Assembly: GCA_016748015.1 (NCBI GenBank)
Contig: JAAOMT010000761.1
Location: forward strand, 235,331-299,330
From: Geosiphon pyriformis uo1
Taxonomy: Eukaryota; Fungi; Glomeromycota
Direction of reading: 5' to 3'
Length of the DNA stretch: 64,000 nucleotides
In this document: in pieces, positions 1-64,000 of the stretch
Position numbering within the stretch: the stretch's first letter is position 1
Layout of the letters: each line of letters opens with the position of its first letter
Translations under genes and position numbers: made by a program
Notes under the pieces: generated by a model
Databases searched by the model: none
The model's input: the letters and a program-made list of their open reading frames with translations, nothing else
Told to the model about the DNA's origin: nothing

Positions 1-2520
1 TAGATTAAAAAATAAAAAACACATTAAATTAAAAAATAAAAAACACAAATTTTGTGATTATTTTTATATAAATAAAACAATATAATAAGTTAAAATATTT
101 AAGTTAATATATTTTTATAATAATTTTATTTATAAATTTAATTATATTTATTATATAAGTTTGATTATATTATGCTATAATTGTGTATTATAAATAATAT
201 ATTATTATAATATAAAATAATAATATTATAGAATATTTAATTATAAATTTTATCAAGAAAAAAAATGGTTTTATAGTAATTAATAATAATTTAATATATA
301 TTTGTTCCCTAATTATATAATAGTTTTATTTATATTTAACTTTAAAATATTATTATTTTATTTTATTTTAATTAATAAAACCAATTTAATTAATTTAATT
401 TCAAAAAAGTTAACTTAAATCTAATTATAAAATTTATAATAATAATAATAAAAAAACCAAAATATTATATTAGCAAAATAAATTATAAAAAAATTAAGAT
501 TAATTACAGATATTAATAAAGCTTAAAAAAATAAATTATTTTATAATTTATAAATAAATAATTTATATTTAATACTTAATAATTAAAAATTATTTTAGAT
601 ACATTTTTTTTTAAATATTAGTTTTAATAATAATATTATTAAATTTAATTTAAAAGCCAAAAATAACAATAACATATTTTAATTATTAAATAAAAAAATT
701 ATAAATATATATTTAAAAAACCAAAAAAAAAAATTTTTTTTTTATATACTTAAAAATTTTTCAAAGATCATATTTTAATAAAAAGAAATTTTTCTGTTTT
801 TTTTTAATTTAATAATTTATTTTTTTTAATAGTTTAAAATATAAAATATTTTTTTATAGATTCTTCTATTATAACAAAAGTATAAAATTTGTAACAGAAT
901 TTTTATCTTATATTCTGTTATTTTTATTTTTTTATAAGTATTTTTGTTAATATTATCTTTTTGTTGTTATAAAACTAATTTAATATATTATTTTAAATAG
1001 TTTTTAAGTTTTATTTATAAAACACAATAAAACCAAATTATTAATTTTAAAAATAATATAATTAAATAAATAATTTATTAAAATAGTTTTAAACATGGTT
1101 TTAAAAATAATCATTTTTTTAATCAAAATAAAAAAAAATTTAATACTGTTTTTTTAATAATAATAACTTTTTTATAATATTTAACAAAATAAAGTCTAAT
1201 TATTACTTAATATAATATAATTAATTAAATATAATTAGCTATTTAAGCCAATTAAACTATATTTTAATTATAATTTTATTACTAAAACTTAAAAAAATTA
1301 GTTATATAAATATAAACTATTATAATATTAAGTTTAAAACAATTTTAAGTCTTATATATTATATGATTTTAGTTTTTAGTAATAAAAATTTATTATAAAT
1401 CAGATTAAACTTAATTTAATATAATAAATACAGATGTTTTAGACATTTTGCTTTAGAAAACAATTTTTTATAAATGTTGTATTTTTTAATATAAGAAGTT
1501 TAGAAAATTATTTTTTTAAAATAATTATTTATAATTAATCTGCTTATATACTAAAAAAAAGTTTATATTTTGTGACTGGTTTTTTTAATAATAAGTTTTA
1601 AATTCAAAAAATATTAACAGTTTTTTTTATATTAATTAAATTTTATAAAAAATAGTTTTTAGTTAATTTAAATATTTTTGGCTTAAAAATATTTTTATTT
1701 TAATTTATTTTGTTTATAAATTCTTATTTTTTTTGAAATTTTTTATATCTTTTTTTTAATTAACTTTTGAATATTTTTTGTTAATTAAAACTTTTTTCTT
1801 ATAATATTTTTAAATTTGTTTGTTTTTTTGATAATTTTAATTGCTTTAAAATCTAATATAGATTTAAATATAATTTTAAAAATTTTAGATATATTATTTA
1901 AGTCTTATACTAATAATTTTAATAGCTTTTTATTATTATAGTTAAATAAATAAACTAATAAATAGCAAGAAAAAACTGTATTATATGATGATAAAATAAT
2001 TAAAAAGATAATTCAATATTAATAAGTAAATTAAATTAATAAAGATTTAATATTTAAGATTAGTTTTATAAATATTTCAGTTGTTATTTTTTTTAAAAGA
2101 TAATAAAAAAATTTAAAGATAGAAAAATAGTTTATATTATTACCAAAAAATAATACATTAATATAATTCTATGTCTTATATTAGCATTTTTAAAATTTTA
2201 ATATTAGATATTAGTTGTACTTTTTAGTAAATATATTTTATAAACAAGCTTAAAAACAAATTATACAGAAAAAACTACTAAATTTTTACAATTTATTAAA
2301 ATTTTTAGACAAATTAACAATCTTTTTATTTGGTAAATTATTTAAAAAAAAACAGAAATTTTTTATAAAAAATTGTATTTATAATATTATTAAATATATT
2401 ATTATTTATACAATCTAAAAATTTGTATTATTTAAACTAAATATATAATAAATCAGATAACATAATATAATTAATTTTACAATAATTAAAAAAATTTTTT
2501 TTTATTCACTTTTAACAAGT
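1..2520. repeat. Extremely AT-rich, gene-free tract; probably heavily decayed transposon sequence
   Basis: Almost only A/T, no CpG seen, no ORFs in the track, and it abuts the decayed LINE. TE origin is inferred. Confidence 0.4.
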
Positions 2521-2569
2521 ACAGTCCAACCACTACTTAAATACATAAAATTAAATAAGATTTTAAATT

Positions 2570-5500
2570 AAATGTGGCTCATGCCTTTTTTACATGTGAC
2601 TGGACACTCATTCTAATCAAGACAGCACTATACATATACAGGATCTGTTAAAAAGATACCATCCAAGAAACCAAAGCCCAGACTAGTAAGGCAAAAACAC
2701 AAACTGAAACACAAATAAATATCCAATCTGAAACCAAATTCGTGGATAATACCAGTATCTCACAAACTTAACAAATTATTAATTGAAGACACAATAGATT
2801 CATCATGTGGTAAAAGATTGTGTTTCTTATAGAAGGCTCTTAACTTAGTAGCAGACAACTAGATATCAGATCTATGACTTTTAGTAAGATTATAGACCAA
2901 CCTGACAATCAAACTGCTGCCAGATTCTGAACCAAGACATGAAACAGCATCTGACACCCAGTTTTTTAGTACAAATCTCTTAGCTAATAACATATACAGA
3001 TCACTAGCAGACCCAGTCTTACTCAAAGATTGCATTACCCTACTTCCCACAGCAGAATTACCAGCAATCTTACACTACTTCACACCAATATTCGACAGTA
3101 TATTCAGTCTGGCAACTTTATCATGCTTACACAAAAACAAGTGATCAGAGTTTTTAACCACTCCACATCTAATGCACACTACACTAGGATATTTAGGATC
3201 ATACAATCTCTTTCTCATGGTGACCAGCAGACAATAATACAAAGACTTCATAAAGTAAGACCATAAAGCAGCAGAAAATAAGCTGGTATAACCAGAGCAA
3301 ATTCCACCATCAGGGTGCCAAACACTAAAAAACTTGAAAGAATTGACATCTTCAGCAAAACTAACATCAACAATGTTGGCACCAAATTTGGACTCCCAAT
3401 TGACAAAATTTACAGCTTCAAACAAATTCTTAACAAAATGACATGTGTTCCCAAAAACAGGCCTGTTTTCAACACTAAAAAAGCAATACAACATGCTTAA
3501 AGACAATACAAACTTAAACAAAGTTGTTGCATTCACAAAAAAATCCACATATTTGTTCTCAATAATGTCTGAATGTTCTTTGACTTTTTTCTATGTGACT
3601 GACAAATTCTTTTTTGAAATAGCTTGACAAATATGCTTTTTCTCAATCTAGCATTTGCGATGAAAATCAAGACCAAAACCACTGACATCAAACTTGCATA
3701 TATTCAGTAACACCTGACTGTTCATAAACAAGATGATTGTGCTAGAGTCAAGAACACACTTCAATGCTAGAGCAATGGCTTGCAACTCTACCAGCATAGA
3801 GGACAATAATCCAAGAACTTTCACACCAATACTCACATTGGCTTTTGGAAAATAAGCTGCAGCACCACTATAGACACCAATAGACCCCAAACTTTTGACA
3901 GAACTATCCATATAAACATCAATAGAGCCATGTTCAATAGCAAGCAACCGCTTAAAAACCAAACCAATATCACAAACAACATCAGCAGAAGCAGAATGGG
4001 ATGCCATAACCATGTTATTGCTCAAACCACCATTCTTGATAAAATCAGAAACAGAAACAAACTAGATAGAAATTAGACCTCTGAAGTCAAGCTTTTTCCA
4101 TCTGCAAAAAGTGTTTCAAGTAAAACACACACCATGACAATCCAACAGTTGGTTGGCAAAAATAAGACAATATTTCCTGAGAGAATTCCTCATACTCAGG
4201 TAGCTACACATGCCCAACATGTTCAGGATTGGCACTCCAGACCCAGCTCTAAAAACATTAGAAAGAATACCACCCAAAGAAGTATTGCATGAAGCAAGAG
4301 CATGCATAGCACCAGCTAAAAAACAATTCAAAAAACTAATAGGTAACGTAACTGGAAAATGGAGAGAATACTGGGACATCTAGCTTGCTGCCTATAAGTC
4401 TATTGCCCTGTGGTCAAAAAACCTGCCAAGAGTTCCACCTGTATTGCTAAAATTGACCAAATTGGCCATTAAACTTTCAGTAAGTACCTGTTTAAAAGAC
4501 TTTAAGCCATATAACTCAAGATGATGCAATGTCATACTAAGAAAGTCTCTAGGCAAATTTGCATTGAGCTTAAGTCCCCTTCTCAGTAACTTGTTCCATT
4601 TTTTGCAAACACTTTTAAATGTAAAGCTAAATTAAAGATGATAACAAACAATAGACTGAAAGACAGCAGAAACCAGATACAAAAATTGTTTTTTAGTGAT
4701 GATTTTCCTCAAAATCACATTCAAAAAAAATCTGACATCAGCATGGGCTTTGGTTAGACTTGGCTTGAACAAGCCATCAGTAAACAAAAAAATTCCCAAA
4801 TAATGATGAGATTTACTTTTCTTAACCACAGAAATCTTTGATTCATTAATGGATAATTTAGCTTTCAGAACACCTTAGTTGATAAGAATGGCAACAGTCT
4901 TACTAATATTTATTGAAATATTATTAATAGCAAAAAACTCACTAGTTATGTTTAAAATATTTTGTGTTGTTGTTAAGCAGTTTCTAATCCAAATTGTGTC
5001 ATCAACAAAGGCATTTACAGTGAAAAATATAGTACTGCCACCATTTAGGTCAGGCTTATCAGACTTAGTGTAGAATGTCAAGCACATTCTGTAGTCATAC
5101 AACTGTTTATGTTTTTTGACTTTACAGAGCAATAGGTTATAAAAGATTCACCACAGTAGTAGTAAAAACACCTCCTCTTGATCTAGTCCATCATGTACAA
5201 TATAACCATCAGACAGACCAAAGTCTGTCATAACCTGATTGAATCTTCTATTGTGTATGTCACCAAAGAAGCTTATAAAGCAGGGGCACATTTTAATCCT
5301 AACTAGACTGTTGCACAAATAGGTTCAACCAACAGAATTGTATGCTTTGCACATATCCTGAAGAACCAACCATAACTCCCTATTCTTCTTCAAAGCATCT
5401 TCAATAATCGAGCCAACAGCAAAAATAGAAGATTGTATGAAAGTGCTCTTCAATAACAAGAAGTTGTCACTACACAAAATGTCATATCTATTACAAGCCA

Positions 5501-6010
5501 AAAAAATTCTGTCTGAAAGAATTTTAGACAAGATCTTTTGTGCAGTCTCAACCAGTGCTATTGGCCTAGTGTTGATAAGGGTACCTTTCCAATTATATGA
5601 TTTAGGAATCATAGAAACCCAAGATTTCCTCCACTATATAGAAACACTACCAGATTTCAAGCACCTATTAAAAACATTCAGAAAACCATTGAGAACTAGA
5701 GAACCATTGTGCTTCCAGAGTTCATTGGGAATTCCAGAAAGCCCAGCAGCCTTATTATTAGGCAATTTTTTGACAATCACCAAAAGTTTATCCAGACTGA
5801 TATTACACATAACTCTTGAGAATGTATCATCTTCAATGTAATCCAAAGGAGTGTATTAATTAAGCCACCAATCTGAAAGGACACCAGAAACTAAGTGTTT
5901 TCTCATCCAACCTTCTATTATAGTATCAACTGAAGACTTGATAGCCTGAGGCTTCAAGATAAGCTTATTATCAACAATTAAATAATTGAAAACCACTTTT
6001 CTGAAGGGCA
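2570..6010 (-). mobile_element. Degenerate, 5'-truncated non-LTR (LINE) retrotransposon ORF2: reverse transcriptase, RNase H and C-terminal CCHC knuckle
   Basis: Minus-strand ORF fragments occur in the expected order. RT motifs: KAAGLSGIPNELWK, IPK...TRPIALVETAQKILSKIL, LVLQDMCKAYNSV, AFVDDTIWI (YADD-equivalent), INISKT. RNase H: IDVYMDSS...GAAAYF...VELQAIALAL...MNSQ. Knuckle: CIRCGVVKNSDHLFLC. Many stops and frameshifts. Confidence 0.9.
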
Positions 6011-8400
6011 AACAGTACTTTTGTTTTATTTTTGTTGATATGCTCTAACTGATCAATAAAAAAAGCTTGGTGGTTGGACATATTATTGTAAATAGCTGGA
6101 ATATATATAACAGATTGTATTAAGCATTAATATTTCATAATAATATTTTGTATTAATTCAACTACTTTGTCATTTAATTGGTAAATAATAACAAATTTTT
6201 ACTGAAAATATTGTGGAATGGTTTAATAAAGTAGAAACAATAATTGACCAATGTTAATTCTGATTATAAAAGTCTTTATGTATCTTTTTAGCTTATTTAG
6301 CTTACAAATAAACAAATTTTTTTGCAGAATCTGTTTTCTTTTCAAATACAAATATATAATATATTACTGTGGTAACATGTGCATAATATTTAAAGATATA
6401 AAAACAATGTCTATATATTTATATTAACTTTTTAGTTAGTTTTTTTACTAAATTACTTTCAGTTAAAAGACTTTCTTCCTCTCTTTTTATGAAACAAACA
6501 TCCAATACCAAATAGAAAAAGTCAGGTTATATTTACTCATTCATAATTCAATAATAAAGACTTAACAATAAGTACATCCCAAAATACAATAAATAAATTA
6601 TTGGTGATGTCAACAAATGGCAAAAGAGCAATATATATAATAAATTCTTTCCACACTTTTAGGAAAAAAATTTTTAAGCTTATAAAAATTTTATTCAAAT
6701 AATCCAAAGAAAGTTTTTTCTTAAAATGTCATTCATAAAGGGATGCATAAACTTTGATCAGATATATAGGTAGTTACTGAAGCCAACTAGATAAATTTAA
6801 CTTTTCTATAATGTAAAGTGGTTTTGCACTGAACATTTCCTTAATCTGAAAGTATAAATCAGAATCTGTGTTAGAAAAAAGCCAATTAAACATACAAATT
6901 CGAACATATGTGTTTCTTAATATACTTTCTAACTTACTATCAATGTGTTTTTTTGTTTGTTCAGTAGTAATGAAGAAATAAAAGGAGCAAAAGCATAAGT
7001 TAGTCAATGTATACAAGAAAAAAGTGTATGATGTGTTCAAAAGATGGTTGTATTATTTGTTTACCAATTATCTTACTCTTTACTTTTAAGTTTTTTTACC
7101 AAAAAAGCAATATTCAAAATATTTAATATTAAAAAATAAATATTTTATGATATTTCATATATTAATTATAATATAATTTACAAATTAACTTGTAATTTTT
7201 GCTTAAATTATCATAAAAAATAAAAAATTCTAAATTCTATGTTTCAATATTTGTTTTCCTTAATGGAATGAAGTTAAACTAATTTTAGTTATATTTATAT
7301 TGCCCAATTAAATTTACAAATTACAAATCCAAAGTCACATTTAATGTTGCATCTTGCAGATTAAATTTAGTTTTTATTAGTCTTTTTTTGGAATGTATAA
7401 ACATCACATGTACGTACCAAACTTAGGCATTGATCAACTATTTAAGTATTTTTATATTAAAAAAAAATTATTCCCAAGCAAAAATAAAACCTCTAAACTA
7501 TATGCCATGTATTATCAACTATTGTAAACTTTCTCTTTTTGCGATGCCTTTTGTCGCATATCTCCTTTTTTTATATTATGATTATTATTAATGAGTAAGG
7601 CCCAACCACTATCTACTACAATACAACAAAGAATATGCTCTAAAGTAAACGTGGATCTTTCATATTTGTTTTTATTATTATTTTTTATAGAATGGATTTA
7701 ATTTTAAAATAATAAACTTGACTGTATTATGGTCTCTAAATTAGATTAATAATTATTTGTTAATCTTTATAAAATTTTAAAAACAAGAAATAACTTTTTT
7801 GTCGATTGCCAAAACCCTATTTTTGTTTAGTATCTGCTTTTGAAACTAGACCGAAAATTTAATCTTCAAAGAACAATATTTTTTTGGTGGTGAGGAATAT
7901 CGTTGCGAATTTAAAATCTCTAATAAAAAAAATAAATTGTAAAGTCCAGACCATTTAGGAATACATGTATTACGCAAAAAAATACTTATATTTTCTTTCT
8001 ATGTATGACTACAATTTTTTTATGAATATTAAGTACATGTTTTGTTAGCTTTTTGGAGTCTCGAATTTCTATTTCTATCTTTCTGAATTTCTGTAATTTT
8101 ATCAATGTTGATCGAAAAAAAAATTAGAGATAAGTTAAAAAAACTTGTCCTCTGATAATTGTTTGAAAACGGGATGTCTTGTAAATGAAAATTCTAAAAT
8201 GAATGAGAATTCTTGGTTCCTAACTAACTATGATATTGCTAAGAGGCAATAATGATTATCATGATCACAATGTTTTTGGAACACAGAACGCAAGTTGGCT
8301 GTCTTTCAGAAAACATAATAAATAAGATATCAGGGTTTGCATCCTAATTCAAAAGAAAATTATTTTTGTACTTATATATCTCCATAAGAGTAAAGTAAGA

Positions 8401-9221
8401 ATGTATAAACTGCAGACTCTAGTTTTAATAGGGGCTCTTCTTGCTTTGAAGGTATACATTACTAAAAGCACATTAAAGAAGTGAAATTTTTTTTTTAGGA
8501 GTAATATTAATAATTCTTATCTTTTGAGCAGATTATTAAAGCACAAAATTTTCTATCAACTATCTCAACTATTCTTTCATCACAAAACTGGTATATCTGT
8601 AGTCCAACCAACACAATATGTAAGTAATTTAATTTTTTTTGATTTTAATGAATAGGTTTAATCTTCTCAACAAATTTTTAATGAAAAATTTTATTATTAG
8701 ACTATAACATAATCTTGTTAGATAGTAAACCACAAATCACTAATGATATTAGTAAAATAGACTCCGATTACCCAATACTTACACTTTTTGGAGCAATTTC
8801 AGGTTTTATCACATTTATAGCAAGTGAAACTGAAACCAAAAAGTATCTCGACCCAAATTTTACCAGTAATCTCACATATAAACTGAATTCATCATGTTAT
8901 CATATTATGTCAATAGTTCTTATTAAGGCTTGTAGCAAAAATGAAGACTTAATCAGACAATCTGCTATACTCTGTTTGGTAATTACTAATCCAATGAATC
9001 AGACGATTACTTTCAGGTTGGATTTAGAATTTAAACATCTTTCTAGTATTAATACTAAACCAAATACATCTACTACACAATCACCACTTAAATCAAGTAC
9101 TCCTACTTCAGCCTCTAATACACCAACTCAGACTGCATTCAGTGTTAAAATTTTAGTTATCAATTTAGTACTAATTGTGGCCAGTTTTTTGATTTCATAT
9201 TTTGCTGTTTACACTCTTTAA
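8401..9221 (+). CDS. Secreted, probably GPI-anchored Ser/Thr-stalk surface protein (~219 aa, 3 exons)
   Basis: Exons 8401-8451, 8532-8619 and 8701-9221 join in frame through GT-AG introns. N-terminal signal MYKLQTLVLIGALLALKIIKA-Q, a Cys-containing domain, an S/T/P-rich stalk and a hydrophobic C-terminus VKILVINLVLIVASFLISYFAVYTL. Confidence 0.8.
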
Positions 9222-10363
9222 ATTGGAGGAAAATTAGTGCTGGAACCTTGGACGTTGGAGTATTAGATATTACATGCTTTTTTTAATTAAATATTCTGTG
9301 ATAAAATTAATATCATTAAATTAAAAAAAATTTTAACTATCTGCATTTTTCAGTTTTATTATTATAAGCAATGAAAACTTGAAGTCTAATATTATTGAAT
9401 TAATAAATATTATAATTAAAATACATTCAAATTTGGAGTCATATTTGCATTAAAAAAATATATTAATTAATTGATTACCAATTATTCTAAATTTATTTCA
9501 AAACTTTTAATGTCAATTAATTAAAATTTTTTAATATTTTAAACAAAAAATTGTTTGTCATATTTTTTATTTTTAAAAATTGTCAATTATATTTAGAAAT
9601 TTTTGTTTTTTTTTAAAATCTTTATAAAAAAATATTTGAAATAAAAAAAATTAAAATCATCATAATACTGAATATCTATTTTATTATTTATATATTTTTT
9701 AAAAAAATATAGAAACTTATTAATAACCATAATTTGAAAATACTTTAAGAAAAAATAGGAATTGAATTGAAATAGATTTCTTTGAAATGCTTTTTTTGAG
9801 TGTAATCCAAACATTATTTACTTACATACAACATGTAAACATTCCTATAATAGATGTGACTCATACGCTTGTTAAAATGTGATTAACCTCCCGAGATTTA
9901 TGTGTAAACACATTTTGAATACATGTAATACGAGTTTATAATTTTGTTATGGTAAATAAAGATTTATCACAAAACAAATTAAATTTTAAATCAATATTAA
10001 TTTAAATTTTTAGCATAAAAATTCGTTTTTTTATCCGATTCTAAAGTTAAATTAATAACTAATAATTGTTATATATTCAAGAACTTAATAAATAGAATAA
10101 ATTATAAGATTAGTAAACACTAATATTTTATCATATTTTATCTTCACTAAAAATTAATCAAATTAAAAGCAGAAAACCATTTTTATTCCGAAATTTATTA
10201 ATATTTTTTCTTTTATTTAAAATTTATATGCTTCAAAATATTGATAAAATTAAATTTTATCCCTTTCAATATTCACGATACCACTGTAAATATATTTTCT
10301 AAACAAATTTTAAAAATTTCTGCATGACATATTACACTAAAATAAAAATCTTTTAGCCGATAA

Positions 10364-10783
10364 TTATTTAATTATGAATCTATCACCATTGACGCAACCA
10401 CCAAAAGACACAAACAGCATAGAAACAAGTCCCACAGGAACTAGGAACAACAACACACTGTTCACAATATATTGACCAGCTAGAGGGATAAATATAAGAG
10501 CATCAGCAGCAATACCACTGTAGGCCTTTAGCAGATGGTTTATTTTCTTACTCACTTAGTTTTTTGGGAATCTGATGAAGTAATGGCACATAATTATCCT
10601 TATTTTCAACGTAGTTAGAAAATTCGCCACTTCTTCCATCCCCTACTGCAGAGGGAAATTGAGAAGGATTACCTTAGCCTCCTTGTGGCCTTGATTGAGC
10701 TTTCACTTCAGTTAAGGTATTAATAGCTATCAAGCAAAGAACAAAATGGTAATAAGAAAAAGACTAAAAGTTTTCTTGGACAT
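10364..10783 (-). pseudogene. Disrupted small secreted-protein gene
   Basis: ATG at 10783 gives MSKKTFSLFLITI, then after a 1-nt shift in a T-run FVLCLIAINTLTEVKA-QSRPQGG*GNPSQFPSAVGDGRSGEFSNY. A Cys-rich frame lies downstream (CEQCVVVPSSCGTC). TATATAA sits ~90 bp upstream. Needs a frameshift and contains an in-frame TAA. Confidence 0.45.
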
Positions 10784-13059
10784 TTTGAAAAGTGAATCTT
10801 TAGAAATAACAATTGAAAATATTTATTTGATTTCTAAGGATAACTTTAAAAATTAATCGACTGAGATGTTCTTTATATAAGAGTTTAAAAGATTATTTTA
10901 TTTTTAACTAAAATTTATTATCTGAGCTTTTCTTTAAAAGGGAGTTTCATAGAATGCACAGTAATAAAAAAAGTCATTCATTATCGGATTCCGAAATAAG
11001 TATAAACAAATAAATTTGGGGTTTTAATATAAAATAATATGTTCAATGTTTGGCTAGAAATCTTGAACGTTTATTTATTTTAACTAATAATGTATATGTA
11101 AAGCTAAAATAATCCATAATTCTGAGAATAGGAGAGAGTTCGTTTAATCGGGCAACATTATCGATTTTTTTTTATTTAATTTACCTTTATACTTTTGCAA
11201 CAATTTTCGAACCAATCTGATAAAAATAGTGATTATCAGCTATTGCTTCATGACAACTTATATTTAAAATTTCATATTTTTTAAAAAGCTATCTATTTTA
11301 ATTAGATGATTAGAAAATTCTAAAATTAGATTTTGAATCATAATGAAATTTTTTTTTTCTGTTTAATGTTTTCTAAGAAGATTAAAGATATATTGAGTCA
11401 TCAATTCAATGACGCTAGCTACCAAAATGTTGACGTAATTTTGAAAACTTGGGATTAAATTTTTTTGGTCTTTACAATTAGAAAATTTTGAAACTAAGTT
11501 ATAAATTGAGAATGCGAACTCAAAAGTTAGTTACTTTCAAAGTCCCAAAAATGCTGATCTTTTGCCCAGAAATTCTCGAATTTTTTTAGGTTTGACAGAT
11601 ATGAAATTCAGAAATGCTTCTTCAACTATAGAATATCAAATGCCATATATTCATTCGGGCTCAAAGTTTTCATACTTTGCTTTTTTTATGAAAAGTTAAA
11701 TTCGACATCGAAAGTTCGTAATTGACAAAATTTGTTTAGAGATTTTCATAGTAACTGTTGACCCATACAGAAAGTTTCAGAAAAACAAGTTAGATTAACT
11801 TTAATTTCCAATTAATTATTTGAAAGTTGTATTCAAATAAATTCGATAATCTGTACAAAAAAACTGCAAATACTCTTTAGCGAAGAATGGATAAAATAAA
11901 TTAACCGAAAAATATTCAGATAAACTTCGCACATATTTGTGGGAAGAAAATAATCCAAATTTCAGTGGGAGAGGCAAGTATGAAACTTCCAAATTTAAAA
12001 GAGCTTACAACTCAAGACGGTTAGAATCAGATGTATGTTAATTTTATTAGAAAATTATATTTTATTCTATAATTTTTTTTAAAAAAAGGGAACTATGCTA
12101 CTATAATTGATCGGCGAAGATCAGATTATTTCCAAAATTAACTTTGGGATGGCTCTCCTTATATGAACTGAGAACGTATATCAATTTTATTTTTAGGCAT
12201 TCTTAAACTCTAATGGGAAAATTCTGAAAATTTTAGTATTATACTACCTCTATTAATTTTATCTTTTGAACTCCTCTAATAGGAAGATGAGTTCACTTAA
12301 AAGCTTGACAAGCTATTCTTAATTTTTTAATATCATAGTTTACAAAATCTAACGACAATGAAATTAAACGGAAACTGAAGAATTCACTTTGATAAAAATA
12401 TTTGTTAGATGTAGCTTATCTTTCAATAAATTTTTAATATTCACAACAACAAAATTTCCATCTTTTCTAATGGTAAATTTCGCTATAAAAGACCCCCCTC
12501 AATCCATCAAATTTGAATTTTGAAATTTTAACTATTTTAAATGAAGTCATCATTGAATCCTCGTGAAGAAAATTATTCGTTTCCGTAATAGTAAGCTACG
12601 AATCTTACCAAGAATCTCCCTTTTTTAATGTTGTATCGGGTGCTTAGAATATTAAAAACTTCCTAATTAACAGGCCTTGAGATGCAATGTTTTTTCTAAA
12701 TTTTAAATATTAAGAGTTATGTATTTTTAATATTTTATTGCAATGAATATATATTAATTATTCAAAGAATAACTGTGAAAACAAAACTTATTCTATCTTA
12801 TAATGACGAGATTCCCAAGTCACCTTTAACGGTAAACCTTTTGAATTTTTTAATCTTTCAAATAGTTTTTTCTTATAGACTATATTAAATCTGACTGAAT
12901 ATTTTGTTAACTTTCAATTGTTTTACAATCCCTAGAGATTAAAGAGAAATCTATCATTCTCTGTAATAACTTCTTGTTCAGGCCAAAAAAAAGATATAAA
13001 TGAGCTTAATTATATTAAAATTTCCAAAAGCCACGAAATCTGTGTACCATATGCTATAC

Positions 13060-16000
13060 CTCAATTTCATTGGTAATTGCTGTGGAATTTTCAAGAATCG
13101 TGGTTAACTTTTCGGCCATATCAAATCGTTGCTTCGTATATCCTTCCAAGTAAGATGTTTAATATACTAATAGCACTTGAGGTTAAAGCGATATTTGGCA
13201 GAATTGTGTATGTAATACTTTTCTTCCAATAAAAGACCTGGAAAAATTATTTTTCAGCAGTTTTTTCTACTAGAGCTGAATCAATGATTTTTGGGGGCAG
13301 TTGTTTAAGTTTGCTTATTGAAGATGTGCCACAATTTATAATTCGGGTAAGGATACGCTCAACTTTTTCAAACCATTACTCGAATTTATTGTTATCTTTT
13401 TTTTTCTTTAAACTACCCAAACGTGATGATAAAACTGTCAAGACTTCAACGTCCGCACATGAAAGTATTGTAAAAAATGAAGCAACTTGAGGATATTTTC
13501 TAATTGTTTAAATAATAAATATATGATTAGAAGTGCCAATTTGGTATCATATAATATCTAAAAGTAGCAAACCCACCTAAACCAATCATTGAATTTATCT
13601 TCCCTAGAATTTTCGGGAGTATTATGAAAAGGACAAAACACATATTGAAATGTATTGACAATGATTAAGGCGATGACGCTAAAACCAAAATATTTTTTTA
13701 AATTTATGATTTACATTAGTGTGACATTAAATATCAAAAGAGCCAGCCCTACCTCGGTATGAATAATTCTTGAAAATCTTGGCCATTCTTAAAGAAATAT
13801 AAAATCTTGAACTATTAATATGATTTTGATGATCACAAAGTTTTTTGCCTAGAAAAAGATTCGGTTGTAGGATGTTGAATAGGGTATTATTCAATGTTGA
13901 TGAAACTGCTAACATACATTTTTGTTTCACCAAAGAGTAAAAATATATATAAAAACGAGACTGTTAAAAATATAGCTCCTATCACTAAGATCGCAATTTT
14001 ATAACGTGACCAAATATCATCTGAGAATAGAGGTTAAAGTAACTTTTAGATTTAAATATTAAGGAGCAAAAAGTAACTTGCGACCTTACCTGTAATTACA
14101 AAAGGGTATGTATTATCTAGCCAACTGGTATAATTTTCTCGAGAAAGTTTGTTCTAATCCTTATTAGCTAACATATCTTGAATATCTTCAATGATATTTG
14201 GGATATCTGGTTCTGATTTGCCAATGAGATATATCCGTAGGAGTATTTGGGAAGGGTTGGTATGTGGATCTCGTTGATAAACATCTCGAAATTTTATTCA
14301 TGATATCGGCTATTTGATTAGAAAGGCCTTGCATGATAGAAAACCCATGATCACTATAGACTTTCTTAAATTCAATTGTTCCATTTGCTGATAAACGTAA
14401 TAATCCTATCAAAGTAAATATTCAAAAAGACTTGGAACAATATAAATCAGAACTAAATAAAGAATACAAATGTTACTTTACCTGATCACAAATTGCTTTA
14501 TTTATTTTCTAAAAATGAAAAAAGAGTAATATGATAAACATGATATGTTAAGAGAAATATGTTTACCAGTTGTAAAGCGCCAGATTGTGGGTCCAATACC
14601 AATCAGCAGTTCATTATTTTTCAAGCATCGAACAAAATTTGTACCCACGACAACAGAGTAAGATTGACCAGGTCGATTGAAGGTGCTGTGGAATACATTA
14701 ATTGAAATGTTTGTAGAACCATCCGACGTATCTGGAATGGTTGGCGAGGTATGTTGACGCAACAATAATTTTCCGTCAATAGATTGATAGATTGTGATGT
14801 TACCAGTACCAGAAGAAACTTTTGAGTTATAGTTTATAGAAATTTGTGTTGTTCGTAAAGGAATTACTTGGTTTATCACTAGAAATGTTGATAAAATATT
14901 GGAATTCGAATATTTATCATCTAAGTTCTATTCAAAAAAGGGATTAGATAGATTTTTTGGTAAAAATAACAGACTCAATCTATAAAAAAGGCATACCAAA
15001 TTCGAGTAATTTTGGCAGTGGAATGCTTTTAGCTCCCAAATTTTGGTATCATTAGAAGAAAATTCAGCATACCAAATACTATTTTCAGATTTAAAATTGC
15101 TGATATGAATCCTTTTTTGGCTAATATTAACCGTTTTGATTTTACTTCCTGAAGTATTATACATGTCACTAAATCTTTGCTCATCATTTTGTCCAATCAT
15201 TATATAGTTACCACTAAAAACATTATAAGAAGCGAGCATTTATATTTTGAATTAATTGGAGTCTTCAGTTTCTGAAAAGATATAACTGCCCCTTCCAAAG
15301 TAAAACGAATGCTGTATATGAATGGTACAGTATAATTTAAAATGTGATAAAGCACCCATATTCTTAGCCATCAAGAGCTACGCGACAAGGTCCAATACGT
15401 AAGTTGTCCCATGATTTTAGAGTTTGGTAATAATTAAAGATTGGTCTGTTTCTTTTGCACCACTTTGAAAAAATATAGCATAAACAGTACAAGCAACTTC
15501 ATTGGTATAAAAAATCTTTTCACTTGTAACATTGGCAGCAATTGACTGAGACAATGAACTATTTGTGACAACAGCACAATCATATCTACCATCAAGCAAT
15601 TGAAAAGGGTAATACTGAACAAAAACTTCTTAAGAAAGAGGCATGTAAAAAATACCATCAGCAACTTTTCTAACTATACCATTGGCACTATTTAGAAAAA
15701 AAGTTCTTTAATTTAAATGTATAATTTTCATTAAAGATATGTATAAAATAAGATGCATTCTTACAGTGAAGAAAATGTAACTTATTGTATTATTTGGCCA
15801 TAAATAAGCATGCATAAATCCACCTTGAGGCAAAAGAATGATAGTTATTGTTTCATTCAAGGGATACCCACGACTGATAGAAAACTTACTAATATTAAAT
15901 GGTTAAGAATCTTGTATTTATCAAAGTTTAGAGAAAAAGAAAATAATTCATACCTCAATATTTCATCTGAATATAATAAAATCACCCCAGTTCATCATAA

Positions 16001-16383
16001 AATTCATTCAAAAAAGACTCCTCATTTCGAAAGTCATAATAGGTAAAAAGAATGGATTCTGGTTCGATCAGGTAAAACCATAAAAAATCTTCTAGGCAAA
16101 GATTTTGACAAAAAATATTCAGGGTATTAAAAGGTAAATCAATTCATTAACATGACCACCAGAAACAATAACATGAAAATATATCCAGGATTCGTCAGAA
16201 TAATTACACGCAACTTAACTTTTGTCTATTATCAATCATAAAAGGATAGTTCTTTTAAAATCAGTGTTATTATTAAATACAATGAGTCCATTAACCTCTT
16301 CTTTATAGATAAGATTAAAAGAGGCATTAATTTAAGAAAAATTTAAATTAAAAGAAAAAATAATATTTTTAATATTTTTTCAT
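13060..16383 (-). pseudogene. Pseudogene of a large Glomeromycota-type membrane protein (extracellular region with Big_5/SbsA-like Ig domain plus C-terminal TM bundle)
   Basis: Ig-like exon IPLRTTQISINYNSKV...GNITIYQ...STFNRPGQSYSVVVGTNFVR...IWRFTT. TM exons DIWSRYKIAILVIGAIF, KYPQVASFFTILSCADVEVLTVLSSRLG, IFGGSCLSLLIEDVPQFII and VFYWKKSITYTILPNIALTSSAISILNILLGRIYEA. Multiple stops and frameshifts plus an internal inversion. Family recognised from memory, not from a search. Confidence 0.75.
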
Positions 16384-19196
16384 TAAAGCTGATTAAATAA
16401 TGTGCAATTTTGAAGAAATTTTTAATAAACTTTTAGTAATAAAAGACTAGTTTAAGAAAAAATTATAATTTAGAAATATTTATTAGTTGTTTAAGCTTTT
16501 GTACTTTTTATACTTTGTTAAATCTAAAAAAATTTCTATTTTTTTGTTACAAAATATCCTAAAAACTGGGTAGATTGTTATTTGAAAAATAATTTAATCA
16601 GATTAATCTTAAGTTTGGTGTTTCTAAAAAAATTAAAAACTTTTTAAAAATAGTTTAAATATTTATTTACAATTTTTGAATATACAATTATATTATTAAA
16701 ATATATAAAAACAAATTGTTAATGCTCTGATTTGAACAATTTATCTATTAATTTTTGAAAAATGAATGAAATATTTGTTAATTTAAAAAACGTTACAGTA
16801 AACTTGTAAGTTCCATAGTTTGTAATAAAATGGTTTTCTTTCTGCTTATAGGATCTATTTTTACTTGTTAAAATCTAACAGTTAAATTAATTGTTGTAAA
16901 ATAGACTGAATTTTCAAATTAATCAAAAGTATTGTTAACTTTTAAAAATAATACATATCTCATTTGATAATCATATTTAATTAACAATAATCAATACAAA
17001 ATTGTAGAATTCTTTTTTTTTGGATATTACTACAACAAAAAATGCTTATTTATTCTTGGTTTCTTGTATAAAGCCAAGTTTTTTCATCTAATCTATTTTT
17101 TTCTTGACAAATTCATTATTTTAGCAATTTAATTAATAAAAATTTAAATAGATAAATTAAATATTTTTAGTTTTAATCACATATTGAATAAAATTTGTTT
17201 GGTCAGAATATTTTTTTTGATATTATTGACTTATTTCGAACTAATAAATTTTTAATATCAATTTTTTAATCTTTTTTATTGATTTTCTTTTGTTTAATAG
17301 TTAATAATTAGATTTTGGATACTTTTTTTCAAATAATTTTTGTATAGCTTTGAATTTTTGTTAAAAATTAGACTAATTAATTTCGAATATTTGAACATAA
17401 TTTGCATTTATTACTTAAAAAATAGAAAAAATAGTTATACTAATATTAAACACAAAAATTATATTATTAATAATTATATTATACTTTTTTTTAGTTGTTG
17501 CTTAAATATTATATTAAACATATTATAGTATGACTAATAAATAAGTTTTTATAAATTATTAAAAGTTTTTATTGCTGTTAAAAGTGGTAAAAACTAATTT
17601 AGACTTTTTTTTTAGAGTTTTAAAAATTATCAAATTCATTGTTTTGTTATTGTTATTATTTCAAAAAACTCTGTTTAATATTAACACGTAATTACAGTTG
17701 GTTTTGATTTACTATATATTAATTATAATTAATTGTAAATATATGATTTAAAGTTGTAATTATAGAATAATTAAGTATTATCTTAATTACAACTTATTGA
17801 TTTTTCATTTTTTACTTATATAAAATAATAATAATAATAATAACCAAAATCAATAATAATTTTTATAAATTTACAAATATATGTTTAATATATTAATATT
17901 AAGATTATTGAGTACGTTTTTTAAAATTATAATACAATTCAAAAACACAAAACTTTTTATTTATTAAAAAAAACTGAAAATTAAAAATCTAATTAATTTA
18001 ATACTTAATGAAAAAATTATACAAATACACAAGTTTTTAGACTTTTATAATTGAGCAAAAAAAAATTGTTTAAGAATAAAGAATTAATATTAATAATTTA
18101 TTTAAATAGAAGTTTTTATTTGTAATATTATTAAAAAGAAAATTTTTTTTGTATTAATTATTACTAATAGAATATAATTACAAAAAGTAATATTTATTTC
18201 ATTTTTTATATAAATAAAAATACAGTTTAATTCAAGAATATTTTATTTTTTATCATTAGTTCAACAGTAAAATTTTGCCAAATAAAATAATTTTTAAAAG
18301 TTAACAGTAATTTTATGTTCAAAAACAAATTTGTAATCAATAATATTAAAAGATTGTAAATAATAGTTTGAATATTTTCCAAGTTGATTTAAAATCATTT
18401 GTTTTAATTGATTTTTTGATCATTAAGGAATTGTATATTATATTAAAATTTGAGCAATCATAAATGTACCATTTTTTTCTTTAACATTAAATAGATTTTC
18501 AAATTCCTTAATATATATTAATATTAATAAATAAAAATTTTTGTTGAAAAATTTACTATAACTTTTATTATTAGCGCTTTTTTATTGATTAATAATCACC
18601 TATATTCAATTTTAATTGTTATCAATTTAACAATATGCAGATCAAACGATTATTTATACAGCATGTGAGAAAGATCACAATCACATAAAATTTTTTAAGC
18701 TTTCAACTTTCTTGGGAACGATTATCACTATTATCTCACAAAAATAGAATCATTCTCACCCCCCTTATGTCATAGTGTTATATTAAAAGTCGCAAATTTG
18801 AAATGTGGATCGAATTCCAATCCTCCCGGCTTGGATTTAATATGAATAAACTAATTTTTACGCCCTTTTAATAGAAAATGTGAGGTGTTTTGTCTTTGGG
18901 TTGAAAGAATCCGTTCAAAAATTAATGTAAAAATTGTGTAATAAAAAAACCCTACATATTATGGAATTTTTGGACTGACAAAGTTCAGAGAATTATTTTT
19001 TTGATTTGATAATCCCAACCAATAAATGCGAGTTAGGATTTATCTTGATTTTTCATAAATATTTTTTTTTAAGCCACAATCCCTAAACCTCCTTTTCCCA
19101 CAATCCAAAGCTCGGATTAAAACGCATATAAAAAACCTTAATAATTAAAAGCTCCATTGCAATAATCCTACTTCTATCATCATTAATTGTGGAAAT

Positions 19197-21508
19197 ATGA
19201 TTAATTTCACCAACGCTGTTTTTAATTTTGGGCCCCCGTTGCTTCTTATAACGATCCTGGCTTTGACAATTTATTATTTAAGAAAGCCAAAGTATAATTT
19301 GGTTGGTATTAGGTCGAGCATTAAACCCTCGGATAGTTTCTTTTTTTCTAATGTTTGACCATTATTAAAATAATTTTAAAGAATGAACCACCCCTTGTCC
19401 CTTATAAATATCCCTTAATCGGGCATACTTATGAGATTCGGGATGATTGTGAAGGCTTTTTAAGAAGATGCCGGGAAAAGGTTTATATCAGATAACCTAG
19501 ATTTCTAATTCATTATTGTTATTATTTAATACACTATATTTTTGTCTTTTTCTAGTATGGAGATATGTACAATATTTATCAATACGGCAAAGTTTATACT
19601 ATCGCTGGAAAAGATTCTGCACCTGAATTGATGAAACATAAAGATGCGGACTTTCCGGGAGCCGTTGATATGGTATGCTATTCAATCTTAAAAAAATTTA
19701 AGAAATTGGTGTATTTTATAATCTTTTTTGAAACACTTATCACAATGCTGCGAAGATGTTTCCCATTATGCAACTTTTAGGTTCTACTGGTTCATCAACG
19801 CGAGAAATTACCAAGCATCTGACAATAGAAATTACATCACTTCTCCCAAAACTTAATGAAAAGCTTCAACCCCAAATCAAAATATCAGTTGAAAAATATA
19901 TTGGGCTTTCTGAAGGTTTAGTTTTTTTAACAGAATTTTCATCTTTCCTGTAATATGGCTAACTATACTTTGGTTTTTCTATCTCTCTTTTCTCTCAAAG
20001 AACCTAAGACAATTTACTTTTTATTGAACAAAAGTCAAGAAATCCTAGCATTTGTAGCTGCATCTGTATTTTTGGGTGAGGTGAGGTGATCTTTAATCAA
20101 ATTTATCACCAGATGATTTAAATCCTTATCATCTAGGTACTTACAGTATTTCGTTGGTCAAAAATTAGGAACTCTCCAAGGACGAAGAATTATTACTCTC
20201 TTTTGCTAATTTTTCTAAAGATGTCCGTCAAATCTTTCAAACGCCTCGAATATTGGCTTTTATTCATCCTTGGCTTCATAGACAATTATTATTGTATGTT
20301 TGAATTTGCTTTTTATAGCCTATGGGTAGTAGGTATTGAATATTTACGATTTCCTTAAACTTCTCACAGTTGGAAGATCAAACTAGGAAAAAACCCAGTA
20401 GAAAAGCATCAAGCCGACTTAACGAAGAAACTTGTACCAATTGTTGAAAAGCGTATTAAAGAGATGAGAGAGCAGGGAGATAAATACAATCCACCGGTGA
20501 ATATTTAAATCAAAGCGGAAATTATTTCTTTATTATTATTTTTGTCTAATCTTATTATTATTTTTAAATAGCTCGATGTCATACAAATGCTGTTAGACGG
20601 TGGTTTGGTTGGTGAAAAAGAAAACATAAATTACAATCACATGGCCATACACATTTATATATTAGCTTTCTCTTCTATTTTTACGACAAGTCTCAAACTA
20701 ACAAATGCAATTATAGGTAAGTCAATCTTTTATTATTATTATAATTAAGTCAAATATGTAAAAAACTATTAATATGGTTCTAAATCTGTTTAGACTATGC
20801 AGCCGAGACTGATTATCAAAAAGAGCTATTAGAGGAACAAGATAAAATTGCTAAAGAATTTGGAACTGACGGATTTCCTGCACTCGATCAAATTGAAAAG
20901 ATGGTGAAACTTGATAGTTTTCTTAAAGAATCGATAAGATATAATGAGCATTTTCGTAAGCAGTTTCCAAATTTTATTATCCTCTTATTTTCTGACTATT
21001 TTTATAACAAATCTTTTTCTGGTCTTTAGTTGGACTACAAAAAGCCAACATTTCTTCATCACCAATCACACTTTCAAATGGATATCAACTTCCCTCAAGT
21101 AATGTGCTATGAAGCGTCTTGATATTTTTCAAATTTAATACTACTAACCTTGAATAATAATAATAATCTTTTTTAACTACATTTATAGAAAGAACAGTAT
21201 TCATTGACCTTTTAAGTGTCACTCAAAGTGAAGAACTTCAAGGCTCCAATCCGACTAAATTTAATCCTGTTAGATATCTCAATAAAGGCGGAACAACTAC
21301 TCGAGTTGACCGTGCCTATTTATCATTTGGACTTGGCCGAAATGCTTGTCCCGGTCGCTTTTTTGCAATGCTTCAAATCAAGAGCTTTCTTTCAATAATT
21401 ATACGAAATTTTAAGATTAGTTTTGTGGATGGTACTAAACCAAAAAAACTTAATTTTGAAGGCAATCGTATTCCTTCAAATGATGGGGTGATTTTTGAAA
21501 AAAGATAA
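19197..21508 (+). CDS. Cytochrome P450 (11 exons; CYP503/CYP512-like motif style)
   Basis: N-terminal anchor then NEPPLVPYKYPLIGHT; I-helix ILAFSSIFTTS; K-helix LDSFLKESIR (ExxR); FNPVRY; heme motif YLSFGLGRNACPGRFFA at ~21318-21367. Ten GT-AG introns give an open frame ending at TAA 21506-21508. Confidence 0.95.
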
Positions 21509-22941
21509 GGTAAATTCTTTAAACTCCCAATTTGAGGATGTCTTCTCAATATTAGTAAATCTCTGATTCTTCTGAGATTAATATGATAGTTCCATATGAC
21601 TATAATGGGGGGGGGAATATTTTCGAGATTTCAAATAAAATAGGTGAGGTAAAAAAAATGAATGATACTAAAATTGAGAAACATGTCAAAATGATAATAT
21701 ATTTTTTGATCCAACTGTGACCCAAAAAGCTGGAATACTAGATAAATTATTTAATTGTATCATGAATTTTTGGTCAAATTTTGAAAGTAAGCTTACTTAA
21801 TATGAATGGTAGTAGATTTGGCTTTAAAAAATATTCTTTAAAAACTGATTGACAAAATCATATAAATGTTTTATATTATACACATACTTGAAAACTTTCA
21901 ATTTAAAATTTTTAACAAGGTGTATTAGCCTTGTTTGGTAGCTTATTGAACACATACCATTCATCAAATGGTCAATATTTAAAATCAAAGTGTAAAAACA
22001 GGCACACAATTTAAATGTCTACAAAATCTATTAAGAAATTGAACCATATTTAAATTTTAAAAGATATTTCCACAATAAAAAATTAGGAAAAAGGATATAA
22101 TTATCGATTACATTTACTTGAATTCTCAAGTCGTTTAATAAAATACTATTAATCAAAAAAGCGTACAATAACGTAGAGTGTTAGTTTAAATTGGATGATA
22201 AAAATATTTTACAGTAAATTTAAATACTCTTTCCCTCAATTTTATAAAATTTAATTGATGATAATTTAGAGTATTTCCTAAATTAGAGTCAGCCAGAAAA
22301 TGAAATAATAAACGAATAAACATTTAAAATGTTTTATGGTTTTTTTTATAAATGATACTTGATATGTTCTAATATATATTCTTTTGACCTTGAAGTTTTT
22401 ATAATCAATTTGTTAAAGATCTTTATACATAAAAAAAAAAAGGTTTTCTTAAAATTGACAGTTTATTAAAGTTAACTTTTATTTAAATTAATTTCAAAAT
22501 TTTTTGAAAGGTTTTTAATTGCTTGTTACTTATATAATTTTTTTATTATAAGAAATATTTAAATAAAAAAAGATTTTACTTTATTATAAGATCATTATAA
22601 CTTTAAAACTTTAGCATTAAATTTTTAATATAAAGGTTTTCAAAATTACTTGAAATTTTAAAATAATATATATATGCATAATGATTTAATAAATTTATTG
22701 GGAAAATGATTTTTTATTTATTATTAAGATATAATCTTTAAAAATAATATTTTTATCCCTAGAAATTGAAAAGATCAATTGAAACTCAACTGACTTGATT
22801 GAGAATAAAAATAGTCTTGTATAAAATTTGAAACCAGATTCTATTAAATTAATTTTTAAAAAATTTAATCTAGCATCTAATATTTTCCAGTTTACATAAT
22901 TTTTTTTAAATAAGAAACTATTTAAAAAGATGAAATGCTAT

Positions 22942-24455
22942 CTACTTGATCCATGGTGGTAAGTCACTAGACCGAATACCAATTTTAATGCCAAAATATG
23001 GTCCATTATTAAGCAAAAATTGGAAAGGCTTTGCTCCTCGAGAACATTCCTATAAAAGAAAAGCGATAAAAATGAACAATTAATCTTCTTTAAAGAGAAA
23101 AAAAGTTATATTTGATGAATCAAAAAATAAGCACAAACCTCGCTTTCATCTAGAAAATCCCCGTCTGAATAATATTTTCCTCCTCCATGGCATTGATAAA
23201 CAATTTCATCGTCAGCCAAAGCATCATTCATACATTCACAATTATCAGAAGCAATCCAATATTCCATAACAGGATGAAGATATTTCTCTTTTTGTGATAT
23301 AGATTCATAATTTGGTAGATTTACGACGATATCATTTTTGTAAGTAACTCGGATTTTTAGAAACATGGCTGTGTTCAGAGCTCGAGCAAATTGCCGATTG
23401 CCTATTCTTGGCTGTCCATAAGTAAACAGCTGTAGGGAAATGTCTTGTCTACTTTTAAGGAGATAAAAGTCCAAAGCAGCAAATGTTGCATACACTGCTA
23501 GTTCAAAATTATTGTAAAAAATTAATTTGAATTTTCAAAAAAAGCATTTTGAAATTAGGAATATAAAAACTTACCAGCACCCATGCCATGTCCCACAAAA
23601 GTTATTTCAGAGACAGCTGTCTCTGGGTTTTCTATCATTTTATCAAGGATATCGGAAAAACGAAAATCGGCTTTCTTGAATTGATGCCAAAATTTTTTGT
23701 TCACTTTTGCATTTTCATATAACGGGTAGTCAACCATTTTTCCAGAAAATGCGGTCATCCATTCAGTTGGTAATAAGAGTGAGCCACGGAAGTAGATAAC
23801 TAGTTCATTAGGACCCCCGATTACACTCGAAGCTAAATAAGGAAATATTATTTAGAATAAACTGAATATGTTGTTTGAATAAAAACTCGAAACTCAAAAA
23901 TTTTCATTTTTTTTTTGAGCAAATGATTATATATTAATATTTCACATATATATATATATATATACCGTACCTACCTACCTACCTACCTACCTACCTACCT
24001 ACCTACCTACCTACCTATCTACCTATCTACCTACCTATCTACCTACCTACCTACTTACTTACTTACTTACTTACTTACTTATTTAATTAATTTACTTACT
24101 TACTTGCTTACTTACCTAATACTTTATCTTCCAGGGAGTAAGCCAAGTTAGCATACCAGGCATATTTTTTCAAAAACTGTTTTCCTTTGTAAGGTACAAT
24201 TTCTTTTAAAGGAGGGATTACATTTAGTTCCACTCTTTTAAAAAAAGAATTTAAAGCTGAGCTCGTGTTGTTTTTTTCGAAAAATTGACCATTTTTTATG
24301 ATTGCAGAGGTTGAGATTTGTTGATTCGTATTATTTTGAATGATATCACTAAAGTTATAATATCTTGAAAAAAGATGTAAAAGAAAGTAGAAAATTGTGA
24401 ACAAAAAAATTAATGTGGTATCTAAACATTTTATTGAGTTACCCAATCTTTTCAT
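22942..24455 (-). CDS. Class 3 lipase (alpha/beta hydrolase) homolog, predicted catalytically inactive; 4 exons
   Basis: Exons 24455-24116, 23832-23575, 23494(or 23497)-23139 and 23049-22942. Motifs YAWYANLAY, LVIYFRGS, ITFVGHGMGAVYATFAALD, LFTYGQPRIGNRQFA, RVTYKNDIVVNLP, YLHPVMEYWI, NNGPYFG. N-terminal hydrophobic anchor/signal. Confidence 0.92.
23946..24112. repeat. Compound microsatellite (TA)n-(TACC)n-(TACT)n in lipase intron 1
   Basis: Directly visible tandem repeats. Confidence 0.95.
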
Positions 24456-26569
24456 TGTAATTTGAAATAAAAAGAGAATTTCGATTTTCTTCGAAATGAT
24501 CAGTTAAAATATAATAATTAGTAGATAAAAATACACGTGATGAAAATGATCATTTTCAAAAAGTTTTTTCCCTGACTAAAAAATATTTAATAAATGTTTT
24601 TAATTTCGGCAATTTTTATTAGCCTCCCCAATTTTGATAAATACATTTTTATTCCCGATATCTGTAAGTTTCATAATCAACTTATCTCCTGGATAAACCA
24701 AAGTAAAGATAAAAATTTTAAGTTAAAATTTGTATTCTAAATAAGATAACAATATTTAAGTAACATTGTTTAATTTCATCCAGTATACTGGACAATAATT
24801 TTTTTGTTTTGTTTTGAATGAGGACCTAAAAATCTGGGGAATTAATCAAAAATAAATAGGTCAAATATTCAAAGAGCTACATTTCATTAATAAAAAGATA
24901 GCTATTTAATATTTTTTCAATATACTGATTACGCAATAACTCGACAAACATAGAGACTTGCGATGGTTTTATATTGTGAATAGACTTTATGATATTCATT
25001 CTGCTTGAATAGAATATATTACAAAAATAGAGTATATTATTATTATGATTATTTGGCAAAAATTTTGTTGCCTCGGGTTATGTTAATCTTTGAAACAAAA
25101 AAATAGCAACGGAAAAAAGAATTTTTAGATCATTTCATCAGAAATCTTTTGAGTTCATTTTGTTGGTAAAGATGATTATGGCCAAGCAATTTTAATTATT
25201 TACATGTGGATCATCCATGAGAATCAGAAGAATATTTTTGGGTCTTTGCAATAATATTAAGTTGGGTCATCTAGATGATGATAATCAATGTATCTTTAAT
25301 TGTTTAACCCCCATGTGAAATGCCCATCTTAAAGAATATAAAAAGCATTTTCCACATTAAAAAATTCATAAAGTTTCATTATATCTTGTGATAAATATGA
25401 ACTCATTCTTATAACAAACTTTTGATATTCAATGAAACACACAAACAAAGGCCTTTAAATGAGACATAAGAAAATATAAAAGCATTCAATGTGTTGACAC
25501 ATTAAAAAGAACAAACTTTTTTTACCTCGATTCATGAAATGCCACTTTCATCATCATCATCATCATCATTATCAAGGATATGTTATGAATTTTTCCTGGG
25601 TTCCCTCCATTTCTTACCTCATAATACCTAAATTAAATTCGAGTCTTAAAGGATGTCAAAAATGATGTAATAGAAAAGAAAGAAAGACATAAACTAGAAA
25701 TGTAATGATGATGATGATAATGATGATGATGAAATTGATGATGATGATAATGATGATGATGAAATTGATGATGATATATTAATAAATGTAAGAATGATGT
25801 AATTTAATGTATTGATAAGGATGACAAAAGGTGATCAAAATTATAACAGTAAATTTTTTTTATATGAATTAATAATCAAATTAAGGATGGTCGAAGTTTT
25901 TCAAATTAATTAAAAAATCTATTATCAATTTTTTTAACTAATATGAATTACGTTAAATCATATTTTAAAATATGATTTTTTCAAGTTTAAAAAACTAGTT
26001 CATTTTTCAAAAAATTTATATATTATAATTCGATTTTTAATAAATAAATTAGAGAGCATTTAATGCTCTTAAAATAAAATATTGGTTGAAAACATTTTAG
26101 ATAATTTTCTATTTTTAAATAGGTTTGAAAATACTGTATACTGTATAATGGGAAAAAAAAATTATTATCCTAACTTAGATTAAATAAATTATATTCAAAT
26201 TAAAGATATAAGAATTATTACATTATAACAAATGTTTTTTAAGTTCATGTTTTAAAATGTTAATTATTATAAAAAGTCTTTTGCTCGATTTCAGGACTGT
26301 TAAATTATATCAAATGCAATTACAAGAATAGAATCATTTTGGTAACTTAGTATAAATCATTGATTGATTGATTACATTAGAAAAAAATTCATTTGTTTGA
26401 CCAATTCCTCTAAAAAGTTCCCCTCTTTCTTTCAGATATCTAGAATCAAGTATCGAAATATTTCATTTTTAAGGTTTTGCAAAAAAATTAAAGGCTAAAA
26501 ATTCTAAAAGAAAAGAACCGCTTCCTTTTTAAATTTTGCATGAAATTTATTCATTCCCTATTTAGCACC

Positions 26570-26612
26570 TAGTCAGTTAATCAGTAAGTCAGTCAGCTAA
26601 TCAGTAAGTCAG

Positions 26613-26662
<50 letters not shown>
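26570..26662. repeat. (TCAG)/(TCAA)n microsatellite
   Basis: Directly visible. Confidence 0.9.
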
Positions 26663-26663
<1 letters not shown>

Positions 26664-27723
26664 GTTTCCGAGAACAAAGTTATATTTGTAAATTTACAAA
26701 AACAACAATGACAGGTAAACAATGCAGTTGTGTTCATGCTTACTTTTTTTTTGTGTTGCATCTCTCAAAGTTTATTTTTAAGTCTGTGCTTATCCTTTTT
26801 AGCCTTTGCATGATTGTTTTTCCTTGGCTCCTTCTCGATTTAATCTCTTTCCATTGGGTTGACATTTGGTTTTGTGAAACCTCGTGAGCTAATCTTAAAA
26901 AATTTCCAAACATTTCTTGTATCTGTATAAACATGCATTGTATTCTTGTGAAAGGTATCTTGCACAAAAAAAGAGTTGTGCTTATTGGAAAATTTATGGT
27001 CATTTTTTTTCTTTTTCTTTTTCTTTTTTTGAACAATAAAAAGGGATCAGGTGTTTATTATTATTTTTTTTTTCTACTGTAAAAAGGTCTGGATCAATAG
27101 CAGCAGCGATAAACACGACAGCATGTAAAGAATTAGGAATCATAATTTTTATTTTATATTCTTTTATATACTTTATTATTTGTTTATTTATTTATTTATT
27201 TATTTATTTATTCAAGTTATGCTAAATGCTAAATTCTCAAATATTTTTGACAATGGTGTGATGGAGGTATGGTTCGCACAAAGAAATGTCAATTTCATTG
27301 ACTTTGCATCTTTTTACTGCACGGATTTGCTTTTATTCAAAGAGCTCACTGATAGCGTAATTGATGCATAAAAAATGTCACTGCTTAAATTTAAAAGATG
27401 TAAATCATCATTGATTGAAGGAAGGATGCGTAGGATTTTCTAAATTGTAGGACTGACACCAAAAATAACGAAAATCTTTTAGAGAACTTACTTTTTTGTA
27501 AAAAAAAAAAAACAATGCATCTTCTTTCATCGGTTATGAATTACATAATGCAATCTTTTGACATGAAAGTTCAAACGGAATATTCGGAGTTGAACCTTTT
27601 ATTTTTCCGAGGTTACTTTTTTTTTTTTTTTGGATCAAAGATCTTATTACCCTTTAAAAATTCAAACAATGCAATTTCTAATTCAGAGTGAATCTTGAAA
27701 CAACTGCACGATAATGCCGATAG

Positions 27724-27787
<64 letters not shown>
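27724..27787. repeat. (TTA)n microsatellite
   Basis: Directly visible. Similar ATT/AAT tracts at ~28921-28970, 31249-31308, 33787-33830, 36002-36057, 37338-37401, 41880-41910 and 45772-45808. Confidence 0.95.
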
Positions 27788-27789
<2 letters not shown>

Positions 27790-28585
27790 TAATGTAAAAA
27801 TATTCTAAACAAAATTTTACAATTTTTATAAAGATGTCGCCTAAGTGAATGAGGAAATAAACACTTGACAAAACTACGAAAAGGAGTTAGTGGTTTCATG
27901 ACCACCACCACATCACCACCACCTTATTCCCATTTTGCGACGATGCTGAACTTAAAAATTTGATGATTTTATAAGATCAGATAAGCATAATATTTTTTTG
28001 ATATCCTCACGAAAAGCTGCATATTTTTAACAAGTTAATGCAAATCATTTCTTATAAGTATGTCTCATCTCATATGTACAAATAAATAAACTCATATGCA
28101 CAGAAATGATGCCATGCATTGTAAAAAAATATTCCCAAAGAAAAATAAGGGTTGACTGAAATACATTAATGATAATTATAAATTATTTTGTTTTTTAGCT
28201 TGCTCAATAATGGAAATGATTTTTTTAACACCCGAATTATAAGTAGCAATTTAAAAACTCTGCGATTTACCCTTCCAACGTTTGATTTCCAATTATACAT
28301 TCCTTTTTTTTTCTTTTGACTTTTTGTCATTTTTCCTTTTCATCATCATTATCATCATCATCATCATCATCGTCATCATCATCATCATCATCATCATTAA
28401 ATCGAACGGGATATAAAAAACATTTAATAGTGAATTTTTCGTTGAATCATCCAATTCCGAAAATTCCCTTCTCCTTTTATCAAAAAATAAGGCCTTAATC
28501 AGAATAAATTTTTTTCAAAATTCATCTTCTTTATTCAAACAACCACTTTATGATTTTTTTTTAAAAAAGTTGAATAAATCGAAAA

Positions 28586-28918
28586 ATGAGTAGTTCTAAT
28601 GATGTAACCAAGGACAGCATTTATAGTAATGGCGGAGATAATCTTGAAAATTTTATTGGGATGGTTTTAATTGGCGCTAGTATCACTCTCACCGCGAATT
28701 CAGCATTAAGGATGGCGGTGTTACGAACCAGCGGCTCAAAAATGTTTCTTTTTCCAATTGTGAATGTCGCAATGCTGATTAATGAATTTGCAATGATTTT
28801 GATGATAATTTCCACGACAAGATTACTCAATAAAGACTGGTACAATTGGAATTCATTCATTAATAATGTCACATACTTTATTTGCAAGCCAACTCTTTTG
28901 TACCTTGCGTAAGTATTT

Positions 28919-28971
<53 letters not shown>

Positions 28972-29721
28972 TTTTATAATTTTCATAAATTCTTTTTGAT
29001 TTATATAATTGTTCTAAAAAAAAAAATTTTTTTTTTTTATTCTTTTATTTAATTCATTTTTAGCTTTCTACGATGTCGTGCAGTCTATGAACCATATCGA
29101 AGATATCGTTGGATACATTTCATAATTATTGCAATCCGTGCCATTCAATTATTAATTATAGTTATCGTAAATTTTTATGATATCGAAAAATGTGGTGGAT
29201 CTTTCCCGGGAACTGCCTGCGAGTCATATTACATAGTTTTCAAATTACGAGATGCTTTGGCACCTTTTTTTCGATTTTATTATCTCACCTCTGAATTAGT
29301 TTTTTACTTCAAATTATTTGGTACACTTAAAAAAATTCATTCTTCCGAATCACCAAATAATCAAGTTTTGCATTATCGCACTTATCAAACAATTTTATTC
29401 TCTCTCGATCTAACTATTTTAGTGGCAATGAGTGTTTATAGACTATTAGCCTTCGCACCAGTCACCCTACCAACCTATTATTATGCTGAATTATTTAGCT
29501 CCGCCTTAACTGTCTTTGTCATAACTGAATTCGGTCTTACAATTCCAGAACTTTTCAAATCTTCCACCGGTACAAATGGAAGCATAATTCCAACTTATAA
29601 CGCTCACATTTCAAGTTGGCAAAATCCAAATCGAGATTCGACTCCATTAAATTTAACAAATAAGAAAAAAACAACCCTTAGAAAAAATTTAAAAATTCCT
29701 CAAACACCACAAAATGTTCAC

Positions 29722-29757
<36 letters not shown>

Positions 29758-29919
29758 CCAGTAAAGCGACAAAGCTCCTTGGATAGAAATCATTCCTTAT
29801 TCGGCCATAATATTCGAATGACAAAACGTGATTTGATTTCAAGAGAACGTGGAAATTCCAAAGAAAATGATTTTATCAATCATGTTCCTTTGAGAATGTC
29901 AAAATTCTCGAACTTTTAA
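28586..29919 (+). CDS. Seven-transmembrane, GPCR-like membrane protein (~392 aa, 2 exons)
   Basis: Exons 28586-28908 and 29064-29919 join in frame (LYLA/FLRCRAVY). About seven hydrophobic segments, a Cys pair in the loop after segment 4 (KCGGSFPGTAC), and a long Ser/basic C-tail with poly-Ser encoded by (TCA)n. Confidence 0.75.
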
Positions 29920-31247
29920 AAAAAAGACAATGATTTATCAAAATATTTTTAATTGATCATCTTCTAGATCAAATAGCCTGTAATTTTTTTGATACTTTCC
30001 CAAGAGACATGATATAATTATTTTTCCATTTTCGCAAATCTCATTATTCCTGAAGCTAATTGATCGCTTACATTTATTTTTCTCACAATGGGTTGTTATT
30101 AGAAAAAACCGTTAAAAAAAAAATTATATTTATTTTCCTCGCCCTTCCTTTTTTTTTTTCTTTTTGAACTTTTAAACAAGGCCAATAAAATTTTATCATA
30201 CAAACGTCATTTTCTTTTCGCACTTTATTAAAAAAAAAAAGATCAAAGACTCGTACAATACACACACACAAGTTTCAATTCGTTTTCACACAAACCTAAT
30301 TTATGCCTATAAGTCAAATTGAAATTCTTTTTATGGTTGAAAAAAAAAAAATTTTTTTTTCCTTTCAAAAAACTCCTTATTACTCAAATCTATTTATAAA
30401 TATTATTAAAAAATTCTTTTTGAATTATACATACATACATACATAAATACATACATACATACATACATACATACATACATACATAAATAAATATATAAAG
30501 ACATACATACATAAAATACTTATTTTTTACATACATTCTTTTATACTTTACATATACATTCACATTAAAATATATACCCTAAAAACCGTTTAAACTTTAT
30601 TTTATTGCTTTTTTTTTTTTTACTATGATATTTTATTTTCGTTAACGTGATTTTTTTTCAGATCAGATTTGTATTCTTTTTCGTTTTTCAAAGATTTTTT
30701 TTTTTGGCAATATTTAATATGTTTTTTAAATTATAACCGTATCTTGCATTTCATCAAAGATTTCGCGATGCGATGCGATGCGACGCGACGATAATACCTA
30801 AAATATATATTTCGTGATCAATTTATCGTTCTTTTGCCCTTATTTTTAATCGAAAAATCAAAAAAAAAAATTTATTATTATTATTTTCAATATTATTTTC
30901 ATTATTATTATTATAATTTTTTGTACCCTTTTTCTGAATCAAATTAAGGAAAAAAAGGTGGTTCAATTATTCATTAATTTATTTTTTCCTAGCCAATGGT
31001 ACAAATACACATAAAATAAAATAATATAATATAAAATAATATAATTCATTTTTATTGAACGTATTTATTAGATTATGCAATAAACCCTTCCCCTACCCTC
31101 CTCCTACCCTCCGTTATTACGTTCAGATAAGTTTTCAAGAAGCTAGCAAGTTCAAATTCTTAAATATTTAGCAATCTAAGACACTATGAAGATTTTTGAT
31201 GGGCAAAATGAAAATAAAATATATATATTTTTGAATTATTGATATTA

Positions 31248-31309
<62 letters not shown>

Positions 31310-31439
31310 CAATTGGGAATTCGAAAACAAATAAATTATGTATATTAAAAAAAAAAATTTTTGAATTTATATTAGCCACAAATTTGGTTTTGATTTTGAT
31401 TTTGATTTTGATTTTTACAGGCAAAAGGCACTCACTTTA

Positions 31440-31572
31440 AATAAAATAAAAATAAAATAAAATAAAATAAAATAAAAATAAAATAAAATAAAATAAAATA
31501 AAATAAATAAATAAGTAAATAAAATAAAATAAAATGAAATAAATAAAATAAAATAAATAAATAAATAAATAA
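31440..31572. repeat. (AAAAT)n/(AAAT)n microsatellite
   Basis: Directly visible. Confidence 0.9.
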
Positions 31573-32437
31573 AGGTTTATTACAATAACCGTAATTCAAT
31601 TTTAATTAATTAAAAAACAAATCATTTGTTTTTCGTAAAAAATTACTTAATCAGGTGGGGGATCATGAAAATGATACACCGAATGGTTTTTATAAATCAA
31701 TCATTTAAAAGAAAAAACGCGTTCTAATAGATCTGGTTGATAGTTTATCAATAATATCTTTTATCACGTGAAATTTTTTGAATTTTGAAACTAAATGAAG
31801 CTTTGCTTTAAATATTACGCTACCAAATAATTGATGATAATCTTTTAAGAATACATTTTTCAAAATTAAAGATAGAAAGTTAATTAATTGAAGGAACTAT
31901 AACAATGACAAAACCTATCAATATATAAAAACTATCATTAATTATTGGTAGTATAATATTAAAAATCTTTTTTCTAAAACCCTACCAATAAATTACCCGT
32001 TCAATTGGAAACACTAGAAAAAAAAAATTTTCAATTCAAAAAAATCTTAATCGTTATCTGTCTCAGAAGTAATTAATAAATGTATCCTGTCAAGAATTAA
32101 AATCAAATTATTAATATTTCATTAAAAAAACTGTTGAAATAGGAGATTTACACAACGTTAAACTTTTCAAAAGAGATTTGAAAGTTGGAAAAAAAAAAAA
32201 AAAAAGTATCCTTAATCATTTTGAATAAAACAAAATAATTTCTTAAAATTTAAAATTGAAAGAGACCAATGGTACAGCCATTTATTAATAACTCTCATCA
32301 GCCTTATCTTAGAAAATATATATTTACAAAAGTAGAAAGGAAAGGAAGAAATTTCTCAAAACTATTATCTAAAAGTTGTTATTCTAAAAATGTCTTTGTT
32401 TGTATTCCCGATACAATTCCTCTTTCAAAATTTACCA

Positions 32438-33278
32438 CTAGTACCTTGCAGTAATTGACGGGGCCTTTCTAATAAACTTGCTTAATTCAACTTCTCTTAA
32501 AACAGCATTTACCACATCAGCTTTTGAAATTTTTACCCGTCCAGCAGCTTTATGTTTCTTCAATTTTTCTTTCAATAAATGTCGCTTGATTAAATTTTCA
32601 TTTTTTGGACCTTCACCCACTTTTATTATTGTCCAATCTAAATCCTCGGAATTTTCCACAATTGTTTTATCTCTTATTTGTTTGTCTTTATCTTTATTCG
32701 CAAATAATCTTGCAAAAAAACTATCGACTGTCGAGGTTTTATGAAATCGAACAACAATCAATCTTTTTACTCCAAGCTTGGACATGCTATCATTGATTAG
32801 ACGTTGAGTTAGGGAACATTCTAACCGACTCCATGATTTTCGTGGTGAAAGACAATTTATAACAGCGTCTTGACCTTCGATCACTTTATCGAGGTCGGAA
32901 AGAGAAAAGATGGAACCTAGGCAGACTACTAAATTTGGGTTTCGAAGTTGTTGTTGGGTGAAAGGAAGTTTATGGTCATTTTGAACGAGTATAGTTACTC
33001 GGTATGAAGCATCAAGAGCTTTTCGAACAACGCGACTTCCCAAACGGTTACTTGCTCCGAGCACTAGAAAAATATTATTAATAATAATTAGGATTAATTG
33101 TCAAATTTACTTCAAGATTCAAAATTTCTCCTTCATGAAAAACAGAAAGAAGCTCACCAAGAATATGTTGACCACGCGTGGAGCCCAGTGAAAATAATTC
33201 GTGATTTAAGGAGGAAATAGGATCGGAAGATTCCAATCCTTGAATCGGTAGTGACGAGCGACTAACGATATTAATCAT
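32438..33278 (-). CDS. Flavin reductase/biliverdin reductase B-like NAD(P)-binding protein, divergent paralog (~248 aa, 2 exons)
   Basis: Exons 33278-33158 and 33063-32438 give RGQHIL/VLGASNRLGSRVVRKAL, VIEGQDAVINCL, GVKRLIVV, LDWTII and KISKADV. Confidence 0.85.
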
Positions 33279-33786
33279 GTTGTCGAATGAAAATTATGTT
33301 TTTTCAAAGAAAAATTTTTGAGGTTAAAAATTATAGTTATTTAGAGAGTGAGAAAACCCGAGACTTTGAAATGTCGATTAATTTTTGTTTTTGCGTAAAA
33401 AAAATTTTTTTTGGGTCAAGTTACTGCTCCATATATATATATATATACACACAACGAAAAATTTATGCATATAAATTTTTGCACAGACGAAGTCTGTACG
33501 AATAAATCCCGCATCGATTCTTGGGGAAAAGGGTTAACTTAAAATGTCATTGAGGATTTTTTTGGCCTACAACGCTTGCATCATTTCCAAAAGTATTATT
33601 GGTAAAAATGAGATTATGTCAAGTTACCATTGTGTTACTGCTTTTGGTAATCAATTTGGTAATATTTATATTTTTTACCATTGATTGGACCCTTTATTCG
33701 GAGAATTACATTAACTATTTAAAATATATGTACGTAAAAATCGATTCATCCGCTGATATTCAGAATAAGTTTTTATTAATGATATC

Positions 33787-33830
<44 letters not shown>

Positions 33831-36001
33831 CATTATTAATAGAAATATTTTTTAAAAAAAAAGGCCAAAAAGATACTTTGAAAGATATCTAATGAGTAAA
33901 TCATTAAAAAAATATCCTTTACAAATTATGTTAAAAATAAATTTTCGTTTCACCAAAAAATATATATATTAAATATTCACCATTCAAGATTCGTAGAATG
34001 GGGTTTTCAATCGGGTGAATTATTATTCACTTCTTTTTCTTAAAATGTATTAACAATATTTATTGTTGATTGTAAATTTAACGAGATTATGCACGTGGTG
34101 ATATTTCTAATATTTTTCAAATGCATTTTGTATTTAGATTTTAAAAATATACTCGAATAGGGTAGAATTAGATAAGCATTGAACAGAAAACCCCCACATT
34201 TTTTTACTTGATATAGTAAAAATAATTTTCAATGAGTACATAGTGCATTCAAATTAAGCATTCAAACTTGATCACAAATTTTATAGTGTGTCCCTCAAAA
34301 TTAATCATCATCATCATCATCATAAGATCCAAAGAAAGTTGTGAATTAATTTTGCATACGAAAAAATTTGTAAAAAATTCCATTCAGAATGTATGCATTA
34401 AATAATTTTTTTGAATAAAAATCTTGAGATTATAATGCAAAGATTGAATAAGATATTAAAGTTTAAGTTTATGTAATGAAATAAATTTTGAAATGTAAAG
34501 AACGAATCAATTGACTTTTTCATTTATGTTTAAAACCGTTTTTGAATGCTATGTAACAAAAAAAAATTTATTCTTGTTTCTTAAAACTTAAAAAGATTTT
34601 TGATTGATTAGATTTTATTGATTTTATTGATTTTATTGATTTTCTTAATTCAAATCTCCATAGAAAAATCAATGGTAGAAAATATATATATATTTTTACT
34701 GATAATGTCTCACAAATTATATTATTCATTTTCTATTTTTTATGAACATGTAATAAAAAATTTTCAAATTCATACTTGTGATTATATATTTTTTATATAT
34801 ATACATTCGAAATCATTGATCTATTCTTTAAGGGTAATTGATAAGATTACTGTTTTTCCCCGATCAACTCTGTTGTCAATAAGCATATGATGTCATTGAA
34901 AATATTTTGAATGCACTGTAAATATTGTTCAATTATTGATAGCATGCATTTGTAAAAACTATTTTTGGAAGATCGTAAATCAATCGGGCAGGTATGCATA
35001 AATGCATGAAATCTTTGATAGACACAAGAAAGTCTCATATTTAGGTTAATTATTTTCAGTAAAGAACCAATGAAAAAAAAATAAAGTTCAATCAAACGAG
35101 AATTAGGGTAAAAAAAAATTGAGTACATTTTTCATTTTCAAGAATTCGTTAAAAAAAATCCAACACAATTTTTTTTTACCTTTTTTTTTAGTGTAACACT
35201 GAATAAGTACTCATTTTTCAAAGGAAAACCCGATTGTTGTAATCTTTGATCATGTATTTTCTGCGTTTACTAAAATTTGTATTAATTTAGCACACTTCCA
35301 TGCTTTGATGAGTGTACATGATTCTTATTGATGCTGCTATTTTGAACTAGTTCAAATGAATAATTGAAATTTTTTTACGGTACTCGGGAAAAATTTAAGC
35401 GTTTAATTTTGTAATTCTTAAAAACTTTAAAATTTTTGTGAGTCTGGCAAATGGGTAAAATAAAACCCCTCCACACACACACACACATCCCCCCCTCCCC
35501 CCCTAAAAAATAATCACATAATTATATAGTTTGAACCAATAATTGAAAGTATTAAAATAAATTTTATTCAACTTATAATAGTCTAATAATAAAAAATTAT
35601 ATCAAGTTTATACCTCACGTTATGTATCGTTTTTCCACTTGAATTTCCTTAATATGATAAAGATTTTTCATGTAAAAGGTGGATCATGCGTAAAGTATTC
35701 CTAGTTTTAATTAAATTATAAATGTCAAGTGAAAAGTATTACTTTTTATGATTATATTATAGCTTTTTACTTAACTGATAGATTTTTTGGTTAGCCGGCT
35801 GAATCTAAAAGGCAATTATTCAAAGAGAATACGAATAATCGGATGTGAGAATAAAATTGATTGAATATGATGATATGATAATAAAGTCAACATTTGAAAT
35901 AAATATATTAAATGAAGCAAAAAGCAAATTAAAAATAGGTTCAGGTAATAGAATTCAAAAAAATTGTAAAACTTGAGCACCGATATTTTAACTGATTTCA
36001 A

Positions 36002-36057
<56 letters not shown>

Positions 36058-37337
36058 GTAAGCTGCTTGTCTCGTTTCAACTTTTTCTATTTGAAGATAG
36101 AACACAAAAAGCGTCTAAACAAATTTATCTAACGTCAAGAAAAACTTTAAAAATTTCCTTGGCAACAAATATTTTAATCTCTTTTATTTAAAAGTTATTA
36201 TTGAAATTTGTATTATTTAAATCATTGAGATTCAGAAAGATATTATTTTCATTTTATAAAAACTCTCATTCAGTTATAAAAGAGTTTATCGTAAAAAAAA
36301 AAAACTTCTCATAAGGTAGAATGACTTTATAAATTATATTAAGTGTGCTTTGTGGGGGGGATTCAAATTATGATTGCTGCCTTGAAATAATAATTAGTCA
36401 TGTTCCCAAATTAATTGGAATGATTTATTAAAGTACTGTTCATTTTAAGTTATATCATAAGACATTATCCAATTTTCACGTTAAACATTTACATTCAAGC
36501 CAATTATTATAACTTTTTAATTTTAAATAACAAAAGAAAAATATTTTGATTTAAATATCATCTGTATAAAATTTACATTTTTTCAAAGATGGCTAATTAT
36601 ATATTTGATGAGTTCGTTCGTTCGTTCGTTAGTATGAACAACTATTTTTCAAAATTTATTCCATTAAAATTTCAATGATGATAAGGTAAGGTTGAAAGTT
36701 GTGAAAGCAAAAATTTATGAAAATGTATGATAACCAATAACAAATATGGTGAGTTTAACTTGGAAAAAAAAAAAAAAACTTTTTTTTACCTCCCAAAATC
36801 ATTTTGAAAAAAAGTTTGGATGTTTTGTTTTCAATTTATAAATAGCCAGTAGAATAAATATTAAAGAGATGAGAATTTAAATTATTCGAAAAAATACTTA
36901 TTACTTGCTTTTGAAAAAAAAATTCATGCATCACGAATCAAATGCAGGACCAGTTTGCTTCTTCGGCCATCCAACTATAATTTATTTTAAAAAATTTTTA
37001 AGGAACCCTTTGTAAAAAACTTTATGAAAAATATTAACTTTAATTTTAAATCTATATATATATATATATATATAATGAGATAACTGGATGAATTCAGGAA
37101 TTTCAAGAAAAATGTCATTTCTAAATTTGAGTCAACTTTTACAACAATTCAATGTTTGGTTAGCAATTTTTCAACAATATTTTTGGCCTAAACAAAAATT
37201 ATCATGCAAAATACTTTCGGTTCCAAACGAAATTTGGTTTCCGGTTTTCGAAGAAATTTTTAATAAAGGATCTGATGTTTTAAAATGGTACCTATACAAA
37301 AATTATTTGATCAAAACTATAGAAATAATAATAATAC

Positions 37338-37404
<67 letters not shown>

Positions 37405-40260
37405 CCTATTTTAAATGTTAGAGAATCATATTATGGCTATAATGACGGACATAAGAAATATCAAGATTCCTGATAACTTAATAAAATCTTCCATCCCCAG
37501 AATTAGGGGAGGTTTTATTCAAATTTTGCACGTTGATTAGTTAAAAAAGTTTAAGCACAAATTAATCTGATTTATTTTTTGAATATTTAATAAAAGAAAT
37601 GATATTAAAATTCAAAGACTGAAATATTTTGGAGGTTATTAAATTATATTTAACTAGTTACTTTTAAAGTTGGAAACAGATTATATTTATTCAAAGATAT
37701 ATATGTCATGATAAAATTTTTGTAATCCAAAAGAATTATTGAAAATAATACCAGCAATAATCTATAGTTTGTCTAAAGCTTTTAAGATTATATAAAAATA
37801 TATTGATAGTTATTAAACTCTTTCTAAATTAAGCTTATATAGACCAAACTTTAGTTTTAGTTATTTCAACCTTTTCTAGGAATTCAATCATCAAAAATCA
37901 ATCAATCAATCATCAAAAATAAAAAATTGATAATTGTTTACCCATTTCCATGATTGTCATGATTTTTAATAAATCATACTAAAAATGAGCCTGACCTGGT
38001 AAATGTAATCCATTCAAGGGTTTTTCGGTAAATATTAAAAATTTTTACTTAAATAACTTGATCATTTGATATACACACGATTTTTGATTAATTTTCAATA
38101 TATTTACCCATCTTTAAACCTATTAAATTTTGCGCCTAATTTTTAACTCTATACCCCAAATCAATTTTTTCCCGTAATCGCTGATGGTAATTTTGAAAGA
38201 AATTTTAAATGTAAATTTTTTAAGGATGAGATTGACTTTGTTTAAAATTTGTATTTTTTTTTTTAAAATAAAAAACTCCCATTTTAATTAGGACTGGATT
38301 TGTGACCAAATTATATTTTAGTGTAATTCAATATTTCAATCTTTTTTTAACTTTATCGTCAGATCAGTTTTTTTAACATTCTCTACCTCTGTTCTAAGGA
38401 GAACCAGTACTCTTTATGGAATTTCATTTCCCTCTATGATTTCAAGATCTTTTAGAATTCTCTTCATCATCACAAATATTATTATATATTCTTGTAATTT
38501 ACTATTTTCTACATAAATGAAGACTATATAAAGATATCTCATCTATTTTTTTCCAATAAAGATTTTTTTGAAATGATTTTCGACCATTTAAGTTTATGAT
38601 CGCGATGCAACTAAACCACATGGCCATTTCACGGGGTAACAGGTTATACCAAAGAAACGAATGATTTTTTAATTGCCAATAATTAAATGTAACTTAATAA
38701 CAATATGGTGATCACACAAACACTGTTGGAGAATTTTTGAAAAAAAAATTTTTTTTTTTTTTTCATGAAATCCAAAAATATATTGAATTCCCTAAAATTG
38801 TATTTTAATACGAAAACTTTATATTGTGTTTAATATTTTCTGTCTAGTGACTGTTAATATTTGAGACATATTAAAAGGTTAAATTTTTTGAAGCCACTGA
38901 TTAGATAAAACCACACCTACAATATTCACTTTTCAATAAAGATATTTTCTACTCTCAAAACAAAATCTTTTGATTGGACTTTTTAATAAAAAAAATTATG
39001 ACTTCAAACCCCAAAATTGAGCTCATTAAATTTTCAATAATGAAAAGCAATATAAAATCTTTAAATTTACATTTCTCGTTTTTATATCACCCTCATCTTT
39101 AAAATTAACGAGGTCTTCTTTGATTAATTAATTAAGTTTAAAACCAAAAAGCCAAAAGAATTTTTACCCTTAAAATTTATAAAACTCTGAAAACCACGGG
39201 ACGTCGAATAAGATTATTTTGAAAATTGTGTTTTTACGATCCAGAAGAAATGTGACGCAAAAGAATTTTTTTTTTTTTTTTTTTTAATGGTGGTCAAGAT
39301 AATTCACAATAAACAATCAAACTTTAAAATCGGCCAAAAAGGTATAATCAATACGATTTTCATTTTTTTTATTTTTTTTCAAGGAAAGAGAAAAGAAAAT
39401 CATCAATCTTTTCAATTTCAAAATCATTTATTTCTAACTCAATTTTTACACGAATTCGGGGAAAGGTGAACGAAGAACAAAGTTTCAAAACGCGGCTGTG
39501 GAACAAAATCACTGTTACATTGTTACTTTTAAAATCATGAATCTTCAATCGGTGTCAATTCCCCAGTGTAGGAATCTCAATAGTTTATAAATTAATGAAT
39601 AGTTTATCCGAAATACTCAAACCAATGAAATGATTTACAACTTGCTTATCAGAACTATAAAGTTATTACACCCGCCTAGCGCAACTGAATACGTGTAACA
39701 ACCCATATCATGGTAATTTTAAAATTATGCAATCATTTTTTGCTTCCCGAACCAATCTAGACGGACCATCTTTTATTTATTTATTTATTTATTTATTTAT
39801 TCTTTAATTTCTTGTTTGACTTAAATAGCTACCAATTGGAATGAAAGAAACATACCAATCTCGCTAACTTTTTTTTTTTCATTATTATTAATGTCTCTGA
39901 GCTTTGTACTTTTTTTAATATATATATAAAACTTTAATTTTTTTGTTCGGGTTTTCACACACTGGAATTTTTAAGTATTTATCAAGTTTACAATGTTTAA
40001 AAAGATCAGATATTAAATTTCTTGTTATTTAAACATTTAAAAAGGGTGACATTGCACTTGTTTTTTTTTTTTGGATAAAATTTTTTCTTTCATTATTCGA
40101 AACTCCTTTTACCAATACTTTCCGTTTTATTTATCCAAAACCATTTTAGATGTTTTTTAGATTCATTATATTTAATTTTTCATTCAACCCTAACAATCAT
40201 TTCCCCCTAACATTTGAACATTTTCTTCAATAATAAAAAAATAAAAAATCTGCTCATTAA

Positions 40261-40593
40261 ATGTCAAAAAAATCACCACGTGTTAAACGCCTCTCCCTGA
40301 AATCACGACGAGGAACCGTTAAACGTGTTGGTTACCCCAAATTACGACTCGTTAAAGGTGGCTCTCTAATTATGGCGTTTAACAAAGAAATTCACCCAAG
40401 TTTTGAGCTACCAGTTGAACGCTTCCAAAAGAAAACCTCATCAAACACTTTTACCTTTCCAAACAATCCGGATGATTTCTTGCCTAACACTATGAGAGGC
40501 AAGCATATTTTAGGTAAATAAATTTATACCTTTGTTTTGTTAATGAATGAATGAATGATTGAATGATTGAATGAATGATTGAATGAATGAATG

Positions 40594-40632
<39 letters not shown>

Positions 40633-41291
40633 CTTCTTTTTTCATAGTTCTTGGAGCTACAGGCCGTCTTGGAAGCTTAGTTGTACAACAAGCCTTAGAA
40701 TCCTCGTATCATGTAACAATACTAGTACGAAATGATCGTAACCTTCCATTCACATCAAAGCATTTAAGAAATCCAAACTTAGTAACCTGGGTCGGTTCTC
40801 CTCTCTCGCGGGAAACACTAGATCAAGTAGTTGAGGGTAAAGATGCAGTCATAAACTGTATTGGTCCAAGTATATTTCGTGATCATGACATTTGTTCACG
40901 TGTGCAAAAAGTATTAAACGAAAGTATGTCGGCAAAAGGAGTTCGACGTTTGATTGCTATCACATCACAAGGATGCGGTGATAGTGGCCGTCGCGTAAAA
41001 CCTATTCAACACTTTTTTGGAAGATTATTCGCAGGAAAGATTATGGATGATAAAACGGTACAAGAAGAAATTATAATTAAAAGAGAAGATCTAAATTGGA
41101 CCATAATAAGACCTGGAATATTATGTAATGGGAAATTAACACGACGTTATCGAATAAATGAGTATTTAACCTGTATGAAAGTGAATCGAGCTGATGTAGC
41201 ATATTTTATTATGGCAGAACTGAGGACTAGTATGTGGTTAAAAAGAAAACCAACTATTAATGGTTACAAGAGATATATGTTCATGGGATGA
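40261..41291 (+). CDS. Flavin reductase/biliverdin reductase B-like NAD(P)H-binding oxidoreductase (~298 aa, 2 exons)
   Basis: Exons 40261-40513 and 40648-41291. RGKHIL/VLGATGRLG (GxxGxxG), VEGKDAVINCIG, GVRRLIAITSQG, DKTVQE, LNWTIIRPG, VNRADVA. The intron holds a (TGAA)/(TGAT)n microsatellite. Confidence 0.92.
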
Positions 41292-41875
41292 TGAAATTCG
41301 AAAAATGCTAAAATTTTAGCACGGCTAAAAATTTTTACTATAGACAATGTAAATAGTACACCTTTTAATGAGAATTTTAAAAATCATACAACCAACTGTC
41401 TTTTTACGAAAGACAATATTAATTCAAGCTTTTAAAACTTGAATCACTTTTATGAAAATATTTTCAAAGTGCCAATTTTCATATTCACTTTGTACCATTC
41501 AATTTTTTGCAATGAATCTAACGAACAGATTTTCCACCTTCTTTTAAAATAATTAATACGACGGATTTAATTCGAATGTTTAACACACTCATGAATAATT
41601 TCGTATTGCAATAGAAATTTGTATAATTTCATTAAAGCTGATTTCCTAAATTGTTTTGATCATATTTTTTCGGAAACTGTTTATATATATTTGATATAAT
41701 AAAACGTATAGGAAACTTTAATTATTGAAATTCTGAACACAGTCTTTAGATAAAGCAATTTTAATAATTATTATATTAAAAATTATTTATCTCCTTTTCA
41801 AATGTTGTCAAAAATGTTTTTTCTAATAAAAATTTAAAATTAATAAATATTTTAAAGGTTTCGTTTGTTGCATCA

Positions 41876-41917
<42 letters not shown>

Positions 41918-42753
41918 GTAATAACACTTTTGGAAAAAAATCATGTAAAATGTTTTTTGAATTTGAAAATGCATAGAAAAAAAAGATTTTTTTTATTATT
42001 AATAATTTTTAATTCAAATTGAAAATATATTTTGTTTTATAAAATTTTAAATTTTATTTTCAACTATTTAAAAATTAAAATTTAAATCAAAAATTTTTAA
42101 AAAATAAACTATAAGTTAAACCATTAATCTTATTTATAATTTAATAAAAAAATTAAATATTTTAAAAAAATTTATATACAAAATAATTAACATATTTATA
42201 CAATTATATATTAAATAAATTTTTTTTAATAATAATAATAATAATAAATTTTTTCAAAGTTTAAATTGATTTATTAAATATGATTATATTTATTTCTATT
42301 TTTATAAATTATTTTTTTAATTATTTTTTATTTAAATTTATGGTTTTTATTTAAAAAAAAAATTAATACTTTATTTTATCTTTAAATAAATTTGATTAAA
42401 CTTATTATTAAATTCTATATTAATTTAACAAATTTTAATTTCTTGATTTACAATTTAAATTATTTCTATTTAAAACTTATTTAATATTTATAATGTTTAT
42501 AATTATTTTTTGCAATAATTAAAATTAATTTAAATTTTTAAAAAAAATTTGGTAGAATAAACACTAAATTATATGAGGTAAATCTAACATCTTCTTCTTT
42601 GACTGGTAAAAGGAAATATTTCTTAAAATCTTGAAATCTTTTGAGCTCACAAAGTCAAAAAATAAATAAATTTCTGATATGATCAATGAGATTTAATTAA
42701 AATCTTTTGAGCTCTAATTTTTTCTCGCAAAAATTGATTTTAGTTTTTTAAGT

Positions 42754-42859
42754 GATAGAAATAAAGCATGTTAAAGGTTTAAAGTTGATGTCACTCTTTA
42801 TTAAGAGATAGAAATACAGCATGGTAAAAGTTTAAAGTTAATGTCACTCTTTATTAAGA
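42754..42859. repeat. Two-copy 53-bp tandem duplication
   Basis: GATAGAAATA(A/C)AGCATG...TGTCACTCTTTATTAAGA at 42754-42806 and 42807-42859, with a few mismatches. Confidence 0.85.
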
Positions 42860-43899
42860 TATGGGTAATTTCATATGTTAAAGTTCATCAACAAATTAGG
42901 ACATGCTTGAAATTTATCAAGTTCATTAAATGCGTTAATTTAAATATTTACATGACATGTGAAAACTTTTTACGGATTTAAGAAAATTTGAATAATTCAT
43001 TTGATAAACATAGTGTAAGAATTTCATTTTACAGATTTTTAGATTACTCATCAAGTATTATGTTTAAAAAAATAAAAAACCTATAGCCCCAAAAATAGAA
43101 TTTTATACGTTGAGGTTTATTTTGATTCTGAAACATATAGAAAATTTGGTGATAAAAATCCTAGTTGATCAGGAGAATTTGTGGCTCGAGAGCAATTCAA
43201 AATAGCATGAAAAGCGAAATTTTCTGCACCCCCTTTAGGTACTGCGCAAAATTTAAATATAAAGTGGCTAAACAAAAAGAATGGGCGTAAAATGCGTGAA
43301 ACAAAGTGGCGTCAGTCCGCCACACAATATTCTCATTGTTCTTTGGATATTGACAGAAAATTTGAATTAAAGAAGCGAGGCTTTCTGAAAAGAACCTCCT
43401 GTCCCCGTCCATACTAGAAAGAGACTCGGGTACCTATTCGATATTAGCTGTAAACATATATATAATTCAATAAAGATTTGAGAAGCCTTTTAAAAAATAT
43501 TAAATATTGTTTTATAAAAAGCTTAGCTATTCTGAAAAAATTTTTAACGTTTAAGAAAATAAGTTCTTGAAGATGATCTTTTAGCAAGATATACTTCATC
43601 ATCAACTTATCTCCATATTGATGAATGTCACTTCTTATGTCGAATTGTTCCCGGGGCCGTTAATCAATTACCAAACCAACTAATAATGCCTAATAACCAA
43701 CCACCAGCAGCCCCATCAGCCCCTATCAACTTTGGTCAAAACCCACCACCAGCCCACATCAACCCTGCTGAAAATATTCTCAATGTTCAGAATATTAATT
43801 TTACAGTAAGAGAAGAATTCACCGAACCAACCTTTGTCTGTTCCTACCGACTTACCACTCTGAATTAATATTTCACTTCCCTGACCTTTTTTAATTATA

Positions 43900-44238
43900 A
43901 TCGCCAACTTCTATTATCGCTAACTTTTGTTATCGCCAAATTTTATCACCAAATTTTATTATCGCTAAATTTTATTATCGCCAACTTCTATTATCGCCAA
44001 ATTTTATCACCAACTTTTACGCCAATTTTATTATCGCTAAATTTTATTATCGCCAACTTTTATTATCGCCAACTTTCATTATCGTCAACTTTTATTATCG
44101 CCAACTTTTATTATCGCCAACTTTTATGGTCGTCAAATTTTATTGTCAACTTTTATTATCGCCAATTTTTATTATCACCAATTTTTATTATAGCCAAATT
44201 TTATCGTCGCCAACTTTGATTATCTCCAACTTTTATCT
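43900..44238. repeat. Minisatellite, ~21 degenerate copies of 16-bp TCGCCAACTTTTATTA (some 13-bp variants)
   Basis: Directly visible tandem array with no spacers. Confidence 0.92.
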
Positions 44239-45065
44239 AATATAAAACTTAAGCTTTTTTTCATTCTTTCGCTAATTTAAATCCTTTTCACGACATAATT
44301 CCAGGGTTAACTACCTTTTTAAAAATTGGGTGTTTGTTTTTTCACCTGCCTATCATCGAACTATCACATTGTTTTTTTTTCATTTTTCAAACCTTCTGAT
44401 TTTTTTTATTTAATTTATTGTTTCTCAGATATTAGATGTATTTAGATACCTACTTTTCTTTTATATGAGGCACTTTGGGAGCTTGATCTTTAAATATCTC
44501 GTTCATTTTCAACTTTGCATCCTTTATTCCTTCACCTTACCCCTCTCTTTCTCCCCCTATTAAATGGTTCAAACTCTTTTAAACCGATAAATAGACCTCG
44601 TATTTTTCATGTACTTGAAAAGTTTTCTTTTAGGATTAGTAAACATTGATATAAATCTTACATCGCTACGCGTATGGATGAAGTTCATGTTCATTTGTAC
44701 CTGTTTTCTGAATTATGTATTGTATGCCAATATTAGTAATATTGGCTATTAAAAGTGTGTAATACCAATAGATATAATCAATTCACCATTTATCTTTTTA
44801 ATTAGATGACAAAGACGAAAATCACGATTTATTAAAATTATTTTTGGAAATTTATTTCTAGTGGAATACGTTGACCATCTCAACACAAATATCAATATTA
44901 CCCTTCAGCATCTGGATATTTTATTCAGAAAAAACATAGATAGATGGTGTATAATATAAAAATACAATTTGTCCACATTTTATGTTTTGAAACTTTCCAT
45001 ATATATTTTACTTTATTCTAATCTTTACATTTTCGGTGGAAAAATGTGACAAAATATTACCAAAA

Positions 45066-45767
45066 CTACCAGCCATTAAGATTACCGTTATTATTTCCAT
45101 TAAGATTACCAATATTTCCGTTTCCATTTGCATTACCGTTAAGACTTGAACCACCGGAATTAGCATTTCCATTGTTATTTCCGTTTCCACTTCCAATATT
45201 TCCATTGCCATTACCATTACCATTACCACCAACGAATGTGGGAACTGGTGCATATAGGGTAGTAGTGATGGTCTTTGTGGTACCAGGGAGCGTAGTAGTT
45301 ACGGTCTTTGTGGTACCTACTGAACCAACGGTCACGTAGCTAGTTACAGTTACCGTTCCGAGAGTAGTGGTGACAGTAGTGGTGATGACAGATGGAGTTG
45401 GAGTGATAGTGATAGTTTTGGTTGTGGTAGGTACTGGGGCTGTTGATGTGACTGTGCTTGTGGCTGCTGCTGGAGTAGAGGTAACAGTGACAGTTTTTAC
45501 TGCGCCTGGAATGACAGTAGTAGTGGTTGTGGTTGAAGTTGGTGGGACAGAAGTGACGGTTGATTTAACGGTCGAGGCGGGAGCGGTAGTAGTTGATATG
45601 ATTGGTACATAACCACCGTTAAAGTTTCCATTATTATTACCATTTCCGCTGCCGATATTTCCGTTACCATTACCATTGCCATTATTACTTGCACCACCAA
45701 ATATATCGACGGGGCTTGAAGAGACGAGAAGGATATTGAAAACAAGAGCAAGGATAGCTGAACGCAT
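45066..45767 (-). CDS. Secreted low-complexity protein: Gly/Asn repeats flanking a Thr/Val-rich core (233 aa, intronless)
   Basis: Signal peptide MRSAILALVFNILLVSS. NGNGNGNGNIGSGNGNNNGN-type unit three times. T/V/P-rich middle. GC content elevated over the flanks. Confidence 0.88.
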   Translation of the reverse strand: MRSAILALVFNILLVSSSPVDIFGGASNNGNGNGNGNIGSGNGNNNGNFNGGYVPIISTTTAPASTVKSTVTSVPPTSTTTTTTVIPGAVKTVTVTSTPAAATSTVTSTAPVPTTTKTITITPTPSVITTTVTTTLGTVTVTSYVTVGSVGTTKTVTTTLPGTTKTITTTLYAPVPTFVGGNGNGNGNGNIGSGNGNNNGNANSGGSSLNGNANGNGNIGNLNGNNNGNLNGW

Positions 45768-45771
45768 GTTG

Positions 45772-45807
<36 letters not shown>

Positions 45808-48800
45808 GATGTTGATGTTTTTTGTATGAAAATTCAAAAGAATTCGGATTCCAAGTTAAATTGTTTAGACGTGATTACAAGTTTTTAATCGTAAGAAGAT
45901 AGAAACAATTTGGAATGAAGAAAAGTTGGTTTAGTTTTTACTTGAAGGTATTTATGTATTTTTTTTCGTTGATCCAAATTTGAAAAAGAAAATTCCATAA
46001 TACGTACATTGTAACTAGGCGTATTTTGATTCACTCTAAAATTTTATTTTTAATTAGGGCTTAGTTGTCTCGACCCAATTTTAGAAATTGATAATTAAAA
46101 TTTAGGATTAGTGATTCACGGAAATTATGATCAAATCATCATTATTTTTAATTTTAGTTAGATTTTTCTTATTTTGATTGCCAGAGTTTCGGTTTCATAT
46201 AATTTTCAGGTGTTTTCCGGAATCAGAAATTCACAAAAAAAATATACTTTGTTCCACAAAAATTCCCCCAGTCATGAGCTAACCTTGGAAAGGGATCAAA
46301 ATCAAACAGAGCCTCAAAGTAAGTACGAATATGGGTAATTTCCAACGCTGATCATGCAATTGAATGATGTTTGCATGAATTGCCAAGATTGTTTGCATCA
46401 TTCAGGAGCCAAGTCTCTCAATCCACAACATTATCATAATGTGGCTTTGGATGAAAAGAGTCCTTTTTAGAAATGGCAGTGTTAAATCGGCGTAAGATTT
46501 AACTGGCAGTATCCTAAAAGAGCAAAAAACCTTAATGAGACGATTCCACAACAATTTGATAGCTTGCTGTTATTAGCAATATTAGTTATGCGTACAAATA
46601 TTTTTGGGGCAATCTTTTTTGACAATCACATTTGAAAGTATTCTTTGGAAAAGTATAGGTATTATACATGGGTGAAAATAATAAAAAATTATTTCCATTA
46701 CTGGGTATATTAATTGCCCGAACTTATGTGATCGATCCCCTATTGGGATTAACATAACGTGGAAAAAAGACTAAATAATTCAACCTAAATTTTTGTTTTT
46801 CTAGAAAATTCTGGTCGAGTAAGCTCATACGATCAGAAAAAAGAATTTTTTCTTGTGTCCTCAATTTAGGGCAAAGGTAAAAGTTTCAAATTCAGGAGCT
46901 TTTTGCAGGGTTTGTAGCTATGCGTTAATTATTTTCTAAACAAAGGTTATTTTATGCAGTGATGCAGGGTAGTTGGCTTTGATTAAGATTTCTCCCGTTT
47001 AAAGAAATTACAGTTACGCATTCTATTTTATGACTGAATACAAATTCTTGCCATTCCCGATCGATCAACAAATTTTAATCGGATTAATTAATTTTAGGAA
47101 ATTCCCAATCCAATTAGACCATCAAAAGCTGATGCAATTGTTCCAACAAATTGTTCAACTATTTATCTATTATGATCAATAAGTGGAAATATTTACCTTT
47201 GAGTAAGCATTTAAAAAAAAATTTACTTCTTTCAATTTTTCTAAAAACTCAACATTTTAATCTTAACCACCTTTCTTTGAACATTAATTAAAATATAATA
47301 GAAAATATTTATGCAACCTTATTTGTAGAGTTTAATGAAAATTTTACTATTTTCAATTATTTACTTACCATTCTATAATACAGATTACTCTGATATCCTT
47401 TGAAAAATTAAATATATATATATATTTCGTTATTTAAAAAAGTTGACTCAAAGAATTGATATTAAAAACTTTGAAGAATTATATATATATATATATTCAA
47501 ACTTTAACAATTTTTTTTTCTGTCAAATTGACATAACCACACGTGAAAATACTGGAAAATTAATTAAATAGTTGAAGTTGATAATTTCTAATAAAAAAGA
47601 TGTATGTGATCGATAAAAAAGTTTTCAACGCTCGCATAAATAAAAATAAACATGAAAAATAAAATAAAAAATTATGACTCGATTTGGTATTTTAATTTAA
47701 ATTACCTCAGCCTTTCAAACAATAATATGACGAGAAGACTATTATAGTAAAATTGCTTTAAAACAATAGAAGTTTGTTAATACATGCTTTTTGAGCAAAA
47801 ATGGTTTGCATAAAGTTTAATTAACTTGGAACAAATGATTTTCCTAAAATGTAAATTTATAAATCTTATAATTTTTGATCTATTATAACTCAGATCAAAG
47901 TTATATTTACATGATTGTATTTCAAAAATTTTTGATTTTACACATTTTGAAAAAATTTTATTAATAATTTTATAATTTTAAAATGTAAAAATTAAAAAAT
48001 AATATGATTACATTAAAATCTAAAATTTTTACAAAAAAAGAATTTATTAATGATTATATATAAATAATAATTTTTATTTTATTTTAATAAATATCAATTA
48101 TTATTTTTTATTTTTATATCTAAATTATTTTATTTACAAACAAAAAAAAAGTGGTAAAAATAATATCAAACATTACACATTATGTTATAAATAAAAACAT
48201 ATATAAATAATTATTAACTTAAAAAAAATTAATTAATTAAATTATTAATTTAGTTGAAAAAAAAATAGTTTTTGATAAAAGTTTTATTATATAAATATAT
48301 TGATTTAGAAATCTTAATAATATTTAATTAAATAATATTTTGCCAATTATAATATAAATAATTTTTTTTATGCATTTAACTTTTTTAATATGCTGTATTT
48401 GTTATTTGTTATTGTAATTTTTTTTTAAAAATAGAATTTTGTATTGAATAAAATTCAAAAAAATATTATTAATTCAACAGATTACAAATTCAAAAATAAA
48501 GAATTTTAGACATTTAATTAACAAAATCAAAATTTTGATGACAAACTAATTCAAAAAAAATTATAATTTTACATAAATAATATAAAAAACAAAAATTAAG
48601 AAATATAAGATTTTAAAAAAAAATTAATTTGAATAAATTTTTTTGCAGCTTATTAAAATAATATAATAGACTTTGAATTTTTTTAATCAATGGAAATAGA
48701 TAATATTTTACACATATTTCTCATTAATATAATATACGTTTTTTACCTCTTTTAAAACTTTTGAGATAGATAAAATTCTAAAGAACTTGAATAATAATTG

Positions 48801-51512
48801 TGATAAATCTGCTTTTAAATAGCTAACCGTGTGAAGGCTTCAAAAGACCTAATAAGTTCCTCAAATCTATCTTATTGGGTCGATGCATACATGAAAATTT
48901 TTTAAATGAGCGAAATTATAAAAAATTCAATCTACAAACCAGGTAATAATGAAAATAGGCTAAAGAGAGTAGAATATCATGAATGGGTTCCACGAGAGCA
49001 TTTCAAACAAGTTTAGTATAATACACTTTTAAAGGATGGACAAGAATTTGTAATTATCACATTCTCTTGTTGCACTGAGCTGAGTAGACACTAATCCATC
49101 GAATCGTCACATTTTAATAAGATAAGAAAACTAAGACTACAGTTGAGGAAGCAGAACAAATATTTATCCAAGCGCAAATGAATAAACTGGTCAAATAAGT
49201 TTTTTTTAATTTGAAATTAATTAAATATTTCACAATTAATATGTCAGCCTTTATTCAGCAGCCATTTAGAAAAAATCAAGTAAAGAAATTCTGAATTTTA
49301 AATAAAAACTAAATTAAGACATTAGTAATAACAGTTTAATATATAATTGGTTAACTTATAGTGTTTTTATGTATAATATAAATAACAAAAAACAAAAAAT
49401 ATTTTGGTTTAAAGTGAATATTTGTTATTGAAATTCATTAAATCAAATTTTATCATATCTTTAAATTTCGCATTTTTGAGTTCATTTCTTGAGTATTATT
49501 GAGTTTTCTTAATTATAGTATTGTTTTAGCAATAATATATATATCAGCTTATTTAATTATTTCAATAATATATAATAAAATAACTATATATTAATTTTAT
49601 CTTTTAAGAAATTTTCTCCTAATAAAGATAATTCAATTAAATTTGCCTTAATAATCATAAATCAAACATAATTTTTCAAATTTTCAAATTTTCTTTGATA
49701 TCAAAAGGGAAATTAACCTTTTTTTCGAAAGTATGTACAATAACCAACTAAGCTCTATCGGAAGAATTTTTAGCTTTTATTGTTTCTTTATTCCAAGTTT
49801 TAAATAACAATATTTCTGTTGTGGTAATATTTCAGCATTAGTAAATTGTTCTATTGGACAACTTTTATTGTTTTTGTAAATACTTTGATGGAATTTTAAA
49901 ATTTATCTTTTAAAAATTATTGATTTCAATTTAACTGTCTAGTGAATTTATATGAAATTTTTTTGAAAAAGATGATTTTAAAATTTCAAGTTTTTTTCTC
50001 TCTCTCAAAAATAACGCTCAATTTATACTATGTAAAAACCTTGCAGCTGTATTTTTTTAAATACACATATTATGGTTATAAATAAATTATTTGTTGTTTA
50101 TAGTAAAATAATTACCATTAGAGTTTAATAATGTCAAATTAATTAATTCTGGTTTAACCATGCTTATTGAGCTCAGCTTACTCGAAAAATTGATGAGAGG
50201 TCTAAGTTTTTTATGAAATAATGAGACACTTCTTCAGAACACACTGCACTAGCATTTTTTAAATAGGGTTTCGTTTTTCCCTTGTCTATATTGTGTCAGA
50301 GTGATATCTTTCCTTGATAAATTTTGCCAAAATTCTGAAAATTGCTTTTATTACTCTTATGTGGAATCACTTGTTCGTTTGTGTAACTAATGTTGATTCA
50401 GTTGTTACCACGTTTCATCTAAATCTTATCCCTTCTGCTTATTAGGAGGATTTGAATATTAACCAGGTAGTATTTTATATTTTTGTAAATTATTAGTTTA
50501 GTAAATAATCAAGAGATATAGCTTTATAATTTCGTATTAAAATAGGAATATCAAAATTGAGAGAAAAATAAAAATAAAAAGATTGGATAAATGCCCAAAA
50601 TGATTAAATTTTCTTAAAATGATTGCGATTTAACAATAAATGAGGTTAAGAAATCCCTGAAATCTATAATCAACCTGAAAACAGAAATATGATTTTGCAG
50701 TTTCCCACAATAGAAAGAAATCAAATATCCAAAATGTCTGAAGAAGTAGAATTTCTCATAAGAAATTTTTACTTTATTAAACTGAGTTTTTTTAAAAAAT
50801 ATTTATATAGCTTGATTGCTATTATAAAGAAATTTAAAATTCTTGCTACTATTTTACTGATAAAATCGTTAAATTAGAGGTAATGATTTAAGGTTTTAAT
50901 TCACTCCGAAAAAATTTTCTCGCATACCAAAAAATGACTCATGACATATTTAAAATAATCTAAATAAAGTATAAATCGTCATATTTCACAAACAAAGATT
51001 TTATTAGCAGTAAAAGCTTCAAGTCTTTTGATTTAAATTTATTTTTTTTAGAATTAAAAATATCTAAATACTCAATTTTTTTGATTTTCAAGTATATGAG
51101 TCAAAACTCAATTTGCTACAAAGTATATATTTTTTGAGAGCAACTTGGTAGCTTTACTTTATCAATGATAGAAACCCAATATATTTTTGGTTACTTAAAC
51201 ATTCCTTTATAAAATTTAAATGCTGGCAACATTTTATTGAACCTTGGTAAAACCAATGAAAATTATATTACTATAGTACTAATACATAATTAATATTAAA
51301 GAATAGTGAAAGAGAAATATGCAGTATCCTTTCGTTGTGAGTAGTTCTATTAATTTTTGCCTTTTATCAAGCGCTAGATAACTAAGTAAAAAGTCCAATT
51401 TGCATTATATTAACTTGAAGTATGTAAGCCACAAGTTCCGACGATAATTTTTCACACAATTTACTGGGATGGTCCGAAAAAGAGAACTTTCAATATGAAT
51501 ACTCTGCAATTT

Positions 51513-51644
51513 TTACATGATCGAGCATTGACCAGTGCCACTGCCATCGTCTGGGTCACCAGTTGGTCCTTTAATTGAGCCGTTTCCAGGGGCGATAATT
51601 GAGAGTGGATTGAATGAGGATTGATTGTTGGTTGTTGGTTGCAT
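51513..51644 (-). CDS. 43-aa CaaX (CSIM) peptide, candidate farnesylated pheromone precursor, copy 1
   Basis: Manual translation: MQPTTNNQSSFNPLSIIAPGNGSIKGPTGDPDDGSGTGQCSIM*. Start context AACAAAATG, upstream TATA box, and an identical protein in copy 2. Confidence 0.88.
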   Translation of the reverse strand: MQPTTNNQSSFNPLSIIAPGNGSIKGPTGDPDDGSGTGQCSIM

Positions 51645-51759
51645 TTTGTTTAAGTTATTTGATTTGATTTAATTTGATTTTGAGAATTCCGTATCTTTTT
51701 CTTTTCTTTAAGTTCTTTTGGTTGAATTGAATGAAAAGAAATTAGGAAGGCGCGATCAA

Positions 51760-51766
51760 TTTTATA
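51760..51766 (-). promoter_or_regulatory. TATA box of peptide gene copy 1
   Basis: TATAAAA on the minus strand ~120 bp upstream of the ATG; conserved in copy 2 at 55130-55136. Confidence 0.6.
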
Positions 51767-54619
51767 GAAAAATATATGATTAGAAACAATATTAACTGAA
51801 ACAGAATGTTAAAAAAGTCAAATTATTATTCCATTTAATCAGAAATCTGATAAACGCATTGTTAAGCTATACTAACAATATCCTAAAAACGGATCAGCTT
51901 TTAAAATTGATTATTTTAGTCGAAAAAGGCAAGATGTAGGTCATTGTTTTTTGCATTACAATATTATAGAACGAATGCATGAATTTACAATGCCTTAAAA
52001 AGCTTTTGAGTTATACTTGTACAAAAAATACTTGTTTATTAATGGACAATGCTAAAAACTCTAAATTTCGATTATTCCAGTTCCTAATTTTTAACTGTAT
52101 GTTAATGAGTATTACATGCGAGAAAATTTATGACCAGCATGCAAAATACTTTTGAATTCATAATTGTAAAAGGAACCTTTTTGGAATCTCTTCGGAAGTA
52201 AAATATGTTTAAAGATTTAGGTTTGCAATTCACTTAATGTGAAATAAAATAGTATTTTTGTTTCTTATTAAAAGTATCAATCTATAAACAAATGCTTTAA
52301 ATTCAAAATTGATTTGAATAGAAATGAAAATATTTTTTAAATTAAAATTAATTTATATTAGGTTCAGCTAAACGCCTGCTAATTTTATTCGTCTAATTTT
52401 AAAATAAATTATAAGAATGTTTACATTACATGACTCACTTTCTATTTCGTACTCTGAAAAATTTTTGAATGGGAAACTAACTATCAACTTTTACTATTGC
52501 AAATTGAAAGAGTTAATGTTCAACAATTATTCATCTCCATTCGAGCACCATCTCGTTTTCATTCTTCAATTCTTAAGTCAAAAATAGGAAGACGGGACAT
52601 TTTCAATTAGAACGAAAAATATTGATGTTTCCTGAGTTTCAAATTAGATATTGTTCTGCTAAAACTATAACTATTCTTTGAATTGTATAACCTGAAGCTT
52701 AGGTACTAATAAAAAATATCAAATTAAGATTTAGATAATTTATTCATTTTTAATATCAGTTTTATTATCTCATGAAGAGTTTTTCACTTTATCCATTTGT
52801 TTTCTTTAATATTTTTTGACAGTATTTTCTATATTCTGAAAATTTATTAATGATATTTTCTAATTAAATATTACTCTTTTCGTTAATAATCAAAGAATTC
52901 AGCATTCTTTATAAGTTTTTTTTTACCATTAATTAACATATTTTACTATTTAAACAATATTCTTATGATGAAAATATTGTTTATTTATGATTCAAATTTT
53001 ATTTAATATTTTTATGTGAAAATACTTTGGTTATTCCAAATTTTAATATTTATTATTATAAAGTCATCAATAAAATTTTAAACTTAGATTAAAATAAAAA
53101 TTTAAATTCTAAATTTTACATCAAAAGTTGATGCTTGATAGCTAAAAGCACAATAAAGAAAACATGAAAATACAAGTGCAATATAAATTTTTGCTCAGAG
53201 CAGTATTAAAAAGATAATCTTTGACAATAGCAATATTTCTTAGAAGTATTTTTTCAATTGTTAGTATAATAAACTTTAGTATTTTAACTTCTATTATTAA
53301 TTCATATTAAAAGTATAATTTAAAGGTGAAATTTATTTCAATTTTAAAAGAAATTTTTATAAAACTTATAACTTCAAATAGAGGATGGAATAAAATAATT
53401 TGAGTGTAGATAAACAGTTAATTTTAGTTTCAATGGATTTTGATCGGAGAAATATGGTTCAAGATTGGTTGATATATATTTATCGCAGGCTTTGGTTTCA
53501 GAATTTTCAAGGTACTTATCAGGTGAATAAATTAAATTTTTTTTATTGTAAATCGTTCAGCTTTTTATGCGAATTGTTTTCATTTCAAGATTTCTATGAT
53601 CAAATAATATCTGTTACTTTTTTCTCTTTGATAGTATTGTCAGCGTTATTTATTATTAAATTAAATTTCTTTGGAAACTATGAACCATAGAAACTATTGA
53701 GAATTAATTTAAACTATCTACCGATATTTCTAAATTTTCAAAAATGACTTTACATCTTGCAGTTGCAATGAAAAATAACCTGTTATTTTAAGATAACAAT
53801 TTAATAGAACTTTTTAATTTTCAATTGAGTCCAATATTCTTAATATCAAAGATTCTTCGTATCACAGCTATCATAATCAAAGACTATAAAATTCCATTAT
53901 CAGATGCACTAAAATAAAATTGCGAAAATTTGAAAGGTTATTACCTTCATAATCACTGCTAACAAAAGTATTTATAAACTTTTATTATATCTCTTCTTCT
54001 TATTAAAGTAGAATTTAACTAATAATAAAAGATATATTTTTTAATTTAATTTTGTCAGATTTTTAAGTCACTGAAATAATCAAGAATGAGAATTTTAATA
54101 GGAGTGACAATTCAATAGATCAACAGATTTAAGAAAAAACTTGATATTTTAATTTCTAATAATTGTTACAAACCCAAATTAATTTTGAATTTTCTTTTTT
54201 ATTATTAGCTCACATCAACTTAAATTTTCCAGCTTTAATACAAAAAGTAAAATATTAAACAATCAAGATAACCAAGATAATCAAACTATTTCTCATAACT
54301 AATTTCACTGATTTTTCACACAATTGAGTATTGAATTTTTACAGGGTTCTTATCAAAGGCTCTTGTATCAAACCTTTAAAAAGTTTAAAAACCGATCTGA
54401 ATTAGATTTAATAAATAACTTAATTCAGACGAAATGCTCGAATGTCTTGGGTTGTGTTAAGTAAGTAAAGATTGAACAGGTTCTTATTTGACTTTAAAGT
54501 ATCACTTTGCTATTAAGAGATATAGTTTTAAAGATCCAAATAGCTTTATTTTACTTGAGCAAAAAAACTTTTTATGATTCTTGATTTAAAGCCTATCATT
54601 ACCAAATTTACATATTAAG

Positions 54620-55211
54620 ATAAAACTAACAAATTATATTACTCTAATGCTAATAAACAATTAATATTAAATAATTGTGAAATAGAAATATGCCGTATCC
54701 TTTAGTTGCGAGTAAATTCTATCGACTTTTGCTTTATTGCTGATTAATAAGAGCTAGATATCTATGTAAAGAGTCCAAGTTTGCATTATATTAACTTGAA
54801 GTATGTAAGCCAGAAGTGCCGACGATAATTTTCACACAATTTACTGGGATGGTTCGAAAAAGAGAACTTGCAATATGAATACTCTGCAACTTTTACATGA
54901 TCGAGCATTGACCAGTGCCACTACCATCATCTGGGTCACCAGTTGGTCCTTTAATTGAGCCGTTGCCAGGAGCGATGATTGAGAGTGGATTGAAAGAGGA
55001 TTGATTGTTGGTTGTTGGTTGCATTTTGTTTAAGTTATTTGATTTGATTTAATTTGAATTTGAGAATTCAATTTCTTTTCCTTTTTTTTGGTTGGATTGA
55101 ATGAAAAAAAGTTGGGAAGGCACGATCTATTTTATAGAAAAAGATATGATTAGAAACAATATTAACTGAAGCAGAATGTTAAAAAAGTCAAATTATTATT
55201 CCATTTAATCA
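54620..55211. repeat. Direct duplication of ~51250-51841 (peptide gene with its UTRs and promoter)
   Basis: Near-identical blocks such as GCATTATATTAACTTGAAGTATGTAAGCC and AAAAAAGTCAAATTATTATTCCATTTAATCA. The similarity runs into the N-gap. Confidence 0.92.
54893..55024 (-). CDS. 43-aa CaaX (CSIM) peptide, candidate farnesylated pheromone precursor, copy 2
   Basis: Same peptide as copy 1, 3380 bp away, with six nucleotide differences that are all synonymous. Confidence 0.88.
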   Translation of the reverse strand: MQPTTNNQSSFNPLSIIAPGNGSIKGPTGDPDDGSGTGQCSIM

Positions 55212-55343
55212 NNNNNNNNNNNNNNNNNNNNNNNNNNNNNNNNNNNNNNNNNNNNNNNNNNNNNNNNNNNNNNNNNNNNNNNNNNNNNNNNNNNNNNNNN
55301 NNNNNNNNNNNNNNNNNNNNNNNNNNNNNNNNNNNNNNNNNNN
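55212..55343. other. Assembly gap (N run)
   Basis: 132 N bases. Confidence 1.
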
Positions 55344-58300
55344 AATTTTTAATTTCCTATTCTATTTGAATAGTTGCTAATTAGAGTGCAAATTGAAACC
55401 TGTTAAAGGCGAAAATAATTTAGGTTCGATATTTTTTCAAAAAAGTTTTCATGTTTTAATAATTCTTTTATTTTCAAATATAAGAAACTTTCAAGTAGAA
55501 TGAACAGTATAGATGTTATGCCAGTTTATGAGTAGAAATTTTTTGCTAAAAAATAAATATTAAAATTCTACATAACGCTATCTATAATCTGAAGCTTAAA
55601 TAATATTAATTTTTTTAAAACAATACCAAAATAAGTGTTGAATTTTTAATATATTCATTCAGAAAATTTATTTAAAGCATTATAAGTTTTACGAGTCAGG
55701 TTTATTTCATTTTTTGAGTCAGATAATGGTATTTTTAATGGAATATTATTCTTTCAGCATTATTGACCAGAAGCTTTTACTGTGTAAATTATTTTGTGAT
55801 TGATTAAGAGGACCAACAACTTTTACTATTCAAATAAAGTTTTGCTTATGACTTCATTTGGTAAAAAAAGGGTCTTCCGATTATAATCAAAAATAACCAA
55901 TATTGTGAAAAGCAAGAACAATTCATTTGATCTAAAAAACTCTTTTCTTGAAAACCTTTAATAACTAAAGACACCTAGGAGTGGCTCAATCAAAGACTTA
56001 CCCATGGCAACGACGCAGGGAGTGTTCGATCATTATTACTTATATTTTGGTGTAAATCTTAATCAGCTTTATATGCAATTTTTTTTATAAGCTTCAATAA
56101 CTTTTGAAACTTGAAATTTTGATTTTTTTATATTTCTCAAACTTTCCATTTAATCTCTAAATCATATTATCTCACGCAATTAAATCTGAAATAGAACGAT
56201 GACCCGCATATGATAAGTTTCAAAACCTGATTTAATTGATCCAATTTATAAAATATGAAATAACATAAGTATATTTAAAATTAATCAAATTTCATAAAAT
56301 GAACTGATTAATCGAATGAATATAACCAATATTATTAAAACCAAAATTAATCACTGAAATATTGAATTTTTTAAGATAATCAATAAAAGCAATAGTTTTA
56401 AGAATATCAATGACAAATAAGAAAGATCTTAATTCAATTACGAAAAAACCATGTTTATATGTCTTGAACTAATGAAATGCTGAATTTTTGTGGAAATTAA
56501 ATAAGTTTTTACATTGAATTTAGCCAATAATTAAAATGGATTCCAATCAAAATTAGCATCGGAAAATGGCAATATAAAAAAAGATGTGGGCTGTAGAATT
56601 TTCCTAAATTTTCGGACTTTCACTCAGAAAATAGAAGTTTCAATTAAAACAAATTGGTTTAGTTAAAATATATATATAATTTATTTAATGTATTTGTAAA
56701 TATTTTATAAATTATAAAAGTAATAATAATACTTAAAATTGTAGGCTAATTTAACAAAAAATAATTGAAAATTATTCAATAAAATAAAAAAAGCAAAATT
56801 TAATACATAAATATGATAATTTGGTAAAAAAATTAAACAATTAAAAAAATATAATGAGTGATCAAGATTTTGTATAAATAAAAATATTTAAAATTTCTGT
56901 TAGTTTAATGCTATTTTTATTTAAAACTATTCTATTGCAAATTGAAGACACAAATGAATAAATAGCAAAAAAGCAGTAAAGTAAATAAAATAACACATCA
57001 AATTTTATATCGAAATTATTCAAATAGAAAATCAATTTTAAAACATCAATTTTAATTCAAAAAAAATAATGCTTATTTATCAAAATTAAATGAATATTTT
57101 TATATTTAAGTAATTTACTAACAGATATTTAATTATTTTCAGATTAATTTTGGCAAAATAAATATAGAAAAAATGAAAAATATTTATTAATATAAAATAA
57201 ACTATTATTTAATATAAAAATAACTTTTTAAATAATTATTTTTACAATTTTAAAAAGTTAAATATATATCAAAAAATTAATAATCAATTAAAATTAGTTC
57301 AACAAATTTTATTCAACAATTAAATCATTGATCAAATTAACAATTAAGTTAAAAACTACTTTAAAAACAAAATGACCATTATTGGTATATAAAAATCAAA
57401 AAATTAAATTCTGGTAAAATAGATTAATTATTGCATAAATTTGTTTTATTTTTTCAAGATTTTATTTACATAAAAGATGATGAATTTTTAATTTTTAAAT
57501 ATTTATATACATATATATTGTATATAATGAAAATAGGTAAACTTCAAAAATGAAAAACCTTTGATTTCAAAAAAAAATTTATAAAATAATAACAACTTAA
57601 ATTTTGTTTATTATAATAATTATATTGTATTAATTTAAAAATATATAAATAAAAGAAATGACTTTGATAGACATTTTTGATTAAAAGTTCATTATAATAT
57701 CAAATTTGATAATTTTATTAATTTAAAATATTTCAAAAATAATTTAACAAAATACTTTCAGAATAATTTGATTAATAAACGAATAATTATATAAAACTTT
57801 AACTTAATTAATAAAAAATTTTGTTTAACATTTTTTAAATTATGAAAACCAATAATTAATCAAAAATACAATATTGATTAAATATCAAGTTTATTAACTT
57901 TATTAATAACAATTGGAAAAATGGCCTTAAAACTAAAATTTTTAAAATATATAAATAGTTTATTATTGTTACAAAAATAAGACATTTATTTCTTGAACAG
58001 CATTTTTTAGAATTCAATAAATCCTATTGTTATTCAAAAACAATTTTTTTTACTTTTCAAGCTAATTTTAACAAATACAAATAAAAAAAGATATTGACTG
58101 GTTCAAGGAAAAAAGAGATAATTTCTAAAGCTGTAAGAAGTTTTCTTTATATATTTAACAAAAAAATCAGGTCAACATTTAGGTCAATAACTTAGTATAT
58201 GTTGCAACTTAAAATTTAATTCAAACTCTTGTACAAATTTCACTTTTCTTTTTTGAAATTAACTTAAATCCCTATTTGTTGAAACTCTTATCTGGAAATT

Positions 58301-58559
58301 TTTCTTCTAGGATAAAATCTCAATGTAATATATTTTATAAATTTTGATTTATATTTGATTATAAGTTTGGTTTTCTAAATTTAATTCAACACCCTTATAA
58401 CAGTAACGCTATAAAGACTTTTAAAATTTCCTACAAATATCTTGATAGACCTCAGATTTGTGATTCAAATCAAAAGAATTTTTAGCGCATTAAAAGTCCA
58501 AAGGCAAAAATTGCTTTTTTTCACTAAAATAAAACTTTTATTATTATTATTCTCTTTCA

Positions 58560-59800
58560 ATTCTTCATATTTTTAAATTTTTAGCTGCCATTTTTTATTC
58601 AGGAAGTTGCCTTTTTCTATATAGCCGATTAATACTTCCTGGCAGAAATATTTTATTCTGTTTAATACATCCTCTCTTCATTTCTAAAGCATAAATGGCC
58701 TCCTTCAAAATTTTCACATACGAATAGCCTCCAATTAGTTTCTCATTTCGAAATTGCGATATATAATTTCTTAAGATCCAGGAGTGTTTTGCCCTAAATG
58801 TACAAGTTTGTTGGGAAATTTTCACTCTTAAATTTTTATTTGCAAACGAGCAATAAACAAAGCTTGTTTTCGAATCAAAGGATTTGACCAAAATTTCTAG
58901 TCAAGTCGAAAAATCTATGCCAGGAACAGGTTTTTTAAGATTCAAATCTAATGATTCAATTATGGTACCACAACTATGTACAACATTTGCGATCGCCCCA
59001 AGTACTCTTTTGCGGGCGCAGTGATTAAAGGGAAATTTTTTCTTTAAAAAACTTTTTCAATGCATAATTTTGTTATCTTATTAATCGAAAATTTGGCTAC
59101 TTTAAAATTTGATAATGATATAATCTGAGTAATTCGTTGATTTTTTTGGCTCTCCATAAGATACTTTCTTTTTAATAATATCCTTGTAAAAAAAACCTGT
59201 CAGAGAATGATTTGATCCAAATCTTAGGTCTGAATTTTTTTCCTTACTCAAAAAGCAGTATAGGAGTGTGCCTATAAAAAAATGCATTGCAAAGCAAAAA
59301 AGAAGCCAGCCCTTCCGAATAGTCGACTGAACCCCCCAAAAAATTATTTTCCATTGCAAATATAGATTTCCTAAAATTAACCAATTTAATTGGATTCTTC
59401 TAACTATAAAAAGCGCTTTTCTTTATGACCCACAATTGTCTAATTCCAAAGTTTTTACGTCTCCATAAGGTTCTAGAGATCTGCAAGTCAACTTCTTTAA
59501 GAGAAATAACCCTGATGGCATTTTGCAGAACTTAATATTTGTATCACAAGGTTTTTCCATGGGTTTCGGTGAATCTAACTTCCGTTAGCCGATTCAATAA
59601 AAATTACTTAGCTCGCCGCAATTGAGGAGGTTTTGCCTATCAGCCCAGGAGATATCCCTCTAGGCTTCCGGTAATTTCCGGGGATAATTTCTCATATAGT
59701 TTGCAGCAATAACTTAATGGTTATGAGTATTCAATATCCTTGTTCTCTTGATGATGAATAGCAAAATAAAATTGCCAGGCCTGGGTTGACATGAATCAAG
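58560..59800 (-). pseudogene. Possible degenerate coding remnant of unknown family
   Basis: Elevated GC and CpG with fragmented minus-strand frames. One fragment, GISPGLIGKTSSIA, is vaguely P-loop-like. No intact model could be built. Confidence 0.25.
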
Positions 59801-60238
59801 ATTTAATTACATCTAGCAATTCAACTTGTAGAAGTTAAAAATCCAAATTTTTGAATTTGACTCATTGAACTCAACTGTTCATTTTATTAATTCGAAGTAT
59901 CTCCTTGCACTTTATTAAATTAATTGTTTGGTATGTTTCACCAATAACAATACTTGATTGCCGATGCACAGGTACTGCAAATGATATATGTTTACCAATT
60001 ATTTCCGCCAAACGTCACACGGCAAATTTCCCAATATAGATCACTGGCAATCACATATCATGGGTTTTTGTCAGTTTTTGGGGTCTGATATCAATTTAGC
60101 GTATTAAATTAATCGAAACTTTATAATTGCCAATAATTTTTTATGTAAAAAATACCTCTCTTACTAAAACATTTCAGAAACCGTTTGAAGTATTCCTCTT
60201 TTAGGTTCATTTTTCAGTCAAGGATAAAAATAAGAAAC

Positions 60239-61385
60239 ATGCCAAATAAAAGGAAACCTAAGTCACATGTGAATCGAATACGGGAAAATTTTTTAAATGA
60301 ATATACTTTATCGAGAAGATCTCAAAAGTTTGTGGATGTCAAAGAAGTTCAAACACCCACCGTCGGATATAAAAGCTTCAATTGCCCAGAAAATATCCCT
60401 CTCGAAATTCTCACTAATATTTGTACATACCTGACGCCAAGTGATCTCAAGGGTCTAAGACTAGTATGCAAATTCTTTAATGAAGTTCTCGGATCACCGG
60501 TTTATTCAATTTCACAACAAATTTGGGAAAATTCGAGGCTTGCTTACTGCCCAGACCAACAGATGCCACCTCCTGAAGATATGTCTGAACAGGCATATGA
60601 AAACATTGTTCTCTATGAAAATGGATGTCAATTATGTGGCAACAAAGATGAAACTCCATCAATTTTCTGGGTGGTAAAAATACGTTGTTGCACAAAGTGT
60701 CTACAAAACAATATTTTGAGGTATACCTCTTTGCCTTTATGTGCCTTTGTCACCTTAAACTTGTATTAAGTTTCTCTAAATTTTTTTTCCAAGTAAGGAA
60801 CAGCTTCAAATAAAATGGCAAGTTCCAGATGAATTAATCGAAGTCATTGAACCGGTCACTCAACGTGATTTGTATGAGGATGGGCTTTCTTACTATTGGA
60901 AATCACAGGTTGCTCTAAAAATTAACCAATATATTCGACTTTTTCCCACGAAAAAAGAGACCTGGCTTCAACACGAAAAGACTCGTATTCACAAAATCAA
61001 GCAAGAAACTTTTCGACGAGAACAATTTGATGACCATCAAATTCAGCACAAAATAAATTCATTGAAAAGTCACCTGGAGTCATTGGTTACAGAATTTTTT
61101 AAATCGATTACTTCTCCTCAACCAAGGGGTCTTCGAAAACAAGCTGTACAAAGCTGTCCTTGTTATAAAAAGCTATTGTCCGATATCGAATCACTTCCAT
61201 TTATCCCGAAAGAGTGGGGGAGCTTTAAAGTTAAACTGGAACTCGAAATTAAAGAAAACCTCAAAAAACATTATAATTTCAATGGTTATACAAGTTCTAA
61301 TGATAGCACTATTGCTGATGATGAAGATCATCAAAGTCTTGACGACAGGTGTGCGAATGTCCTCCACTTAGGAGTTATCACTTGA
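60239..61385 (+). CDS. F-box domain protein (~357 aa, 2 exons)
   Basis: F-box IPLEILTNICTYLTPSDLKGLRLVCKFFNEVL, then IWENSR...MPPPEDMSE...GCQLCG...IRCCTKCL. Intron 60721-60793 (GT-AG) joins the two track ORFs in frame. Confidence 0.9.
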
Positions 61386-63659
61386 GAAGCAAAAGACTTT
61401 TTATAAAGGCAAAGAAATATTAATAAGGCTCTTTGCTTCATAAAAAAATTTCTAATTACAAACATTTTTTCTTCATCCTCTTTAATAAGACTAGAGCGTT
61501 TTGCTTCGATAGTTTATATTAAAGAATGCTGCTTTTATATATAAGAGCAATTCTGTTTCGACTTCGAGTGAAACTCATATTAATTAATGTGGGCAATTGC
61601 CCGATATATGAGGTTAAATAAGTTGCATTATAAACCTATATTTTAATCTTAAACTTTTAAAGAAATATAAAAATATTTTTGAAAAGGATTTTGCTTAAAT
61701 AAGCTGACCTAAAATTTTTACAGAATGACTAGTGGAAATCAACTAAGAATAAATTTAGAGGAAATCTATTCACAAGTTAGAGGCTAGCCCAAGATATTAC
61801 TAGAATTTAATGATTTAAAATTTTGTCTTTTAAAAATGTTTTTTGAAATCTTGAATTGTGCTTGGTCTCATTATCCGATGTGCCCCCTTATAATATCTAT
61901 ACTACACTAAAACTGGTTTTAAAGCAAATTTATTTATTTATTTTTATTACGTGACATTTTAACTAATATATACGAAAAAGATTCCACTCACTGAAGACTA
62001 ACGTGGCAGCTAAGAAATTTTGTAATTTCAACCGGAAAATTGCTGAGCTTGTTGGTTGTAACTAGGAAATTGTCGGGAATATACTCAAATGTGAGGAGAA
62101 CGTCCCTGAATTTCCGCCGAGGCAGTAAAAAGGTCGACTTCCTCTTCTTAACACTCCAGAATATGCCCGGCGAAATAAAGCAGTCATTGCGGGTTACAAT
62201 TATTAATTTTCTATATATATTTAACTGGCTAAAAACAAAAATATCCGTAGTTTTTCGATCATTGCCCAATTCTTATGGTCTTTTTGCTTTGATCTTTTTA
62301 GCCAACAGAAGGCCATATGAAAATCTACATGCGACTCCAAAACGGTAAACTTACAACCATTCACGTGAGCATGGAAATGACATTTATTCCCCTCCTTTCG
62401 TAAACTATCCTAAAACTATTTAAAAGTGTCACTTTCTACAGGATAGATAGGCTTAAAAATGAATTAATATAATTTAAAATGTTCTCCATTTCAAAAATTA
62501 TGTGTAAATATGGTCACTTCATTATATTATGTTATCTTTTTGATCACTATTTTAATTAATTAATATGAATCTTTCAATTAATCATCTTTTCAGTAAATAA
62601 TTCACCTTTTAAATTAATTAATTTATATCATTGATATATTTTTTACTTACATTATGGATAATGAAATCTTAATTTAATTTAGATGTTTTATTATAACTCA
62701 TTAATTGTATGTATATAATTTTTTATCTTATCAGCTTACTTTATTATTATATTATTGTCATTGTTGTTATTTTTATTTTTTAATTACATTATTGTTATAT
62801 TTATTTAAATTATATTATTTGCATTAATTTTAGAACATTATATATTACATTTCAATTTATTGATATTTATATATACAACTCTTTTTTATTAACAAAATTC
62901 TTTGGTTGAACAATATTAATTATTTTTTATTTTATTAATATTTAGTAAATAATTAAAAAATTTAAATTAAACAAAATTTTCTAAATAAATTAACGAGATA
63001 ACTAATAAAAAAAATTTTTAATAAATAAAATATTAAATTTCTGTGTCAAAATATTTGTATTAATTTGGTAAAAAAGAATCATTTGGCAATAAACTTTTTA
63101 TAATCGTTTACAGTTCAAGTTTAAGTTTTTAGAAAAATAAAATAAATTCATAATTGCTTAGCAAGTTAAAATTGTACGTCGTGTTTTTAGGTTGGCAAAA
63201 ATAAAAAATTTTTAATTTTCTTATTCAATATTTTATTATAATTGTTAATATTGAATATTTTCGTATTAAATGAGTTTTAATTTGGTTTATCACTATATCT
63301 TACAAAATTCATCTGAATTACAATATTCTATTAAAATTTACAAAGATATATCATATTTAAATTATATTATATTTATATAATAAATTTCTTTTCTTTTTAA
63401 ATAAAGATTAATGTTTTCATTTCTCGCTTTGTTTTTTCTACTCTCATAACACTTTATATATTAATGTCAAAAAAAATTTCTAATTTTTTTTTGACGGTAA
63501 AATTTTGAAATTAGAGATATTAATTGAAAAAACTTAAATGAGTTATGTTATCAAGGTTTGAATTATCTAAAAAAATAGAGAAAAATAGCTCATAATATAT
63601 TTTTAAAATACTTAAATTAAGTTATATGAATTATAAGCATTCATAATTCAAATTAAAAA

Positions 63660-64000
63660 TTTTATTAGCAGTAAAAACTTCAGATTTTTTATTTAGGTTT
63701 CTATTTTTTTTGGGGATTCCAAATATCTAAGGCTCAATTTTTGCGTTGAATAATTTAATTTTTCAAGTTCACCAAGAATATACCTTAAAAGCACCTGAGT
63801 AGCAGTATTTTATATATGATAGAAAACCACATTTTTTTTTTGAGTAAAAAAGTTCTACAGTTCTTGAGTTAAAGCTTTCCTTTATTAAGTTTAAATGCTA
63901 GAAGCATTTTATTTAAACTTTGGTAAACCAATGACATTTTATAAAAGTAATGCTATAATCCTAATGCACAATTAATATTAAGAAATAGTGAAAGAGATAT
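63660..64000. repeat. Diverged copy of the peptide-gene 3' flank (matches ~51001-51320)
   Basis: Collinear shared blocks: TTATTAGCAGTAAAA, ATATCTAA..CTCAATTTTT, ATGATAGAAA, TTTAAATGCT, TTGGTAAA(A)CCAATGA, ATTAATATTAA..AATAGTGAAAGAGA. Confidence 0.75.

Follow-up and report, generated by a model that had tools for sequence, protein, structure and literature searches.

A multicopy family of CaaX-box micro-genes in Geosiphon pyriformis as candidate precursors of a-factor-type lipopeptide signals

Mating pheromones of the yeast a-factor type are typified by a farnesylation signal at the C-terminus of the precursor. Basidiomycete pheromones are sensed by STE3-type receptors, and the promoters of their genes are under the control of HMG-box factors such as Prf1. 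In the Pezizomycotina, the hydrophobic pheromone precursors are single-copy and about 21-26 residues long; Neurospora mfa-1 and Magnaporthe MF1-1 are short CaaX precursors with CVVM/CVIM ends and an N-terminus of the M-P-S-T type. The tetrapeptides at the ends of prelamin A (CSIM) and K-Ras4B (CVIM) are well-established substrates of farnesyltransferase, the -aaX protease and ICMT, and W and V are poor X residues for farnesyltransferase. The MSDIN precursors of Amanita and Galerina have hypervariable cores and no CaaX requirement. Arbuscular-mycorrhizal-type fungi possess meiosis genes, a MAT-like locus and an STE3 receptor together with a Ste6 exporter; to our knowledge, a sexual stage has never been observed in them, and we know of no pheromone from the group. 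Halary et al. 2013 (PMC3834313) described STE3 and STE6 in Rhizophagus, found no peptide pheromone gene and urged new approaches. We found no later report of such a gene from this fungal group in the literature searched, in agreement with an earlier note on the DNA studied here, according to which no peptide pheromone had been characterized in the lineage.

The window, that is, the whole 64-kb stretch of DNA analyzed, had been attributed in that note to an apparently early-diverging fungus, and its source is indeed Geosiphon pyriformis (Glomeromycotina, Archaeosporales). Two 43-aa ORFs without a signal peptide and ending in CSIM-stop had been noticed in it, and both were confirmed, with an identical protein in each (Table 1). 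The two copies are on the same strand, each starting with ATG and with TAA immediately after CSIM; they differ at 6 of 132 nt, every difference being synonymous and at a third position, and their flanks share about 92% identity across some 550 nt.

Table 1. Positions of the peptide genes and their predicted upstream features in the window.
Feature	Position	Strand	Remarks
Peptide gene copy A, 43 codons + TAA	51513..51644	-	Signal-less precursor with CaaX box CSIM; protein identical to 23 further genomic copies
Predicted 5' leader, copy A	51645..51759	-	TATA box to ATG; no upstream ATG; A-rich start context; conserved between arrays; transcription start inferred
TATA box CTATAAAA, copy A	51760..51767	-	About 120 nt upstream of ATG
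Conserved promoter element TATTGTTTCTAA, copy A	51780..51791	-	HMG-box-type core ATTGTT
AACAATG motif (HMG/Sox-type core), copy A	51857..51863	-	Upstream of gene
Second AACAATG motif, copy A	51942..51948	-	Upstream of gene
Peptide gene copy B, 43 codons, CSIM end	54893..55024	-	Protein same as copy A
TATA box CTATAAAA, copy B	55130..55137	-	
Conserved TATTGTTTCTAA element, copy B	55150..55161	-	Promoter beyond cut by 132-N run, 55212-55343

The Geosiphon peptide has 43 residues (39-43 aa in the family as a whole), a single Cys (Cys40) and no N-terminal hydrophobic signal sequence. Its N-terminus, MQPTTNNQS, is hydrophilic, and the sole hydrophobic run is six residues long; a hydrophobic hexapeptide, LSIIAP, sits between P13 and P19, flanked by Pro. 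The segment preceding the Cys is acidic and Gly-rich, with neither a polybasic stretch nor a second Cys; speculatively, the mature end in Geosiphon could be GSGTGQC. No Pfam-A family, PF08015 included, was matched by the peptide in hmmscan at E up to 0.1, an ESM Atlas search gave no usable match, and public assemblies contained no records with the exact products of the Geosiphon and Ambispora peptides. A look-up of RNA runs likewise listed none, and both results count against an expressed pheromone gene. The lone match in a metagenome scan was a chance occurrence of SKGPTGDPDDGK within an 820-aa protein and was discarded.

The family is considerably larger than the two ORFs from which a multicopy arrangement had first been proposed. 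Across the Geosiphon genome, 37-38 matches were found in arrays distributed over 12 contigs; at least 33 are intact, and about 5 are decayed and, unlike the intact ones, carry frameshifts. The protein is 100% identical in 24 of the 33 intact copies, and LSIIAP is the same in these 24 and varies slightly in the others, while no fewer than 27 different nucleotide sequences are represented among the copies. Mean pairwise pS is 0.39 vs a pN of 0.017, and the family-wide pN/pS of 0.044, together with the synonymous divergence, indicates a real coding gene under strong constraint. This constraint covers all 43 residues within Geosiphon, extending beyond the short C-terminal part that would form the mature peptide. 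Furthermore, since pS among the 24 protein-identical copies averages 0.36 and reaches 0.73, their identity is maintained by selection on the peptide and not by homogenization. Given the copy number and the selection, these ORFs are far beyond what chance would produce.

Outside Geosiphon, the two species Ambispora leptoticha and A. gerdemannii together yielded seven ORFs of 39-43 aa, each with a Cys at position -4, in boxes that read CVIM (five), CIIW (one) and CVIV (one). Because all 33 intact Geosiphon copies terminate in CSIM, the Cys at -4 before the stop is present in 40 of 40 intact ORFs across two genera, so that the terminal CaaX box foreseen for homologues of the two original ORFs is in fact retained. 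Between Geosiphon and Ambispora, pN/pS is 0.2-0.3, and the changes are concentrated in residues 14-19 and 32-38, the latter block adjoining the Cys that is the candidate for lipidation. No family member was found among annotated proteins outside the Archaeosporales, which is weak evidence against a pheromone, as such tiny ORFs are rarely annotated. Synteny through a 750-aa neighbor gene common to Geosiphon contig C704 and A. leptoticha (30% identity) was dropped as weak because the family of this gene counts at least 25 loci; a homologue search with it gave back only the query.

Conservation between arrays is confined to the stretch from about -245 through the stop codon, i.e., promoter, leader and ORF. 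Of the 33 copies, 32 carry a TATAAA box in the interval -103 to -147, and 31 have the motif YATTGTTY 25-47 nt upstream of the TATA box, a motif also present in the Ambispora copies Al_4675 and Ag_8307. Within the window, the 12-mer TATTGTTTCTAA occurs at the two gene copies only. The interval from -176 to -385 contains AACAATG in 28 of the 33 copies, frequently twice per copy, and none of 32 leaders contains an upstream ATG. Judging from the core motif, an HMG protein may bind the promoter element of the TATTGTTTCTAA type.

We lean toward reading the family as single-exon micro-genes, with their own TATA promoters, that encode cytosolic precursors, with a C-terminal farnesylation box, of a-factor-type lipopeptide signals. 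According to this proposal, farnesyltransferase would lipidate Cys40 of the precursor, Ste24 would then cut off the last three residues, ICMT would methylate the new C-terminus, the N-terminal part would be trimmed, and a Ste6-type ABC transporter would export the lipopeptide, which would signal through the single STE3-family receptor. Along this route we infer that the genes are transcribed, that each step of processing takes place, and that the product is exported, binds the receptor and acts in mating or self/non-self signaling. The Geosiphon genome has one STE3 gene (C642:334886-335808), whose two exons, scored separately at 148 and 75 bits, jointly span positions 1-292 of PF02076. A Ste24 N-domain (156 bits), ICMT (98 bits) and three prenyltransferase beta loci were also found. 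Neither Rce1 nor STE2 was detected in the genome search, which does not prove their absence. Ste24 is described in PMC2148179 as able to perform the -aaX cleavage.

Three HMG-box genes adjoin STE3. No plausible CaaX ORF was found within 20 kb on either side of the receptor gene, and no family copies were found on its contig, C642. A complex prediction with the two STE3 exon chains and the unmodified 43-aa precursor scored 0.00 vs a mark of 0.34, a result that speaks neither for nor against binding. A homeodomain MAT-like linkage was considered and rejected: the peptide pair on C657 has a homeodomain gene at a distance of 21 kb, which is about what chance would give (~0.05), and no second homeodomain gene lies beside it.

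The suggestion that these peptides are a pheromone or cell-cell signal is upheld in part, by the selection, the retention of the CaaX box, the gene boundaries and the presence of STE3, Ste24, ICMT and prenyltransferase genes, but not by homology to yeast Mfa1, discussed below. The position of the between-species changes next to the Cys is what would be expected of a ligand. It is important to consider the features that count against a pheromone: the 33 mostly identical copies, far above known pheromone systems, the constraint on the whole peptide, the lack of linkage to STE3, the failure to find Rce1 or a Pfam pheromone family, and the two Ambispora copies that end in W or V.

Several of these features would also fit a farnesylated micro-protein retained inside the cell or on endomembranes in a non-pheromone role, e.g., as a plentiful peptide tethered to membranes with a regulatory or structural function, which we regard as rather unlikely. 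Strong constraint on 43 of 43 residues within the species and a very high copy number, suggestive of bulk demand, would suit such a protein, as would genes unlinked to STE3 and an export step that is only postulated. However, the peptide has no second membrane-targeting signal, either polybasic stretch or additional Cys, its acidic, Gly-rich segment before the Cys would make a poor stable membrane anchor, and the clustering of between-species changes beside the Cys is ligand-like. We know of no class of 40-residue intracellular CaaX proteins.

The Pro-flanked LSIIAP also brings to mind the MSDIN-type precursors, ribosomally synthesized and post-translationally modified peptides (RiPPs) from which, by analogy, a prolyl oligopeptidase would excise the hexapeptide. 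As in Amanita and Galerina, the genes are tiny, signal-less, multicopy and missed by annotation, Pro residues flank a short hydrophobic segment that is one of the two blocks variable between species, and the Geosiphon genome has two genes for prolyl oligopeptidases. Such an origin is nevertheless quite improbable, because the candidate core is unchanged in 24 copies, in contrast to the hypervariable MSDIN cores, the CaaX box is universal, with a Cys at -4 in 40 of 40 ORFs that excision of LSIIAP would leave unexplained, and the oligopeptidase genes are distant from the arrays.

In the public annotations, the ORF appears instead as the first exon of longer genes. The NCBI models in Geosiphon and Ambispora splice onward from inside or just past the ORF to give products of 50-792 aa, and the ATG-TAA junction indeed creates a donor-like GTAA site. 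We consider this structure highly improbable: the tails are different and unrelated in every model, one model requires a 1.2-kb intron to join the ORF to a member of a large, unrelated gene family, and the in-frame stop three codons past the Cys is retained in all 40 intact ORFs. When arrays were compared, there was no conserved 3' exon, and the sequence after the stop is unconserved between arrays or genera. These results show that public annotations systematically mis-model the family, passing over the stop by means of a false splice donor. The opposite arrangement, in which the ORF would form the 3'-terminal exon of some longer gene, does not hold either, nor does membership in a transposable element, since conservation covers promoter and ORF only. 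That the ORF has no function and is spread by a repeat or transposable element, as the many copies dispersed on 12 contigs might suggest, is hardly credible, being contradicted by the selection data (pN/pS 0.044, synonymous divergence up to 0.73), the lack of terminal repeats and of element-length conservation around the copies, the orthologues in Ambispora and the different, frameshifted appearance of the decayed copies.

The peptide is a candidate ligand for the orphan STE3 of arbuscular-mycorrhizal-type fungi, and the question of a pheromone can now be taken to the bench, with peptide sequences in hand for three species that are species-specific near the Cys and mostly identical within Geosiphon. 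More tentatively, these peptides could be what has long been sought as pheromones in the Glomeromycotina, with the single orphan STE3 as their cognate receptor. In that case, lipopeptide/STE3 signaling would be older than Dikarya and, to judge from the AACAAT-type elements and the HMG-box cluster beside STE3, wired to HMG-box regulators, and there would be a molecular handle on a cryptic sexual or non-self recognition cycle.

Among the known systems, S. cerevisiae a-factor had been compared in the earlier note, with 11 ungapped identities to Mfa1. The count was reproduced against the same Mfa1 sequence, in which the mature 12-mer alone was matched to a published paper; it amounts to 11 of 33 positions (MQP.T ... 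IKG ... DP), with shuffle p values of 5e-6 when the offset is fixed and about 1e-4 when it is left free. The resemblance is thus unusual under shuffling, but homology to Mfa1 is unproven, because the Cys residues fall 7 positions out of register, a gap is needed in Ambispora and no Pfam family is matched. The architecture is comparable with that of Mfa1/Mfa2, as the precursors fall within 36-43 residues, are signal-less, come from more than one gene copy and end in CaaX, and, as for a-factor, Ste24, Ste14/ICMT and a STE3 receptor are encoded in the genome. In contrast, X is Met in Geosiphon and Ala in yeast, there are 33 copies vs 2, and the whole Geosiphon precursor is constrained.

The same tetrapeptides, CSIM and CVIM, end prelamin A and K-Ras4B, large proteins with which the lipidation signal alone is shared. 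The Pezizomycotina precursors have the Met-type CaaX box in common with Geosiphon, where the peptide is longer (43 residues) and multicopy. The basidiomycete precursors (Ustilago Mfa, Coprinopsis/Schizophyllum Phb, Cryptococcus MF; PF08015) are likewise short CaaX peptides, there of 35-60 residues, and often multicopy. Unlike the pheromone genes of the basidiomycete P/R mating locus, the Geosiphon genes are unlinked to STE3, and their copies are near-identical instead of allelically diverse and have no Pfam match. Nevertheless, the HMG-type elements in most Geosiphon promoters, together with the HMG-box genes beside STE3, parallel what is found for pheromone genes in basidiomycetes and Dikarya.

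Both 43-aa ORFs ending in CSIM and a stop codon that the earlier note had claimed were present on the minus strand, and the finding has been much extended. Between copies A and B, the coding sequences show six differences, each synonymous and at a third codon position, and the ~550 nt surrounding the ORFs are 92% identical. The encoded peptide has a single Cys and lacks a hydrophobic N terminus; Gly, Pro, Ser, Thr, Asn, and Asp are abundant in it. Searching all six frames of the complete Geosiphon pyriformis assembly (128 Mb, ~25% G+C) gave 37 to 38 family matches. From the two copies first seen, the multicopy claim thus grows to 33 intact 43-codon CSIM-stop ORFs, in arrays or single, on 12 contigs (11 on C729; 5 each on C551 and C578, the latter including the 2 in the window; 3 on C622; 2 on C657; and 1 on each of seven others). 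About five further copies are decayed (two frameshifted, one degenerate, and two fragments). The intact copies comprise at least 27 distinct nucleotide sequences, with variable sites at codon positions 3, 2, and 1 in the ratio 31:12:9, and their mean pairwise pS and pN are 0.39 and 0.017 (ratio 0.044). Protein-identical copies number 24 of 33, and pairs of these copies diverge at a mean of 36% of synonymous sites (maximum, 73%). Since gene conversion would erase synonymous differences too, the identity of the peptide is kept by selection on the peptide. The family is a real coding gene.

Features of the window, the promoters and the Geosiphon contigs (C) and individual loci (L) discussed in the text
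Feature	Location	Strand	Remarks
Peptide gene copy A	window 51513-51644	minus	43 codons from ATG, CSIM then TAA
Peptide gene copy B	window 54893-55024	minus	43 codons from ATG; peptide identical to copy A
Run of exactly 132 N	window 55212-55343		inside promoter of copy B; may be an assembly gap
ORF, 233 aa	window 45066-45767	minus	signal peptide; long Thr-rich and Asn/Gly-repeat stretches; no Pfam match; like a mucin-type wall protein; 5.7 kb from copy A
NAD(P)H-binding (NmrA-like) ORF	window 32438-33064	minus	ordinary neighbour
NAD(P)H-binding (NmrA-like) ORF	window 40623-41291	plus	ordinary neighbour
Class 3 lipase fragment	window 23106-23495	minus	ordinary neighbour
F-box ORF	window 60185-60769	plus	ordinary neighbour
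ORF with several hydrophobic segments and Ser-rich tail	window 29053-29919	plus	no Pfam match; possibly a piece of a multi-pass membrane protein; 21 kb from peptide genes
Degenerate short tandem repeats	window 1-2000		extremely AT-rich, 9% G+C
TATA box, CTATAAAA	103-147 nt upstream of ATG		32/33 copies
YATTGTTTC	25-47 nt upstream of TATA box		31/33 copies
AACAATG, one or two	farther upstream than YATTGTTTC		28/33 copies
STE3-family receptor gene	C642:334886-335808		two exons
STE3 and HMG-box cluster	C642:334886-349822 (L038, L046, L049)		ferric reductase gene between HMG-box genes
C657 peptide gene pair	C657:387080 and 389542
Solitary homeodomain gene	C657:365669-365839 (L051:8671-9936)	minus	21 kb from C657 peptide pair
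~750-aa family members	C704:508571-512023; L042:~4900-10253
~750-aa family paralogue	window 14502-14879	minus

Database proteins containing the peptide are exclusively hypothetical proteins of G. pyriformis, and the guess of an early-diverging fungus was right, because Geosiphon sits in the Archaeosporales (Glomeromycotina). In an exhaustive phmmer search of 1.84 billion representatives, complemented by two word-indexed searches, the only relatives among annotated proteins, where such ORFs are normally missing, came from Ambispora leptoticha and A. gerdemannii. Both species also belong to the Archaeosporales. A look for RNA runs came up empty, no exact-product records for the peptides were found in public assemblies, the ESM Atlas gave no usable match, and a metagenome match was rejected as a chance match. 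Reading the DNA directly gave five copies for A. leptoticha, all on a single 18-kb contig, and two for A. gerdemannii, each on its own contig. These ORFs have 39 to 43 codons, and the terminal box is not lost in the homologs, as all seven keep a Cys four residues before the stop (CVIM in five, CIIW in one, and CVIV in one). Across the two genera, M1, N6, Q8, S9, F11, N12, I17, N21, G26, P27, T28, D30, Q39, C40, and I42 are invariant. Between-genus pN/pS is 0.2 to 0.3, with pS saturated, and substitutions concentrate at residues 14 to 19 and 32 to 38, the latter directly preceding the predicted lipidated Cys. Invariance within species (24 of 33 Geosiphon copies identical) together with species-specific residues beside the Cys is the pattern expected of a ligand matched to one receptor, and the peptide may be such a ligand.

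Of the pathway homologs named in the earlier note, Ste3, ICMT/Ste14, the Ste24-specific N-domain, and three prenyltransferase beta-subunit loci were detected in the Geosiphon genome, and no Rce1-like gene was. According to PMC2148179, -aaX cleavage of a-factor can be done by Ste24. The two exons of the single STE3 gene, searched and folded one by one, jointly span PF02076 positions 1 to 292 (150 and 72 bits); STE2 was not found in the genome. On the STE3 strand, 6 to 14 kb downstream of the receptor gene, three or more HMG-box genes (PF00505; E, 5e-7 to 1e-5) follow in tandem, and there is no CaaX peptide gene within 20 kb of STE3. Linkage of the C657 peptide pair to a homeodomain gene was also considered and rejected, as the proximity is at chance level (~0.05) and no second homeodomain gene lies alongside.

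We somewhat favor the interpretation of the family as a candidate farnesylated peptide signal of the a-factor type. The peptide would be made in the cytosol and lipidated at Cys40, the precursor trimmed and methylated, and the resulting lipopeptide exported and sensed by STE3. This interpretation passes all computational tests available and stays a candidate; less easily reconciled with it are the extremely high number of copies, the fact that the whole precursor is constrained, and the lack of linkage between STE3 and the peptide genes. A farnesylated micro-protein that remains intracellular is an unlikely alternative, yet the strongest of those considered. It is quite improbable that the family encodes an MSDIN-like cyclic-peptide precursor with the Pro-flanked LSIIAP segment as its core: the genome has two prolyl oligopeptidase genes, but the candidate core is invariant.

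Slightly less credible still is that the ORF is the first exon of longer genes, as the public gene models would have it. Annotated Geosiphon proteins of 50 to 792 aa begin with the peptide or its first 34 to 42 residues, and the Ambispora models likewise combine the peptide start with unrelated tails. However, the Geosiphon tails are all different, and nothing past the stop is conserved. The ATG-TAA or ATG-TGA junction forms a donor-like GT(A/G)A site, which the gene caller probably used to escape the 43-codon gene. The Geosiphon and Ambispora NCBI models (P0001-P0011, P0013, P0015, P0017, P0018, P0020, P0022, and P0023) bypass the stop by wrongly taking the GT of the ATG|TAA junction as a donor; in some, the peptide is fused to a neighbour gene of the lipase-like or 750-aa kind, and one public model requires a 1.2-kb intron to join a neighbouring gene. 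The public gene models of the family are artefacts. The ~750-aa proteins are membrane proteins that lack any Pfam domain, and their family has at least 25 loci; a member immediately follows a peptide gene on Geosiphon C704 and also in A. leptoticha (30% identity). Synteny through this neighbour gene gave no route into further Glomeromycotina.

Copies in one array share a duplicated unit of 1 to 1.4 kb. From array to array, similarity is confined to the stretch from about -245 nt to the stop codon, reaching no more than 35 nt past it, and comparison across arrays or genera shows no conserved sequence 3' of the stop. Alignment of representative copies and motif counts defined the promoter elements, and no upstream ATG occurs in the leader of the 32 copies that have the TATA box. 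Within the 64-kb window, the 12-mer TATTGTTTCTAA is present at the two gene copies and nowhere else. With neither terminal repeats nor element-length conservation found around family copies, nothing points to a transposon. A dead repeat is very unlikely. The pheromone genes of Dikarya are driven by HMG-box factors, Prf1 and Ste11 among them, via ACAAAG/AACAAT-type elements, and the conserved promoter elements of the peptide genes, as putative sites, would fit such control.

The proposed likeness to Mfa1 stood in part. Eleven ungapped identities to the sequence used in the earlier note, of which only the mature a-factor 12-mer is confirmed (PMC2134810), were reproduced and are unusual under shuffling (p ~5e-6 at fixed offset and ~1e-4 at free offset). 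The match is not treated as homology because the two Cys residues are offset by 7 positions, Ambispora requires a one-residue gap to retain both matching blocks, and no Pfam family matches the peptide; it is taken as an intriguing lead. Pheromone precursors are little conserved, even among yeasts.

In Rhizophagus, Halary et al. 2013 (PMC3834313) reported a single STE3 along with an orthologue of STE6, with "no peptide pheromone coding genes," and called for new approaches; Mateus et al. 2020 likewise found none. That none had been characterised in the lineage is borne out within the literature searched, which gave no published peptide pheromone precursor, CaaX or farnesyl-peptide gene in Glomeromycota or arbuscular mycorrhizal fungi. 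Judging from that literature, a 33-copy system of this sort in Glomeromycotina has apparently not been described before. Lipopeptide signal systems of this kind are known from Dikarya, and what would be new is the occurrence in Glomeromycotina and the number of copies.
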